From: Gemmatimonadota bacterium
Lineage (GTDB): Bacteria; Gemmatimonadota; Gemmatimonadetes; Gemmatimonadales; Gemmatimonadaceae
Assembly: GCA_038059315.1 (NCBI GenBank)
Contig: JBBTJT010000058.1
Location: forward strand, 1-57,253
DNA length: 57,253 nucleotides
Reading direction: 5' to 3'
The notes beneath the pieces were generated by a model, which saw only the letters and a list, made by a program, of their open reading frames with translations, did not search any database and was not told the origin of the DNA. Of this stretch, positions 1-57,253 are shown in pieces. How positions within the stretch are numbered: position 1 is the first letter of the stretch; every line of letters begins with the position of its first letter. The translations under genes were made by a program, and so were the position numbers.

Positions 1-100
1 CCAGCGTCGACTTCCCGGCACCCGGGGCGCCGGCGATGCCCAGCACACGACCGCCGCCGTCGATCAGCCGTTCAACTCGATCGATCAGCGCCCGGTCCAT
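1..100 (-). CDS. P-loop NTPase / nucleotide-kinase-like protein, N-terminal fragment (gene continues past left edge)
   Basis: Minus-strand ATG at 100..98. Translation [33 protein letters not shown] carries a Walker A GxxGxGKS motif. Not in the ORF track because no stop lies in the window. Confidence 0.6.
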   Translation of the reverse strand, partial: MDRALIDRVERLIDGGGRVLGIAGAPGAGKSTL

Positions 101-192
101 GCTGTCCCCACTCTGGTTTCAGCTGGGCCCGGCGCGGAGGTTCGGCGCGCTCGGCGCGGCATCCCGCGACAAGTACCGCCAGCAACGCCAAC

Positions 193-269
193 GATGACAG
201 ATGACGGAAGACAGATGACCGATGCGACTCCTCGGACATCCGTCCTCTGTCATCCGTCATCGGTGGTCG
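193..269. repeat. Palindromic array of 7-nt tandem repeats forming a long imperfect hairpin; probable terminator after the RNase gene
   Basis: Read directly: GATGACA GATGACG GAAGACA GATGACC GATGCGA (193-227), 7-nt spacer, then GACATCC GTCCTCT GTCATCC GTCATCG GTGGTCG (235-269). Arms 200-226 and 235-261 are about 85 percent complementary. Lies between the stop of 274..1890 and the start of 1..100, both minus strand. Confidence 0.7.
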
Positions 270-273
270 CACG

Positions 274-1890
274 TTATGCCACCGCGTACTGCTGCGTGAC
301 GTCGCGGCCGGCCCCCTTCACCACCAGCTTGAATTCGTCGGCGCGGAGCAGCGGATCGTCACGCATCTCGACGCCGAAACCGACCCCCTTCTCGAGCTTC
401 TTCATCAGGTCGGCTTCCTGCTCCAGCACGTACATCGCCGTGTCCGGGTGCAGGCGCACCACCAGGTGGTCGCGGCGTCCCTCGGCCGCCATGCGGCGCA
501 CGGAGCGTTCCATGCGGCGCACGATCGTCTCGGCCGTGAACACGCGCCCCGTGCCGTGGCAGGCGGGGCACGCCTCGGTCATCGACTGCAGGTGGCTCTG
601 CCGCACGCGCTGGCGCGTCATCTCGATGAGGCCGAGGTCGCTGACGGCGAAGGCCTTGGTGCGGGCACGGTCGCGCCCGAGGTGCATGCGCAGGTCCTGC
701 AGCACCTTGTCGCGGTTCTGCTTCGTCTCCATGTCGATGAAGTCGGCGACGATGATGCCGCCGAGGTCGCGCAGGCGCATCTGGCGCGCCACCTCGCGCG
801 CCGCCTCCATGTTGGTGCGCAGGATCGTCTTCTCCGGGTCCTTCTTGCCGGTGTAGCGCCCCGAGTTCACGTCGATGGAGACGAGCGCCTCGGTGGGCTC
901 GATGATCAGGTAGCCGCCCGAGGGCAGGTCGCAGCGCCGCTTGAAGAGGTCGCGGAGTTCCTGCTCGATGCCCGCGTGGTCGAACAGCCCCTTCTTGTCC
1001 TCGTACAGGTGCACGCGATCGGCGAGTTCCGGCGCGATGCCCGCGAGGTACTCGAGGATCTCGTTGTGCAGCTGGCGGGAATCGACGGTGAGGCTGTCGA
1101 TCTTGGTGGAGAAGAGGTCGCGGATGATGCCGCGCGTCAGCGACGTCTCGCGATGCAGCAGCTTGGGCGGCTTGCCCACGAACCGCGTCTTCTTGTTGAT
1201 GCGGCTCCACTGGCTGATCAGCGTGCTGAGTTCGCGCTGGAAGGTCTCCTGCGTGACGTCCTCGCCGACCGTGCGCACGATGACGCCGCCGGAGTTCTTG
1301 GGCATCACGCTCTCCACCTGGCCGCGCAGGCGCTGGCGTTCTGCGCGGTCGCCGATCTTGCGGGAGACGCCGACGCGCGACGCGAAGGGCATGTACACCA
1401 GGAAGCGCCCGGCCATGGAGACCTGCGCGGTGACCCGCGGCCCCTTGGTGGAGATGGGCTCCTTGGACACCTGGACGACGATCTCCTGCCCTTTCTTCAG
1501 GGCATCCTGAATCTGCGGCGGATCCTTGCGCCGGCGGCGCCCGCCTCCGCCACCCTTCTTCGGGGCTGCGGAGGGCTCGACGGTCGCCAGATCGGCGCTG
1601 TCGGGCTGGTCGACGTCCACCGGCTCGTCGCCGTCGTCCTCGGCATCGTCATCGTCGCCCTCGTCGTAGACGAGGTCGGAGTTGTGCAGGAAGGCGCTCT
1701 TGTCGGTGCCGATATCGACGAATGCCGCCTGCAACCCAGGCAGCACCGACTCGACCTTGCCCCAGTAGATGTCGCCGACCATCCGCCGTGTTTCCGGACG
1801 TTCGACCTGCAGCTCAACGAGCTGGTCGTCCTCGAGGATGGCCACGCGCACTTCGCGCTGGGTTGCCGAGATGAGGATTTCGCGTTTCAT
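274..1890 (-). CDS. rng: Ribonuclease E/G family endoribonuclease (538 aa)
   Basis: S1-domain N-terminus MKREILISATQREVRVAILEDDQLVELQVERPE...GDIYWGKVESVLPGLQAAFVDIG. Catalytic core YLIIEPTEALVSIDVNSG. CPACHGTGRV zinc-link motif. An acidic/Gly-Arg insertion (DDDDAEDDGDEP...KKGGGGGRRRRK) interrupts the N-terminal region. Confidence 0.9.
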   Translation of the reverse strand: MKREILISATQREVRVAILEDDQLVELQVERPETRRMVGDIYWGKVESVLPGLQAAFVDIGTDKSAFLHNSDLVYDEGDDDDAEDDGDEPVDVDQPDSADLATVEPSAAPKKGGGGGRRRRKDPPQIQDALKKGQEIVVQVSKEPISTKGPRVTAQVSMAGRFLVYMPFASRVGVSRKIGDRAERQRLRGQVESVMPKNSGGVIVRTVGEDVTQETFQRELSTLISQWSRINKKTRFVGKPPKLLHRETSLTRGIIRDLFSTKIDSLTVDSRQLHNEILEYLAGIAPELADRVHLYEDKKGLFDHAGIEQELRDLFKRRCDLPSGGYLIIEPTEALVSIDVNSGRYTGKKDPEKTILRTNMEAAREVARQMRLRDLGGIIVADFIDMETKQNRDKVLQDLRMHLGRDRARTKAFAVSDLGLIEMTRQRVRQSHLQSMTEACPACHGTGRVFTAETIVRRMERSVRRMAAEGRRDHLVVRLHPDTAMYVLEQEADLMKKLEKGVGFGVEMRDDPLLRADEFKLVVKGAGRDVTQQYAVA

Positions 1891-2288
1891 GAATTACCGC
1901 GCCGCACGCACGCGAGGGCGACCGCACTCGCGCCGCACGGCGGCGTGGCCAAAGGGTGGCGTGGCCCAGGGCGGAGTCCGTCACGAGGACGTCCTCACCC
2001 TGATGCACAACAGTCGGGATCATTCCCCTCGCGCGCACGATCGTCCATGCGAAAACCGCCAGAACCTCGTCACCTGTCGCCAACGCTGCAGCGAGCAGCG
2101 TCAGGAAGGCACGGGTCGGGACAGTACGGCCTCGCCTGCGATCGGGCACCATCGTTCTCCGCCAGACGCGAGAAGGGATTCGTACCCCGGGGCACGCGGT
2201 CGCCAGCTCCGGGGGGCCTGCCTGCGGTCAGAAACCCGCCTTGGATGGGTAACGGCTGGCAAGCCGCAACGCAATGGGGGCGCAGGGG

Positions 2289-3506
2289 TTAGGCGTTCAG
2301 CGATTTCAGGAGATGACGGGCGATCACCACGCGCTGGATTTCGCTGGTCCCCTCGCCAATTTCGCAGACCTTGGCATCGCGCATCATCCGCTCGACGGGG
2401 TAGTCCTTGGTGTAGCCGTAGCCGCCGTGCACCTGCACGGCCTTGAGGGTCGCCCGCATGGCCAGCTCGGAGCAGAAGAGCTTGGCCATCGCCGCCTCCT
2501 TGCCGTACGGCCTCCCCTGCTGGGCAAGCCACGCGGCGTGATACATGAGGTGCTTGCCGGCCTCGATCTCCGTGGCCATGTCGGCCAGCTGGAACGAGAT
2601 CCCCTGGAAGTGCGCGATGGGCTGCCCAAACTGCCGGCGCTCCGCGCTGTACTTCAGCGCCTCGCCCAGCGCACCCTCGGCGAGGCCCAGCGAAAGGGCG
2701 GCGATGCCGACGCGACCGGCATCGAGCGTCTTCATGAAGTTGACGAAGCCCATCCCCTCTTCCCCGAGCAGGTTCTCGGCCGGAACCTCGACGTCCTCGA
2801 AGATCAGTTCGCGCGTGTCGGATGCGCGCCAGCCCAGCTTGTCTTCCTTCTTGCCCGAGCGGAATCCCTTCATGGACGGCAGCGTGGCGCTGTGCCCGAC
2901 ACCCGCCTGGCGCGCCGCCTCGAGATCGCAGGTTTCCTTGGTCAGGATGAACGAACTGATGCCCTTCGTGCCGCGCGACGGATCGGTGACGGCCGTCACC
3001 ACGAAGATCTCCCCGACCCCGCCGTGCGTGATGAAGCGCTTGGTGCCGTTGAGCAGGTAACATCCGCCCTTGCGCACGGCGGTCGTCCGCGTGGCGCCGG
3101 AATCGCTGCCGGCTCCCGGCTCGGTCAGGCCGAAACCGCCGAGCACCGTGCCCGAGGCCAGCAGCGGGACGTACTTCTCCTTCTGCGCCGGCGTCCCGAA
3201 GTGCACGACGGGCGACGTTCCCAGCGTGGTGTGCGCCGAGATGGTGATGGCGTGCGACGCGCAGACCTTGGCCATCTCCTGAATGGCGCTCACGTAGGCG
3301 AGGGTGTCGAACCCGCTGCCGCCGAGCGATTCGTCCCACGGAATGCCGAGCAGCCCCAGTTCGCCCATGCGCTTGACGGTTGCCCAGGGAAAGTCCTGCG
3401 ACTCGTCGAACCGGGCGGCAATCGGCGCGACTTCATCGCGGGCGAACGCCCGGACCATCTCGCGCACCGCGAGATGTTGTTCGTTGAAGTAGAGACTGTC
3501 GTCCAT
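2289..3506 (-). CDS. Acyl-CoA dehydrogenase (405 aa)
   Basis: ORF 2289..3812 trimmed to the ATG at 3506 ([35 protein letters not shown]). ACAD signatures [10 protein letters not shown] and [34 protein letters not shown]. Starts 7 nt after the stop of the upstream U32 gene. Confidence 0.9.
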
Positions 3507-3513
3507 GAACTCC

Positions 3514-6060
3514 TCAGACGGCGCGGGCGAAATGTCCGCGCGTGTATTGGTCACCAAGAACCGTGCGCACCGCATCGACAGCCGGCGACTCGCCCGCCAC
3601 CAGTGCATCGAGCATCTGCCGATACGCGCGGATGATCGCCGACACGTCGGCACCGCGCACGTTGAACACGGCCCGATAGCCCCGCACGCCGCCGCGCCAC
3701 AGTCGCGGCAGGTACTGCGCGCCGTCGATGGGGCGCGAGTGCAGCAGGCGGTTGCGACAGGCGCTGTCGGTGGCCACCGGGAACTGGTAGCCCGTGGGAT
3801 CGGTGAGCGCAACGTTCGCGTGCTTCTGCACGCACAGGTCGCGGCACGTCGTCACCTCGCGGTCGAACGCCGCGGAAAGCACGCAGTGCTCGAGCGTCAT
3901 TCCCTCGGGGCGCCCGTAGAGCAGGACGTCGAACCCCTCGCCGTTCCACGGCGACACCAGCTGCGTGATCTCGTCGGCAGTCAGCTCGATGGACGCGGTG
4001 ATGCGCCGCGCGCCGAGGGCGAAGTACTCGCGCGCCGTGTGCGCGTTGAAGCAGTTCACGGCATAGTCGGCCGTGACGTCGCGTCCCGCGCCGCCGAGTT
4101 CGGCGATGAGCCCGAGGTGTCCGCTGAGGAGCGGCAGTCCGAGGTCGAGCCACTTCTGCAGCGCGCGCCGGTCTTCGGGCCGCACGATGCTCGGGGTGCG
4201 CAATCGCAGCGTGATCCCCTGCCCCTCCAACTCGGCGGCCAGCGTCCTGACGCGGGCGAGCGGGGGCGCCGGGTGACGCAGGAAGGGGTCGAAGACAATC
4301 TCGGTGGCGCCCGCCGCGGCAGCTGCGCTGGCATCGTCGAGATTGAAGACTTCGGCGGCAAGCGTGAACGGCGGGCTCGTCGTCGCCGAAGCGGCGCTCG
4401 CCGCCGCCGCGGCGTTCGCCGCCGCCGCGGGTGCCGTGCGCGACGCGGGAGTCGTGACCGCCGCGGGCAGAGCGACCACCGCACGGATCCGTTCGCCTCG
4501 CTCCGCAAGCACGGCGCTTCGCGCCCAATCGCGCTGGACGAGCAGTTCGTCCGTGGCCCGCTGGCGCATGCGGTTGAGTTCGGAGACGGGGAGGAACAGG
4601 TTCGCGGCGAGTCCGGACCCGTCGACGTCCCGGAGCTCGAACGGAGTTTCGCCCAAGCGACCGAACTGCTCGCGAAGCTGGGCCGCGCCGAGCGCGCGCC
4701 TGGTCGCCGGGGCGAGCGTGGCGCCGGACAGCTGAGTGACCTGCGCACCGTCGGCGTCGAACATCGCCTTCAGCGGAGCGCCGGCTGTGCCGAACACCCG
4801 CACATCGAGCATGACGCGCGGGATCCGGCCGGCGTCGGCGAGCGCGGCGAAGGACGCACGGGCGTGCTCGAGCAGCTGCAGGTCGCTGGTGCGGAAGACC
4901 CGCCAGCCCAACGGCACGCGCGAGCGCCCGGTGACGGCCTGCCGCAGCAGCGCGCCATGGCGATGGACGGTGCGCACTGCACCCACGGCAAACCCCGTGC
5001 TCTCGGCGTGTCCGCCCGCTGGAGGCTCGAACCCCAGGCCGTCACCGACGTTGATGGGCGAGGTGACATCCACCAGCAGTTCGCCGTTCTCGTAACCGGT
5101 GACGACGCCGAGCTCGAGCCCGTGATTGTCGGGTTGAGTGCGCGTGATGTACTCGCGGCCGGCGCGGCCACCGTACATGCCGCCGGTGAAACCGCGACTG
5201 AAGATCTGCACGAGCGGGCGCGTCTCCTCGAACGTCGGCGGCGCAAACGTGCCCCGCTCCACCCGATCGAGCCACTCACGGTATCCCCTGGTGACCGTCG
5301 CCACGTACTCGGGCTTCTTTTTGCGCCCCTCGATCTTGAGGCAGCCCACTCCGGCGTCGGCGATTTCGGCGAGATGGTCAAACGCGCCAAGGTCCTTGGC
5401 CGAGATCAGGTAGCCGCGATCGAGTTCCTCCCCCGAGTCGAGGTCGGCGAGGACGTAGTCCTTGCGGCAACTCTGGGCGCACGATCCGCGGTTGGCGCTG
5501 CGCTCGGAGATCATCCCCGACATGAAGCACTGGCCGCTGTAGGCGATGCACAGCGCGCCATGCACGAAGGTCTCGAGGCCGAGGTCGGGGACGGCCGCGC
5601 GGATGCCCCGGATGTCGTCCAGCGTGTTCTCGCGGGCCAGCACCACGCGTTCGACGCCGAGGCGCCGCATCACGCGGGCGCCGCTCTCGTCGTGCACCGT
5701 CATCTGGGTGGAGCCGTGGATCTCGAAACCGGGATACACCACTTGGATGAGGCGCACGAGGCCGACGTCCTGCACGATGGCGGCGTCGATGCCCCGGTCG
5801 ATGCCCGCACCCAGGTAGGTCAGGCAATCGCCGAGTTCGGCGGGCTTCACCAGCGTATTGAGCGTCATATAGACCCGCACACCGCCTTCGTGCGCGATCT
5901 GGCAGGCGGTGGCGAGTTCATCGAGGGAGAGCTGGGCGCCCTCGTCGCGGGCGTTGAAGCGCGACGCGCCGAGGTAGACCGCATTGGCCCCGTTGGCGAC
6001 GGCGGCCCGCACGGCGTCGAGGCTTCCGGCCGGGGAGAGGAGTTCGGGGGCGCTGAGCAT
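3514..6060 (-). CDS. U32-family protein, double-length (848 aa): N-terminal U32 core with Fe-S type Cys motif, Ala-rich linker, second U32-like half
   Basis: ORF 3514..6156 trimmed to the ATG at 6060 ([31 protein letters not shown]). CX6CX15CX3C motif [28 protein letters not shown] and [11 protein letters not shown]. Linker [23 protein letters not shown]. The C-terminal half repeats a TIM-like U32 pattern ([16 protein letters not shown]). Confidence 0.85.
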
Positions 6061-6336
6061 TGGAGGTAAGATAGCAGCGGCCGACGGCAGTGCCGGGTTG
6101 GCGCGAGATCGCGCGGGAATCGGCCAAGCCCTTCCCCGGGGTGGCAATGTGCACACGGGCGATGGCGCACGGACTCGTCGGTGAAGCCCCTACGTAGAAC
6201 TCTCAAATAACCGACTGACAACGACTTCGCTCGCTCCCATACTCTCTCATCGCCCCGCCGTCCCGCGGCGATGCGAGGATTGGCCGAAAGGACGAGTGAG
6301 CGACTCATTTCAGTAATTGCACACTAGGAGAGTGCC

Positions 6337-7299
6337 ATGACAGATAGCACGCGTCGAGGTAGTGGAAGTCGCATGGCGGGGCCAGCGTTCTGGCTCGCGT
6401 GTAGTGTGCTTGCCGGAGCCGTGGCGTTCGCCCCGGCGGGAGCGCAGCAAAACAAGCCGGCGCCGAAGGCTGCAGTTGCGGGGGACGCCGGGACGTATAT
6501 CGGCGAAGAGACATGCCTTGGCTGCCACGAGAACAAGAAGGGGAGCAGGAGCCTGCATGCGAAGGTCGCCGACTCGCGGTCACCATCCGGCGGCAAGGGC
6601 TGTGAGAGCTGCCACGGCCCCGGCAGCAAGCACGCGGACGATCCGGAGAAGGTGAAGCCGATGCAGTTCGGCAAGGTCAGCGCCGTCGAGGCGTCGGCCG
6701 CCTGCACGACGTGCCACTCCACGAGCGGGCACGCCTTCTGGGCGAACAGCAAGCACGAAGCCCGCAACGTCTCCTGCACGTCGTGCCACAGCGTCCACTC
6801 ATCCAAGGGCGCGGTGCTGATGAAGGAGGCCACGCAGACCAAGCTCTGCGCCTCGTGCCACCAGGCGATCGTCAACAAGCTCAACCGCTTCAACCATATG
6901 CCGGTGCGCGAAGACAAGATGGCCTGCTCGGGGTGCCACAACGTGCACGGCTCGGCCAACGTGAAAATGCTCAGGGCCGGCACAAACGTCGACCAGAGCT
7001 GCACGAGCTGCCACACCGAGAAGCGTGGTCCCTTCCTGTGGGAGCACGCCCCGGTGGCCAACGCCTGCGTCACCTGCCACGACCCGCACGGGTCGAGCAA
7101 TGACCGCATGCTCGTCGCCAAGCAGCCGTATGTCTGCCAGCGCTGCCACGTCACCTCGCGGCACCCACCGACGGTCTACGACGGCTTCGTTCGAACCACC
7201 TCACAGAGCGCGAACAAGATCACGGGCCGCTCCTGCTTGAACTGCCACCAGCAGATTCACGGGTCCAATTCACCCAATGGCCGGGCGTTCCTACGCTAA
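6337..7299 (+). CDS. mtrA: Periplasmic decaheme c-type cytochrome, MtrA/DmsE/PioA/MtoA family (320 aa)
   Basis: Ten CXXCH motifs (CLGCH, CESCH, CTTCH, CTSCH, CASCH, CSGCH, CTSCH, CVTCH, CQRCH, CLNCH). Signal peptide ending APAGAQQ. Colinear with recalled Shewanella MtrA blocks CTSCHTEKRGPFLWEHAPV..CVTCHDPHGSSND.ML and C-terminal GRSCLNCHQQIHGSNSPNG. AGGAGAG Shine-Dalgarno 5 nt before the ATG. Confidence 0.9.
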   Translation: MTDSTRRGSGSRMAGPAFWLACSVLAGAVAFAPAGAQQNKPAPKAAVAGDAGTYIGEETCLGCHENKKGSRSLHAKVADSRSPSGGKGCESCHGPGSKHADDPEKVKPMQFGKVSAVEASAACTTCHSTSGHAFWANSKHEARNVSCTSCHSVHSSKGAVLMKEATQTKLCASCHQAIVNKLNRFNHMPVREDKMACSGCHNVHGSANVKMLRAGTNVDQSCTSCHTEKRGPFLWEHAPVANACVTCHDPHGSSNDRMLVAKQPYVCQRCHVTSRHPPTVYDGFVRTTSQSANKITGRSCLNCHQQIHGSNSPNGRAFLR

Positions 7300-7316
7300 G
7301 GGAGAGAGAGACTGCG

Positions 7317-9677
7317 ATGCGCAATAAATACATGATCTCGGCCGCGCTCCTGTTGCTCGCCTCCGCCAGCGTGGCGGATGCGCAGCAGACGGCCGCGGCG
7401 CCGGCAAAGGCTCCGGCATTGGAACAGAGATGGGAGCTCGGCTTCCGTGGCACGACGACGACCGGCGACGAGGCCCGCTATGAGCGGTACCGGGACCTCC
7501 AGAGCGGGCTCGCCAGCAAGATCTGGCTTGGCAAGGAAACCGACGCGGTGGCGTATGACTTCAGCGCCGCCAACGTCGGCTACAACGACCAGGCATATGC
7601 CTTCAACTACAACAAGTTCGGGAAGATGAAGTTCACGGCGGAGTTCACCGGCCAGCCGCTGAACTACGCCTACAACACGCTGACACCCTTCACGTACGCC
7701 GGGAACAACAAGTGGACGCTCGATGCGGCCACCCGCACCCGCGTGCAGAACAAGGAAGCCGGCGTCGTCGGCATTGCGAACAGCGCCGCGACGGCCCTGA
7801 CGGGGTCGATCTACCGCGGCCTCGCCACCAACTTCCCGATGTCGGCGCAGCGCGATGCGTTCTCGGCCGGCATGCAGTACCGCGTGACCGAGATGGCCGC
7901 GGTCGACGTCGCGTTCAAGACGACGAAGAAGAGCGGCAACCAGCCGTGGGGCGCTTCCTTCGCGTTCAGCGACGCCAATGAAGTCCCGATGGCGCTCGAC
8001 AACCGGACCACGGAGTTCACAGCCGGCGTCGAGGTGAACAAGCCGCAATACGGCATGCTGCGCGCCGAGTATCAGGGGTCGTTCTTCACGAACAACTTCC
8101 TGTCGATGGAGTGGGACAACCCGCTCCGCGCCACGGACTACACGAACGGCAAGCCGGCCACGTCCACGAGGAGCGGTCCGTGGGACAACAGCGGCTACAG
8201 CAACGCCAACGGCCCGGCGTTCGGCCGCATAGCGATGGCGCCGAGCAACCAGATGAACACGTTCCGCGTCTACGGCCTCTACAAGATGCCGGGGCACACG
8301 ACGCTGAACGGCCACCTGTCGTTCACCAAGATGTCGCAGGACGAGGACATCATTCCATTCACCACCAACACGGTGATCGCGAACTCGGCGGTGTACGCCA
8401 TCTTCCCTGGCCTGGCGGCGCTGCCGCGCCCCACGGCGAACGCCACCGTCAACGGCCTGAACGCGGTGATCAACTTCGCCACGCGGCCCACTGACTACTT
8501 CGCGTTCGACATGAAGTACCGGTTCGACGACCACGACAACGTGACCCCGACCTGGGACTACACGTACAACGTCCGGTTCGACGCGGTGCCGGAATACACG
8601 CCGGGGTTGGCTTCCCACGGCCTGGACATCCGCCAGAACACCATGGAAGCCGGGGCGACGTTCACGCTGCCCCACCGGGGCACGGCGCTCAAGGTCGGCT
8701 ACATCATGGATGACGTGAAGCGCGGTGGGCGGGCGTTCAGCGACATGACGGACTACACGTTCCGCGCCTCGCTCGATGCCTACCAGAACCAGTACTTCAA
8801 CCTCCGTGGCATCGTCGAGAGCACGCGCCGCATCGGCAGCGGGTTCTCCCTCGAATATCTCGAAGAGGGCGGCGGTCAGAACGCCCTGCGCTTCTATGAC
8901 GAAGCCGACATGGATCGTCTCAAGAGCACGCTCATCCTGACGCTCACGCCGTCGAGCAAGCTCGACGTCAACCTGTCGCTCAACACGATCGACGACGAGT
9001 ACACGGGCGAGGGGCACGAGTTCGGCCTGCTCAGCAGCAAGAACACGTCGGTGAACCTGTCAGCGAACTTCTACGCCAATGACAAGGTCACCTTCGGCGC
9101 CATGTACGGGCTGGACAAGTATTCGTCCAACCAGGCCTCGCGCAACGCCAGTCCGCCGACCACGACGCCCGGTGCGTACGACAGCTGGAGTGACCCGAAC
9201 CGCAACTGGTACCTCGACAACGACGAGGACGTGAAGAGCGCCGGCGTCTGGGTGGACCTGCTCCAGGCCCTGCCCGACACCGACATCCGCTTCGCGTTCA
9301 ACTACAGCGATTCGGACAACGGGTTCGACATGTTCGGCCCGCGCATCAACCAGTTCCTGGCGCCCGACAACGTGGCGCTGCGGACGACGGGCGACAGCCG
9401 GGCGTGCTCGACGGGCATCACCGTCTGCTACATCCCGCAGCCCAACGTGACCAACACGTGGTCGCAGCTGAAGGTCAGCCTGAGGCACATGTTCCGCCCG
9501 ACGATGGGCGTGGGCCTGGGCTATCAGTATGAGAAGCTCGAGATCGTCGATTTCGCGACGACGGACCTCGCTCCCGGCGTGCCGCGCATGGACCCGCTCG
9601 GCGTGATCTCCACGGGCTACGGCAACCGCCCGTACACGGGCGGCACGTTCATTGCCCGGTTGATCTACATGTTCTAG
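7317..9677 (+). CDS. mtrB: MtrB/PioB/MtoB-family outer-membrane beta-barrel porin partner of the decaheme cytochrome (786 aa)
   Basis: Starts 17 nt after mtrA, with a GGGAGAGAGAG Shine-Dalgarno. Signal peptide MRNKYMISAALLLLASASVADAQQ. Tyr/Asn/Gly/Phe-rich alternating composition and C-terminal ...ARLIYMF (aromatic OMP terminus). Size and gene order match the MtrB/PioB family. Confidence 0.8.
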   Translation: MRNKYMISAALLLLASASVADAQQTAAAPAKAPALEQRWELGFRGTTTTGDEARYERYRDLQSGLASKIWLGKETDAVAYDFSAANVGYNDQAYAFNYNKFGKMKFTAEFTGQPLNYAYNTLTPFTYAGNNKWTLDAATRTRVQNKEAGVVGIANSAATALTGSIYRGLATNFPMSAQRDAFSAGMQYRVTEMAAVDVAFKTTKKSGNQPWGASFAFSDANEVPMALDNRTTEFTAGVEVNKPQYGMLRAEYQGSFFTNNFLSMEWDNPLRATDYTNGKPATSTRSGPWDNSGYSNANGPAFGRIAMAPSNQMNTFRVYGLYKMPGHTTLNGHLSFTKMSQDEDIIPFTTNTVIANSAVYAIFPGLAALPRPTANATVNGLNAVINFATRPTDYFAFDMKYRFDDHDNVTPTWDYTYNVRFDAVPEYTPGLASHGLDIRQNTMEAGATFTLPHRGTALKVGYIMDDVKRGGRAFSDMTDYTFRASLDAYQNQYFNLRGIVESTRRIGSGFSLEYLEEGGGQNALRFYDEADMDRLKSTLILTLTPSSKLDVNLSLNTIDDEYTGEGHEFGLLSSKNTSVNLSANFYANDKVTFGAMYGLDKYSSNQASRNASPPTTTPGAYDSWSDPNRNWYLDNDEDVKSAGVWVDLLQALPDTDIRFAFNYSDSDNGFDMFGPRINQFLAPDNVALRTTGDSRACSTGITVCYIPQPNVTNTWSQLKVSLRHMFRPTMGVGLGYQYEKLEIVDFATTDLAPGVPRMDPLGVISTGYGNRPYTGGTFIARLIYMF

Positions 9678-9697
9678 TCTCTTGCGCGTTGGACCAG

Positions 9698-9737
9698 CGA
9701 CGGGGTGTACCGCAGCGGCTTGCGGTACGCCCCGTCG
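9698..9737 (+). terminator. Strong stem-loop terminator after mtrB
   Basis: CGACGGGGTGTACCGCA gcggct TGCGGTACGCCCCGTCG: a 17-bp stem (one G-U pair) with a 6-nt loop, 21 nt after the mtrB stop. No obvious U-tract. Confidence 0.6.
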
Positions 9738-9792
9738 GCGCGCTGAAACCCGGCGGGTGCCCGGCGCGTAGAGCCATCAACCGGAGGCGCTC

Positions 9793-10095
9793 ATGCTCAG
9801 TCTCGCCATTTCCCTTGCAGTCATCGCGGTGGGTGCCCTGATGGGCTACGGCACCGCCCGACGCTTCGTCCGCGACCGTCTGCGCTTCGTCGACTCGGCG
9901 CACAAGCCGGCCGTGGCGGTGGTGGCCGGCCTCGCCGGATTCCTGATCGCGCTGCCAATCGTCAACGTCATCTCGATCCTGCCGCTCGTGCAGCTCGGCG
10001 CCGGCGCTGCCCTCACGCTGGGACTGTCCGTCGGCATGGGGGTCAAGGCCGGGTCCCGGGACGTGCGGGAAGGTCGCTACGAGTTGCACTCGTAA
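9793..10095 (+). CDS. Small integral membrane protein (100 aa), function unknown
   Basis: GGAGG Shine-Dalgarno 6 nt upstream of the ATG. About three hydrophobic helices (LAISLAVIAVGALMGY, AVAVVAGLAGFLIALPIV, LVQLGAGAALTLGLSVGMG). Confidence 0.55.
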   Translation: MLSLAISLAVIAVGALMGYGTARRFVRDRLRFVDSAHKPAVAVVAGLAGFLIALPIVNVISILPLVQLGAGAALTLGLSVGMGVKAGSRDVREGRYELHS

Positions 10096-10100
10096 GTCGA

Positions 10101-10156
10101 TGGTGGTTGGTGGCTGGTGGTTGGTGGCTGGTGGTTGGTGGCTGGTGGCTGGTGGT
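10101..10156 (+). repeat. 8 tandem copies of the heptamer TGGTGGY (G-rich on plus strand)
   Basis: TGGTGGT TGGTGGC TGGTGGT TGGTGGC TGGTGGT TGGTGGC TGGTGGC TGGTGGT, read directly. Begins 5 nt after the stop codon at 10093-10095, in a convergent intergenic region. Confidence 0.9.
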
Positions 10157-10168
10157 TGGCAGCAGAAG

Positions 10169-10198
10169 AGCCCGGCGGACCAGTCGGTCCGTCGGGCT
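10169..10198. terminator. Bidirectional stem-loop between convergent genes
   Basis: AGCCCGGCGGACC agtc GGTCCGTCGGGCT: a 13-bp stem (one G-U pair) with a 4-nt loop. Flanking GCAGCA/TGCTGC could extend it. Confidence 0.55.
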
Positions 10199-10232
10199 CC
10201 TGCTTGTGCTGCCGCGATCCGCGGCCGCCGAC

Positions 10233-10892
10233 CTAGTTCCGGCCGAACCCTTCCACATGCACGTCCAGGTTGTGGTTCACGCGGATTCCGTAGATGCCGT
10301 CCGTCTCATTCATGACCTTCGCGCTGTAGGCCGCCACCTGCTGGTTGTTGACGAAGAGGCGGACGGAATCGGCGTCGGCGCGCACTTCCAGTGCGTTGGT
10401 GGCCTTCCCCGCACCTTCGACCTTCGCCACCGCCTTGGACTCCGACCAGTCGGTAATGGTCTGTACGTCCTTGGCGTTGGCGCGGTGCTTCACCATGAAC
10501 TTGCCGCCCTGACGCACGATGAAGTACAGGTAGGTTGCGTCGGCCGTGCCGAGCTTCTGGCCGCCGAACACGAGGCCGTAGGCTTCCGGGTGCGTGGACG
10601 CCTTCATCTGCGTGAATGTCGCCTTGATCGCGTACGGCCCACGGGCGACGTTGCCGGCGCTCCAGAAGATCGCAGCCGGGCCGGACGTGACGTGCATGCC
10701 CTTGCCCATGGCGCTGAAGGCCACGTCTTCCTTCCTGGCCGTCGGGCGATCCAGGGCGAACTCCCATCCGGCAGGCGCCGGGCCGCTGGACCTGGCCTTC
10801 GTGTCGGGATCGGCATCGGGCTTCATGCCCTGCTGCGCCGACGCCGTGGCGGCGGTGGCCGCGAAGAGGACAACTGCGAGGGTGTGACGCAT
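10233..10892 (-). CDS. Secreted protein with concanavalin/LamG-like (DUF1080-like) jelly-roll domain (219 aa)
   Basis: ORF 10233..11114 trimmed to the ATG at 10892, preceded by a GGAG Shine-Dalgarno. Signal peptide MRHTLAVVLFAATAATASAQQ. Pattern GWEF...GPYAIKATF...YGLVFGG...YLYFIVRQGGKF...IRVNHNLDVHVEGF resembles the DUF1080 / 3-keto-disaccharide hydrolase fold (from memory). Confidence 0.6.
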   Translation of the reverse strand: MRHTLAVVLFAATAATASAQQGMKPDADPDTKARSSGPAPAGWEFALDRPTARKEDVAFSAMGKGMHVTSGPAAIFWSAGNVARGPYAIKATFTQMKASTHPEAYGLVFGGQKLGTADATYLYFIVRQGGKFMVKHRANAKDVQTITDWSESKAVAKVEGAGKATNALEVRADADSVRLFVNNQQVAAYSAKVMNETDGIYGIRVNHNLDVHVEGFGRN

Positions 10893-11004
10893 CGTTGGGG
10901 GCTCCATCGGGTTGGGAAATCGGGCCGCGAGGCACCGGCGACCGGGGAATACGGAATACTTCAATACCCCGGTGCCGCACCGCAAGTTCAGCGATGCATC
11001 ACGG

Positions 11005-11187
11005 TCAGGGGTGACGCCCGGGTGGCTTGCGGAAACGCAGCAGCCAGGCGGCCGCCACGCAGGCCAGTCCGGCCCAGCGCAGCGCGGGCACGTCGAGCCG
11101 GATGCCCGCGCCAAAGAGGACGATACCGATGAGCGCCAGCGAGAGCTTCATCGTGGTGAGGGCAGTCATGTCGGCGATTTCATCCAT
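11005..11187 (-). CDS. Possible small two-helix membrane protein (60 aa)
   Basis: Hydrophobic segments LSLALIGIVLFGAGI and WAGLACVAAAWLL. Sits 30 nt after the stop of the upstream same-strand gene. No convincing Shine-Dalgarno, so the call is weak. Confidence 0.3.
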   Translation of the reverse strand: MDEIADMTALTTMKLSLALIGIVLFGAGIRLDVPALRWAGLACVAAAWLLRFRKPPGRHP

Positions 11188-11217
11188 GGAGGGCGATGAC
11201 GGCAGCGCCCCTGAGGT

Positions 11218-12261
11218 TCAGAGGTCGACGCGCACGCATCCGGGCACCTGGAGAATGAAGTCGGCGCCGAAGGCTCGCGAGGGCGTCTGGAAGCCCGGCA
11301 CGGCCCGTCCGTCGACTACCGCGCGCGCCGCGAGCACCGCCGTCCTGGCAGTGAGCGTGTAGCCATCCGGACACTCCAGCCGAGCCGCGGCGATGTTGCC
11401 CCGAGGGTCGCGCACCTCGCCCCACAATCGTGCGACCGCGCGCGCCCGGGCCTGCGCGCTCGGTCCCGGCGGCCGGCGATCGATGGCCGCGACCAGGCGG
11501 CGCCGTACCCAGGCGCTTCGCAGGATCGGTGCGACCAGTCGCGAGAGGCGCAGCGACCGCACCGTGGCCCTCGACATCGCGGCATAGACGTCGATGTCGG
11601 GAATGCCAGTGCTGTGAAACGCGGTGGAGACGTCGCCCCACGGAATGGTCGCCGTCATCCGCGGTCGGTCACCGAAGTCAATGACCCGCGAGCGCCAGGC
11701 CGGCGGTACGGGGACAATGCGACCTCCCCGACGCACGGCGCCCGAAGTTCCGGCGTTCTCGGCCATCGTCGTGGCGGTGCCGCGCGACACCCCGGTGCCG
11801 CCGTGGAACGCCAGCGTGAGCGACGTCGCCGACGGCAGGCGATGCTTGAGGTGCGCCGCAAGGCAGTCGCTCGGCACCACGTCGAAGCCCGCACCGGGAA
11901 GCAGCATCACGCCGGCCGCCCTGGCCTCGGCGTCGCGGGCGGCCAGCGCCTCGAACACGGCTATCTCGCCGGTGATGTCGAGGCAATGCACCCTGTTGCG
12001 CAGGCAGGCATCGGCCATCGGGCGTGAGGTGCGGGAAAACGGGCCGGCGCAGTGAATGACCACTTCTGCGCCCGAAAGGACGGCATCGAGCGCCGCGGAG
12101 TCGTCGAGCGACGCGACACGCCACTCGAGCCCGTGCGGCTCGGCGAGCGCCCTGACCGCGGCTTCGTTGCGCCCGGCGAGCACGGGGCGCACGCCCGACA
12201 CGAGGCACTCGTCGAGCACCAGCTGTCCGGTGTATCCCGTCACGCCGTAAATGAGGATCAC
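11218..12261 (-). CDS. Saccharopine dehydrogenase-like NAD(P)-binding oxidoreductase (347 aa)
   Basis: GTG start. N-terminal Rossmann motif ILIYGVTGYTGQLVLDE followed by VLAGRNEAAVRAL, typical of the saccharopine dehydrogenase / trans-acting enoyl reductase family. Confidence 0.75.
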   Translation of the reverse strand: MILIYGVTGYTGQLVLDECLVSGVRPVLAGRNEAAVRALAEPHGLEWRVASLDDSAALDAVLSGAEVVIHCAGPFSRTSRPMADACLRNRVHCLDITGEIAVFEALAARDAEARAAGVMLLPGAGFDVVPSDCLAAHLKHRLPSATSLTLAFHGGTGVSRGTATTMAENAGTSGAVRRGGRIVPVPPAWRSRVIDFGDRPRMTATIPWGDVSTAFHSTGIPDIDVYAAMSRATVRSLRLSRLVAPILRSAWVRRRLVAAIDRRPPGPSAQARARAVARLWGEVRDPRGNIAAARLECPDGYTLTARTAVLAARAVVDGRAVPGFQTPSRAFGADFILQVPGCVRVDL

Positions 12262-12265
12262 TCAG

Positions 12266-12994
12266 TCAACTCCCGGCAACGCCGCGTGATTCCCGCCGTG
12301 CGTGGGTCTCGGCGTCGATCCTCACACCTTCGTCGATGGCATCGCGAAAGGCGAGACCGTCGAGCGCGTAGAATAACTTCTTGGTCGTCGCCATGCCGAT
12401 CATCGAGTGCGAGGCAAGGCCGAGCACGACGCGCTCCACCTCGGCGGTGAAGGCCGCGGTGGACAGCACGCGGCTGACCAAGCCGAGGCGCTCGGCCTCG
12501 CTGGCCGTGATCATGCGGCCGCTGGCCACCAGGTCGAAGGCGTGCTTCTCGCCGACGGAGCGACGCAGCATGGTCATGACCATGGCGGGCACGGAGCCTT
12601 GCCGCACCTCGGGATACCCGAAAATGGCGTCCTCGCGCGCGAGAACGACGTCGCAGGCCGATGCCAACCCGGCTCCCCCGGCGAGCACCCGCCCATGCAC
12701 TGCCGCCACCACGGGCTTGGACGACTGCCGAATGGCGAGAAACACCCGTCCGAGGGTCCACGCGTCCTCGGCGTCCTTGTCTTCGTCGAGATCCACAGTG
12801 GCGCCGCTGAAGTGATCGCCCTGCCCGGCAATGAGCACGGCGCGCACGTCGTGGTCGGCCTCGAACTCCTCGAGGGCCTGCCGGAGTTCCACGGCCGTCT
12901 GCACGTCGATCGGGTTCTGCAACTCCGGACGGGCGAGCGTGGCGCGCCCGATGCCGCCCCAGATGCCGACCGCCAGGCGTGGTGCGTCGCTCAC
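12266..12994 (-). CDS. Enoyl-CoA hydratase/isomerase (crotonase) family protein (242 aa)
   Basis: GTG start overlapping the upstream stop (GTGA). Crotonase pattern ...LARPELQNPID...VRAVLIAGQGDHFSGATVD...KPVVAAVHGRVLAGGAGLASACDVVLA...FGYPEV. Confidence 0.85.
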   Translation of the reverse strand: MSDAPRLAVGIWGGIGRATLARPELQNPIDVQTAVELRQALEEFEADHDVRAVLIAGQGDHFSGATVDLDEDKDAEDAWTLGRVFLAIRQSSKPVVAAVHGRVLAGGAGLASACDVVLAREDAIFGYPEVRQGSVPAMVMTMLRRSVGEKHAFDLVASGRMITASEAERLGLVSRVLSTAAFTAEVERVVLGLASHSMIGMATTKKLFYALDGLAFRDAIDEGVRIDAETHARRESRGVAGS

Positions 12995-13344
12995 GGCGCG
13001 ACCGGGAGCCCGGCGGAGCGCGCCTCGTCGTCGGGAACGTCGAGCACCATGCGCAACAATGCGGTGGAGTAGACCTTTCCCTGCGCGTCGGTCTTGAGGG
13101 ACAGCGTGCCTCCGCCGTCGAGCGCGCCGTGGAGCAGGAAATTCAGCGCGCCGAGGTTGGGAAGCTCGAAGCGATCGACGGCGCCGTCAATGAGGCCCTC
13201 GAAGTGCGCGGCGACGCGGTCGCGCGTGAGGTGCCGCACGAGCACGGGATACCAGCCGGGTGCGAGCGCGATGACGCCGACGTTGGCGGTGTCGCCCTTG
13301 TCGCCCGACCGGGCGTGCGCAATGTCGAGGAGGCGTACGCGCAT
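12991..13344 (-). CDS. Small AtuA-associated protein (DUF4387-like, 117 aa)
   Basis: ORF 12991..13677 trimmed to the ATG at 13344, which shares 1 nt with the upstream stop (TGATG). [26 protein letters not shown] matches the conserved SGDKG motif I recall for the partner of DUF1446/AtuA proteins. Confidence 0.7.
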   Translation of the reverse strand: MRVRLLDIAHARSGDKGDTANVGVIALAPGWYPVLVRHLTRDRVAAHFEGLIDGAVDRFELPNLGALNFLLHGALDGGGTLSLKTDAQGKVYSTALLRMVLDVPDDEARSAGLPVAP

Positions 13345-14705
13345 CAGCGAATCTCCACCTGGGTCTGCACCACGGACTTGTCGACCAGCGCCGGCCAGAA
13401 CGCCACGATCTCCTCGACCTTTGGACGCCCGCCGGCGAAGCCCGTCACGCTGGGCGGGCCGTTGAGCACCAGCGGGACGATCTCGCGCGTGAACCGCTCC
13501 ACCTTCCGGCGATCGGCGTCGCGCACGCCGATGCGGAATTGCACCTCGGGCGCGGTCGCACCGGCGTCGCCGGAGAGCCGGCCGTGCGTCGCCGACGCGC
13601 CAACGAACTCGCTGAGCACCTTCTCGAACCTCAGCCCCATGCGGTCGAGTCGTTCGCGCAGCACGCGATCGGCGCACTCCGCCTTTTCCAGCGCGTCCGG
13701 CCAGGCGTAGACCAGCGAGCCGACCGCCTTGTACCCCGACTTGTACGCGATGGAGACCTTGAGCTTGTCGGTGGCCGGCGCGCCGGTGATTCCATGGACG
13801 CGCACGCGGTCGGGACCGGCGTCCTCGAGCCGGATCGACGTGAAGTCGGCGACGACGTCGGGCGTGATGTAGGCATGCGGATCACCCATCTCGTAGACGA
13901 GCTGCTCGGTGACCGTGGCGACGCTGACGCGCCCGCCGGTACCCGGGTGCTTGGTGACCACGAAGGTGCCGTCGGCGGAGCCCTCGACGATCGGGTACCC
14001 GACGTCGGCGAGGTTCGGGATGCTGCGCCAGTTGTGCAGGCAGTTGCCGCCCGAGCACTGCGCGCCGCACTCGATGATGTGCCCGGCGATGATGCCGGCG
14101 GCAAGCTTGTCCCACTCGGCGGCGCCCCAGCCGAATTCGTGGCGCAACGGCGCCATGGTGAGCGCGGTGTCGGTGGAGCGTCCGGTGATCACGACGTTGG
14201 CGCCCCTGGCCAGCGCCTCGACGATGGGCGTCGAGCCGATGTAGGCGTTGGCGGCAATGACGCGATCGCGCACCATGGACAAGGGCTCGCCCGTGTCCAT
14301 GTTCCTCAACTCGTGGCCGGCAGCGAGCAGCTCGTCGAGACGTGGCAGGAGGTTGTCGCCGGTGACGATGCCGATGCGCAGCGAACCCTTGCGCCCAGCA
14401 CCCGCCGCCATGGACTGCACCGCGGCCGCGCAGGCCTCGGGATTCACGCCGCCGGCGTTGGCGATGATCTTCACGCCCCGCTCGGCGACGGCGGCGAGGA
14501 CACTCTCCATGGCGCCCACGAAGTCGCGGGCGTACCCCATGGCCGGGTCGCGCTCCTTCTGCTTCTGCAGAATGGACATCGTGACTTCGGCAAGGTAGTC
14601 GAGCATCAGGTAGTCCACCGGGCCGCCGTCGACCTGGCGGCGGGGCGCTTCGAGCCAGTCGCCCCAGAAGCCCTGCCCGCCGGCCACGCGTACCGTCCGG
14701 GTCAT
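13344..14705 (-). CDS. Acyclic terpene utilisation AtuA-family protein (DUF1446, 453 aa)
   Basis: ORF trimmed to the ATG at 14705 (ATGA overlap with the carboxyltransferase stop). [42 protein letters not shown] is the characteristic AtuA N-terminus. Confidence 0.8.
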
Positions 14706-16318
14706 GCCTGGTCTCCGAGCCGGCTGGGCAGCACGAACGGCCCGAGGTGCGGGCCGGGATTCTGCCACGCCGCGCGCAAGGCGATGCCCAGCACCGTGCG
14801 CGTGTCCTCGGGATAGACGATCGTGTCGAGATAGCCTCGGGCGGCCGCGTAGCGCGCATCGAGCTGGTGCTCATAGTCGGCGCGCAACGCCTCCATGGCC
14901 TCCTGCGTCTCGTCGGACGGCGCAACGCCCGCCTTGCGCGCCATTTCGAGAGACGTGCCGTGCACGGCCTGCACGGCCGACTGCCCTTCCATGACAGCCA
15001 TGCGTCCCGTCGGCCAGGAGAAGATGAAGTCGGGATCGAAACCCTGCCCGGCCATGGCATAGTAGCCGGCCCCCGATGCGTGATTCAGGGTCAGCACGAT
15101 CTTGGGAACGCTCGCCGTGGCCATGGCCTCGACGAAGCGCGCGCCGGCGCGAATGATGCCGGAATGCTCCGCCTCCCGGCCAACCATGAAGCCGGAGACA
15201 TCCTGCACGAAGAGCAGCGGGATGCCCTGCCGGTCGCAGCGGTCGATGAAGAACGCCACCTTTTCCGCGCTCTCCGTATAGATGATCCCGCCAAAGCGCG
15301 CCGGTTGTCCGGCGGGCCCCTTGAGCAGGGCGCGCAGGTTGGCGATGACACCCACGGGGGTTCCCTCGATGCGCGCGTCGCCGCAGATCATCTCCCGGGC
15401 GAGGTTCGGCTGGAACTCGTCGAGCACGCCATCATCGAGGATGGTGCGAAGGACGGCGCGCATGTCGTACGGCATGCGATGGTCGTTGGGCAGCAACTCG
15501 TACAGCGCCGACGGATCGACGCCCGGCGTCGCGTCGGCGTCGAACGGCGCGATGCGCACCGGTGGCGCGAGGCGCCCCACGAGGTCGCGAATCTTCAGCA
15601 GGCAGGCGTCGTCGTCGTCCACGGCGTAGTGCGCCACCGCCGAGATCTCGGTGTGGGTGGTGGCGCCGCCGAGCGTCTCGCTGTCGATCACGGCGCCGGT
15701 GGCCCCCTGCACGAGGTTGGGCCCGCCCAGCCCCATGAACGACGTGCCCTTGACCATCAGGATCACGTCGCTGAGCGCCGGCAGGTACGCGCCGCCGGCG
15801 ATGCAGGGCCCCATGACGGCGGCGATCTGCGGAATGCGCAGGTATCGCCGCATGAGCGAGTTGTAGTAGAAGATGCGCGCCGCGCCGTACTGCCCCGGAA
15901 AGACGCCGCCCTGGTACGGCAGGTTGACGCCTGCGGAATCGACGAGGTAGATGATCGGCAGCCGGCACCGCATGGCGCATTCCTGCGCGCGCAGGATCTT
16001 GGGAATGGTCTCCGGCCACCAGGAGCCGGCCTTGACCGTGGCATCGTTGGCCACCACCACGCACGGACGACAGTCGATGTGCACCAGGCCGGTGACGACG
16101 CCGGCCGCCGGCGCCTCGCCATTGTACCTGTCGTGGGCGACGAGCAGGCCGAACTCGAGGAAATGGGAGTCGGCGTCCTTGAGGCGGGCGATGCGTTCGC
16201 GCGCGGTCAGTTTGCCCTGTTGATGCTGGCGCTCGATCTTGTCGGGGCCGCCGCCGAGGCGAAGGCGCTGCTCGAGCTCGCGCGATTCCGCGCTGAGCTC
16301 AGCGAGGCGGGTCGTCAC
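14702..16318 (-). CDS. Acyl-CoA carboxylase carboxyltransferase (beta) subunit, methylcrotonyl-/geranyl-CoA carboxylase type (538 aa)
   Basis: The track ORF 14702..16768 is a fusion artefact. The real start is GTG at 16318 (GTGA overlap with the B12-subunit stop). [54 protein letters not shown] and [18 protein letters not shown] are carboxyltransferase hallmarks. Confidence 0.88.
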
Positions 16319-16728
16319 GCGTCCTGCGCCTGCTTGGCGGCGTACCAGTCGCGGATGTACTCGATGAGGTCGGTCGTCGGCGTACCAGGCCCGAAGAGCC
16401 TGCCGAGGCCGAGTTCCTCGAGCCGGGTCATGTCTTCCCTGGGAATGATGCCGCCGCCGGTGATCAGGATGTCGTCGCGCCCCTGGGCGGTGAGCAACTC
16501 CCGCACGCGCGGAAAGAGCGTCATGTGGGCGCCGGACAGGATGGAGAGTCCGACGACGTCGACGTCCTCCTGCACTGCCGCACTGGCGATCATTTCGGGC
16601 GTCTGGTGCAGGCCCGTGTAGATGACTTCCATGCCGGCATCGCGGAGGGCGGCGGCGACGACCTTGGCGCCGCGGTCGTGGCCGTCGAGGCCGGGCTTGG
16701 CAACGAGAACTCGAATCGGGCGTTGCAT
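16315..16728 (-). CDS. Cobalamin-binding small subunit of a methylmalonyl-CoA-mutase-family enzyme (137 aa)
   Basis: ORF trimmed to the ATG at 16728 ([37 protein letters not shown]). Contains the DxHxxG B12-binding motif (DGHDRG) and later GGGIIP. Confidence 0.88.
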
Positions 16729-16779
16729 GGGTACCCCAAATAAGCGGTTCGGGCCCCTGAATTGACACCCCCTAGTGAA

Positions 16780-16819
16780 GTGGTGGATTCCCTTGCCGGG
16801 GACGGCGATTTGCCACCAC
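16780..16819. promoter_or_regulatory. Nested stem-loop in the 325-bp divergent intergenic region (possible 5' leader element of the minus-strand operon)
   Basis: GTGGTGG attccctt GCCG ggga CGGC gatttg CCACCAC: a 7-bp outer stem enclosing a 4-bp inner hairpin, 52-91 nt upstream of the ATG at 16728. Function unknown. Confidence 0.3.
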
Positions 16820-17053
16820 AACAGTTGAGGGAAACTGCCCACTTACAAGTGCTGGGCGGACGCTATCATCCGACAACCGACCATGTATAGGGCAAAACCT
16901 TTCGTGTCGCTTCGCAGTTCGGCCGACTGCTCGCTCACGACCTCGGGAAGTTGACGCGTTCCCCGATGACCCTGCGCGGCACCAGCGCCGAGTGCAGCCG
17001 CTCCAGTTCCGTAGTCGCTTTCCCCCAACCTCCCAGGTTCAAGGAGAAGTCAG

Positions 17054-17377
17054 ATGCGCGCACTTCTGCTGATCGGCATTCTTGCCGCCGCCGTTTCCTC
17101 CAGCGCCGCCGCACAGGCTCCCGACGGCAAGGAAGTTTACGACCGTCTCTGCAAGAAGTGCCATGGCGCCACGGGCGTGCCGTCGAAGGTGATGAAGACG
17201 AAGTTCGAGAAGATCGCCGCGTTCGATGCCGCGTTCGTGGCGAAACGCCCCGTCGACGAGATGGTGAAGGTCCTCGTCAAGGGCAAGGGCGAGGGCATGA
17301 AGTCGTTCAGCGAGAAGATGAAGCCCGACGAGATGACCGCAGTCGCCAAGTACGTGCATGAACTCGCCAAGCCGTAG
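17054..17377 (+). CDS. Monoheme class I c-type cytochrome, periplasmic (107 aa)
   Basis: AAGGAGAAG Shine-Dalgarno. Signal peptide MRALLLIGILAAAVSSSAAAQA. A single CKKCH heme site and Met-rich distal region (GEGMKSFSEKM). Confidence 0.85.
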   Translation: MRALLLIGILAAAVSSSAAAQAPDGKEVYDRLCKKCHGATGVPSKVMKTKFEKIAAFDAAFVAKRPVDEMVKVLVKGKGEGMKSFSEKMKPDEMTAVAKYVHELAKP

Positions 17378-17419
17378 ATCACGGCCTTCGGAGGCGCCAC
17401 GCAGGACTCGAGTACGGGC

Positions 17420-17470
17420 GGCGGCGATGGAGCCCGGGCAGGCTGCATCGCCGCCGTGCCGCACCGGCAC
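17420..17470 (+). terminator. Two adjacent GC-rich hairpins after the monoheme cytochrome gene (terminator or processing site)
   Basis: GGCGGCGATG(G)AGCC cgggca GGCT(G)CATCGCCGCC (17420-17455), followed by GTGCCG cac CGGCAC (17456-17470). No U-tract. Confidence 0.35.
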
Positions 17471-17535
17471 GATCTCCGCGCTTCGATAGCGCTCGTGGTT
17501 CCACCGGGCGGAGACTCCCCTGACGAGGGCAGTTC

Positions 17536-18054
17536 ATGCAGCACGCGCGACACTTCATACGTCTGCTCGCCCTGATCGCGCTGGCCGTCACCGGGTTCCT
17601 CGGCGTACGCGCGCAGGCGGTCCCTAAGGACTTTGGCACGCTCGGACACTTCCGGGCGTCGGCCATCCCCGAGATCGCGGCCCGCGAGCCGCGCCACCTG
17701 GGGAGCGAGGCCTGCGGCGACTGCCACGACGCGGAGTTTGCGGCGTGGAAGTCCGGCAAGCACTCCGTGCCCCAGTGCGAAGCGTGCCACGGCCCGGGCC
17801 TTCTGCACGTGAAGATGATGAGCGAGGACTCGGTGGACGCCTACCCCGACCGCATAAAGCAGAATCCCAACGCATTGCGGGTGATGAGCGGCATCCTGGA
17901 ATGCAAATGGTGCCACCTCAAGACGTTCGAACGGCCGAGCGCCCTCAAGTCCATCACCAACGTGCAGAAGCACGTCGTCAGCAAGGGGGGACAGTTCACG
18001 CCCCAGTCGAGGTGCATCGACTGTCACAATCCGCACACGGCGGTGGTCAAGTGA
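17536..18054 (+). CDS. Tetraheme c-type cytochrome with N-terminal membrane anchor or signal (172 aa)
   Basis: Four CXXCH motifs (CGDCH, CEACH, CKWCH, CIDCH). N-terminal hydrophobic helix FIRLLALIALAVTGFLGV. The motif CGDCH..W..S.H....CEACHGPG..H is typical of multiheme (MtrA/NrfB-like) cytochromes. Confidence 0.85.
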   Translation: MQHARHFIRLLALIALAVTGFLGVRAQAVPKDFGTLGHFRASAIPEIAAREPRHLGSEACGDCHDAEFAAWKSGKHSVPQCEACHGPGLLHVKMMSEDSVDAYPDRIKQNPNALRVMSGILECKWCHLKTFERPSALKSITNVQKHVVSKGGQFTPQSRCIDCHNPHTAVVK

Positions 18055-18866
18055 CGAGCCCCTGGAACAAGCCGGAGATCTCGAGGCGGGAGTTCTTCGA
18101 GAAGTGCGCGGAGACGGGGGCCCAGACTTTCGTTTTCGGCGGCCTCTTCCTGACGACCGCGAAGCTGAGGCTGCCGCGGGAATCCGCCCACGGGTCCGGC
18201 GGCGGCGCCGACCCGGACCAGGCGATCTACGGCTTCGTGGTGGACACCACGGCGTGCATCGGGTGCGGCTCGTGCGTGCGGGCGTGCAAGGCGGAGAACA
18301 ACGTGCCCGACGGGTTCAACCGCACCTGGGTGGAGCAGTACACGTTCTTCCCGAACGGCGAGGTCATCGTGAACTCGCCGCAGGGCGGAGAGAACGGGTT
18401 CCCTGACGACCTGCCGGAACGCAACCTGCCCATTGAACTCAAGCTGCTGCCGGTGCGCGGCTTCTTCGTGCCCAAGCTGTGCAATCATTGCATCGACACG
18501 CCGTGCATCCAGGTCTGCCCCGTCGGTGCATCGTTCGTGACGAAGGAAGGCGTGGTGCTGATCGACGACGAGCGCTGCGTCGGCTGCGGCTACTGCGTGC
18601 AGGCCTGCCCGTTCGGCTCGCGCTTCCTCAACCCCGAGACCAAGTGCGCGGACAAGTGCACGTGGTGCTACCACCGGATCACCAAGGGGTTGATGCCGGC
18701 GTGCGTCCAGGCCTGCCCGGCCAAGGCCCGCATTTTCGGCAACGTCAGCGACCCGCTCAGTGGAATCAGCCGGATCCTCGCCGGCAATCGCGTGCAGGTG
18801 CTGAAGTCGTACCTCGGCACGCGTCCGCGCACCCGCTACATCGGCCTCGACTCCGAGGTCATCTAG
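18051..18866 (+). CDS. Tat-exported 4Fe-4S ferredoxin-type subunit, NrfC/PsrB/DsrO family (271 aa)
   Basis: GTG start at 18051 (GTGA overlap with the tetraheme stop). Twin-arginine motif ISRREFFEK. Four Cys clusters: CIGCGSCVRAC, CNHCIDTPCIQVCP, CVGCGYCVQACP and CTWC...ACVQACP. Confidence 0.88.
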   Translation: MTSPWNKPEISRREFFEKCAETGAQTFVFGGLFLTTAKLRLPRESAHGSGGGADPDQAIYGFVVDTTACIGCGSCVRACKAENNVPDGFNRTWVEQYTFFPNGEVIVNSPQGGENGFPDDLPERNLPIELKLLPVRGFFVPKLCNHCIDTPCIQVCPVGASFVTKEGVVLIDDERCVGCGYCVQACPFGSRFLNPETKCADKCTWCYHRITKGLMPACVQACPAKARIFGNVSDPLSGISRILAGNRVQVLKSYLGTRPRTRYIGLDSEVI

Positions 18867-18867
18867 C

Positions 18868-20106
18868 ATGAATCACTTCGTCACCGAAGGGTACGTCCTG
18901 CCGAACCAGATGCACATCTACTGGACGACGATGATCGTGCTGTATCCGTACATCACCGGCATCGTCGCCGGCGCGTTCATCATCTCGTCGCTGCACCACG
19001 TGTTCGACAAGCACGAACTCGAGCCGGTCAGCCGGTTCTCGATGATCATGGCGTTCGCCTTCCTGCTGTTCGCCACCATGCCGCTCATGGCGCACCTGGG
19101 GCACCCGGAGCGGGCCTTCAACATGATGTTCACCCCCAACGTCACGTCGGCGATGGCGGGATTCGGCTTCATCTACACCGCCTATCTCCTCATCCTGGCG
19201 GTGGAGATCTGGCTGCTGTATCGCGTGGACATCGTGTACCTGTCCCTGAACGCGAAGTCCCCGGCGATGCGGAGCCTGTACTGGCTGATGGCGCTCGGCG
19301 TGCAGGACATCACGCCGGAAGCCAAGGCGCTCGACCGCAAGGTCATGATCTTCCTGGCGTCGATCGGCATCCCGGCGGCGTGCGGGCTGCACGGGTACGT
19401 GGGCTTCATCTTCGGCGCCATCAAGGCCAACCCGTGGTGGGCCAGCCCGCTGATGCCCGTCATCTTCCTGCTCAGCGCCATCGTGTCCGGCATCGCGATG
19501 GTCCTGGTGTGCTACATCGCCGTGCAGTGGATGATGAAGCGCCCCATCGACGGGCCGTGCGCCCAGTCGCTCATCGAGTCGGCGTGGTACTTCCTCATCA
19601 TCGACGTCACGCTCGAATTGCTGGAGCTGCTGAACCGCGCCTACATGGCCAACGAGGACTGGGTGATCCTGAAAACGCTCGTCACCACCAAGCTGTTCAC
19701 CAGCTTCTTCGTCATCCAGATCGTGCTCGGTTCGATTCTCCCATTCCTGCTGCTCGGCTCCGTCGTGGTGTTCAAGGACCGGATGCCCGCGCGGGCGCGC
19801 GACGCCATCGGCTTCACGGGGGGGCTCCTGCTGCTGGTGCAGGTGGCGGCCATGCGCTGGAACGTGGTGATGGGCGGGCAGATGTTCTCGAAGAGCCTCC
19901 GGGGTTTCCTGACCTTCGACGTCGAGATCTACGGGCGGGAGGGACTGCTCGTGGCCGGGCTCATGCTTTCGCTGCCGTTCATCACGATGCTGGTCATCTC
20001 GCGGATACTGCCGCTGTGGGGCGGCATCGAGACGTTCCCGAAGAAGTGGATGAAGGAGGTGGAGCCGCCGCGCCGGCCGTTGAAGGGCTACTCGAAGTTT
20101 GGATGA
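18868..20106 (+). CDS. NrfD/PsrC/DsrP-like polytopic membrane quinone-interacting subunit (412 aa)
   Basis: The ATG lies 1 nt after the FeS-subunit stop. About nine hydrophobic segments by eye. N-terminal YWTTMIVLYPYITGIVAGAFIISSL resembles the first NrfD helix. Confidence 0.85.
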   Translation: MNHFVTEGYVLPNQMHIYWTTMIVLYPYITGIVAGAFIISSLHHVFDKHELEPVSRFSMIMAFAFLLFATMPLMAHLGHPERAFNMMFTPNVTSAMAGFGFIYTAYLLILAVEIWLLYRVDIVYLSLNAKSPAMRSLYWLMALGVQDITPEAKALDRKVMIFLASIGIPAACGLHGYVGFIFGAIKANPWWASPLMPVIFLLSAIVSGIAMVLVCYIAVQWMMKRPIDGPCAQSLIESAWYFLIIDVTLELLELLNRAYMANEDWVILKTLVTTKLFTSFFVIQIVLGSILPFLLLGSVVVFKDRMPARARDAIGFTGGLLLLVQVAAMRWNVVMGGQMFSKSLRGFLTFDVEIYGREGLLVAGLMLSLPFITMLVISRILPLWGGIETFPKKWMKEVEPPRRPLKGYSKFG

Positions 20107-20141
20107 ACGCAGGACGCAACTAATTACCGGGGGACGCAGGC

Positions 20142-20936
20142 ATGGACAGCACCAACTTGATGTATTTCGCCGCCGCCGTGGTCGTCATCGCGATGCTCAG
20201 GCTCGGCGTGAAGATCGTGAGGCAGTACGAGGGCGGCGTGGTCCTGCGGTTCGGCCGGCTGGTCGGCGTCCGGGGGCCCGGGCTGAACTTCATCATCCCG
20301 CTCGTCGACCGGATGTACAAGATCGACGTGCGCGTCGTGACCTACATCGTCGAGCCGCAGGAGCTGATCACGCGCGACAACGTGACGATCAAGGTGGACG
20401 CGGTGGTGTACTTCGCCGTCATGGATTGCGCCAAGGCGCTGCTGCAGGTTGAGGACTACAAGAAGGCCACCTCGCAGATCGCCCTGACGACGCTGCGGAG
20501 CGTGCTCGGCCAGTCGGAACTCGACGAACTGCTGGCCCAGCGCGACAAGATCAACACGAAGCTGGCGCACATCATCGACGAGCATACCGCGCCGTGGGGC
20601 GTGAAGGTCTCGGTGGTCGAAGTGAAGGACGTCCTGCTCCCCGAGGCCATGCAGCGCTCGATGGCGGCGCAGGCCGAGGCCGAACGCGAGAAGCGGGCGA
20701 AGATCATCCGCGCCGATGGCGAGTTCCTCGCGGCGGCAACGCTCGGCAAGGCGGCCCGGATCATCCGCAACGAACCGCCGGCACTGCAGCTCCGGTACCT
20801 GCAGACGCTGGTGGAAATGGCCGGGTCGGGCAACAGCACCGTCATTCCGATCCCGATGGACCTGTTCGATGGACTGAAGGGCGTGCTGGCCAGGAACGGC
20901 GGCGATGCACCGGCCCTCGAGGCCGGAAGCGCGTAG
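20142..20936 (+). CDS. SPFH/band-7 (stomatin/slipin-like) membrane protein (264 aa)
   Basis: N-terminal TM then VRQYEGGVVLRFGRLVGVRGPGLNFIIPLVDRMYKIDVRV...TRDNVTIKVDAVVYF...WGVKVSVVEVKDV..P..M..AMAAQAEAEREKRAKI, classic stomatin-family blocks. Confidence 0.9.
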   Translation: MDSTNLMYFAAAVVVIAMLRLGVKIVRQYEGGVVLRFGRLVGVRGPGLNFIIPLVDRMYKIDVRVVTYIVEPQELITRDNVTIKVDAVVYFAVMDCAKALLQVEDYKKATSQIALTTLRSVLGQSELDELLAQRDKINTKLAHIIDEHTAPWGVKVSVVEVKDVLLPEAMQRSMAAQAEAEREKRAKIIRADGEFLAAATLGKAARIIRNEPPALQLRYLQTLVEMAGSGNSTVIPIPMDLFDGLKGVLARNGGDAPALEAGSA

Positions 20937-21052
20937 CGGCGCCGCGCGCCGACGCCGTTGATGGACGCCCGGAGGATGGCACGCCGCTGACCAGGCAGGC
21001 AGGTTGGCGGGGTGATGATCGTGCTCGCCACCGACCTGAGGAGACCGTTCCG

Positions 21053-21481
21053 ATGCGACGACTGACCTTCCTTGCCGCCCTGCTTGCGTCCGCCTGCGGC
21101 GGCCGCGCCCCGGCACCTGCGCCGATCGAGGTGCGCGCTCCCTGGGCGCGCCCGGCCGACTCGGCGGCGGTGACGGCGGCGTACCTGACCCTCTTCAACC
21201 ACGAGGCGCTGGCCGTGACGCTCTCCTCCGCGTCGTCTCCGCTGGCTGAGTCGGTGACGCTGCACGAGACGATGCAGATGAGCGGGATGGTGCACATGAT
21301 GCCGCTCGACTCCGGGCAGGTCATCGCGCCGGGAGACTCGCTGGTCCTGGCGGAGGGCGCAAAGCACTTAATGGTGATGGGGCTCAAGCGCACACTGACC
21401 GGCGGCGATTCGCTGCCGCTGGAACTCCGCTTCAGCGACGGGCGCGTGCTGCACGCCACTGCTGCCGTGCGCGCACCGTAG
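21053..21481 (+). CDS. Periplasmic copper chaperone PCu(A)C (DUF461) lipoprotein (142 aa)
   Basis: ORF trimmed to the ATG at 21053 with a GAGGAG Shine-Dalgarno. Lipobox LLASAC. Motifs AAYLTLFN and Met-rich copper site HETMQMSGMVHMMP plus GAKHLMVMGLK. Confidence 0.8.
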   Translation: MRRLTFLAALLASACGGRAPAPAPIEVRAPWARPADSAAVTAAYLTLFNHEALAVTLSSASSPLAESVTLHETMQMSGMVHMMPLDSGQVIAPGDSLVLAEGAKHLMVMGLKRTLTGGDSLPLELRFSDGRVLHATAAVRAP

Positions 21482-21649
21482 CGTCACGCATCCAGCCCGT
21501 CGTGCGCGCCACGGGGTCCTGATCCAGGGTCAGGAGCGCTCGTGCTTCCGGTTCTGGGACTTGCCGTCGGCGATCTGCGCGATCGCCTGGGCGCGACGCC
21601 GTTCGCGCGTGAGTTCCCGCCTGGCGCCGAGGATCCACCGGAACACTCG

Positions 21650-22429
21650 TCAGCCGTCCTTTCGCGCCACCAGCAGCATCTCGCTCGAACGCCGGTTCAG
21701 GGGACGGTCGCTGAAACTGTCAAACGCTTGTTCCACGATCAATCCGGCGTCGCGCATGAGGTCGGAGAGCTGCGTGGGAGTGTAGAGCCGGATCTTGTGC
21801 GTGCGATCTTCGTGAACGTCGCGGCCCCGCCAGCGCGACTCGACCGTCAGGAAGCCGGAGAGCGGGTCGAAGCTCCGTTCCTGGGCAACCAGCGTGCCGT
21901 CGCCGGTGGTCCACCAGTCGCGGGGGAGGAACTTGGCCATCACGCCGTCGCGATCGCCCCCGTGCCAGAGCAGGAGACCTCCGGGCTTCAGCACGCGGGC
22001 GAACTCCCGGAGCACGCGGGCATCGTCGCGCGGATCGGCGAAGAAGCCGAAACTGGTGAAGAGGTTGACCACGGCGTCGAAGCGTCCCGTCCACGCCACC
22101 GGGAGGTGGCGCATGTCGGTGCGCCGATAGCGCAGCGTGCGTCCGGTCCCGCGCAACCGAGCCTTGTCCAACAAGGGTCCCGAGAAGTCCACGCCGTCAA
22201 CGTCGAGTCCGGCTTCGGAGAGGAGGTGCGCGTGCCGTCCCTGGCCGCACGCGCAATCCAGCACGCGCGCGCCGACCGGAAGGGCGAGCACCTCGAGCAG
22301 TCGCGCCACCTGGCGGCGATCCTCCACGAGCTCGAAGAACGGCTCGTACTCGCGCAGGTACCCGGTGTCGAAGTAGGTGCGCCACCAATTGGCGTCGGTG
22401 GTCGGTGGTCGGGGGTGGGTGGTCGTCAT
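21650..22429 (-). CDS. Class I SAM-dependent methyltransferase (259 aa)
   Basis: ORF trimmed to the ATG at 22429. SAM motif I VLDCACGQGRH. Downstream DAVVNLFTSFGFF and LKPGGLLL. The first 12 codons are made of the 7-nt repeat array. Confidence 0.8.
   Translation of the reverse strand: MTTTHPRPPTTDANWWRTYFDTGYLREYEPFFELVEDRRQVARLLEVLALPVGARVLDCACGQGRHAHLLSEAGLDVDGVDFSGPLLDKARLRGTGRTLRYRRTDMRHLPVAWTGRFDAVVNLFTSFGFFADPRDDARVLREFARVLKPGGLLLWHGGDRDGVMAKFLPRDWWTTGDGTLVAQERSFDPLSGFLTVESRWRGRDVHEDRTHKIRLYTPTQLSDLMRDAGLIVEQAFDSFSDRPLNRRSSEMLLVARKDG
22394..22428. repeat. 5 tandem 7-nt units (GTCGGTG-like) overlapping the first codons of the methyltransferase
   Basis: GTCGGTG GTCGGTG GTCGGGG GTGGGTG GTCGTCA read on the plus strand. 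On the coding strand this encodes MTTTHPRPPTTD. Confidence 0.8.
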
Positions 22430-22453
22430 CGCCGCCAGGTGATCAGGTTCGGC

Positions 22454-22483
22454 CTCTGTCGTTCTCTGTCGTTCTCTGTCGTA
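22454..22483. repeat. 3 tandem copies of a 10-nt unit CTCTGTCGTT in the gap between the mutase stop and the methyltransferase start
   Basis: CTCTGTCGTT CTCTGTCGTT CTCTGTCGTA, followed by a partial CTCTC. Read directly. Confidence 0.85.
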
Positions 22484-22487
22484 CTCT

Positions 22488-24178
<1,691 letters not shown>

Positions 24179-24182
<4 letters not shown>

Positions 24183-25270
24183 ACGGACTCTCCGGTCATC
24201 AGGGTGCCGCTCCGCTGCAGCAACGCGTCGGCGACGGCGTACGGGGTGGTGCGGCCGTCGGCGAGATCGGCGACCTGCCCGTCGATCCACGCATTGGTGG
24301 CGGCATCACCCCACAGCCGCCGGCCGAGCCGCTGAAAGACCACGTCCTTCACCCGCTCGCGCAGTCGCGCCCGGCGTCGCACGGCAAGCTCGCCGCTTCG
24401 CTCAAGATACGCAAAATGCCGTTCGAGGGCGGCCAGCAACTCGGGAATCCCCTCTCCCGTCGTCGCCGACGAACGCAGCACGGCGGGCGTCCAGCGCTCG
24501 GCGTCGTCGCCCGCGTCAGCCGGTGCGGGGTGCGGAGTGGTGAGGCTCCGCAGGTCGATGCCATGATGGGCCGGGGCGTTCTGCAGGCCGTGCCCGCCAC
24601 GCAGGCCGAGCATCGCCTCGATGTCCGTGCGCAGGCGGTCGGCGCCTGGACGATCCGCCTTGTTCACCACGAAGACGTCGGCGATCTCCATGAGGCCGGC
24701 CTTCAGCGTCTGGATGGCGTCACCCGACTCGGGGACCAGCACGACGAGCGACGTGTCCGCCGTGCGGGCGATGTCGAGTTCGCTCTGGCCCACGCCGACC
24801 GTCTCGATGAGGATGCAGTCGAGCCCGAAGGCGTCGAGCACGTCGCAGACTTCGCGCGTCGTGGCGGCCAGGCCGCCCAGCGACCCCCGCGTGGCCATCG
24901 ACCGGATGAAGACGCCCGGGTCGAGCGCCACGGACTCCATGCGCACGCGATCGCCGAGCAGCGCGCCCCCGGAGAACGGTGACGTGGGGTCGACGGCGAT
25001 GATGCCCACCGTGCGACCCTGCCGGCGCAGCAGCGCCACCAGCTGCGCGGTGAGCGTGCTCTTGCCGGCGCCCGGCGGTCCCGTCAACCCGATGCGACGC
25101 GAGCGTCCCACTCGCGGGTGGAGCGCGCCCAGCAACAGGTCGGCGCCGGCGCGCCCGTCTTCGACGATGGAAACCGCACGGGCCAGCGCCGCCTTGCGCC
25201 CGGCGGTGAAGTCGACGAGCAGCCGGGCCAGCGACGCCGGCGCGCCTTCGGGAAGCGTGATCGCCGTCAT
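24179..25270 (-). CDS. meaB: Methylmalonyl-CoA mutase-associated GTPase MeaB/ArgK (363 aa)
   Basis: P-loop [47 protein letters not shown] and VVNKADR, which are canonical MeaB blocks. Confidence 0.92.
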
Positions 25271-26226
25271 GCGCCCTTCCGGGGGGAGGCGTCATCGTGC
25301 TCGTCGTGGATGTCGCCCACCAGCTCCTCCACCACGTCATCCAGCGTCACCAGTCCCAGCGTGCGGCCCTCGGCATCCCGCACGATGGCGAGGTGCCGCC
25401 GCTCCAGCAGCATGGTGCGCATCAGCGCGAGGCACTTCAGTTCCGGCGCCGCGAACGAGACGCGCCTTAGTCGCGCCGCCGGCGCCTCGGGCCGTTCGAG
25501 GACGTCGAATGAGTGGATCATGCCCACGACGTGATCGAGGTCGCCATCGATCACCGGTACGCGCGAGTACGCCGCACGCGCCACGAGGCGGGCCAGGTCG
25601 GCCGCCGGCAGCGACCGGTCGACCGCCACGATCTTCTCGCGGGGCGTCATGACGTCGCGCACCCGCGTGGCACCGAACTCGGCCACGCCGCTGATGATGG
25701 CGCTCTCGTCCGCCTCGCCGACCCCTTCGAGCTCACCCTCGCGCAGCAGGTCCTCCAGCGCCTCCCGTGGATCTTCGGGCGCTAGCGGCGCCGAACGGGC
25801 CAGCGCTCGCGCGGCACGTTCGGCCAGCCAGAGCACCGGGGAAACGACCACGCCCAGGCCGTGCAGGGCCGGCAGGAGCACCGGCACCAGGGCGACGCCC
25901 CAGCGACGCGCGATGGCCCGCGGCAACAGCTGGCCAACGACCAGCAGCAACAGCACGGCCACGGCCAGCGCACGCGCCAGCGCCGCCGGCGTCTCTGCCT
26001 GCGAGCTCGCCACCAACCCGATGGTGAATGTCAGCCCGGCAATGACGGTCCCGGCGGCCAGCAGCAGTCGCTGCGGCCGTTCGAGAAACACCTCGGCACT
26101 GGCCGACCCGGCCAGCTTGCGTTCCACCCAGTGCCGCAGCCAGATGCGGCTGACTGTGCGGACCGCCGTGGCGGCCGCCGTGAGCCAGGCGACGACCAGG
26201 ACGAGGAACAGCACCAGGAGGTTCAC
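25267..26226 (-). CDS. CNNM/DUF21 + CBS-pair membrane protein lacking the CorC_HlyC C-terminal domain (319 aa)
   Basis: GTG start (GTGA overlap). N-terminal four-helix DUF21 region. ESAIISGVAEFGATRVRDVMTPREKIVAV and VPVIDGDLDHVVGMIH CBS motifs. Ends soon after the second CBS. Confidence 0.8.
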   Translation of the reverse strand: MNLLVLFLVLVVAWLTAAATAVRTVSRIWLRHWVERKLAGSASAEVFLERPQRLLLAAGTVIAGLTFTIGLVASSQAETPAALARALAVAVLLLLVVGQLLPRAIARRWGVALVPVLLPALHGLGVVVSPVLWLAERAARALARSAPLAPEDPREALEDLLREGELEGVGEADESAIISGVAEFGATRVRDVMTPREKIVAVDRSLPAADLARLVARAAYSRVPVIDGDLDHVVGMIHSFDVLERPEAPAARLRRVSFAAPELKCLALMRTMLLERRHLAIVRDAEGRTLGLVTLDDVVEELVGDIHDEHDDASPRKGA

Positions 26227-27455
26227 GTGTCCTCCTCCCCCGTCTCGAGCGCCAGGCGCTCGAAATAGACGCGCTCGATCCGGCGCCCCTTCATGCGCTC
26301 CACGACCACGCGGAACCCGTCGACGGTGATGTCTTCACCGGGTTCCGGCACGCCGTCGAACAACTCGTACGCCAGGCCACCGACGGTGCTGAGGTCCTCG
26401 CGCCGGAAGTCATGCCGCGTCAGGGCCGACAACGTGTCGAGCGTGACGTGCGCGGGCAGCCAGAAGCGGTCATCTCCCTCGCGCTCAATCTGGTCGTCGT
26501 CCTCGGTATCGTGCTCGTCGCGGATATCGCCGACGATGAGCTCGATCACGTCCTCGAGCGTCACGAGGCCGGCGACGCCGCCGAACTCGTCGACCACCAG
26601 TGCGATATGCCGGCGATTGGTGCGGAAATCGCGAAGTTGGGCGTCCACGGTGTTCGTCCCCGGAATGAACCACGCCGGCCGCACCAGCGACTGCCAGCCG
26701 GCCACCGGCTCTGCATCGTCGAGCACCGCGCCCAGCAGGTCCTTGGCAAACAGGATGCCGGAGACGTCGTCGAGGTCGTCCCCGTAGACGACCAGGCGTG
26801 CGTGACGCGCACTGCGCACCCGCGCCACCATGTCAGCCCATCGCGTGCCGCGCTCGATGCCGACGATGTCGACCCGCGGCACCATGATCTCGCTGACCCG
26901 CGTGTCACCGAGCGCGAAGACGCCGGACAGCAGTTGCTGTCCGGCCGTGCCACTGTCACCGTCGGCCATCTCGGCGGCAACGACCTCGCGGAAGCGCTCG
27001 ACGTCGGCCTCACGCGTTTCGTCGTCGGGACGGCGCGGCAACAGGTGCGCGAGCACCACGTCGCACCACGAGCCGAATGCCACGACCGGGCGCAGGACGA
27101 CCACCGCGGTCCGGGCGACCGGTGCCAAACGCCGCAACGCCCGGACGCCGAGGACGTCGCCGAGGGCGCGGGCACCACTCTCCGACACGATGATGACGAA
27201 CAGCCCCACCACGGTGGCCACGAGCACGCGTGACGCCGCGCTGAGCGGCACGGCCAGCGCGGCGCCGGCGCCCAGTTGCGCCAGAATGCGGCCGAAGGCC
27301 AGCGCACGGTGTGTCGCCTCCCGGTTCGCCAGCAGGTGGCGAACCGCGACGTCGCTCGCCGGCTCGTTCTCGTCAATAGTGAGCAGCGCGCCGTCGGCCG
27401 TCGCGCACAGGGCCGCGACGATCACGAACAGACCGGCGAGCACGAGGGCGCTCAC
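26223..27455 (-). CDS. Hemolysin/CorC family protein: DUF21 + CBS pair + CorC_HlyC transporter-associated domain (410 aa)
   Basis: Start inferred at GTG 27455 (GTGA overlap with the ybeY stop); the longer track ORF would overlap ybeY. LLSGVFALGDTRVSEIMVPRVDIVGI, HIALVVDEFGGVAGLVTLEDVIELIVGDIRDEHD and C-terminal GFRVVVERMKGRRIERVYFE. Confidence 0.85.
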   Translation of the reverse strand: MSALVLAGLFVIVAALCATADGALLTIDENEPASDVAVRHLLANREATHRALAFGRILAQLGAGAALAVPLSAASRVLVATVVGLFVIIVSESGARALGDVLGVRALRRLAPVARTAVVVLRPVVAFGSWCDVVLAHLLPRRPDDETREADVERFREVVAAEMADGDSGTAGQQLLSGVFALGDTRVSEIMVPRVDIVGIERGTRWADMVARVRSARHARLVVYGDDLDDVSGILFAKDLLGAVLDDAEPVAGWQSLVRPAWFIPGTNTVDAQLRDFRTNRRHIALVVDEFGGVAGLVTLEDVIELIVGDIRDEHDTEDDDQIEREGDDRFWLPAHVTLDTLSALTRHDFRREDLSTVGGLAYELFDGVPEPGEDITVDGFRVVVERMKGRRIERVYFERLALETGEEDT

Positions 27456-27931
27456 GCGCGGCGGGCTGCGTGACGCGCGACCGCGGCGAGCAGCCGCTCC
27501 TGGCGCACCCACATCGGCGACGCCGTGCGGTCGGCAGTCCCGGGATGGTCCCAGCCCAGCACGTGCAGGGTCCCGTGAATCACCAGGCGCAGGAGTTCCT
27601 CGCGTACCCCGCACCGTGCAACCTTCGCATTGTCTCGTGCCATGTCGGGGCAGATGTAGATGTCCCCCACCACTCCTTCCCCAGGCCCCGGCGCGAAGCC
27701 GAACGAGATGACGTCGGTGGCGCCTGCATGCCCGAGGTGGCGCCGGTTGAGCCGCGCCATTGCCGATCGCGACACGAGTGTCACCGACAGCAAGGCGTGG
27801 CGCACGCCCTCGGCACGAAGCACCGCGCGAGCGGCGTCGGCCAGGCGCGCGACGGAGACGGAGCCTCTCGCCCCATCGCTCGACACGCCGACGCGAAGTC
27901 CGCCACCCGGGGCACGACGAACGAGGGTCAC
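27452..27931 (-). CDS. ybeY: rRNA maturation endoribonuclease YbeY (159 aa)
   Basis: Zinc motif HGTLHVLGWDH near the C-terminus. GTG start with a GTGA overlap to the phoH stop. Conserved phoH-ybeY-corC order. Confidence 0.9.
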   Translation of the reverse strand: MTLVRRAPGGGLRVGVSSDGARGSVSVARLADAARAVLRAEGVRHALLSVTLVSRSAMARLNRRHLGHAGATDVISFGFAPGPGEGVVGDIYICPDMARDNAKVARCGVREELLRLVIHGTLHVLGWDHPGTADRTASPMWVRQERLLAAVARHAARRA

Positions 27932-28910
27932 GCGCCCTGCTCCTCGTCGGCGGCGTACGCCTTAACGATGTCGCGCACCAGCCGGTGCCGGATGATGTCG
28001 GCCTCGGCGAGGTACTGGAACGAAATGCCGTCGATGCCCGGAAGGATGCGTTCCACCTGGGTGAGCCCGCTGTCCGCGCGACTGGGCAGGTCGATCTGCG
28101 TCTTGTCGCCCGTGATGACGGCGCGCGAGTTCACGCCCAGGCGCGTGAGGAACATCTTCATCTGCGCGTTCGTCGCATTCTGCGCCTCGTCGAGGATGAC
28201 GAAGGCATCGCCCAGCGTGCGGCCGCGCATGTAGGCCAGCGGCGCAATCTCGATGGTCCGCGTCTCGAGGGCGCGCTGCATGCGTTCCGGCGGCATCATG
28301 TCCTCGAGCGCGTCGTACAGCGGGCGCAGGTAGGGATCGACCTTCGCCTGCATGTCGCCGGGAAGAAAGCCGAGCGACTCGCCCGCCTCCACCGCCGGCC
28401 GCGCCAGCACGATGCGACGCACGCGCTTGCGGGCGAGCATGTCGACGGCCACGGCCACGGCGAGATACGTCTTGCCCGTGCCCGCCGGACCGATGCTCAC
28501 CACGATGTCATTCTCGAACAGCGCACGCAGGTATTGCGTCTGGCCCTTGGACTTGGGCTGGATGACCTTGCGAACGCCGGGGAGCACGATGCGATCGGGA
28601 GCGCCATCCCCGGCGACGGGGCCCTCGATGGAGAAGCGAAGCACGTCGTCGGCGTCGAACGCCGTGCGCTGGCGCGCCGCGTCGATCATGCGCTGCGCCA
28701 CGGCCGCGGCGCGCTCCACGACATCGGCCGCCCCGGCGAGCGTCATGGCATCACCGCGCAGCGTCACGCGCACCGGGTAGATGCGCTGCAGCTCGGCGAG
28801 GTTGGCGTCGGCCACGCCGGCCAGCATCAGCAGGTCGGCGCCCTCGGTGGAGAGCTTCCTCGAGTCGCCATCGACGGCGCCGGGCACCGTGGCACGCGCG
28901 GTGGTGTCAG

Positions 28911-28914
<4 letters not shown>
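27928..28914 (-). CDS. phoH: PhoH-family ATPase (YbeZ-like, 328 aa)
   Basis: Walker A GPAGTGKTYLAVA, DEAQNAT, ITGDKTQIDLP. GTG start with a GTGA overlap to the aspS stop. Confidence 0.9.
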
Positions 28915-30700
<1,786 letters not shown>

Positions 30701-30704
<4 letters not shown>

Positions 30705-31081
30705 CGGCTCAACTCCCGGCGCGTGCGCGCCATGGCGACGAACGCGACAAGGCCAAGTGCGGCCCCCGCGACATCGGCCAGAAAGTCCCCGAGTTCCATG
30801 GATCGGCTGGGGATGAACTGCTGCTGAATCTCGGTAAATGCGCCAAACGCCGCAGCGCCGGCGAGCGCCAGCCACCACGGCCGGGCCTCAACCACGAGCG
30901 CCCGGACGATCAGCACCGACAGCACCGCGAACAAGCTGGCGTGCGCAAGCTTGTCGAGCGACACCGTGCCAAACCAGTCCAGCGTCCAGGCCTGCGGAAC
31001 CTGGGGCGGATTCGGCCAGAGAATCAGCACCTCGATCAGGAGGGCCCAGGCGAGGGTCGCTCGCCATCGGGCGGCCCTCAC
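30701..31081 (-). CDS. VanZ-like family membrane protein (126 aa)
   Basis: Start inferred at GTG 31081 (GTGA overlap with the ptsN-like stop). DKLAHASLFAVL...GAFTEIQQQFIPSRSMELGDFLADVAGAALG matches the VanZ-family pattern. Confidence 0.65.
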
Positions 31082-31533
31082 ATGGCCTCCGCGCGCTGCA
31101 ATACCGCCGCGAAAGCCGCTGCGTCGGGGGCGGAATAGAGTGCCGCGCGCAATTCGCCCCGTCGCATGAGCCGGGAGAGCCGTCCGAGCACCTTCAGATG
31201 CACGCCTCCGTCCGACGGCGGGGTGAGCAGCAGAAAGCACGCCCGCACCGGTACTCCATCCGGGGATTCGTAGTCATCCACCGCTTCGGCAATCCCGGCC
31301 GCCATGCGCAGTTCCCCTATGGCCTCGGTTCGCCCGTGTGGAACGGCCAGGCCCTCACCCATCGCCGTGCTGACCAGCGCCTCACGCGACAGCACGCTCT
31401 GGAAGACGGTCTCGACGGTCGCCGCGTTGGCGTCCGGGAGTGCCATCTCCACGAGTTCGTGAAGCAAGGCGTGACGTGAATGGCTGCCCAGCGGAACGCG
31501 AATGCGTTCGGTGGGAAGCAGCTCGGTGAGCAC
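31078..31533 (-). CDS. ptsN: PTS EIIA(Ntr)-type regulatory protein (151 aa)
   Basis: GTG start with a GGAGA Shine-Dalgarno. Phosphorylatable His context GEGLAVPHGR. VRACFLLLTP and HLKVLGRLSRL are typical of EIIA of the fructose/nitrogen family. Confidence 0.8.
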   Translation of the reverse strand: MLTELLPTERIRVPLGSHSRHALLHELVEMALPDANAATVETVFQSVLSREALVSTAMGEGLAVPHGRTEAIGELRMAAGIAEAVDDYESPDGVPVRACFLLLTPPSDGGVHLKVLGRLSRLMRRGELRAALYSAPDAAAFAAVLQRAEAM

Positions 31534-31604
31534 CCGAATCTCCGCAGGGGTGGAAACGGCGTAAATCTAACGGACAACGACACTTGGTGGTAGCGTTCGA
31601 GCGC

Positions 31605-31633
31605 TTGACCGTGCCCTGCGTGCCGGGTATCCT
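31605..31633 (+). promoter_or_regulatory. Sigma-70-like promoter TTGACC-17-TATCCT abutting the start codon (leaderless-type arrangement)
   Basis: TTGACC 31605-31610, 17-nt spacer, TATCCT 31628-31633. Tandem ATGs follow at 31637 and 31640, and the predicted +1 (7 nt after the -10) coincides with the A of the second ATG. Confidence 0.35.
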
Positions 31634-31636
31634 GCC

Positions 31637-32536
31637 ATGATGCGGCGTCTCGCGGTTCTCTCTGTCATCCTCGCGCTGTCGGCACGTTCGCTGGCGGCCC
31701 AACTGGTGCCCGGCCGCGACCTGTTGGCCTTCCCGCTCGGGCTCACCGCCGAGGCGCCGGCGCTGGGGGCCACCGCCGGCTTCGGCATCTGGAACGCCGC
31801 GAGCGTTGCCATTCCCTCCGGCAGCCGGCTGCGCATGGCCGTCGGCACGATGAGCGCCCCGGTGGACGTTGCGGTGTCGGCGCAGTTGGCCACCGTGGCC
31901 GCGCGGCTGGGCGACGGCACCACGGTGGGACTGAGCGTGGTCAGCGCCTCCGTTGCCGATCTCATCCGCACGGAGAGTAATCCGCAGTCGGTCGGCGACG
32001 AGATCCCCTACTCCACTACACTGCTCTCGGCCTTGGCGGCGCGCGAGATCGGCGTCGTCACCGTCGGGACGGCATTGCGCCTTCGCACCGGGCACGCCGA
32101 CAGCGAGCGGAGGAGCGCCGTGTCGGTGGACGTTGGCGCGACATCGCGCGGGCTCGGCCGGCGCGACGTCCGTGTGGCGGCCTCCACGTTCCTGGCCAGT
32201 CCGGCTGGTCGGCGGCAGGAGCGCATGGCGGTGCTGGCGGCGGTGGATATCCGACTCGCCGGCCTCGACTCGATGCGCACGAGCCGCGGAGGTCTGAGCG
32301 TGATGGTCGCCGACGGCCTGTCCCGCGAAGAATACGCCTTCGTGGGCACGCGCTGGGGGCGTCTCGAAGGGCGCGTTGGCGGGGCGCGGACGCAGGCGTA
32401 CGGACGCACCAACTGGAGAGCGCGCCTTGGCATCGCGTTCCATCATCAGGGCTACGCCATCGGCATCGCCCGAGAGGAGAGCGCCGGCAACCTGTCGGCG
32501 ACCTACCAGTTCTCGGTGAGCTCGGTGCTGCGATGA
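31637..32536 (+). CDS. Exported hypothetical protein, possibly outer-membrane beta-barrel (299 aa)
   Basis: Signal peptide MMRRLAVLSVILALSARSLAAQ. Alternating-residue stretches. No recognised family motif. The stop overlaps the rlmN start (ATGA). Confidence 0.6.
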   Translation: MMRRLAVLSVILALSARSLAAQLVPGRDLLAFPLGLTAEAPALGATAGFGIWNAASVAIPSGSRLRMAVGTMSAPVDVAVSAQLATVAARLGDGTTVGLSVVSASVADLIRTESNPQSVGDEIPYSTTLLSALAAREIGVVTVGTALRLRTGHADSERRSAVSVDVGATSRGLGRRDVRVAASTFLASPAGRRQERMAVLAAVDIRLAGLDSMRTSRGGLSVMVADGLSREEYAFVGTRWGRLEGRVGGARTQAYGRTNWRARLGIAFHHQGYAIGIAREESAGNLSATYQFSVSSVLR

Positions 32537-33624
32537 CCCCCACGACCGCGCGGGTGAACCTGCTCGACCTCGAGCCCGCGGCCGCCGAGTCGGCCCTGCG
32601 AGCGTTCGCCGATTCGCGAGGCGTGGGGGCGTACCGCGGCAGCCAGGCGGCGCGTCACCTGTGGACGACGCCGGTGGGGAGCTTCGCGGAGATGACCGAC
32701 CTGCCGCTGGCATTTCGCGCCGAACTCGACGCACAGTTCCGCATGCCACGCCTGGAGCTCGAGGCCGAGCAGCGATCGACGGACGGCACGCGCAAGTTCC
32801 TCTTTCGGATGCACGACGGCCAGACCATCGAGACCGTGTCCATTCCCGACGGTAAGCGCGTGACCTTCTGCATTTCATCGCAGGCCGGGTGCGCGCTGCA
32901 ATGCTCGTTCTGCGCCACCGGACTGATGGGTTTCGCGCGCAACCTGCTGCCGTCGGAGATTGCCGGCCAGGTGCGGGAGCTCGCCCTGCTCGACGAACCG
33001 CTGCAGCCGACCAACATCGTGTTCATGGGAATGGGCGAGCCGATGATGAACTGGAAGTCGGTGGATGTGGTGCTAAGCATCCTCAACGACCCGAAGGGAT
33101 GCGGCGTCGGGGCGCGGCACATCACGGTTTCCACCGTCGGGGTGCTGCCGGGCATCGAGGCGCTGGCCCTGCGCAGGGAGCAGTTCCGGCTGGCCATCTC
33201 GGTGCACGCCCCAAATGACGCGTTGCGGCGCCGGCTCATGCCGGTCAACACCAAGTTCCCCCTGGCGTCGGTGATCGACGCGGCCGCGGCGTTCGACCGG
33301 CGCGTGACGTTCGAGTACGTGATGCTCGGCGGCGTCAACGACCAGCCGGAACACGCGGAGGAACTGGCGCGCCTTGCCAAGCGCTGCGGGGCGTTCGTGA
33401 ACCTCATTCCGTTGCACGCGGGCGGCGCGGGCGACTTCACGCCGACCCCGGTGGCCGGGATCACGCGGTTTGCGCAGGCGCTCGGCCGCCTGGGCGTGGA
33501 GGTCGCCGTGCGCAAGAGCCGCGGCACGGACATCGCGGCAGCGTGCGGCCAGTTACGGGTAGAGCGTCTGCGGCGGCGGCCGCCACGATCGCCCGACGAG
33601 CACCGTGAGGTCGAGGAAGCGTAA
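32533..33624 (+). CDS. rlmN: 23S rRNA/tRNA (adenine-C2)-methyltransferase RlmN, radical SAM (363 aa)
   Basis: Radical SAM CALQCSFCATG, IVFMGMGEPMMN, HITVSTVG, ISVHAPND, NLIPLH and C-terminal DIAAACGQL. Confidence 0.92.
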   Translation: MTPTTARVNLLDLEPAAAESALRAFADSRGVGAYRGSQAARHLWTTPVGSFAEMTDLPLAFRAELDAQFRMPRLELEAEQRSTDGTRKFLFRMHDGQTIETVSIPDGKRVTFCISSQAGCALQCSFCATGLMGFARNLLPSEIAGQVRELALLDEPLQPTNIVFMGMGEPMMNWKSVDVVLSILNDPKGCGVGARHITVSTVGVLPGIEALALRREQFRLAISVHAPNDALRRRLMPVNTKFPLASVIDAAAAFDRRVTFEYVMLGGVNDQPEHAEELARLAKRCGAFVNLIPLHAGGAGDFTPTPVAGITRFAQALGRLGVEVAVRKSRGTDIAAACGQLRVERLRRRPPRSPDEHREVEEA

Positions 33625-34077
33625 CGAGTCGGGACGCGCCTCGACGCGCGCGCCACCGATGGCCTTGGCCGCTAGCGCCGCCCACTCCGGATGTCCCGTG
33701 CCGTAGAGCACCAGCGAGCTGTCCCGCCTGTCCTTTGCCGGAGCCGTCGTGGTGTTCACCACGTCGAAGCCGGCGTCGCGCAGCCAGGCGGTGGCCTGGC
33801 GACCGAGCCCGCGCACCGCCGTGGCATTCACGACCTCGACCGTGATGCGCAGGCTGTCGGGGACGACCCGGGCCGGGCGATCGGCGCGCGCATCGCCGTC
33901 CGCCGCGGGAGCGGCCAGCCCGGGCGACGCGCCGCTTCGACTGCGCACGGCGAACCAGCCGGTCGCCGAACCGCCGATGAGCACGACGACGAGCAGGCGA
34001 AGGCGAAGGCGACGGCGACGGCGGCGACGGGCATTGCGCGCCGCGATGCCCAGCGGCGCTACCGGACCGAGTTCCAC
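33553..34077 (-). CDS. LytR_C (LytR/CpsA/Psr C-terminal) domain protein with N-terminal Arg-rich segment and TM helix (about 174 aa)
   Basis: Start tentatively GTG 34077 (19-nt overlap with the yqeK stop region). RRRRRRRLRLRLLVVVLIGG anchor, then ITVEVVNATAVRGLGRQATAWLRDAGFDVVNTTTA...LVLYG. The 3' end overlaps the rlmN 3' end by 72 nt. Confidence 0.6.
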   Translation of the reverse strand: MELGPVAPLGIAARNARRRRRRRLRLRLLVVVLIGGSATGWFAVRSRSGASPGLAAPAADGDARADRPARVVPDSLRITVEVVNATAVRGLGRQATAWLRDAGFDVVNTTTAPAKDRRDSSLVLYGTGHPEWAALAAKAIGGARVEARPDSLRFLDLTVLVGRSWRPPPQTLYP

Positions 34078-34595
34078 AATTCGACCGTGGCGGGAAAGAT
34101 CCGGTTCCCCTCGCGCAGCGTCCACTCGAGGCGCATGCGGACCGCCTGCCGAAAGACGCCGTCGAAGTTGTGCGGAAGCTGGGCGGCGAGGAATGCGCGA
34201 TCGGCGTGCATGAAGCGGCGGCCCGGCTCGAGGAAGTCGGCCATGAACAGCGCCCGACCCGTGCGGTCCCAGTGCGGCGAGCCCACCGAGTGCCAGCGTA
34301 CGGCATCGAGCACGCTGAGCCGCGTCTCGCCATCGAGGGCCAATCGCGCGGCCGCCGCCGGCCCGTGCAGCAGGGCGTCGGGCATGTCGGGATTCCCCAC
34401 CAGCGGCCGCAACACCTCGGGCGCTGCATCGCGAAACGCGTCGTGCCAGCGGCCGGCGTCGTGCCACGCCTGCGCGTCGGCCGCATCGAGCCGCATCTTC
34501 GCGGCCCAGTCATCGAGCAGCCCGGTAACGCGACCGATGTGCGCGCGGCGCTTTTCGCCGACGACCGCCCATTCCGGCAGCACCGGCGCGGTCAC
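34059..34595 (-). CDS. yqeK: HD-domain bis(5'-nucleosyl)-tetraphosphatase YqeK-like protein (178 aa)
   Basis: GTG start (GTGA overlap). H..RV (AHIGRV), WHDAFRD (HD), [18 protein letters not shown] and [10 protein letters not shown] are colinear with YqeK motifs. Confidence 0.75.
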
Positions 34596-36673
34596 TGCGC
34601 GCTCGCCAGCTTGCGCGCGAGGTCGCCCAGGTTGGCCGCGACGCCCCGTAGCGCGTGCGTGGCACCTTCGAGTTCCCGCAACGCAACGGCCTGGTCGGCG
34701 GCCGACGACGCGACGTGCTCGGCGCCAAGTCGGTTGCGGCTGGAGATCTCGGACACGCGCGCCACGCGCTCGCGCAGGTGCCGGAATTCGGCCTCCTGCT
34801 CGCGGGAGGTGCGGGCGATGCGCTGCGCCCGGTCGGCGCCCGTGGCGGTGGCATTCACGATGGCATCGAGTGCGCTGCGCGCCGAACTCGACAGGGCCTC
34901 GACGTCGCGCACGATCTCCCGCCCCGCCTCCATCTGCGTGCCGACCACGCGCATTTGCGACTCGAATCCGTGCAGGAGGTCGCCGGCCTCGTCGGAGGCG
35001 GCGCGACTTTCCTCGGCGAGCTTGCGCACCTCGTCGGCCACCACCGCGAAGCCGCGTCCCTGGTCGCCGGCGCGCGCCGCCTCGATGGCGGCGTTGAGGG
35101 CCAGCAGGTTGGTCTGCTCGGCCAGCTCGCGGATGGTGTGAATGAACGCCGTGATCTCCACGGTGGCGACGCGCAGCCCGTCGATCTGGCCGGAACTCTC
35201 GCCAACGAACGACTGGACGAGTTCGAGGCGCCCGATGGTGGTGCCGATGGTGTCGCGGTGCTCGCGGGCAATCTCGGTCGCGCGCCGGCTCGCCTGCTCG
35301 GCCTCGCCGCCGTCGCGCACCACGTGCTCGGTGGCCGCGAACAGGGTGTCGGTGGCCTCGAGGCTGCGCGCCACCTGCTCGCCTTCCTCGGCCAGCGCAC
35401 GCGTGATGTCGCTCCCCGTGCGCGCCACTTGTTCGCCACGCGCGCGCAGCGTCCGCGCCGACTCGGTGAGCGTCTCGATTTCCTTGCCGAGGCGGTCGAG
35501 CAGTTCGAGCATCGGCAGGCGCAGGTCGTGGATCTGCAGCGTGGTTGCCACCTGCGACGCGAAGCGCCGGATGAGCATCGCCGCCTTGGCGCCGTACATG
35601 TTGGGCTTGCGGTGCTCCAGTTCCACGACGCCGAGGCTCCGCTCGCCAAAACGCAGCGGCGCGACGGCAATCGTGCGCACGTCGCGCAGCAGATGCTCGA
35701 CGCGCTTGTCGCTCGCCGCGTCGCGCACGACCTGCAGGTCACCGGTGGCGAGCGCGAGGGCGCGAAGCGTCCGGCCATCTTCGCCCTCCGGACGACTCGG
35801 CTCCAGGAGCCCGTGCCCGCCGTGATAGATGGCCGTCAGCGACGATCCGTCGTACCGGTAGATGCGCAGGTCGGTCCAGTCCACCAGGCGATGGGCCAGC
35901 GCCTCGATGCGCCGGAAGCTCTCGCCCAGCGACATGGCCGACGACACCACCTGCTCCATGGCGAGGATGATGTTCAGCTCTTCGGCCGCGATGGACTCCT
36001 CGAGGATGCGGCGGACGAGCAGTCCGGAGAAGATCAGCACGACGACGACGAGCAGGCTCCCGATGTCGCCCAGCGACTGGACGCCGAGGAGGACCACGAT
36101 GGCGCCTATGGAACCCGCGCCGAACGTGATGAGCTCGTAGCGCAGGATCAGCGACCGTTCCTCGGGCAGCAGCTTGTCCCGGAGGATCAGCGAGAAATAG
36201 AGCAGGCCGCGACTGAAGGCGAAGTGCGCGAGGAAGAACGCGGCAATGCCCGGCAGGTTCTCGCCGACCAGCCCGGAGTGCGCGCTCGGACCGGCGTTGA
36301 CCGCGGCGACGGCGAAGACGCCGTAGGCGGCGACGAGCGCGACGACCTCGCGACCGGCGTTGATCCACGCGAAGCCGATACTCTTGCGCAAGGACAGCCA
36401 GTCGCCGAAGAACGTCCCCAGCGCGAGCGCGAACGCCGCCGTGGCGGGGCCGGCCAGCAGCGAGCCGCCCACCGCCACCATGCCCAGGAGGTTCAGCGCC
36501 GAGTACTTCGTGAGCGGCAGCTGGAAGCTGCGCAGCAGCACCGTGGCCACCGCGAGCAGGAACAACACGCCGAGGTGCAGGCTCCAAGCCGGGTCGTACC
36601 ACGACAGGACGATGAGCACCAGCGTGCCCGTGAACGGAATCAGCCGCTGCTGCAGGCGTCGCGCGAGGTTCAC
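34592..36673 (-). CDS. Polytopic membrane sensor: multi-TM + GAF + methyl-accepting chemotaxis (MA) signalling domain (693 aa)
   Basis: Start inferred at GTG 36673 (GTGA overlap with the trpA stop). About eight N-terminal helices. GAF-like [15 protein letters not shown]...[18 protein letters not shown]. Invariant MCP hairpin [41 protein letters not shown]. Confidence 0.85.
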
Positions 36674-37443
36674 GCGGCACACTCGTCGAGCGCGGCCCGG
36701 AGCTCGCCCGCCAGGGTCACGGCCGCCCGCACGGACTCGCCGGCGGCCCGGACGATCGCGCTCCCCACGACGATGCCGTCGGCCAGCGCGCCGACGGCGC
36801 GCGCCTGGTCGGGGCTGGAAATGCCGAACCCGACGCAGATGGGCAACGTGCAGACCGAGCGCAGCGTGGCGATGGTCCGGGGCAGGTCTGGAGGAAGTTC
36901 CTCGCTCACGCCGGTGACGCCGAGGCGCGAGATGAGATAGACGAAACCGCGCCCGTGCCGCGCGATGCTCGCCATGCGGTCGAGGGGCGTGGTGGGCGCG
37001 ACGAGGCGCACGAGGTCGAGCGGTCCCCCGCCAAGCCACGCCTCACGCGCCGGATCACTGCCCACCGGAAGGTCGGTCACCAGGACGCCGTGGACGCCGG
37101 CGTCCGCCGCGCGCTGCAGCACCGCCGGTCCGGCGGCAATCAGCGGATTGAGGTAGCTGAAGAGGACCACGGGAATGCCCAGCCGCGCCCGCGACACCAG
37201 CCCGAGCGCGCCGTCCAGGTGCACGCCGTGCGACAGCGCCACCTGCGAACTGGCCTGGATGACCGGACCGTCGGCCATGGGATCGGAGAACGGGACGCCG
37301 ACCTCAAGGACGTCCGCCCCCGCGGCCTCGAGTCCCTGCCAGAGCGCGATGCTGCGCTCGGGATCGGGGTGCCCCGCGGTGGCGTAACACACGAGTGCGC
37401 GGCGTCCCTGCGCACGGAGCGCGTCGAAGCGGGCGGTCAGCAC
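36670..37443 (-). CDS. trpA: Tryptophan synthase alpha chain (257 aa)
   Basis: GTG start. [42 protein letters not shown] and [11 protein letters not shown] are canonical TrpA blocks. Confidence 0.93.
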
Positions 37444-37450
37444 GGCGGTC

Positions 37451-38950
37451 TCAGACGAAGTAGTCGCCGACGCGAATACCGTAGCGATCGGGGTCCGCGG
37501 TCTTGATGATGGTCCGGCGGAAGTCGCCGGACTCGTTGCGTTCGGCGAGGTCGACCAATTCGCCGGGATACTGCACGTTCCCGAGGTCGTCGCTCACGAT
37601 GCGGACGACCGGGCGCGAGAGCATGTCCGGGTCGGCACTCGCCGCGTGCACGATGGCCAACTCGAAGGTGTCGAGCACGAGGAACGTCCCCACGGGGTAG
37701 ATGCCCAGCATGTTGATGAAGGCCTTGACGATCACCGGGTCCATGCCGCGCCGGGCGTTGTCCCGCATCTCCTGCAGCACCGCCGACGGCGCCATGGGCG
37801 TCGTCTGGTAGCTGCGCCGCGAGGTGGCCGCGTCGAAGCCGTCGGCGACCGCGACGATCTTGGAGTAGAACGTCAGGTCCTTGGTGCGCAGGCTGCGCGG
37901 GTACCCGGTGAGGTCCCGCTTCATGTGGTGCTGAAAGGCCACCAGCATGGAGCGATAGGGGAACTCCTGCTGGTCGCGCACGGAAAACAGCGCCAGCACG
38001 CCCAGCCACGGATGCGCCGCGATCATCCGCCACTCTTCGTCGGTGAGGACGTCGGCCTTGTTGATGACGTCCAGCGGCACACGCGACTTGCCGATGTCGT
38101 GGAAGAGCGCGGCCATGCCCAGGTCGTACAGCTGCAGGCGCGTGAGCGCGAGCCGCCGGCCGAGCGCGATGGAAAAGATGCACACGTTCACCGAGTGGGT
38201 GAACGTGTAGTCGTCGTAGTCGCGAATGGTGGTCAACCCGACCAGCGAGGTCTCGTCGGAGAGAATCTGGTCGACGATGCCCTGCACCACGCGCTTGATC
38301 TTGCCGATGTTCGCGCTCTGCCCCATCCGGACGGAGTTGATCACGTCCTTGGTGGCCTCCACCGACCGGGTGTACGTGCGCTTGGCCTTCTCCTTGGCCT
38401 CCACCACCTGGCCGCCATGGTCCTCGTCCGACTCCACCAGCGGGGCCAGCTCGAAGACGTCGACGCCGGTCTCCTCGAGGCGGCGGTGCAGCGCCTCGTA
38501 GCGCTCCGTCGAGTCGGTGCCCTGCGGGTTCGTCAGGAAGCCGAGGACAACGGTCCAGTCGCGGGTGGCCGGCACGCGCCGCGTCCGCAGCGTGCCGATG
38601 CCGTTCTGCCGGAACTGCGTCAGCAGGGCGCTGAAGCTCGAGTAGTTGTCGAGGTCGAGGCGCAGTCGCGTGCTGTTGACGAAGATGAACTCCCCCGCCA
38701 CCCGGAACTCGCACTCCTTCTCGTGCGCAATGAGGTCGCCGGTGATCACCGAGAGTTCCTGCAGCGACTGCTGCACCACCGCGTTCTCGAACGGATACAG
38801 CCTGAGGTTCCGCATCGTGCCGTAGAACGCGAGGATGAACGCCCGGCTCGCCACCCGCACGTACGCTTCACCGGTGGCCTCGCTCATGGCCTGCAGCGAC
38901 ACCGAGCCACGCATGGAGATCGACGCGCGCGGGGGGGTTGGGACGGTCAC
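37451..38950 (-). CDS. HD-GYP domain phosphodiesterase with about 270-aa N-terminal sensory region
   Basis: FHDIGKSRVP, HHMKRDLTGYPRS and VADGFDAATSRRSYQ (HD-GYP signature). Start uncertain: GTG 38950 (GTGA overlap with the HEAT gene stop), ATG 38914 or ATG 38887. Confidence 0.85.
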   Translation of the reverse strand: MTVPTPPRASISMRGSVSLQAMSEATGEAYVRVASRAFILAFYGTMRNLRLYPFENAVVQQSLQELSVITGDLIAHEKECEFRVAGEFIFVNSTRLRLDLDNYSSFSALLTQFRQNGIGTLRTRRVPATRDWTVVLGFLTNPQGTDSTERYEALHRRLEETGVDVFELAPLVESDEDHGGQVVEAKEKAKRTYTRSVEATKDVINSVRMGQSANIGKIKRVVQGIVDQILSDETSLVGLTTIRDYDDYTFTHSVNVCIFSIALGRRLALTRLQLYDLGMAALFHDIGKSRVPLDVINKADVLTDEEWRMIAAHPWLGVLALFSVRDQQEFPYRSMLVAFQHHMKRDLTGYPRSLRTKDLTFYSKIVAVADGFDAATSRRSYQTTPMAPSAVLQEMRDNARRGMDPVIVKAFINMLGIYPVGTFLVLDTFELAIVHAASADPDMLSRPVVRIVSDDLGNVQYPGELVDLAERNESGDFRRTIIKTADPDRYGIRVGDYFV

Positions 38951-40752
38951 TGGCCGCCTCCGCGCAGCGCGCGTGCCACGGCGTTCCGCACGATCACTTC
39001 CTTGTCGCCATCGGCGCGCTGGAGCGCGTCCTTGGCGGCGGCCGACCCGATGCGGCCAAGCGCCACGGCGGCACAGGCGCGCAATTCGGGATCCTCCTTC
39101 CGGGCAAACAGCCCACCCTTGGCCGTCAGCAGGCCATCGAGGAACGGCACCCCCGCATCGCCGCACAGCGTGCCGTAGAGCTCGAAGAACACCAGGCGCT
39201 CGGTGCGATCGGCCTTCTGGATGTCCTTGCCCTTCACCACGGCCTCGACCTTCACCAGCGCCTGGCGATGCTGCCGCGTCATCAGCGCGCGGGCCACGAC
39301 CACGCGAACGTCCCGATCGCCGTCCTGCAGCGCGCGCTCCATCGCCTGCAGCGCGCCGGGCGAACCGATGTCGCTGAGCGACGACACCGCCGCGAGACGC
39401 AACTCGCGCTCGCCGTGCTCGAGCACGCGCGACATGGCCGGCACGCCGGCGGCAGTGCGCATGGCACCACAGCGCCGGATCGCCTCCAGCGCGACATCGA
39501 GCGACGGATCGGCAATCAGCCGCACCAGCTCGCCGGTGGCCGACTCGGCGATTCTCGTCGCCGCTCCCTCCAGCAGCGGACGCAGCCCGTTGTTCTGCGT
39601 GCGTGGAAGCCAGCCAAAGATGGTGGAGAGCGCCGACGAATGAAGCTGGACGAACAGCTCGTTGAGGTCGGCCGGCGACGGCAGCGTCGGCGCGGCGTCC
39701 ATGGCCTCGAGCAGCTGCGACAGCGCCGACGGTTCGCTGAGGCGAGCGGCGAGGGAGCCGAGGCGATCCCGCGTCTCGGGCTGCACTTCGCGGGCCCGCT
39801 CCAGCGTGAGCGTCGATTCGCGCAGCAGGTAGGCCACATTGGTGAACTGCCCCGCCGACAGCAGGTGGAGCATCAGCGCCTCGAGGTGTGACAGCACCTC
39901 GGCGCGCACCAGCGGGTCGAGCTGGAACTCGAAGATGTCGAGCAGCGAGTCGAGCACGACCTGGCGCAGGTCGACGGCATACTCGCGCACGGTCTCCTGG
40001 CGCAGGTACTCCACTTCCTTGGGATCGAGAAAGTAGAGCGTGCTGTCGAAGTCCTCCATGCGGACGATGCCCGCTCGCCGCGGGTCCTTGGCCGCACCGT
40101 CTCCCTCACCCTCACCCTCACCGTCGTCGGCAACCGCGTTCTCGGCATCCGCCATTTCCGCCCTGGCTTCGAGAATCGCATTCTGCGGATCTTCGGCCGG
40201 CGTGCCGTCGCCCTTGGGCCACGTGCCCGGCTGCGGCGACGTCTCGAGCGTCTCGCCCTCCTGGTCCGACACTTCCACGTAGCGGTACTGCAGCGCGGTG
40301 AATTCGGCTTCCCAGAACAGCGTGAGAATGTCGTCCTGGCTCTGCGGACCCCGGCGGACGCGCGGGATGATGTCGAGAAAATCGACCAGCTCACTCGCCT
40401 CGAAGCCCTGCCGCAGCGTCAACTCGCGCAGTCCGTCCTTGAACAGCATCCACGGCAGCGAGTCCGACGCCTTGGTGGGTTCCGCGAACACCGGGCGTCC
40501 GTACCAGAGGAGCGCGACGTCCGAGACAAGGAGCGTGATCGCGTCCGTCTGGGCCCAGAGCGCCGCGAAGGCCGCCCGCGCCAGTTCCAGCGACCGGGTG
40601 TAACTCGGGTTGTTATGGTTGTTGAGATACAGCAGGTGCGCCCGGATGGTCCTGTCGAGCTGCCCAAGCACTTCCTCGACCAGCGTCGGGGAAAACGGCG
40701 GCTCGGGACTTTCCGGTCCCGGGTCCGAAACGGGCGCCGACGTCACGCTCAT
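38947..40752 (-). CDS. HEAT-repeat domain protein (601 aa)
   Basis: ATG 40752 (ATGA overlap with the trpB stop). The C-terminal third shows HEAT/PBS-lyase repeats ([13 protein letters not shown].., [75 protein letters not shown]). Confidence 0.75.
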
Positions 40753-41945
40753 GCACCCAAGATACGCATTGCGCTGACCTGCGCCACGTCCTTGTCGCCG
40801 CGGCCGCTGACGCAGAGCAGCACCGGTTCCTCGGCGCCCCATCGGCCACGCTGCGCGGCGATCCACGCCACGGCGTGCGCCGTCTCCAGCGCGGGGATGA
40901 TGCCCTCGAGGCGCCCGAGCAGCGCGAACCCCTGCAACGCCTCGTCATCGGTGATCGAGACGTAAGTCGCGCGCCCCGAGTCCTTGAGGAATGAGTGCTC
41001 GGGACCAACCCCCGGATAGTCGAGGCCCGCCGAGATGGAGTGCGCCGGATGCACCTGCCCATGCGCGTCCTGCAGCAGGTAACTGAGGGCGCCGTGCAGC
41101 ACGCCAGGCGTGCCCCGCGTGAGGCTCGCCGAGTGCTGGCCGCTGTCGAGGCCGTGCCCCGCCGCCTCCACACCCACCAGTTCGACGTCGGCGTCGGGCA
41201 CGAACGCGTGGAAGATCCCCATGGCGTTCGAGCCGCCGCCGACGCAGGCGACAACGCTGCGCGGCAGGCGACCGGCGCGCTCCAGCATCTGCGCGCGCGC
41301 CTCGCGACCGATGATCGCCTGGAAATCCCGCACCATCCTCGGATACGGCGCCGGACCGACGACGGACCCGATGATGTAATGGCTCGTCGGGCAGGTGGTC
41401 ACCCAGTCGCGAATCGCCTCGGTCGTCGCGTCCTTGAGCGTGCGCGTCCCGGCGGTGACGGGAACGACAGTGGCGCCCATCAACCGCATGCGATACACGT
41501 TGAGCTCCTGCCGGCGCATGTCCTCCTCGCCCATGTACACCACGCACTCGAGGCCCAGGCGCGCACAGACCGTGGCCGTGGCCACGCCGTGCTGTCCCGC
41601 CCCGGTCTCGGCGATGATCCGCCGCTTTCCCATGCGGCGAGCCAGCAGCGCCTGCGGAAGCGCGTTGTTGATCTTGTGGGCGCCGGTGTGGTTGAGGTCT
41701 TCGCGCTTCAGCCACACCGGGGCGCCGACGAGCTCCGAGAAACGCGGCGCGTCGCAGAGCGCTGACGGACGCCCCACGTAGTGTTCGAGCAGGCCGTTCA
41801 GTTCGGCGTGAAATGCCGGATCGGCCATCGCCGAGTCCAGCGCCTGATCGAGCTCGTCGAGCGCCGGCACCAGCGTCTCGGGGACGTAGCGCCCACCGAA
41901 CGCGCCGAACCGGTCATCCATCGTGGCCCGCGTTGCCATGTTCAC
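40749..41945 (-). CDS. trpB: Tryptophan synthase beta chain (398 aa)
   Basis: [29 protein letters not shown] (PLP lysine), [12 protein letters not shown] and [11 protein letters not shown] start overlapping the trpF stop (an ATG 6 nt downstream is an alternative). Confidence 0.95.
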
Positions 41946-42589
41946 CGTCCCCCGCGCGCCGCTTCAGCGAAGGCGCGCATCAATGTCTGGTCCTTGATCC
42001 CGGGGGCCGACTCGACCCCGGATGATACATCCACCACATCGGGCGCGACCAGCTCGATCGCCCGCCTGACATTCTCCGGCCGCAGCCCGCCGGCCAGCAC
42101 CAGCCGGGGTGGGCGTCCCGAGCGCTCGAGCGTCGAGGCCAGCGAATCCCAGTCGATCGGCACCCCCGTGCCACCGAGCTGGTCCTCGGCAAAGGCATCC
42201 ACCACCACGGCGTCGACGTCCTCGGCCGCCACCGGAAGGTCCAGCTCGCGCGTCGCGTCGCTCACGCGCAACACGCGCCACACCTCACCGCCGAAGTTGC
42301 GTCGCAGCTCGCTGACCGTGGCGGAGTGCGAGGCGCCGTGCAGTTGCACGACATCCAGGCCGGTCTCCCGGGCGACCGCCAGAATCTCCTCCACGCCCTG
42401 CGACCCGAAGACCCCGACACGCCGCGCCGCGCCGGCGCTCGCCGCCGCCTCGAACAGCGCGCGGGCCGCCGCCGGCGTGAGCCGGCGTGGGCCGCCGGCG
42501 AAGACGGCTCCCACGAACGCGGCGCCGAGGGCCGAGCCGAAGGCGGCGTCCGCCGGTCGCGTGAGCCCGCAGAACTTCACTTCAGCCAC
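41942..42589 (-). CDS. trpF: Phosphoribosylanthranilate isomerase (about 215 aa)
   Basis: [29 protein letters not shown] and [11 protein letters not shown]. Start is either GTG 42589 (8-nt overlap with trpC) or GTG 42580. Confidence 0.88.
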
Positions 42590-43406
42590 GCGCGCACCGT
42601 GGCACGCCGACGAGCGCGCGCACCGCCGCCTCAGGCGCATCGGAGAGCGACAGCGACGACCCGACGAGCACCGCCTCGGCACCAAGCGCGGCGGCGCGAC
42701 GCACGCCATCGACGTCGCGAACTCCACTCTCGTAGACGGCGATGCGCGTGCCGGGAATGAGCCGGAGCAGCCGTTCGGACACGGTGTCGTCGAGCCGCAG
42801 CGTCTCGAGATTCCGGTTGTTCACCCCAATCACGCCCTCCGGCACGCCAAGCGCGCGCTCGAGTTCCGGTTCGTCACGCACCTCGAGCAGCACGTCGAGA
42901 CCAAGAGCGCGCGCCTCGCCCGCCAGCGCGACGAAGCGTCCGGGAGGGAGTGCGCGTGCGATGAGGAGCACGGCGCTCGCTCCCGACACCCGGGCCTCGA
43001 GCAACTGCACCTCGTCGACGATGAAGTCCTTGCGCAGCAGTGGAATGGCGACGGCGCCTCTGGCCGCGGCGAGGTCGGCCAGCGAGCCGCCGAACTCCGA
43101 CGGCTCCGTGAGGATCGACAGCGCCGCGGCGCCACCGCGCGCGTACTCGACGGCGCGACCGCCGGCATCAAGTTCGGCGTCGAGCACTCCCTTGCTGGGC
43201 GAGCGCCGCTTCAGTTCGGCGATCACCGCCACGTCCCGCCGCGAGAGCGACTCAATGAAGGACGGCGCGGCCGCGAGGCCAGCCACCTGCTGCTCCAGCG
43301 ACCGCCGCGTGCGCTGCGCCAGCGCGGCTCGCTCCGCCGAGCGCGCCGACAGCCGCCCCAACGGGCCGCCGGGCGCCACCCATCCCGCCTGTTGCACTTC
43401 GGTCAA
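42582..43406 (-). CDS. trpC: Indole-3-glycerol phosphate synthase (274 aa)
   Basis: VIAELKRRSPSKG, ALSILTEPSEFGGS, LLRKDFIVDEVQLLEAR, GVNNRNLETL and YESGV. The annotated start is TTG at 43406, which is uncertain. Confidence 0.9.
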   Translation of the reverse strand: MTEVQQAGWVAPGGPLGRLSARSAERAALAQRTRRSLEQQVAGLAAAPSFIESLSRRDVAVIAELKRRSPSKGVLDAELDAGGRAVEYARGGAAALSILTEPSEFGGSLADLAAARGAVAIPLLRKDFIVDEVQLLEARVSGASAVLLIARALPPGRFVALAGEARALGLDVLLEVRDEPELERALGVPEGVIGVNNRNLETLRLDDTVSERLLRLIPGTRIAVYESGVRDVDGVRRAAALGAEAVLVGSSLSLSDAPEAAVRALVGVPRCARG

Positions 43407-43494
43407 TGTTCGGCTACCGTTACTTCGGGGTTTATTCGTTCGTCTTCACGGCGCACCGCTGCTGCACCCCAACCATCACCCAGGAACCGCCGCC

Positions 43495-44106
43495 ATGCCG
43501 CTCACCAAGCGCCAGCGCCAGATCCTCGACTTCCTGCAGGGCTACCAGGGCGACCAGGGGTACGCGCCGAGCTTCGAGGAGATCGCCGCGCACTTCAACT
43601 ATAACTCGCTGGCCACGGTCCACGAACACCTGACCAACCTCGAACGCAAGGGCTACATCAAGCGCAGCTACAACGAGAGCCGCGCCATCGAGATACTGCC
43701 GTCGGAGGCGTATCCGCAGTCGGTCGAGCTCCCCCTGCTCGGCGCCGTGGCCGCCGGCGTGGCCATCGAGCACTCCACGAGCGGCGAGACCGTGTCAGTG
43801 CCCGACGACTTCGTGAGGCGCGGCGGCACTCACTACGTCCTGCGGGTACGGGGCAATTCCATGATCGACGACCAGATTGCCGATGGCGATCTGGTGGTGG
43901 TCAACGAGCGCCACACCGCTGACAACGGCGAGATGGTCATCGCCATGTTGAACGGCTCGGCGGCCACGGTCAAGCGATTCTATCGCGAACGCGACGGACG
44001 CGTGCGGCTGCAGCCCGCCAACGCCACGCTGTCTCCGATGTACTACGACCGCACGGACGACATTCGCATCGAAGGGGTGGTTGTTGGGGTGTTGCGCCGA
44101 TACTAG
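43495..44106 (+). CDS. lexA: LexA repressor (203 aa)
   Basis: The track ORF 42742..44106 is mostly antisense to trpC; the real start is ATG 43495. MPLTKRQRQILDFL wHTH, cleavage site VAAG, Ser-Lys dyad context VRGNSMID...ATVKRF. Confidence 0.93.
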   Translation: MPLTKRQRQILDFLQGYQGDQGYAPSFEEIAAHFNYNSLATVHEHLTNLERKGYIKRSYNESRAIEILPSEAYPQSVELPLLGAVAAGVAIEHSTSGETVSVPDDFVRRGGTHYVLRVRGNSMIDDQIADGDLVVVNERHTADNGEMVIAMLNGSAATVKRFYRERDGRVRLQPANATLSPMYYDRTDDIRIEGVVVGVLRRY

Positions 44107-44110
44107 CTCG

Positions 44111-44152
44111 GTTGGTGGTTAGTGGTTGGTGGTTGGTGGTTGGTCGTTGGTG
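44111..44152 (+). repeat. 6 tandem copies of the heptamer TTGGTGG (same family as 10101-10156)
   Basis: TTGGTGG TTAGTGG TTGGTGG TTGGTGG TTGGTCG TTGGTGG. Starts 4 nt after the lexA stop, in the convergent gap before the trpD stop. Confidence 0.9.
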
Positions 44153-44194
44153 GTTCGCAATACGCAGACTGCCATCGGCCATCTGCAGGCCGTT

Positions 44195-45250
44195 CTACCT
44201 TTTCGCCGCCGCCCGCTTCGCGGCCGCACGCAGTCGTTCGAGGGCGTCACGGCCGGCACCCGCAGCAAGCGCCTCGCGCGCCAGCTTCAGCGCGCTGGCG
44301 AAGTCCGCGGCCTTTCCTGCCACATACAGCGCCCCCGCCGCATTCAGTTCGACGGCGGCCGTGGCGCCGGCAGTTGCCCGGCCGGCAAGAACCCCTTCCA
44401 CGATGCGGGCGTTTTCCGCCGGTTCGGCACCGGCCAGTTCGCCGGCGCTGACCGGCTGCATCCCGAGGCGTTCGGGATCGACCGTCCACGAGCGCGCCTC
44501 GCCGTCCACCAGCTCGAGCACCGTGGTGCTGCCGAGTGGCGAGATCTCATCCATGCCCGGCGCACCGTGCACCAGGATGCTGTGCGTCGTCCCGAGCACC
44601 TGCAGCGCACCGCCGATCAGCCCGAGGCGCCGAGGATCGGCGACGCCGATGACCTGGCGCCCGGCACGCGCCGGGTTCGCCAGCGGTCCCACGAGGTTCA
44701 TGATCGTCTGAATCGACAGCTCGCGCCGCACGGGGCCTACGTGACGCATGGCCGGGTGCATGGCCGGCGCGAACATGAACACGATGCCCGCCGACTCAAG
44801 CACCTCAAGCATGCGATCAACCGGCACGTCGATCGGCACACCGAGCGCCTCGAGCACGTCGGCGCTTCCCGAGCGCGACGTGAACGAGCGGTTGCCGTGC
44901 TTGGCGACGCGCGCGCCGGCCCCGGCGGCCAGCAGGGCGGCGGCGGTGGAGATGTTGAACGTGGCCACCGTGCCCCCGCCCGTGCCACACGTATCGACCA
45001 GTTCCTCGGGTGCATCGGCGCGCAGCACGGTCATCGCCTCGCGCAGCGCCGTGGCCGCGCCGGCCACCTCGTCGGGCGTTTCTCCCTTGACTCGCAGGCC
45101 CATGAGCAGGGCCGCCACCTGGGCCGCCGTTCCCTCCCCGCGCATCACGCAGCCGAATGCCGATGCCGCCTCGTCACGGCTGAGCGACTCGCCGGCGGCG
45201 AGCCGCCGGATGCTCGCCTGCAGCGCGCCGTCACTCACGAATGCGCCCAA
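44195..45250 (-). CDS. trpD: Anthranilate phosphoribosyltransferase (about 347-351 aa)
   Basis: DTCGTGGGTVATFNISTAAA, KHGNRSFTSRSGSADVLEALG and ILVHGAPGMDE. Start is either TTG 45250 or GTG 45238; both overlap the 3' end of the upstream GAF gene. Confidence 0.92.
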   Translation of the reverse strand: MGAFVSDGALQASIRRLAAGESLSRDEAASAFGCVMRGEGTAAQVAALLMGLRVKGETPDEVAGAATALREAMTVLRADAPEELVDTCGTGGGTVATFNISTAAALLAAGAGARVAKHGNRSFTSRSGSADVLEALGVPIDVPVDRMLEVLESAGIVFMFAPAMHPAMRHVGPVRRELSIQTIMNLVGPLANPARAGRQVIGVADPRRLGLIGGALQVLGTTHSILVHGAPGMDEISPLGSTTVLELVDGEARSWTVDPERLGMQPVSAGELAGAEPAENARIVEGVLAGRATAGATAAVELNAAGALYVAGKAADFASALKLAREALAAGAGRDALERLRAAAKRAAAKR

Positions 45251-46529
45251 GCAGCAGTTCGGGAAGCCGGGCTTCGACGGCGATGAGGGCGATGACGAGG
45301 CTGAGCAGGCGCACGCGTTCGACGTCCTCCTCCACGAACAGCCCGCGCTGGGCGCGATTCGTGAGGTTGACCACGCCCAGCAACTCGCCGCGACTCAGCA
45401 GCGGGAAGGAGATGAAGCTCCCGGTCGTCAGGTACTCGTCGCGCAGCAGCGGCTGCGCCTGCGAGTCCGAGGCATCCACCACCAGCAGGGGCTTGCGCGT
45501 GGCCGCCACCCGGCCGGCAACGCCGTGTCCAATGGTGATGCGAGAGCCCTCGCGAATGTGCGGCGCCAGCCCCCGCGACGCGGCCAGGTAGAGCATGTTT
45601 GGCTCCGGCGCGCGCAGGAAAAGCGAGCACCGCAGCGCCTGCATGTCGTCGCCAACGAGGGCCAGCAGCCCCTCGGCGAGGCGGCGCGGATCCACCTGTT
45701 CGGCGGCCATCGCCAGCACACGGTCGAGCAGGTAGATGGTGCGCGTGCGCTGGCGCAGCGCCTCGCTGCGCCGGTGCAGCTCGATGTGCGCCTGCTCGAG
45801 CTGTCCCACCGCGGACGTGACCTGATGTTCGAGCGCACGAAAGCGCGACGCGTTGCGCCGGGCGTCCTCGGCCGCCCGCGCCAGCTCGCGCTCGTGCTGC
45901 ACCGACTCCTCCGCCCCCTGCTGCTGGGCGGCATCGCGCACCTGCGTGAGCTGGTGTTCGAGTTGCGTCAGCCGCGACACGTACTCGCCGTGCACGCGCT
46001 GCGTGACGTCCTCGAGCGTGCGAACCGCCTCGGCGCGCGCCTCCCGTTCGGCGAAGCGCCCATGGGCAAGCTCGAAGAGCGCGGCCAGCGGCGCGAACCG
46101 TTCCACCAGGCGGGGGCCGAAGGCCCGGCGCGGCTCGTACAGCGCCAGCACGGCCCGGAGTTCTCCGTCCACGCGAATGCCGCGCAACGCCAGCTCGCCC
46201 GGCTCGCCCAGATCGGGGAGGCGCAGCATGCGCGCAAAGGTGTCCGATTCGTCCCCGACGTCCGTGAACGTGCCCCCAGTGGAGACGCGCTGGACGACGG
46301 GCGCGGCAAACTGCTGGAGGGCCACATCGAGGGGGAAGCGTTCCACCGGTCCCCGCTCCATCACGCGACAGGTGGTGAGCCGTCCGGCGCGCGCATCGGC
46401 CGACAGGTACGCGACCATCGCGGACCGGTCGAGCTCCGCCAGCCCTTCGGCCAAGGCCACGAATGCCGCGTCGAGGTCAGTCGCGGCGGCGAGGGCATGG
46501 GCGAGGGATACTAGGGTCGACTCGGTCAT
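45231..46529 (-). CDS. Dual GAF-domain protein with central coiled coil (432 aa)
   Basis: The C-terminal GAF is clear (LFLRAPEPNMLYLAASRG...GHGVAGRVAATRKPLLVVD...SFISFPLLSRGELLGVVNLTN). The N-terminal GAF-like region is weaker. The middle is Gln/Glu/Arg-rich and heptad-like (VSRLTQLEHQLTQVRDAAQQQ...). No output domain. Confidence 0.75.
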   Translation of the reverse strand: MTESTLVSLAHALAAATDLDAAFVALAEGLAELDRSAMVAYLSADARAGRLTTCRVMERGPVERFPLDVALQQFAAPVVQRVSTGGTFTDVGDESDTFARMLRLPDLGEPGELALRGIRVDGELRAVLALYEPRRAFGPRLVERFAPLAALFELAHGRFAEREARAEAVRTLEDVTQRVHGEYVSRLTQLEHQLTQVRDAAQQQGAEESVQHERELARAAEDARRNASRFRALEHQVTSAVGQLEQAHIELHRRSEALRQRTRTIYLLDRVLAMAAEQVDPRRLAEGLLALVGDDMQALRCSLFLRAPEPNMLYLAASRGLAPHIREGSRITIGHGVAGRVAATRKPLLVVDASDSQAQPLLRDEYLTTGSFISFPLLSRGELLGVVNLTNRAQRGLFVEEDVERVRLLSLVIALIAVEARLPELLLGRIRE

Positions 46530-46668
46530 CCGATGGGTTGGGGGACGATGGGCGCCGGCAAACGCGCGCGACGCGGTGTCCCGGCGCGGATGCGACGGGA
46601 GGCGTCCGGGATCGGAAACGTTAGGTCTACGTCAAGCAATGTCAATCGGTTGCCTGATTCGCCTTTGC

Positions 46669-46697
46669 TTGAAAGCGCGTGCGTCGGGGGCTATTTT
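46669..46697 (+). promoter_or_regulatory. Sigma-70-like promoter TTGAAA-17-TATTTT abutting the truA start codon (near-leaderless)
   Basis: TTGAAA 46669-46674, 17-nt spacer, TATTTT 46692-46697. The ATG at 46706 lies only about 2 nt after the predicted +1. No Shine-Dalgarno is possible. Confidence 0.35.
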
Positions 46698-46705
46698 CCA
46701 TCCGT

Positions 46706-47479
46706 ATGGCGGGACGCGTTGTTCAGCTCGTGCTGCATTATGACGGCACAGACTTTTCCGGGTGGCAGGTGCAGCCGAGCACGCGAACCGTGCAAGGGAC
46801 CCTCGAGTCGGTGCTCGCGCGCTTGTGCGGCGGTCCCATACGAGTGACCGGAGCCGGACGGACGGATGCGGGTGTTCATGCCCGCGGCCAGGCGGCCGGG
46901 GTTGAGGTACCGGCGCACTGGACGCCAGACCGGCTGAGGCACGTGCTGAACGCACATCTTCCCGGCGACGTCTTCGTGGCGGCGGCGCACGAGATGCAAC
47001 CGGAGTTTCACGCGCGGTACAGCGCGACCAGCCGGCGGTACAGCTATGCGGTGGGGCTCGACGAGGCAGCCCGCTCGCCATTTCGGCGGCGCTGGGAATG
47101 GCCGGTGCGTCGTGCCGTCGATCGCGAAGCGCTGGCGTGGTGCGCGTCCGCGATGCTCGGGGAGCATCGGTTCTTCGGGTTTGCGGTTCGTGGCACCGCG
47201 CCAGCGCTGGACGAGCATCGATGCGATATTCGTCTCGCGCGGTGGCGTGAGGTGCTGGGCGGCCTGGTGTTCGACGTCGAAGCCAACCGATTCCTGCATC
47301 ACATGGTGCGCTTCCTCGTGGGCACGATGATCGAGGTGGCCACGCGCCAGCGTCCGCGCGAGGAGTTCGCTGCGTTGCTTGATGCCACTGTCAACGACGA
47401 GGTGTCGCCGCCGGCTCCTGCCTGCGGCCTCTGCCTCGAGCAGGTCACCTATCCCGCCGCCCTGTATCCCACCGCCTGA
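46706..47479 (+). CDS. truA: tRNA pseudouridine(38-40) synthase TruA (257 aa)
   Basis: ORF trimmed to the ATG at 46706. VQLVLHYDGTDFSGWQVQP, catalytic GAGRTDAGVHARGQ, RRYSY and FLHHMVR. Confidence 0.92.
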   Translation: MAGRVVQLVLHYDGTDFSGWQVQPSTRTVQGTLESVLARLCGGPIRVTGAGRTDAGVHARGQAAGVEVPAHWTPDRLRHVLNAHLPGDVFVAAAHEMQPEFHARYSATSRRYSYAVGLDEAARSPFRRRWEWPVRRAVDREALAWCASAMLGEHRFFGFAVRGTAPALDEHRCDIRLARWREVLGGLVFDVEANRFLHHMVRFLVGTMIEVATRQRPREEFAALLDATVNDEVSPPAPACGLCLEQVTYPAALYPTA

Positions 47480-48144
47480 TGCGCATCTACCTCGCTTCCG
47501 TCACGCTCGATGAGGTTCGCTGGGCATTCGCCGCCGGCCTGATCGATGGCATCGTGGCCACACCGGCCGTCATCGCGGCCCAGCTGCCCAACGCCGATCC
47601 GCGCGAACTCGTGCAGGAACTCTCGGCCGCCGTGCCCCTCCCGGTGATTGCCTCGGTGCGCGCCGTCGACCGGGACGCGCTGTACAAGGGCGCTCGCGAA
47701 CTCACCCGGCTGGGCGAGCAGGTGATCGTGGCGGTCCCGCTGGTCGAGGACGCGCTGCCGGCCATCAAGCGCCTGAGCGCCGAGGGAGTGCGCGTGGCCG
47801 CCACGCTGGTGCACAATGCGGCGCAAGCGGTGCTCGCCGCCAAGGCCGGCGCCTCCATGGTGACCATCGCCGTGGACGCGGCGGCGCACGTCGGCGAGGA
47901 TCCGTCGCTCGCCATCACCGAGTCGCGCATCATTTTCGATCGCTTCGGGCTCGAGTGCGACGTCATCGCGGCAGGCCCGGCCAGCGCGCGCGCGTTCACC
48001 GACGCCGCCACGGCCGGCACCGACGGCGCAGTCGTCTCGGCGGAGGTCTTGCACGCGCTGCTGCAGCACCCGCTCACCGATCGCGGCTTCGACCGGTTCC
48101 TCTCGGAAATCAGCCGCCGCCCCAAGCCCCGCCGCACCCGATGA
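47479..48144 (+). CDS. Transaldolase/Fsa-fold protein with substituted catalytic residues (221 aa)
   Basis: Colinear with short transaldolases (MRIYLASVTLDEV..AGLIDGIVATPAV...VIVAVPLVEDALPAIKRL..EGVRVAATLV...AAKAGASMV...HPLTDRGFDRFL). The Schiff-base Lys position (VVKVP) reads VAVP and the Asp of LDT reads LAS. The start shares 1 nt with the truA stop. Confidence 0.75.
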   Translation: MRIYLASVTLDEVRWAFAAGLIDGIVATPAVIAAQLPNADPRELVQELSAAVPLPVIASVRAVDRDALYKGARELTRLGEQVIVAVPLVEDALPAIKRLSAEGVRVAATLVHNAAQAVLAAKAGASMVTIAVDAAAHVGEDPSLAITESRIIFDRFGLECDVIAAGPASARAFTDAATAGTDGAVVSAEVLHALLQHPLTDRGFDRFLSEISRRPKPRRTR

Positions 48145-49547
48145 GCACGCGCCGCCTCGCCCCGTTCTGCCTCGTCTTCCTCCTCGCCTGCGAGGGGGCG
48201 GCCCCCGAACGCTCGGCCGCGCAGGGCGTTCCCCCGCGCCGCGAGACCACCGCGCAGATTGGCCAGTCGCGGCGCACGGCCATCACCGACGCGGTGGCCC
48301 GCGTGGCGCCGGCCGTGGTGACGGTGCAGACGGAGACGGTCTTCCGCTCGCCGGTCGATCCGTTCGCGTTCTTCTTCGGCAACAGCAACCCCGGCAACGG
48401 CACGCAGACGCGCTCGGGCATCGGCTCGGGGTTCATCGTCCAGCCCAACGGCGTCATCGTCACCAACGCCCACGTCGTGGCGGGAGCGACCAACGTCAGC
48501 GTCGCGCTGCGCGATGGCACCACGTACCCGGCCAAGGTGGTGGGTATCGACGAGATGAACGACCTCGCGGTGCTGAAGATCGACGCGAAGAATCTCCCGA
48601 CGGCGCCACTGGGCGTCTCGCGCGACCTGATGATCGGCGAATGGGCGATCGCCATCGGCAACCCGTACGGCTTCCTGCTCGGCAATTCCGAGCCCTCGGT
48701 CACCACCGGAGTCATCAGCGCGACGGGGCGGAACCTCGTGGGACAGAGCGACGGCCAGGGCGTGTATGTCGACATGATCCAGACCGACGCGTCGATCAAC
48801 CCCGGGAACTCGGGAGGGCCGCTGGTGAACGGCGCCGGTGACGTGATCGGCGTCAACAGTTCGATCTATACGCCAACCGGCGGCTCCATCGGGCTCGGGT
48901 TCGCCATTCCCATCGATCGCGCGAGGCGCGTGACGGACGACCTGCTGGCCCACGGCACGGTGCGCCGTCCCTGGATCGGCGTGAAGATCGCCCTGCCCCA
49001 GCAGAACAACCGGGACGCGCTGCGCGGCGGCGCGGTGATCCGCACGGTGGCGCCCGGTTCGCCGGCGGCGGCGGCCGGCCTCGAGGTGGGCGACGTGATC
49101 GTCAGGTCGCGCGACCGCGTCGTGCGCAACGCCTACGACTGGGAAGCCGAGCTGCTCGAGATGCACGTGGGAGAAGAGGCCACGCTGCGCGTGCGGCGCG
49201 GCAGCCGCGAGCGCTCGGTGAAGGCGCGCGTGGCCGACCTGCCCGAGGTATCCGCACAGAAGGTGGCGGTGCTCAAGGAGATCGAACTGCTGACCCTGAC
49301 ACCGGCCATTCGCCTCGAGCGTGGCATCCGCACCGGGCAGGGCGCGGTGGTCTACAAGGTCTCCGAGCGGGTCTCCGAGGAGTTGGGCATCCAGGCCGGC
49401 GACGTGATCGTGCAGGTGAACCGGACCGCGGTCAGCGACGCTCGTCAGGCCGGACGGCTGCTCGAGTCGATGACCGGGCGCGGTCCCATTCGGATGATCG
49501 TCGAACGCGGCGGCTTCCTGTACCCGATCGACTTCCAGATTCGATGA
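48141..49547 (+). CDS. HtrA/DegP-family serine protease with two PDZ domains, lipoprotein-type signal (468 aa)
   Basis: ATG 48141 (ATGA overlap). Lipobox FLLAC. Catalytic triad contexts TNAHVV, NDLAVLKI and GNSGGPLV. PDZ-like IRTVAPGSPAAAAGLEVGDVIV and VSEELGIQAGDVIVQVN. Confidence 0.9.
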   Translation: MSTRRLAPFCLVFLLACEGAAPERSAAQGVPPRRETTAQIGQSRRTAITDAVARVAPAVVTVQTETVFRSPVDPFAFFFGNSNPGNGTQTRSGIGSGFIVQPNGVIVTNAHVVAGATNVSVALRDGTTYPAKVVGIDEMNDLAVLKIDAKNLPTAPLGVSRDLMIGEWAIAIGNPYGFLLGNSEPSVTTGVISATGRNLVGQSDGQGVYVDMIQTDASINPGNSGGPLVNGAGDVIGVNSSIYTPTGGSIGLGFAIPIDRARRVTDDLLAHGTVRRPWIGVKIALPQQNNRDALRGGAVIRTVAPGSPAAAAGLEVGDVIVRSRDRVVRNAYDWEAELLEMHVGEEATLRVRRGSRERSVKARVADLPEVSAQKVAVLKEIELLTLTPAIRLERGIRTGQGAVVYKVSERVSEELGIQAGDVIVQVNRTAVSDARQAGRLLESMTGRGPIRMIVERGGFLYPIDFQIR

Positions 49548-50980
49548 CCGACACCCCCACGTGGTCTTCGCCGCTTTCCGAGCGCTACGCCTCGGCCGCC
49601 ATGCTGCAACTCTGGTCGCCGCCGTCCCGCTACGGGCTGTGGCGACGCCTGTGGCTGGCCCTCGCCGAGGCCGAGCGCGACCTCGGCGCGGACATTCCCG
49701 CCGAAGCGCTGGCCCAGATGCGCGCGCACCTGGATGACATCGACTTCCCGGCCGTGGCGGCGTACGAGCGGCGATTCCGGCACGACGTCATGGCGCATGT
49801 GCACGCCTACGGCGACGCCGCGCCGGCCGCCCGCGGCGTCATCCACCTGGGGGCCACGTCGGCGTTCGTGACCGACAACACCGACCTCATCCTGATGCGC
49901 CGCGGCCTCGAGCTGGTGCGCGCGCGCGTGGTGGCGCTCCTTCGCACGCTCGCGGCGTTCGCCACGCAGTGGAAGGACGAGCCGGCGCTTGGCTACACGC
50001 ACCTGCAGCCGGCACAGCCGACGACGGTGGGCAAGCGCGCCACGCTGTGGATGCAGGACCTGGTGCTCGACCTTGCCGACCTCGACCACCGCATCGCCAC
50101 GCTGCCGCTGCGCGGCGTGAAGGGAACCACGGGGACGCAGGCGAGCTTTCTCTCCCTCTTTGGCGGCGATCACGCCCGGGTGCGCGAACTCGACCGGCGC
50201 GTCACCCGGGCCATGGGATTCGACACGGCGTTGCCGGTCACCGGACAGACGTACACGCGCAAGCTCGACGCACATGTGCTCGACGTCCTGGCCGGCATCG
50301 CGGCCAGCGCCGCCAAGTTTGCCGGCGACATGCGCATGCTGCAGGCGTTCGGCGAGATCGAGGAACCGTTCGAGAAGGAACAGATCGGCTCGTCGGCGAT
50401 GGCCTACAAGCGCAACCCGATGCGCAGCGAGCGCATCAACTCGCTCAGCCGGTTCGTGCTCTCGCTGGCCCCCAACGCCAACCAGACGCACAGCGTGCAG
50501 TATTTCGAGCGCACGCTCGACGACTCGGCCAACCGCCGCCTCGTCATTCCCGAGGCATTCCTGGCCACGGACGCGCTGCTGATCCTGATGGAGAACATCG
50601 CCCGCGGACTCGAGGTGCACCCGACGCGGATTCGCCGGCGGCTCGCCGATGAGCTCCCGTTCATGGCCACCGAGGAGCTGATCGTGCGCGCGGTGAAGGC
50701 CGGCCGGGACCGCCAGGCGATTCACGAAGTCATTCGCGGACACAGCATCGCCGCGGCGCGCGCCATGAAGGACGAGGGCGTGCCCAACGACATGCTCGAA
50801 CGCCTCGCGGCCGACCCTGCCTACCCGGTGCCGATTGCCGACCTCCGCGATGCGCTCGATCCGCACCATTTCACGGGACGGTCGGCCGAGCAGGTCGGCG
50901 AGTTCCTTGCCGAAGTGGTGCAGCCGATACTCGACACCGCCGGCGCCGACGAAACCCAGCCCGAGGACGTGCGTGTATGA
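49544..50980 (+). CDS. purB: Adenylosuccinate lyase (478 aa)
   Basis: [44 protein letters not shown] and signature [19 protein letters not shown] overlap with the upstream stop. Confidence 0.93.
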
Positions 50981-51906
50981 GCCCTACCCTGGTGGAAACC
51001 ACGAACCTTCCGCTCCCGCTCATCCGACGGGGCAAGGTGCGCGACGTGTACGCCGTGGGCGTTGATCGCGTGCTGCTGGTGGCCAGTGACCGGGTGAGCG
51101 CCTTTGACGTCGTGATGCGCGAACTCGTGCCGTTCAAGGGCGCCGTGCTGACGCAGGTCACCGCGTACTGGCTGCAGCGGTTCGAGGACGAGATCGCGCA
51201 TCATATGCTGAGTGTCAGTGCCGACGAAATTGTCGCCGACACCCCCGCACTCGCCCCCTTCCTGGCGCAACTCCACGGGCGCACGATGCTCTGCCGCCGG
51301 ACCGATGTCTTCCCCATTGAGTGCGTGGTGCGCGGCTACATCACCGGCTCGGCCTGGAAGGAGTACCAGGCCACCGGCACGCTGGCGGGCGAGGCGCTGC
51401 CGCCGGGCCTCCTGGAGAGCTCGCCGTTTCCCCACCCCGTCTTTTCCCCGGCCACCAAGGCCGAGGAAGGGCACGACGAGAACATCACGGTGGAGCGGAT
51501 GCGCGGCGTCGTCGGCGTGGCGGCTGCCGACGAGCTCGAGCGGCTCTCACGCCGCCTCTACGAGCGCGGACGCGCGCTGGCCGCGGAGCGCGGCATCATC
51601 ATCGCCGACACCAAGTTCGAATTCGGGCGCGCCGCCGACGGCCGCATCCTGCTCATCGACGAGGTGATGACCCCGGACAGTTCGCGCTTCTGGCCGGTCG
51701 ACCAGTACGCGGCGGGGCGGTCGCAGCCGAGCTTCGACAAGCAGCCACTGCGCGACTACCTCGACGCCGAACGTCGCGCCGGACGATGGAACGGCAACGC
51801 GCCTCCGCCGCCGCTCCCCGAACAGGTAATCGCCGCGACGAGCGCCCGTTATCTTGACGCCTGTCGCCGGCTGACCGGCGCCCCTCTCGACACGAGCGCC
51901 CTCTGA
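50977..51906 (+). CDS. purC: Phosphoribosylaminoimidazole-succinocarboxamide (SAICAR) synthase (309 aa)
   Basis: [47 protein letters not shown] and [14 protein letters not shown]. Confidence 0.93.
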
Positions 51907-52553
51907 TGAAATTCGCCCGCGAAGGCAAGCCGTTCATGTGGATTGCCACCGTCATCGCGCTCGCCGTGACGGGCGGGGCGCTCATGCGCCGCTCGACGCC
52001 CCTCGAATTCGCCGCCGGCGTCTGCATCCTGCTGGCGGTCTGGGTGGCCTACTTCTTTCGCGACCCCGAGCGAAAGGGTGAACGCGGGCCACGGCTGGCC
52101 ATCGCCCCCGCCGACGGCAAGGTCGTGCAGGTCATGGAGGTGGACGAGCCGGCGTTCGTGCACGGGCGCGCGCTGAAGATCTCGATCTTCATGAACGTCT
52201 TCAACGTGCACGTCAACCGATATCCGGTGAGCGGGCGCGTGACGTACACGCACTACAATCCCGGCAAGTTCCTGAACGCGGCGGAGGACAAGGCCTCGCT
52301 CGAGAACGAGATGTCGTCGGTGGGCATCGAGAGTGGTGCGCATCGGGTGCTGGTGCGGCAGATCGCCGGCCTCGTGGCCCGGCGCATCGTCACCTACAGC
52401 CGGCCGGGCGACCAGGTGGAGCAGGGCGAGCGCTTCGGCATCATCCGCTTCGGCTCGCGCGTCGACATCTACCTGCCGGCGGAGAGCACGCCGCGCGTCC
52501 GCATCGGCGAGCATACCGTCGCCGGCACCACCGTCATCGCCGAGTTGCCCTGA
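51906..52553 (+). CDS. psd: Phosphatidylserine decarboxylase proenzyme, short (archaetidylserine-type) form (215 aa)
   Basis: Two N-terminal TM helices, FRDPER, SIFMNVFNVHVNRYP and self-cleavage context GIIRFGSRVDIYLP. The start shares 1 nt with the purC stop. Confidence 0.88.
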   Translation: MKFAREGKPFMWIATVIALAVTGGALMRRSTPLEFAAGVCILLAVWVAYFFRDPERKGERGPRLAIAPADGKVVQVMEVDEPAFVHGRALKISIFMNVFNVHVNRYPVSGRVTYTHYNPGKFLNAAEDKASLENEMSSVGIESGAHRVLVRQIAGLVARRIVTYSRPGDQVEQGERFGIIRFGSRVDIYLPAESTPRVRIGEHTVAGTTVIAELP

Positions 52554-53473
52554 TGCGCCGTCCCACGCTGCCGCGCCCCTCGATGGTGATGCTGCCCAAC
52601 GGATTCACCCTGGGCAGCCTGTTCTTCGGCATCTTCGCCATCGTGGCGGCGTCGCGCGGCGAACACGTGCGCGCCGGGTGGTACATCGTCATCGCCGCGT
52701 TTCTCGACATGTTCGACGGACGCATCGCCCGCGCCACGAATACCGGCAGCCGGTTCGGCGAGGAACTCGACTCGCTGGTCGACGCGATTTCCTTTGGCCT
52801 GGCGCCGGCGCTGATGATGTATTTCGCCGAGCTCAACCACACCGGATGGGACTGGATCTTCGTCTGGCTGTTCTCCGCCTGCGCCGTGATGCGACTGGCA
52901 CGGTTCAACGTCGAACAGGCCGGCAAGAAGAAGATCTTCTTCCAGGGACTCCCCAGCCCGGCGGCCGGCGGCACGCTGGCCACGTACTACTGGTTCTCGC
53001 AGACCGAGTTGTACCAGCAGACCGCCATCGGCGACCTGCCCTGGCAGCACATCCTGCGTTTCCTGATGATTGCGCTGTCGTTCCTGATGATCAGCAACGT
53101 GCCCTATCCCGCCTGGCCGCGCTTCTCGCTCCGCAATTGGTACGGCGCGTTCGGCGTGGCGATGTTCGTGGCCGTCATCGCCGGGCTCTTCCTGTTGCCG
53201 AAGCAGTTCTTTTTCCCGCTCGGCGTCGCCTACGTGGCGTCCGGCGTGGTCATCGCGCTCGTGCACGGCCTGTTCGACATGCCGTCGCCCTTTGCCGAGT
53301 CCGACGAGACGCCCGAGGAGGCGGCGGCGGCCGCCGACGACGACGGCGACGAGGCCGACCCAGCGCGACGCCGCGAGCGCGTCGACGATGATCGCATTCG
53401 CCGTCGCCGGCGCCGCAATCGCGGCGCCCGGGGCGGTCCTGAACACGGCTCTCCCGAGGGATCCACCCCGTGA
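52553..53473 (+). CDS. pssA: CDP-diacylglycerol--serine O-phosphatidyltransferase with about 60-aa charged C-terminal tail (306 aa)
   Basis: CDP-alcohol phosphatidyltransferase motif DMFDGRIARATNTGSRFGEELDSLVDAISFG. Multiple TM helices. Tail ESDETPEEAAAAADDDGDEADPARRRERVDDDRIRRRRRRNRG. Confidence 0.9.
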   Translation: MRRPTLPRPSMVMLPNGFTLGSLFFGIFAIVAASRGEHVRAGWYIVIAAFLDMFDGRIARATNTGSRFGEELDSLVDAISFGLAPALMMYFAELNHTGWDWIFVWLFSACAVMRLARFNVEQAGKKKIFFQGLPSPAAGGTLATYYWFSQTELYQQTAIGDLPWQHILRFLMIALSFLMISNVPYPAWPRFSLRNWYGAFGVAMFVAVIAGLFLLPKQFFFPLGVAYVASGVVIALVHGLFDMPSPFAESDETPEEAAAAADDDGDEADPARRRERVDDDRIRRRRRRNRGARGGPEHGSPEGSTP

Positions 53474-53723
53474 AGCACTTTCGCGTCAACGTGCATATCG
53501 TCCCGCGCAAGGGACTGCTCGATCCGCAGGGCAAGGCCGTTGCCGATGCGCTGCACACGCTGGGATTCAGCGCGGTGCGCGAGGTGCACGTCGGCCGCTA
53601 CATCGTCATCGAAACGGCGGCCGCCGATGCGGCGGCCGCCGAGGCCGCCGTGCGCGAGATGTGCACGCGCCTGCTCGCCAATCCCGTCACCGAGGACTTC
53701 GAGATGGCCGGAGCCATCCCCGC

Positions 53724-53727
<4 letters not shown>
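53470..53727 (+). CDS. purS: Phosphoribosylformylglycinamidine synthase subunit PurS (85 aa)
   Basis: GTG start (GTGA overlap). V.V.PRKGLLDPQGKAVADAL..LGF..V..V.VGRY is the PurS signature. Confidence 0.9.
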
Positions 53728-54416
<689 letters not shown>

Positions 54417-54430
54417 CCGGAGAACTGTCC

Positions 54431-55177
54431 ATGCGCCGACTCGTCCTGCTCGCGCTCCTCGCCGCGCCCCTGCCCCTTTCGGCCCAGGCGGTCATCGATC
54501 CGGGAATGCCCAGGGCGCAGGTCCTCGCGCGCCTCGGCACGCCGGCGGTCGAGCGATCGGCGGGCACCGCAACCTACCTCTTCTACACGAACAGCTGCCA
54601 CAGCACCTGTGGCATGAACGACGTGGTGCTGCTCGACAAGGGCGTCGTGGTCGACGCCGTGTTTCGCTCCGCCAAGCGCCGGTACAGCGGAGTCAGCTCG
54701 TCGCCGCGCGCGATTCCGGCGAGCGAGGCGCGCCGAGGCAACCCGACCAGCGTGCCCGACGCATCGCCAGTCGGCGCGCCGGTGGTGGCTTCGTTGTCGA
54801 TCAGGGCAAGCGCCGGAGCGACGGCGAGCCTGTACGAACGCATCGGCGGCCTGCAGGCGGTGAAGGCGGCGGTGCACGAAATGGTGACCAACGCCCTGGC
54901 CGACCCGCGCATCAAGGCGTTCTTCGCCGGAATCGACATGCAGCGCGTCGACCGCAACCTCGTCGACTTCGTGTGCAAGGCGGCTGGCGGCCCCTGCCAG
55001 TACCAGGGGAAGTCCATGCCGAAGGCCCACGAGGGGCTGAACCTGAAACAAGAACATTTCAACGCGCTCGTCGAGGACCTGAAAATCGGGCTCGACAAGC
55101 TGAACGTCCCGGCGGCGGAGCAGAAGGAGCTTCTGGCGGCACTCGCCGCGACTCGCGGCGACGTGCTGGGCAAGTAG
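54431..55177 (+). CDS. Exported fusion protein: signal peptide + BamE/SmpA-like domain + Ser/Pro/Ala linker + group I truncated-hemoglobin-like domain (248 aa)
   Basis: ATG 54431. Signal [37 protein letters not shown]...YLFYTN...[14 protein letters not shown] (BamE-like). C-terminal [12 protein letters not shown]...[34 protein letters not shown] (trHbN-like with a proximal His). Confidence 0.7.
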
Positions 55178-55256
55178 CGACGAACGGATGGCGTCAAGCG
55201 TACGGCGTAGAGCGTATCGCTGCGGTACAACCACTTATCCAACCCCTATCCGACAC

Positions 55257-55565
55257 ATGCCGACGAAGCCTTCCCACCCCGAGGACGAGTACTTCCTCAA
55301 GCTCGACGCCGAGCTCATCAAGGCGCACCGCGCCAGGCTGGATGCCGAACGCGCGAGCACGGAGCGCCGGGCGCACTACATGAAGTGCCCCAAGTGCGGT
55401 GCGAACCTCACCGAGACCGACTACCGCCACGTGAAGGTCGACGTCTGCGCCGAGTGCAAGGGCATGTGGCTCGACGCCGGCGAGCTGGAGATGATCACGC
55501 ACGTCAAGGAGAACAACGTCGGCGGCTTCCTGCGCGACCTGCTTCGGGGACTACCCGGCAAGTGA
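55257..55565 (+). CDS. Zinc-ribbon (TFIIB-type zf) domain protein (102 aa)
   Basis: ORF trimmed to the ATG at 55257. CPKCGANL...[20 protein letters not shown] is the characteristic CxxC...CxxC-GxWLD zinc-ribbon motif, preceded by a coiled-coil-like segment. Confidence 0.7.
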
Positions 55566-57253
55566 CCGCGACTCCCCGCCACGGCGATCCCGTCATCACC
55601 CCGGCGCTCGTCGCCGAGCACGGCCTCACCTCCGGCGAATACGAGCGCCTGGTGAACATGCTCGGCCGCACGCCGACGTTCACCGAGCTCGGCGTGATCT
55701 CGGCGCTGTGGAGCGAGCACTGCTCGTACAAGCATTCGCGCTCCGTGCTGAAGACGCTCCCGACGCAGGCGCCGTACGTGCTGCAGGGCCCGGGTGAAAA
55801 CGCCGGAGTCATCAGCATCGGAGACGGCCTCGCCGTGGCCTTCAAGATCGAGTCGCACAACCATCCGTCGGCGGTCGAACCCTATCAGGGCGCGGCCACC
55901 GGTGTCGGCGGCATCCTGCGCGACGTCTTCACCATGGGCGCCCGCCCCATTGCCATGCTGAACTCGCTGCGCTTCGGGTCGCTCGACGCGCCGCGCGTCC
56001 GCTATCTCGTGGCCGGCGTCGTCAAGGGCATCGGGGATTACGGCAACTGCGTCGGCATCCCCACCGTGGCCGGCGACGTGATGTTCGACGCCACCTACGA
56101 GGGCAATCCCCTGGTCAACGCCATGTGCGTCGGGCTGCTGCGCGAGGAGGACCTGATCCGCGCCAAGGCCGAGGGCGTGGGCAATCCGATCATCGCCGTG
56201 GGCGCCCGCACCGGACGCGACGGCATTCACGGCGCGTCGTTCGCCTCCGAGGACCTCAGCGAGGAGAACGAGGCCAAGCGCCCGCGCGTGCAGGTGGGCG
56301 ACCCGTTCACCGAGAAGCTGCTGCTCGAGGCGTCGCTCGAGCTCATCCAGAGCGGCCACATCGTCGCCATCCAGGACATGGGCGCAGCCGGCCTCACGTC
56401 GTCGTCGGCGGAGATGGCCGAGCGGGGCGACGTCGGCGTGACGATCGACGTCACCAAGGTGCCGGTCCGCGAAAGCGGCATGACCCCGTACGAAATCCTG
56501 CTCAGCGAGTCGCAGGAGCGCATGCTGCTGGTGGCGATCCGGGGGCGCGAGGACGAAGTGAAGAAGATCCTCTCGAAGTGGGACCTCACGGCCGAGGTCA
56601 TCGGCGAGGTCATCGCCGATCCCGTCTATCGCGTCACCGAAGGCGATCACGTCGTGGCCGAGTTTCCGGGCACGCGACTCGTCACCGACTGCCCGCAGTA
56701 CTTCCCCGAGGCGCGGGAGTCCGACGACGCCGTGGCGCGCCGCAACCGCGACGTGGACGCGGTGCCGGAAAGATCCGAGGAATGCGACCCGGCATGGACG
56801 CTCGAGCGCCTCCTCGCGGCGCCAACGATCGCCAGCAAGCGGTGGATCACCAGGCAGTACGACTCCACCGTGCGCACCAGCACCGTCATGGGGCCGGGCG
56901 ACGGTGACGCCGCGGTGATCCGGGTGCGCGGAACCAACAAGGCCATCGCCGTGAAGACCGACTGCAACGGCCGCTACGTGTACCTCGACCCGCGCGTCGG
57001 CGGACGCATCGCCGTGGCCGAGGCGGCGCGCAACGTCGCCTGCGTGGGCGCCCGCCCGATGGCCATCACCAACTGCCTGCATTTCGGCAACCCCAAGAAG
57101 CCCGACGTCTTCTTCCAGTTCCGCGAAGCCGTCTACGGCATGGGCGATGCCTGCCGGACGCTGGGCACCCCGGTCACCGGCGGCAACGTGTCGCTGTACA
57201 ACGAGAATCCGCAGGGGGCGGTCTACCCCACGCCGGTCATCGGCATGGTCGGG
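55562..57253 (+). CDS. purL: Phosphoribosylformylglycinamidine synthase subunit PurL (N-terminal 564 codons; continues past right edge)
   Basis: GTG 55562 (GTGA overlap with the zinc-ribbon stop). Open to the window end, so absent from the ORF track. [53 protein letters not shown] and window end ...[10 protein letters not shown]. Confidence 0.93.

Follow-up and report, generated by a model that had tools for sequence, protein, structure and literature searches.

A two-gene MtrAB-type porin-cytochrome pair in an uncultured Gemmatimonadaceae lineage

Introduction

The closest structurally described relatives of the gene pair analysed here are the decaheme cytochrome MtrA and the barrel MtrB of Shewanella (S. 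baltica, PDB 6R2Q), which work with a surface cytochrome (MtrC, OmcA or MtrF) and with CymA. Two other systems, MtoAB-MtoD-CymA/MtoC of Sideroxydans and Gallionella and PioABC of Rhodopseudomonas palustris TIE-1, have a decaheme-barrel pair without MtrC. MtoA and PioA do not form function-specific clades (PMC8805035). The same paper describes, in Aeromonas, an NrfBCD-like quinol dehydrogenase feeding MtrCAB: NetBCD, encoded together with mtr genes, substitutes for CymA and connects the quinone pool without it. When MtrC is missing, electrons may flow through MtrAB or MtoAB in either direction; indeed, MtoA rescues a ΔmtrA mutant, and in strain AMB-1 iron reduction proceeds through MtrAB alone (PMC7005843).

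We analysed a 57,253-nucleotide stretch of DNA (hereafter the window) from an uncultured Gemmatimonadaceae lineage of groundwater or lakes, represented by a metagenome-assembled genome (MAG). The Gemmatimonadaceae of such waters are normally regarded as aerobic heterotrophs. In keeping with a remark in a preliminary description of this DNA, their phylum, Gemmatimonadota, is not a textbook lineage for extracellular electron transfer (EET). The locus encodes a member of a well-known family of two-gene conduits, and the member itself is new.

Results

The first gene of the pair (6337-7299, forward strand) encodes a c-type cytochrome of 320 amino acids with a Sec signal peptide and exactly ten CXXCH motifs (residues 60, 89, 123, 147, 171, 197, 222, 244, 267 and 300). 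Its sole cysteine outside the heme motifs, C22, lies inside the signal peptide. Three peptide blocks that had been described as MtrA/DmsE-like were all present, at residues 222, 244 and 297. The protein scored above the cutoff of the NCBIfam model for the DmsE/MtrA family, TIGR03508 (250.9 against 192.2 bits), and below that of a GSU2203-family model (251.7 against 325 bits). Crystallised MtrA (6R2Q_A) matched with an E-value of 1.7e-61, residues 55-318 aligning on 62-331, colinear through the ten hemes. Moreover, all ten CXXCH motifs and ten candidate distal histidines are kept across the clade and in its paralog, and nearly all of them in S. baltica MtrA. These comparisons confirm, at the level of sequence, the assignment to the DmsE/MtrA family. 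The name of the matching model brings up another function, since DmsEF, another MtrAB homolog encoded by two genes, likewise lacks MtrC (PMC8805035): a conduit that feeds a surface-located terminal reductase, a molybdoenzyme, instead of minerals or soluble redox species. Neither the window nor any of about 20 related loci has a reductase gene, whether DmsAB-type molybdopterin or extracellular, next to the pair, which makes a DmsEF-like role very unlikely.

The second gene (7317-9677, forward strand) begins after a gap of 17 nt and, as described earlier, encodes a 786-residue protein with a signal peptide and the C-terminus ...RLIYMF, its last residue being a phenylalanine. Both open reading frames lie where the preliminary description had placed them, each behind a Shine-Dalgarno-like site (AGGAG and GGGAG, respectively), and the order cytochrome then barrel is invariable in all related loci, four relatives carrying tandem duplicates. 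Membership of the MtrB/PioB family, which had been predicted from size and position, received support from Pfam (PF11854, 274 bits over the full length; gathering score 23) and by the NCBI label of close relatives ('MtrB/PioB family'); the score against NCBIfam TIGR03509 (206.3 bits) fell short of the curated cutoff of 240.05. Searches of the PDB with the barrel sequence and then with its profile found no chain by sequence alone. An AlphaFold2 model computed without hemes (pLDDT 75, pTM 0.67) contained, in our parse of its DSSP string, 26 long strands with long loops alternating with turns of 2-6 residues. The top Foldseek match in the PDB was MtrB (6R2Q_B, E = 3.2e-32, TM 0.85 on the target), followed at a distance by 22-strand TonB receptors (E about 5e-8, TM 0.3-0.45). 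The protein thus models as a large β-barrel of the MtrB fold, predicted to be wide enough for a decaheme. Compared with Shewanella MtrB it is only about 16% identical and about 90-130 residues longer, and the extra length falls in extracellular loops as we parse the model. Whereas Shewanella MtrB carries an N-terminal CXXC, the Gemmatimonad clade has a cysteine pair, C697/C704, in a late loop, and this pair is invariant in the clade. All together, family searches and the predicted fold confirm the two genes as a genuine MtrA/MtrB-type porin-cytochrome pair.

The pair had been described as a unit with its own AT-richer upstream region and terminator stem. Indeed, the 180 nt upstream of it (6157-6336) have a GC content of 59%, against about 67% in the flanks. 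These nucleotides belong to an AT-richer, cassette-specific region (6052-6336, forward strand) that is absent in two relatives (L026 and L035) and holds a promoter-like site and a candidate operator. The candidate operator is the palindrome CTACGTAG (6190-6197, not assigned to a strand). Its TACGTA core occurs once in the window, 146 nt upstream of the cytochrome start codon. Related loci, about 151 kb in total, contain 15 TACGTA sites, and 14 of these precede, by at most 260 nt, either a decaheme gene or the cytochrome c gene at the head of a pair-containing operon. A promoter scan returned a sigma-70-like candidate (CTGACA-17-CATACT, 6215-6243, forward strand), a match that taken alone is not above chance; the position of its -35 element, 'CCGACTGACA', is kept across relatives despite the divergence of the surrounding sequence.

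At the other end, a 17-nt inverted repeat (9698-9714 and 9721-9737, 94% complementary) forms a GC-rich hairpin with a 17-bp stem (9698-9737, forward strand; -60.8 kcal/mol, z = -4.55). The stem reported as a terminator is therefore present and stable, but it has no T-tract and was not called by a terminator scan. In every relative that was checked a strong hairpin, in some cases with a T-tract, stands 3' of the barrel gene, and this one is probably a terminator. The cassette also ends here on its 3' side: homology to a close relative (L016, 92% nucleotide identity) stops at 9737, and homology to L026 and L035 restarts at 9740-9741. In these last two genomes the pair, its upstream region and the hairpin (6052-9740) are missing from the same site, the homology blocks of the flanking genes being only 51 nt (L026) and 85 nt (L035) apart. 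The flanking genes encode a U32 peptidase upstream and, downstream, a conserved 100-residue membrane protein without a family match (9793-10095). The peptidase gene is divergent from the pair, as had been noted; the membrane protein gene, contrary to the same account, lies on the same strand. The empty site in two relatives marks 6052-9740 as a discrete cassette that has probably moved within the clade.

Such an indel might also be expected of a foreign island, recently acquired by horizontal transfer from Proteobacteria. The presence or absence of the cassette at one chromosomal site would fit this, as would the AT-richer upstream region and the lower bulk GC content of the genes (0.62-0.66 against 0.67-0.72). 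However, the lower GC sits in codon positions 1 and 2, because of amino-acid composition, and at the third position (GC3) the two genes, at 0.86 and 0.92, equal the flanking genes; recent foreign acquisition is therefore not supported. The cassette comprises two open reading frames only, with no integrase, and a search for terminal repeats or target-site duplications at its ends found none. Its relatives point the same way. The pair recurs in hundreds of relatives, often in tandem duplicate. A total of 607 homologs passed the E-value cutoff; of these, 120 were listed, most of them covering the full length, at 98-49% identity. Those listed matches that have names are mostly Gemmatimonad with a few Acidobacteria, and the closest named ones, down to about 58% identity, are all Gemmatimonad. 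The nearest outgroups, at about 40% identity, come from other uncultured phyla and not from Proteobacteria. Thus, of the earlier suggestion that the unit was possibly acquired, movement within the clade stands and a recent proteobacterial origin does not; we regard the latter as most improbable.

The pair had further been called stand-alone. In one respect this held: a search of the open reading frames for CXXCH motifs and family matches found no MtrC/OmcA-type, CymA or HiPIP gene adjoining it. Only the decaheme and a tetraheme cytochrome have at least three CXXCH motifs in the window, which leaves no MtrC/OmcA-type cytochrome there, and no cytochrome of MtrC size was found in any related Gemmatimonad locus. 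The annotated window genes likewise include no NapC/NirT-type or CbcL-type gene. What they do include, 7.3 kb downstream of the pair, behind oppositely oriented genes and without a TACGTA site, is a cluster on the forward strand (17054-20106) with an NrfCD-type module. Its first gene (17054-17377; PF13442, PF00034) encodes a 107-residue periplasmic monoheme class-I cytochrome c, a putative electron shuttle whose closest PDB chains are Kuenenia c-552 and cytochromes c6. It is followed by a 172-residue tetraheme c-type cytochrome with four CXXCH motifs and an N-terminal hydrophobic segment (17536-18054), which matches c7/c3-type Pfam families and gave no match to NrfB. The third gene (18051-18866) encodes an NrfC/TtrB/DsrO-like 4Fe-4S protein (Pfam Fer4_11) with the Tat motif SRREFF, scoring 200 bits for TtrB and 167 bits for NrfC on NCBIfam, both under the equivalog cutoffs. 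In the translation, from which the Tat motif was also read, it starts at a GTG that overlaps the stop codon of the tetraheme gene; in relative L014 the homologs overlap likewise. The last gene (18868-20106) encodes a 412-residue integral membrane subunit of the NrfD/PsrC family (PF03916, 130 bits; below the cutoffs of both the NrfD and the DsrP equivalog models) that presumably interacts with quinone.

Positions 17536-20106 thus hold overlapping or abutting genes for a multiheme cytochrome c, a Tat-exported 4Fe-4S protein and an NrfD subunit, an NrfBCD/NetBCD-type architecture at the level of superfamilies and not of orthology: the cytochrome is tetraheme, and neither the FeS nor the NrfD protein comes near the equivalog cutoff for NrfC or NrfD, respectively. 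Alternative Complex III (ACIII) likewise combines a multiheme cytochrome c, a Tat-FeS protein and an NrfD-family subunit, and has the extra subunits ActB (with a molybdopterin-like domain), ActD and ActF. Wherever a locus, among 80 from metagenomes, is long enough, FeS and NrfD homologs come after the tetraheme gene. In several relatives (L014, also L001, and L019, L020, L025, L031, L034 and L035) decaheme-barrel pairs are contiguous with cytochrome c, tetraheme, FeS and NrfD genes, as multiheme c, Tat-FeS and NrfD genes adjoin mtr genes in the NetBCD arrangement. The monoheme c homolog stands directly after the barrel gene in L014 and L001, and heads the operon, before the decaheme-barrel pair and the tetraheme gene, in L019, L020 and L034. 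Most of the pairs inside these clusters belong to the paralog type (about 40% and 22% identical) and not to the type found in the window, and seven loci with the window's type (L002-L008) have no NrfCD-type cluster within 10 kb of it. The term stand-alone must therefore be qualified. From the contiguity in relatives, we infer that the cluster at 17054-20106 is the likely inner-membrane partner of the pair in place of CymA.

The preliminary description had preferred Fe(II) oxidation over reduction on the sole ground of the missing MtrC, a preference that neither comparison of the cytochromes nor published work supports. The core shares 40% of its residues with Shewanella MtrA, against 33% with the cluster representative of R. 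palustris PioA, and in the tree the protein forms a clade of its own, with neither Shewanella MtrA nor PioA, whose clade is separate. The direction of electron flow cannot be read from the sequence. If the conduit served solely for electron uptake or Fe(II) oxidation, as in PioAB or MtoAB, it would pass electrons to the monoheme cytochrome c and on to a terminal oxidase or denitrification enzyme, with the tetraheme/FeS/NrfD module working in reverse, into the quinone pool. Consistent with this, neither the window nor any related locus has MtrC, the barrel (786 residues) is similar in size to PioB and longer than the crystallised MtrB chain (649 residues), and the class-I monoheme gene right after the pair in L014 recalls the order mtoA-mtoB-mtoD (PMC8805035). 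The relatives' MAGs come from groundwater and lakes, where a supply of Fe(II) is our assumption. On the other hand, the MtrC-less architecture is ambiguous in the literature (PMC7005843, PMC8805035), and several features of the uptake systems are absent from the window. PioA has about 540 residues with an N-terminal extension of roughly 200, whereas the window's cytochrome has 320 and no extension; and neither a HiPIP (PioC) nor a CymA gene adjoins the pair. A PDB search at E <= 0.1 with the monoheme cytochrome c, which lies 7.3 kb away, did not return MtoD. NrfCD-type modules, moreover, are classically quinol oxidisers. Dedicated uptake is thus a tentative reading, to which we give somewhat less than even weight.

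Discussion

The explanation that we consider quite likely as a whole, mechanism and cassette included, is that the two genes encode an MtrAB-type conduit native to an uncultured Gemmatimonadaceae clade. The decaheme cytochrome, exported by Sec and carrying ten bis-histidine hemes, would run inside the 26-strand barrel, its hemes making a wire that spans the outer membrane, roughly 80 Å long by analogy with MtrA in 6R2Q. With no surface cytochrome of the MtrC type, the conduit would pass electrons between its terminal heme, at the outer mouth of the barrel, and soluble or colloidal redox species without an intermediary; Fe chelates, Fe2+, humics, flavins and mineral surfaces are candidates.

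On the periplasmic side, the partners would be the monoheme cytochrome c and the tetraheme/Tat-FeS/NrfD module, the latter linking the conduit to the quinone pool in CymA's stead. Under O2 limitation electrons may run outward from menaquinol through the NrfCD-type module and the cytochromes to the conduit and an extracellular acceptor. We lean slightly towards outward rather than inward flow, because quinol oxidation is characteristic of NrfCD, NetBCD and ACIII-type modules.

The locus resembles Shewanella MtrAB in its ten colinear hemes, gene order and modelled barrel, and differs from MtrCAB in lacking a surface-cytochrome partner, in the window as in every relative, and CymA. It resembles MtoAB and PioAB as a two-gene conduit without a surface cytochrome, and differs from MtoAB-CymA/MtoC in having the tetraheme/FeS/NrfD module as its probable quinone link.

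It is possible, although we hold this broader view with less than even confidence, that the locus belongs to a clade-specific EET system of groundwater and lake Gemmatimonadaceae. Such a system would comprise MtrC-less MtrAB conduits of two deep paralog types, often duplicated, with a quinone link through tetraheme/Tat-FeS/NrfD modules (NetBCD-like or resembling a reduced ACIII) and monoheme cytochrome c, the conduit operons being under a dedicated TACGTA-binding regulator. If this is true, oligotrophic aquifers and lakes would harbour an abundant and overlooked electroactive group, whichever way its electrons flow.

The cytochrome and barrel genes

Both genes of the pair were recovered on the forward strand as first described, a 320-aa ORF at 6337-7299 and a 786-aa ORF at 7317-9677, separated by 17 nt. 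The translated cytochrome contains exactly ten CXXCH motifs, the number originally counted, and a single further Cys, which belongs to the signal peptide. At residues 222, 244 and 297 it has the three peptide blocks given in the preliminary description. A profile search confirmed the family assignment, since the protein scored 250.9 bits against TIGR03508 (the DmsE-family decaheme model), above the curated cutoff of 192.2. In a PDB sequence search, residues 55-318 aligned with MtrA (chain A) of the crystallised S. baltica Mtr complex, 6R2Q (E = 1.7e-61). The PDB name table labels this chain 'Cystathionine beta-synthase', an artefact, the aligned sequence being clearly a decaheme MtrA. The ten CXXCH motifs, together with ten candidate distal His residues (H74, 99, 140, 154, 187, 204, 237, 251, 276 and 308), are kept clade-wide, and S. 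baltica MtrA shares nearly all of them.

The barrel protein ends in RLIYMF and is outer-membrane-protein-like in composition (0.3% Cys, high N, T, Y, D and G). Its assignment to the MtrB/PioB family was upheld by PF11854 (Pfam MtrB_PioB), which covers the whole protein with 274 bits, and was not upheld by NCBIfam TIGR03509, where the score of 206 bits is under the cutoff of 240. No PDB chain was matched by the barrel sequence or by a 32-sequence profile, and the link to MtrB came solely from fold comparison. The AF2 model, built on the 32-sequence alignment (pLDDT 75.4, pTM 0.67), was all-beta; 26 long strands were parsed from its DSSP string, with connections alternating between long loops of up to 62 residues and turns of 2-6 residues, the canonical topology of outer-membrane proteins. 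Foldseek against the PDB returned MtrB (6R2Q_B) at the top (E = 3.2e-32, target TM 0.85), with 22-strand TonB-dependent receptors as the second class of match (E ~5e-8, TM 0.3-0.45), so that the predicted large beta-barrel was borne out. The profile, PDB and fold results for both proteins thus place the pair with MtrA and MtrB, and not with the two sequence-based alternatives named at the outset, a 786-aa protein unrelated to the MtrB/PioB barrels and a cytochrome of the NrfB or another non-porin-associated type.

The only Cys residues of the barrel, C697 and C704, are invariant in the 32 homologs, are probably disulfide-bonded and sit in a long loop close to the C-terminus, which by our parse of the model would be extracellular. 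Shewanella MtrB, in contrast, has an N-terminal CXXC that is missing from the window barrel.

Distribution and neighbouring genes

A homology search with the barrel gave 607 matches within the cutoff. The 120 matches listed were mostly full-length, with identities from 98% down to 49%, and the named ones among them are "MtrB/PioB family" proteins of Gemmatimonadaceae/Gemmatimonadetes MAGs, with Acidobacteria MAGs further out. A scan of species-representative genomes yielded 12 loci, almost all from Gemmatimonad MAGs of groundwater and lakes, and in every one the decaheme gene lies directly 5' of the barrel gene. Among the related loci compared with the window (given L numbers here), two tandem pairs were present in four relatives (L002/L013, L003, L004 and L005), the copies being 65-77% identical to the window proteins. 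The near-identical contigs L016-L018 derive from an aquifer, the Hainich H41 wells. No MtrC-sized multiheme cytochrome was found in any locus examined; in the window, the sole other multiheme ORF encodes a 4xCXXCH protein, in agreement with the initial statement that no MtrC gene is adjacent.

The remaining window genes are core housekeeping genes (RNase G, AspRS, PhoH, RlmN, trp, pur, LexA, HtrA, methylmalonyl-CoA mutase). The pair had been described as flanked by genes of opposite orientation, which is true upstream, where a U32 peptidase is encoded on the reverse strand, and not downstream, where the gene at 9793-10095 is on the same strand as the pair. The longest U32 peptidase ORF (3514-6156, reverse strand) begins with a GTG at 6156, a start that probably lies too far upstream, since relatives are homologous only up to 6051 and the frame has an ATG (MLSAPELL...) near 6060. 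With the later start, the intergenic region before the decaheme gene would really be about 280 nt.

A discrete cassette without signs of recent import

In blastn comparisons with L026 and L035, homology extends up to 6051 and resumes at 9740-9741, with 51 and 85 nt in between in these two loci. Homology to L016 (92% nucleotide identity) ends at 9737, the last base of a hairpin downstream of the barrel gene, and different genes lie beyond it in L016. These breakpoints define 6052-9740 (3.7 kb) as a discrete indel unit, made up of both genes, the hairpin and the region preceding the cytochrome gene. Judged from the sequence comparisons, this cassette is moved or lost inside the clade. No terminal, direct or inverted repeats and no target-site duplications were found at its ends, hence no transposon signature. 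Beside it, a reverse-strand ORF at 10233-11114 encodes a 293-aa signal-peptide protein without Pfam or NCBIfam match, which probably begins in fact at the internal MRHTLAVV; the ORF is kept in the near-identical strain L017 and missing at the same position in L026, which points to a second small indel.

The preliminary description viewed the pair as a possibly acquired unit. The unit itself stands, but a recent foreign import by horizontal transfer was rejected because the GC3 of the two genes (0.86 and 0.92) is that of their neighbours (0.80-0.96), the lower bulk GC of the pair residing in codon positions 1 and 2. The nearest named cytochromes outside the Gemmatimonads, from Methylomirabilis, Eiseniibacteriota and Planctomycetota MAGs, are only ~40% identical, which further argues against such an import.

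Conserved elements around the pair

The 180 nt preceding the decaheme gene have 59% GC versus ~67% in the flanks, and are thus AT-richer, as had been noticed by eye. In an alignment of the upstream regions of 14 pairs, three elements were conserved: a TACGTA palindrome, CCGACTGACA about 20 nt further on, and a ribosome-binding site within a small inverted repeat. CCGACTGACA is the -35 of the only promoter-like match returned by a promoter scan, a match by itself not above chance; this site and the hairpin were therefore interpreted from conservation in relatives and from folding, beyond the scan.

The palindrome, CTACGTAG at 6190-6197 (TACGTA core at 6191), is a candidate operator of some regulator, as judged from the distribution of its core. 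In this clade TACGTA is almost confined to the regions preceding decaheme-barrel operons: the 57-kb window has a single copy, and of 15 copies across ~151 kb of related loci, 14 lie at most 260 nt upstream of a decaheme gene. In L014, L019, L020 and L034 it is also found 5' of a cytochrome c gene heading a pair-containing operon, sites in these loci being at 5248 and 12635 (L014), 513 (L019), 2913 and 3047 (L020), and 6012 and 6048 (L034). It was not found upstream of cytochrome c clusters without an embedded pair (the window before 17054, L017, L018 and L026). In relatives, TACGTA thus tracks pair-containing operons; co-regulation of the window's pair with its own cytochrome c/NrfCD cluster through this motif was rejected because no TACGTA lies upstream of 17054.

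At 6317-6336, the decaheme gene has its ribosome-binding site in the loop of the small inverted repeat GCAC-ACTAGGAGA-GTGC. An equivalent, GCACC-TCAGGAG-GGTGC, is kept 5' of decaheme genes in most relatives, and the repeat may be a translational control hairpin.

Downstream of the barrel gene, the 17-nt arms of an inverted repeat (9698-9714 and 9721-9737) are 94% complementary and fold with -60.8 kcal/mol (z = -4.55). The 17-bp stem initially called a terminator is therefore real, but it has no T-tract and a terminator scan called no canonical terminator. A strong GC hairpin follows every pair examined, with T-tracts in some. Several of these hairpins (L002 ~12370, L003 ~12400, L004 ~15030, L005 ~12375, L007 ~7690) share the form GCGGCACC-NCC-loop-GGN-GGTGCCGC, which may serve as a terminator throughout the clade or be REP-like; the window's hairpin is unlike it. 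Neither the window nor the 5' region had an Rfam match.

A candidate inner-membrane partner

The pair had been called stand-alone. It is indeed set apart here, but that reading missed a forward-strand cytochrome c/tetraheme/FeS/NrfD cluster, contiguous with pairs in relatives. The cluster begins at 17054-17377 with the gene for a monoheme class-I cytochrome c, followed at 17536-18054 by that for the tetraheme c, the window's only other multiheme protein. Next come an NrfC/TtrB/DsrO-like 4Fe-4S protein, which has an SRREFF Tat motif and a GTG start (18051) overlapping the stop codon of the tetraheme gene, and, at 18868-20106, a membrane protein of the NrfD family. Together with a Band-7 gene and other ORFs, it parts the two reverse-strand genes for methylmalonyl-CoA mutase, the B12-binding small subunit (16315-16842) and the large subunit (22488-24290). 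Many relatives keep the junction of the B12 and cytochrome c genes, and porin-cytochrome pairs are inserted at this junction in L014, L019, L020, L034 and L035.

In L014, whose barrel is 78% identical to that of the window, the reverse-strand side reads SacDH-ECH-AtuA-carboxyltransferase-B12 and the forward-strand side MtrA'B' (a paralogous decaheme-barrel pair), MtrAB, monoheme c, tetraheme c, FeS and so on. The genes that separate the window's two clusters thus border one contiguous cytochrome cluster in L014. A metagenome scan with the tetraheme protein as query gave 80 loci, which were then mapped by tblastn. A decaheme-barrel pair lies inside or abuts the cluster in the close relatives L019, L020, L025, L031, L034 and L035. 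The pair inside the cluster is a deep paralog (L014 5390-8681; L019 1105-3719; also L020, L025, L031, L034 and L035), ~40% (cytochrome) and ~22% (barrel) identical to the window proteins; its cytochrome clears the TIGR03508 cutoff and its barrel is matched by Pfam MtrB_PioB. In several relatives it is set between the monoheme and tetraheme genes, where the window has a 158-nt gap (17378-17535) instead, an arrangement repeated in the near-identical strains L017 and L018. The cluster occurs without any pair in L026, L027 and L029, and more distant relatives (31-36% identity) carry the tetraheme-FeS-NrfD trio without Mtr genes. In seven loci with a pair of the window's type, no cytochrome c/NrfCD-type cluster lies within 10 kb.

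Given their recurrent linkage to pairs in relatives, we propose the NrfCD-type module and the monoheme cytochrome c as the likely inner-membrane and periplasmic partners of the conduit. The proposed role resembles that of Aeromonas NetBCD, which substitutes for CymA and clusters with mtrCAB (PMC8805035).

Direction of electron flow

Fe(II) oxidation or electron uptake had been proposed on the absence of MtrC, a direction that neither the tree nor published cases give. In a neighbour-joining tree with 92 representatives of decaheme clusters, the window cytochrome falls inside its own clade, sister to the paralog clade and apart from both S. baltica MtrA and a long-N-terminus clade that holds the R. 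palustris PioA cluster (P0247); its core is 40% identical to MtrA and 33% to PioA. Phylogeny was rejected as a guide to direction, the tree being star-like, with the window clade about as far from the PioA clade as from the MtrA clade, and Baker et al. stating that MtoA/PioA make up no function-specific clade and that MtrCAB can operate in reverse (PMC8805035). In FeGenie, MtoAB is assigned to "possible oxidation/reduction" and MtrAB-only to "probable reduction"; its authors also note that a delta-mtrA mutant is rescued by MtoA and that MtrAB alone suffices for iron reduction in AMB-1 (PMC7005843). Both directions are therefore plausible. The quinol-oxidising type of the proposed partner module makes us lean slightly towards outward flow; Nrf, Net and ACIII modules classically oxidise quinol.

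Discussion

MtrC-less MtrAB-type pairs have been reported in many phyla (PMC6344600; PMC9769843), and MtrCAB has been noted in a few Gemmatimonadota (PMC8805035; PMC11316326). Relatives of both genes already bear these family names through automatic annotation in NCBI and IMG. The literature searched yielded solely MtrCAB reports for the phylum, with no account of a Gemmatimonad MtrAB-only clade, of the tetraheme/NrfCD linkage or of TACGTA. Conduits of the MtrAB/MtoAB/PioAB type are the best-understood electron route over the Gram-negative outer membrane, and functional knowledge of them is nearly all proteobacterial. To this the present analysis adds a large and diverse Gemmatimonad conduit clade (607 homologs past the cutoff) that includes two types of paralog as well as tandem duplicates, together with a candidate CymA-independent inner-membrane partner and a candidate operator; the known conduit mechanism is unchanged. 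These elements provide a set of parts with which iron and humic redox cycling by these widespread groundwater and lake bacteria can be tested, and a naturally MtrC-less setting in which to ask what fixes the direction of electron flow.

What the first reader, a model, noticed from the sequence alone, without database searches (positions are those of the whole stretch)
17054..20106. Catalytic-subunit-less cytochrome / FeS / NrfD membrane module with its own monoheme shuttle
Four consecutive plus-strand genes make up the cluster:
- a soluble monoheme cytochrome c (CKKCH);
- a tetraheme cytochrome with an N-terminal hydrophobic anchor (CGDCH, CEACH, CKWCH, CIDCH);
- a Tat-signal (SRREFF) protein with four FeS-cluster Cys motifs;
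- a 412-aa NrfD-like polytopic protein with about nine hydrophobic segments.

The last three are joined by a GTGA overlap and a 1-nt gap. No molybdopterin or other catalytic subunit is present.

The FeS + NrfD core with a multiheme partner is the architecture of quinone-pool modules such as DsrJOP, Tmc/Hmc/Qrc, NrfBCD, alternative complex III and the Geobacter Cbc-type complexes. It matches none of these in subunit count. A tetraheme + NrfC + long NrfD set with a dedicated monoheme gene is a poorly characterised variant.
Basis: partly seen in the sequence, partly recalled or inferred. Interest (0 to 1): 0.65.

Follow-up and report, generated by a model that had tools for sequence, protein, structure and literature searches.

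The report
Cbc4-type quinol–cytochrome c module, Gemmatimonadota
The four genes are real and encode a membrane complex that links the quinone pool to periplasmic cytochromes without a catalytic subunit; it is a distant relative of the little-studied Cbc4 (CbcSTU) complex of Geobacter, and in this bacterial lineage it sits with genes for an outer-membrane electron conduit.

Summary
All four genes, their motifs, the GTGA overlap and the 1-nt gap are as described.

The claim that the set matches no known complex in subunit count is wrong. Tetrahaem + FeS + NrfD, in that order, is the composition of Geobacter sulfurreducens Cbc4 (CbcS/T/U, GSU0068-70). I fetched that locus. The window proteins are 28 % (S), 44 % (T) and 40 % (U, full length) identical to it, against 25 % over half the length for E. 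coli NrfD. No solved structure matches the NrfD-like protein by sequence.

No molybdopterin subunit lies next to the cassette in the window or in 14 related loci.

In the nine Gemmatimonadota-type loci:
- a class-I monohaem cytochrome c lies within 10 kb in 9/9;
- an SPFH/Band-7 gene follows the NrfD gene in 8/9;
- an MtrA/MtrB-type decahaem-porin pair lies within 10 kb in 6/9, in the window at 6337-9677;
- a Rieske/cytochrome b complex is present in 4/9.

Best reading: a Cbc4-type menaquinol:cytochrome c oxidoreductase. The monohaem protein is a periplasmic hub shared with an extracellular electron-transfer conduit. The direction of electron flow is unresolved.

Verdict: new variant of a known, poorly characterised kind; moderate interest.

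The parts
17054..17377 (+). Class-I monohaem cytochrome c (hydrophobic N-terminal signal-like segment, CKKCH, candidate Met ligand in GEGMKSF): periplasmic electron carrier
   Evidence: Pfam Cytochrome_CBB3 / Cytochrom_C. Nearest solved relatives are c552 and c6 proteins. The same family, 43-63 % identical, lies within 10 kb of the cassette in 8 other loci. A 100 %-identical metatranscriptome contig covers 16946-17339.
17420..17455 (+). GC-rich stem-loop (GGCGGCGAUG...CAUCGCCGCC) in the 158-nt spacer before the tetrahaem gene
   Evidence: Predicted fold. It is homologous to the stem-loop that follows mtrB in the syntenic loci L008 and L021. Function not tested.
17536..18054 (+). CbcS-like membrane-anchored tetrahaem cytochrome c
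   Evidence: Four CXXCH motifs and one N-terminal helix. 28 % identical to G. sulfurreducens CbcS at E 1e-12. The DFG motif, all four haem motifs and distal His76, His91 and His167 are invariant against 29 CbcS-type proteins.
18051..18866 (+). CbcT-like Tat-exported protein with four Cys groups for FeS clusters
   Evidence: SRREFF motif and four Cys groups. Pfam Fer4_11. 44 % identical over 273 aa to G. sulfurreducens CbcT. All NCBIfam equivalogs are below cut-off.
18868..20106 (+). CbcU-like NrfD-family quinone-reactive membrane subunit (8-helix core plus 1 C-terminal helix)
   Evidence: Pfam NrfD. 40 % identical over 419 aa to G. sulfurreducens CbcU. The model's best fold match is ActC, TM 0.71-0.75. 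His76 and Ser94 align with the NrfD quinone-site residues His74 and Ser92.
20142..20936 (+). SPFH/Band-7 (stomatin/HflK-like) membrane protein, 35 nt after the NrfD gene: probable accessory or scaffold gene of the operon
   Evidence: Pfam Band_7 at E 2.6e-41. It lies directly downstream of the NrfD gene in 8 of 9 Gemmatimonadota-type loci. It is absent in the Geobacter locus and the 'delta-type' loci.
21011..21481 (+). PCu(A)C copper chaperone
   Evidence: Pfam PCuAC at E 4e-30. Kept in the two syntenic loci L008 and L021 only.
6337..7299 (+). MtrA/DmsE-family decahaem cytochrome c, 7.4 kb upstream
   Evidence: Ten CXXCH motifs. TIGR03508 scores 251 bits against a cut-off of 192. It is a divergent paralogue (38-41 %) of the MtrA that lies next to the monohaem gene in the relatives.
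7317..9677 (+). MtrB/PioB-family outer-membrane porin
   Evidence: Pfam MtrB_PioB at E 3.7e-81. TIGR03509 scores 206 bits, below its cut-off of 240. A 100 %-identical metatranscriptome contig covers 7409-8001.

Best explanation
The cluster encodes a Cbc4-type (CbcSTU-like) three-subunit oxidoreductase between the menaquinone pool and periplasmic cytochromes, plus a class-I monohaem cytochrome c that carries the electrons onward.

Shown:
- The three core proteins are homologous, in the same gene order, to G. sulfurreducens CbcS, CbcT and CbcU.
- The membrane subunit keeps the His and Ser of the NrfD-family quinone site.
- No catalytic subunit accompanies the cassette in any locus examined.
- In this Gemmatimonadota lineage the cassette is repeatedly linked to one monohaem cytochrome family, an SPFH protein, an MtrA/MtrB-type decahaem-porin pair and a Rieske/cytochrome b complex.

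Inferred:
- All cofactors face the periplasm, from the Tat signal on the FeS protein, the N-terminal anchor on the tetrahaem protein and the hydrophobic signal-like N-terminus of the monohaem protein.
- Menaquinol is oxidised at a periplasm-side site in the NrfD-like subunit.
- Electrons pass through the four FeS clusters and the four low-potential bis-His haems to the soluble monohaem cytochrome.
- That cytochrome serves as a hub between the inner-membrane quinol oxidoreductases (this complex and the bc complex), a terminal oxidase, and the outer-membrane MtrAB-type conduit.
- I favour the quinol-to-cytochrome direction because it is the downhill one. The module is probably reversible.
For: Homology to genuine G. 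sulfurreducens cbcSTU:
- Locus L020 encodes a CbcS identical to AAR33403.1 and holds all three published primer sequences exactly.
- U is 40 % identical over 419 aa (E 4e-85), T 44 % over 273 aa, S 28 % over 169 aa.
- E. coli NrfD gives 25 % over 205 aa. NrfB gives nothing significant.
- The NCBIfam score profile of CbcU and CbcT matches that of the window proteins.
- UniRef names the G. metallireducens orthologue 'Menaquinol oxidoreductase complex Cbc4, cytochrome c subunit'.

Biochemistry of the relative:
- CbcS has four bis-His haems with Eapp -139 mV and reduces periplasmic PpcA in vitro (bioRxiv 10.1101/2025.04.14.648717).
- The haem motifs and three distal His are invariant between the window protein and 29 CbcS-type proteins.

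Quinone site and fold:
- His76 and Ser94 align with NrfD His74 and Ser92, the residues named in PMC8076601.
- The best fold match is ActC.

Gene neighbourhoods:
- monohaem 9/9, Band-7 8/9, MtrAB 6/9, Rieske/cytochrome b 4/9, molybdopterin 0/9.
- In L008 and L021, which are syntenic with the window, mtrA-mtrB sit exactly between the monohaem and tetrahaem genes.

Literature: FeS + NrfD modules are known to work without a catalytic subunit, donating to soluble periplasmic proteins (PMC6303296).
Against: - No biochemistry exists for any member beyond the soluble domain of CbcS.
- The Geobacter cbcS knock-out has no Fe(III) or Mn(IV) phenotype, so the physiological role of the family is unknown.
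- The tetrahaem subunit is only 24-28 % identical to CbcS, and the fourth distal His lies in a segment with an indel.
- The window's own MtrAB pair is a divergent paralogue (38-41 % and 23-25 %) of the pair linked to the monohaem gene in the relatives, and it is 7.4 kb away. Its coupling to this cassette is weaker than in L008 and L021.
- A high-potential His/Met monohaem carrier and an MtrAB pair without MtrC are more typical of Fe(II)-oxidising (inward) pathways than of outward electron flow.
- I built no full NrfD-family phylogeny with DsrP, ActC, QrcD and PsrC references.
Confidence: 0.6

Rival explanations
1. Same complex working in reverse. It would be a cytochrome c:menaquinone reductase at the inner-membrane end of an electron-uptake (Fe(II)- or Mn(II)-oxidising) pathway. 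Extracellular donor, then the MtrAB-type conduit, then the monohaem cytochrome c. From there electrons go either downhill to a copper oxidase or, driven by the proton motive force, uphill through this complex or the bc complex into the menaquinone pool.
For: - The MtrA/MtrB pairs have no MtrC-type outer cytochrome: the only CXXCH-rich ORFs in the window are MtrA, the tetrahaem and the monohaem genes.
- The periplasmic carrier is a class-I c552/c6-like monohaem protein. This parallels MtoD in the Sideroxydans mtoA-mtoB-mtoD-cymA cluster (PMC10654088).
- In L022, L023 and L025 the operon is Rieske-cytochrome b/c-monohaem-MtrA-MtrB.
- Models of iron oxidisers use bc1 or the NrfD-type ACIII for reverse flow (PMC5566968).
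- Qrc shows that the module can reduce menaquinone electrogenically (PMC6303296).
- PCuAC and copper-related neighbours are present.
- The source is groundwater or aquifer.
Against: - The step from a roughly +200 mV cytochrome c to menaquinone is steeply uphill. That potential is my expectation for the class, not a measurement.
- There is no evidence of autotrophy or need for reverse flow in this organism.
- The only tested relative, CbcS, donates electrons outward to PpcA.
- Direction cannot be read from sequence (also stated for Gemmatimonadota in PMC11316326).
Confidence: 0.25
2. A plain aerobic bypass of the bc complex, analogous to alternative complex III. It would feed a cytochrome c oxidase through the monohaem protein. 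The MtrAB linkage would be incidental.
For: - ActC is the best fold match.
- PCuAC lies downstream.
- L001 and L010/L011 have the cassette, Band-7 and the monohaem gene with no MtrAB within the flanks.
- L009 places the cassette beside a Rieske/cytochrome b complex.
Against: - MtrAB lies within 10 kb in 6 of 9 loci and in three different gene arrangements. That is hard to ascribe to chance.
- No terminal oxidase is encoded next to any of the loci.
Confidence: 0.15
3. A degraded Psr/Ttr/Nrf operon, or a DsrJOP-like fragment that has lost its catalytic or cytoplasmic partner.
For: - The best NCBIfam hits of the FeS protein are TtrB, NrfC and DsrO.
- In L002 a homologous cassette is followed by a DsrMK-like fusion, and a tungsten AFOR gene lies upstream.
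Against: - All those NCBIfam scores are far below cut-off.
- No Pfam molybdopterin domain, NrfA or DsrMK is listed next to the cassette in any of the 9 Gemmatimonadota-type loci or in Geobacter.
- The cassette is highly conserved, with 63 % mean column identity across 30 NrfD-like proteins.
- DsrJ is a trihaem protein and NrfB a soluble pentahaem protein. The window tetrahaem protein shows no significant similarity to NrfB.
Confidence: 0.03

Closest known systems
Geobacter sulfurreducens Cbc4 complex, CbcS/CbcT/CbcU (GSU0068-GSU0070)
   Same: - Three genes in the same order with overlapping or abutting ends.
- An anchored tetrahaem cytochrome of 160-172 aa, a Tat-exported FeS protein with four Cys groups, and an NrfD-family subunit of 412-417 aa with an extra C-terminal helix.
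- No catalytic subunit.
- Pairwise identity 28 %, 44 % and 40 %.
   Different: - Different phylum and habitat. The window is assigned to Gemmatimonadota from the names of its closest hits and comes from groundwater.
- Identity is only 24-44 %, so this is a separate clade. A third, 'delta-type' clade (L002, L003) is closer to the window, with U at 54 %.
- The Gemmatimonadota form has a 14-residue insertion between haems 2 and 3.
- It has a conserved SPFH gene and a linked monohaem cytochrome. Geobacter has neither at the locus, and its proposed partner is the trihaem PpcA family.
Alternative complex III (ActABCDEF)
   Same: - A quinol:cytochrome c oxidoreductase built on an FeS + NrfD-like module with c-type cytochromes and a monohaem subunit.
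- ActC is the best structural match of the NrfD-like model (TM 0.71-0.75).
   Different: - There is no ActB-type fused molybdopterin-like domain, no pentahaem ActA, no second NrfD-like ActF and no ActD.
- Sequence identity in the fold alignments is 16-19 %.
- Neither the protein nor a profile of it matches ActC by sequence.
NrfBCD of E. coli, and SirCD of Shewanella
   Same: - An FeS + NrfD menaquinol dehydrogenase donates to a periplasmic multihaem cytochrome.
- The quinone-site His and Ser are conserved.
- SirCD can replace CymA as a general quinol dehydrogenase (PMC11434368).
   Different: - NrfD has 8 helices and 318 aa, and is 25 % identical over the first half only.
- NrfB is a soluble pentahaem protein with no significant similarity.
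- There is no NrfA nearby.
- TIGR03148 scores 51 bits against a cut-off of 348.
DsrMKJOP (DsrJOP part) and QrcABCD
   Same: A periplasmic multihaem cytochrome, an FeS protein and an NrfD-like subunit. Qrc shows that such modules can be electrogenic and can run towards the quinone (PMC6303296).
   Different: - There is no DsrMK and no QrcB here.
- DsrJ is a trihaem and QrcA a hexahaem protein.
- DsrO scores 167 against a cut-off of 200, DsrP 47 against 350, and QrcD 25 against 570.
Sideroxydans Mto pathway (MtoA, MtoB, MtoD, CymA/MtoC) and Shewanella Mtr pathway
   Same: At the level of the whole system: a decahaem protein and porin in the outer membrane, a small periplasmic cytochrome, and a tetrahaem-containing quinone-reactive component in the inner membrane, all encoded together (L008, L021).
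   Different: - The inner-membrane component is a three-subunit FeS/NrfD complex, not the single NapC/NirT protein CymA or the haem b/c protein MtoC/CbcL.
- The monohaem protein did not match MtoD in the PDB sequence search at E < 0.01.
- The window itself lacks the adjacent MtrAB pair and has only a divergent paralogue 7.4 kb away.

Membership tests
Cbc4 / CbcSTU-type complex | Three adjacent genes in the order cytochrome, FeS protein, membrane subunit, with no catalytic subunit | tested here: met
   Window 17536-20106 has a GTGA overlap and a 1-nt gap. G. sulfurreducens L020 has the same order, with cbcS and cbcT overlapping and a 2-nt gap before cbcU.
Cbc4 / CbcSTU-type complex | CbcS: a cytochrome of about 160 aa with an N-terminal membrane anchor, a linker, four CXXCH motifs and four bis-His haems | tested here: inconclusive
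   Anchor, DFG motif, four CXXCH and distal His76, His91 and His167 are invariant against 29 CbcS-type proteins. The fourth distal His candidate (His146) lies in a segment with an indel relative to CbcS. Haem ligation cannot be shown from sequence, and the AlphaFold model was too poor to use (pLDDT 57).
Cbc4 / CbcSTU-type complex | CbcT: a periplasmic protein with four [4Fe-4S] clusters, homologous to GSU0069 | tested here: met
   Tat motif and four Cys groups. 44 % identical over 273 aa at E 3e-78 to L020 CbcT, against 41 % over 203 aa and a lower score for E. coli NrfC.
Cbc4 / CbcSTU-type complex | CbcU: an integral membrane subunit homologous to GSU0070 over its full length | tested here: met
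   40 % identical over 419 aa at E 4e-85, including the extra C-terminal helix that E. coli NrfD lacks.
Cbc4 / CbcSTU-type complex | Monophyly with Geobacter CbcU against the other NrfD clades (DsrP, ActC/F, QrcD, HybB, PsrC, TtrC) | not tested
   Only indirect evidence. All NCBIfam clade models score far below cut-off, with the same pattern for CbcU and the window protein. There is no PDB sequence match. Reference sequences for a tree were not available, except for E. coli NrfD.
Cbc4 / CbcSTU-type complex | Menaquinol:cytochrome c oxidoreductase activity | not testable with these tools
   This has not been demonstrated for the Geobacter complex either. Only the soluble CbcS domain has been studied.
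NrfD/PsrC family of quinone-reactive subunits | Pfam NrfD domain, a two four-helix-bundle core, and the conserved protonatable residue at the end of helix 2 plus the Ser at the quinone-pocket entry | tested here: met
   PF03916 scores 130 bits against a cut-off of 25.8. The ActC fold matches. His76 and Ser94 align with NrfD His74 and Ser92, as listed in PMC8076601, and both are invariant in 30 homologues.
Alternative complex III | ActB with a molybdopterin-like domain fused to the FeS domain, pentahaem ActA, a second NrfD-like ActF, and ActD/ActE | tested here: not met
   The FeS protein has only 271 aa and Fer4 domains alone. The cytochrome has four haems. There is only one NrfD gene.
NrfABCD nitrite reductase system | NrfA and pentahaem NrfB beside NrfC/NrfD, with equivalog-level scores | tested here: not met
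   TIGR03149 scores 167 against 378 and TIGR03148 scores 51 against 348. No NrfA is present. The tetrahaem protein shows no significant similarity to NrfB.
DsrMKJOP | DsrM/DsrK genes, trihaem DsrJ, and DsrO/DsrP at equivalog score | tested here: not met
   DsrO scores 167 against 200 and DsrP 47 against 350. There is no DsrMK-like gene in the window. A DsrMK-like fusion follows the cassette only in the distant locus L002.
Mtr/Mto/Pio porin-cytochrome conduit (context genes 6337-9677) | An MtrA/DmsE-family decahaem cytochrome followed by an MtrB/PioB porin | tested here: met
   Ten CXXCH motifs. TIGR03508 scores 251 against 192. PF11854 scores 274 bits. TIGR03509 scores 206, just below its cut-off of 240.

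The most novel reading that the evidence does not exclude
In groundwater Gemmatimonadota, a phylum known mainly as aerobic heterotrophs and phototrophs, several components may form a previously undescribed extracellular electron-exchange chain. The components are a Cbc4-type FeS/NrfD complex with its SPFH partner, a Rieske/cytochrome b complex, one class-I monohaem cytochrome c and an MtrAB-type conduit without MtrC. The Cbc4-type complex would be the gate between the periplasmic cytochrome pool and menaquinone, coupled to the proton motive force, for example for Fe(II) or Mn(II) oxidation. This would give the orphan Cbc4 family its first physiological role.
Probability: 0.25. Interest if true: 0.75.

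Novelty: new variant of a known kind. Interest (0 to 1): 0.5.

Why it matters
Cbc4-type complexes are widespread. At 50 % clustering, 353 clusters of 1.84 billion representatives match the profile at E <= 1e-30. Yet no physiological role is known, because the Geobacter cbcS mutant has no phenotype.

The Gemmatimonadota loci offer a concrete, testable context. The cassette is repeatedly encoded with a periplasmic monohaem cytochrome, an outer-membrane decahaem-porin conduit, a bc complex, cytochrome maturation genes and a sigma-54 two-component system.

If the link holds, it would identify the inner-membrane partner of MtrAB/MtoAB-type conduits outside the Proteobacteria. It would also extend iron or manganese redox cycling in aquifers to a phylum where it has been only loosely suggested.

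The finding also corrects a likely annotation trap. These genes are routinely named 'polysulfide reductase NrfD' or 'HybB-like'.

Tried and rejected
1. Fetching G. sulfurreducens cbcSTU through published primer sequences.
- The reverse-primer 24-mer found nothing in the metagenome contigs.
- A query masked with X apart from the primer-encoded peptides was rejected by the word index and cost one protein search.
- A degenerate RTKAYCxxCH pattern finally found a G. metallireducens-like cbcS contig (L014). That contig led to the true locus through.

2. Sequence searches of solved structures with the NrfD-like protein, alone and as a profile, gave nothing up to E = 10. Only the fold comparison was informative.

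3. The AlphaFold model of the tetrahaem protein was poor (pLDDT 57), so I made no fold search and no claim about an NrfH/CymA-like haem core from my own data.

4. The cluster look-up for ten NrfD homologues returned no organism names.

5. The promoter and terminator scan gave nothing above the shuffle expectation.

6. Readings considered and rejected: a degraded molybdoenzyme operon, NrfBCD, DsrJOP, Qrc and ACIII membership. See the membership tests.

Full report
**1. Observation**

The four plus-strand ORFs are present exactly as described.

| Coordinates | Length | Features | Best Pfam match |
|---|---|---|---|
| 17054-17377 | 107 aa | hydrophobic signal-like N-terminus, CKKCH | class-I cytochrome c, E 5.8e-10 |
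| 17536-18054 | 172 aa | one N-terminal hydrophobic helix; CGDCH, CEACH, CKWCH, CIDCH | Cytochrome_C7 / c3_2 |
| 18051-18866 | 271 aa | GTG start inside GTGA; SRREFF Tat motif; four Cys groups | Fer4_11, E 6e-24 |
| 18868-20106 | 412 aa | starts 1 nt after the previous stop | NrfD, E 1.8e-37 |

- The GTGA overlap is visible.
- Third-position GC is 0.85-0.95 in the three of these frames that my filter listed. The FeS frame is missing from that list because its enclosing ORF opens at an upstream GTG.
- The NrfD-like protein has more than 8000 database relatives, the closest at 93 % identity.
- Its AlphaFold model (pLDDT 81, pTM 0.83) has nine long helices.
- The loop charges and a C-terminal tail with 8 K/R give an N-out/C-in topology.
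- An alignment with 8-helix E. coli NrfD shows that the ninth helix is a C-terminal addition.

**2. Origin**

- The closest named relatives are Gemmatimonadetes MAG proteins. The window has 65-72 % G+C.
- The same DNA is held by groundwater and aquifer metagenomes.
- One aquifer metatranscriptome holds 100 %-identical contigs over the monohaem gene and over mtrB. This is weak evidence of expression, because these are contigs and DNA carry-over is possible.

**3. What the core is**

No curated family claims the proteins.
- For the NrfD-like protein the best NCBIfam scores are NrfD 51 (cut-off 348), DsrP 47 (350), HybB 30, QrcD 25, HmcC 20 and TtrC 17.
- For the FeS protein they are TtrB 201 (cut-off 416), NrfC 167 (378) and DsrO 167 (200).
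- No solved structure matches the NrfD-like protein by sequence, even with a 30-sequence profile at E = 10.
- By fold, the best matches are ActC of alternative complex III (TM 0.71-0.75, 16-19 % identity), then ActF.

The literature gave the decisive lead. [quoted passage not shown] These are GSU0068-0070 (bioRxiv 10.1101/2025.04.14.648717).

I recovered the genuine locus as follows.
- A degenerate pattern from a primer-encoded peptide found a G. metallireducens-like cbcS contig.
- Its homologues include a cluster that contains AAR33403.1 of G. sulfurreducens PCA.
- The contig L020 encoding exactly that protein carries all three published primers at the expected codons.
- In L020, cbcS is followed by a 257-aa FeS protein and a 417-aa Pfam-NrfD protein.

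| Window protein | vs G. sulfurreducens Cbc4 | vs E. coli Nrf |
|---|---|---|
| tetrahaem (S) | 28 % over 169 aa, E 1e-12 | NrfB: nothing significant |
| FeS (T) | 44 % over 273 aa, E 3e-78 | NrfC: 41 % over 203 aa, lower score |
| NrfD-like (U) | 40 % over 419 aa, E 4e-85 | NrfD: 25 % over 205 aa |

- CbcU and CbcT give the same sub-threshold NCBIfam pattern as the window proteins.
- Against 29 CbcS-type proteins, the window tetrahaem keeps the cytoplasmic His6/Arg9, the DFG motif after the anchor, all four haem motifs and distal His76, His91 and His167.
- The fourth distal His candidate lies in an indel region.
- The statement that the cluster matches no known complex in subunit count is therefore wrong. 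It is a Cbc4-type cassette.
- It forms a clade of its own. A third, 'delta-type' clade (L002, L003; U 54 %, T 53-55 %, S 29-31 % to the window) is closer to it than Geobacter is. Geobacter CbcU is about 40 % identical to both.
- The profile finds 353 clusters at 50 % identity with E <= 1e-30.

**4. No catalytic subunit**

- Across 14 related loci with precomputed Pfam tables, no molybdopterin domain, NrfA or other periplasmic catalytic subunit flanks the cassette. The loci are L001-L004, L008-L011, L019-L023 and L025.
- The only pterin enzyme seen is a cytoplasmic-type tungsten AFOR upstream in L002.
- None of the 37 window ORFs I scanned against Pfam carries such a domain. The ORFs at 11218-16842 and 21650-26226 were read from the Pfam tables of syntenic L008 and L021, not scanned themselves. 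Several smaller ORFs beyond 27 kb were not scanned.
- Stand-alone operation of FeS + NrfD modules that donate to soluble periplasmic proteins is an accepted mode (PMC6303296).

**5. Quinone site**

PMC8076601 names two positions shared by the quinone-reactive NrfD-like subunits. One is a protonatable residue at the end of helix 2 (His74 in NrfD). The other is a Ser at the pocket entrance (Ser92 in NrfD). These align with His76 and Ser94 of the window protein and with His79 and Ser97 of CbcU. Both are invariant in 30 homologues.

**6. Surroundings**

- An SPFH/Band-7 gene (20142-20936) starts 35 nt after the NrfD gene.
- A PCu(A)C copper chaperone gene (21011-21481) follows.
- Upstream, at 6337-7299 and 7317-9677, the window encodes an MtrA/DmsE-family decahaem cytochrome (TIGR03508 251 bits, cut-off 192) and an MtrB/PioB porin (Pfam E 3.7e-81). 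No MtrC-like cytochrome is present.

| Feature | Gemmatimonadota-type loci (of 9) |
|---|---|
| monohaem cytochrome within 10 kb | 9 |
| Band-7 directly after the NrfD gene | 8 |
| MtrA + MtrB within 10 kb | 6 |
| Rieske/cytochrome b complex | 4 |
| PCuAC | 3 |

- The nine loci are the window, L001, L008, L009, L010/11, L021, L022, L023 and L025. Their NrfD proteins are 68-76 % identical to the window protein.
- The monohaem proteins belong to one family, 43-63 % identical.
- L008 and L021 are syntenic with the window on both sides. They carry mtrA-mtrB exactly between the monohaem and tetrahaem genes.
- L022, L023 and L025 have cytochrome c maturation genes, a sensor kinase and a sigma-54 regulator, then the cassette and Band-7. 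A convergent operon reads Rieske-cytochrome b/c-monohaem-MtrA-MtrB.
- L009 has Rieske-cytochrome b/c-monohaem-cassette.

Two qualifications follow.
- First, the MtrAB pairs of the relatives are orthologous to one another (67-84 % and 47-70 %). The window's pair is a divergent paralogue (38-41 % and 23-25 %).
- Second, the window's 158-nt spacer carries a GC stem-loop homologous to the one that follows mtrB in L008 and L021. The window looks like the form without the mtrAB pair at this position. Whether that is a loss here or a gain in the relatives is not resolved.
- The monohaem gene is thus at least as tightly tied to MtrAB and to the bc complex as to the cassette.

**7. Mechanism**

The following steps are inferred. 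The Tat signal, the anchor and the hydrophobic signal-like N-terminus put every cofactor on the periplasmic side. The quinone site lies on the periplasmic side of the NrfD-like subunit. Electrons run menaquinol, then four FeS clusters, then four haems, then the monohaem cytochrome c.

CbcS haems are bis-His with Eapp -139 mV, and CbcS reduces PpcA in vitro.

From my own knowledge, not measured here: a His/Met class-I cytochrome is expected to sit well above that potential. The spontaneous direction is then quinol to cytochrome.

The gene context argues that the monohaem protein is a hub. It would connect this complex, the bc complex, a copper-dependent terminal oxidase (PCuAC) and the outer-membrane conduit.

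The reverse reading has real support. Electron uptake from Fe(II) through MtrAB, with entry into the menaquinone pool driven by the proton motive force, fits three observations: there is no MtrC, the carrier is of the high-potential type, and the bc complex shares an operon with it. It also parallels the Sideroxydans Mto cluster and the ACIII or bc1 models for iron oxidisers. Sequence cannot decide the direction.

**8. Comparison and novelty**

- It works like alternative complex III or NrfCD/SirCD-type quinol dehydrogenases.
- It fails the defining features of ACIII, NrfABCD, DsrMKJOP and Qrc.
- It meets the architectural and homology features of Cbc4/CbcSTU, at the level of a separate clade.
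- MtrCAB has been reported in single Gemmatimonadetes genomes and a few marine MAGs (PMC8805035, PMC11316326).
- In the papers I read, I did not find the Cbc4-type cassette described as a partner, nor its SPFH and monohaem associates.
- I rate it a new variant of a known, poorly characterised kind, with moderate interest.

Noticed in passing
window 6337-9677 (+): An MtrA/DmsE-family decahaem cytochrome and an MtrB/PioB porin with no MtrC-like gene. It is a divergent paralogue (38-41 % and 23-25 %) of the MtrAB pair that lies beside the monohaem gene in related loci. It is divergently oriented to an 880-aa U32-peptidase gene (3514-6156, minus strand).
   Followed up: partly
L008:1389-6172 and L021:4794-9173, against window 17054-18054: In two loci syntenic with the window on both sides, mtrA and mtrB sit between the monohaem and tetrahaem genes. 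The window has only a 158-nt spacer there. The spacer's GC stem-loop (17420-17455) is homologous to the stem-loop after mtrB in those loci. This points to either a loss of mtrAB in the window or a gain in the relatives.
   Followed up: partly
L022:12597-18259, L023:12262-18019, L025:15064-20866 (minus strand): An operon reading Rieske - cytochrome b fused to a c-type domain - monohaem c - MtrA - MtrB, convergent on the cassette + Band-7 unit. Cytochrome c maturation genes and a dCache sensor kinase with a sigma-54 response regulator lie directly upstream of the cassette. L022 also has a 926-aa multihaem protein with a faint Ni_hydr_CYTB hit, which may be CbcL/MtoC-like.
   Followed up: no
L002:6714-12013: A 'delta-type' cassette is followed by a 638-aa fusion of a NarI-like cytochrome b with FeS and CCG domains (DsrMK-like) and by a further multihaem cytochrome. 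This is a DsrMKJOP-like layout built around a tetrahaem cytochrome in place of the trihaem DsrJ. An AFOR gene with its ferredoxin lies just upstream.
   Followed up: no
P0376, P0383, P0418, P0278, P0280: Distant family members occur as single polypeptides with the NrfD domain first and the four-cluster FeS domain at the C-terminus. Two others are joined to an FAD-binding/FAD-oxidase domain or to NHL repeats. Whether these are true fusions or gene-calling read-through was not checked.
   Followed up: no
P0128 / L019:6001-6483: A CbcS variant at least 90 % identical to that of G. sulfurreducens reads REGCH where haem motif 2 should read CENCH. The first Cys is lost. This is either a single-Cys haem attachment or an assembly error.
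   Followed up: no
L009:8383-13525: Downstream of the cassette lie DUF5676, a P-type ATPase and a multicopper oxidase. L023 has a weak cupredoxin-like gene nearby. Together with PCuAC in the window, this makes a recurring copper theme.
   Followed up: no
Genome-contig collection against L020: An exact 21-mer that is present in the G. sulfurreducens cbcS locus was not returned by the scan of species-representative genomes. Absence from that collection should therefore not be read as absence from the species.
   Followed up: no
window 16946-17339, 7409-8001, 18664-19237: Contigs of an aquifer metatranscriptome cover the monohaem gene and mtrB at 100 % identity. They cover the FeS/NrfD junction with 28 differences, so that contig comes from a related strain.
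   Followed up: partly
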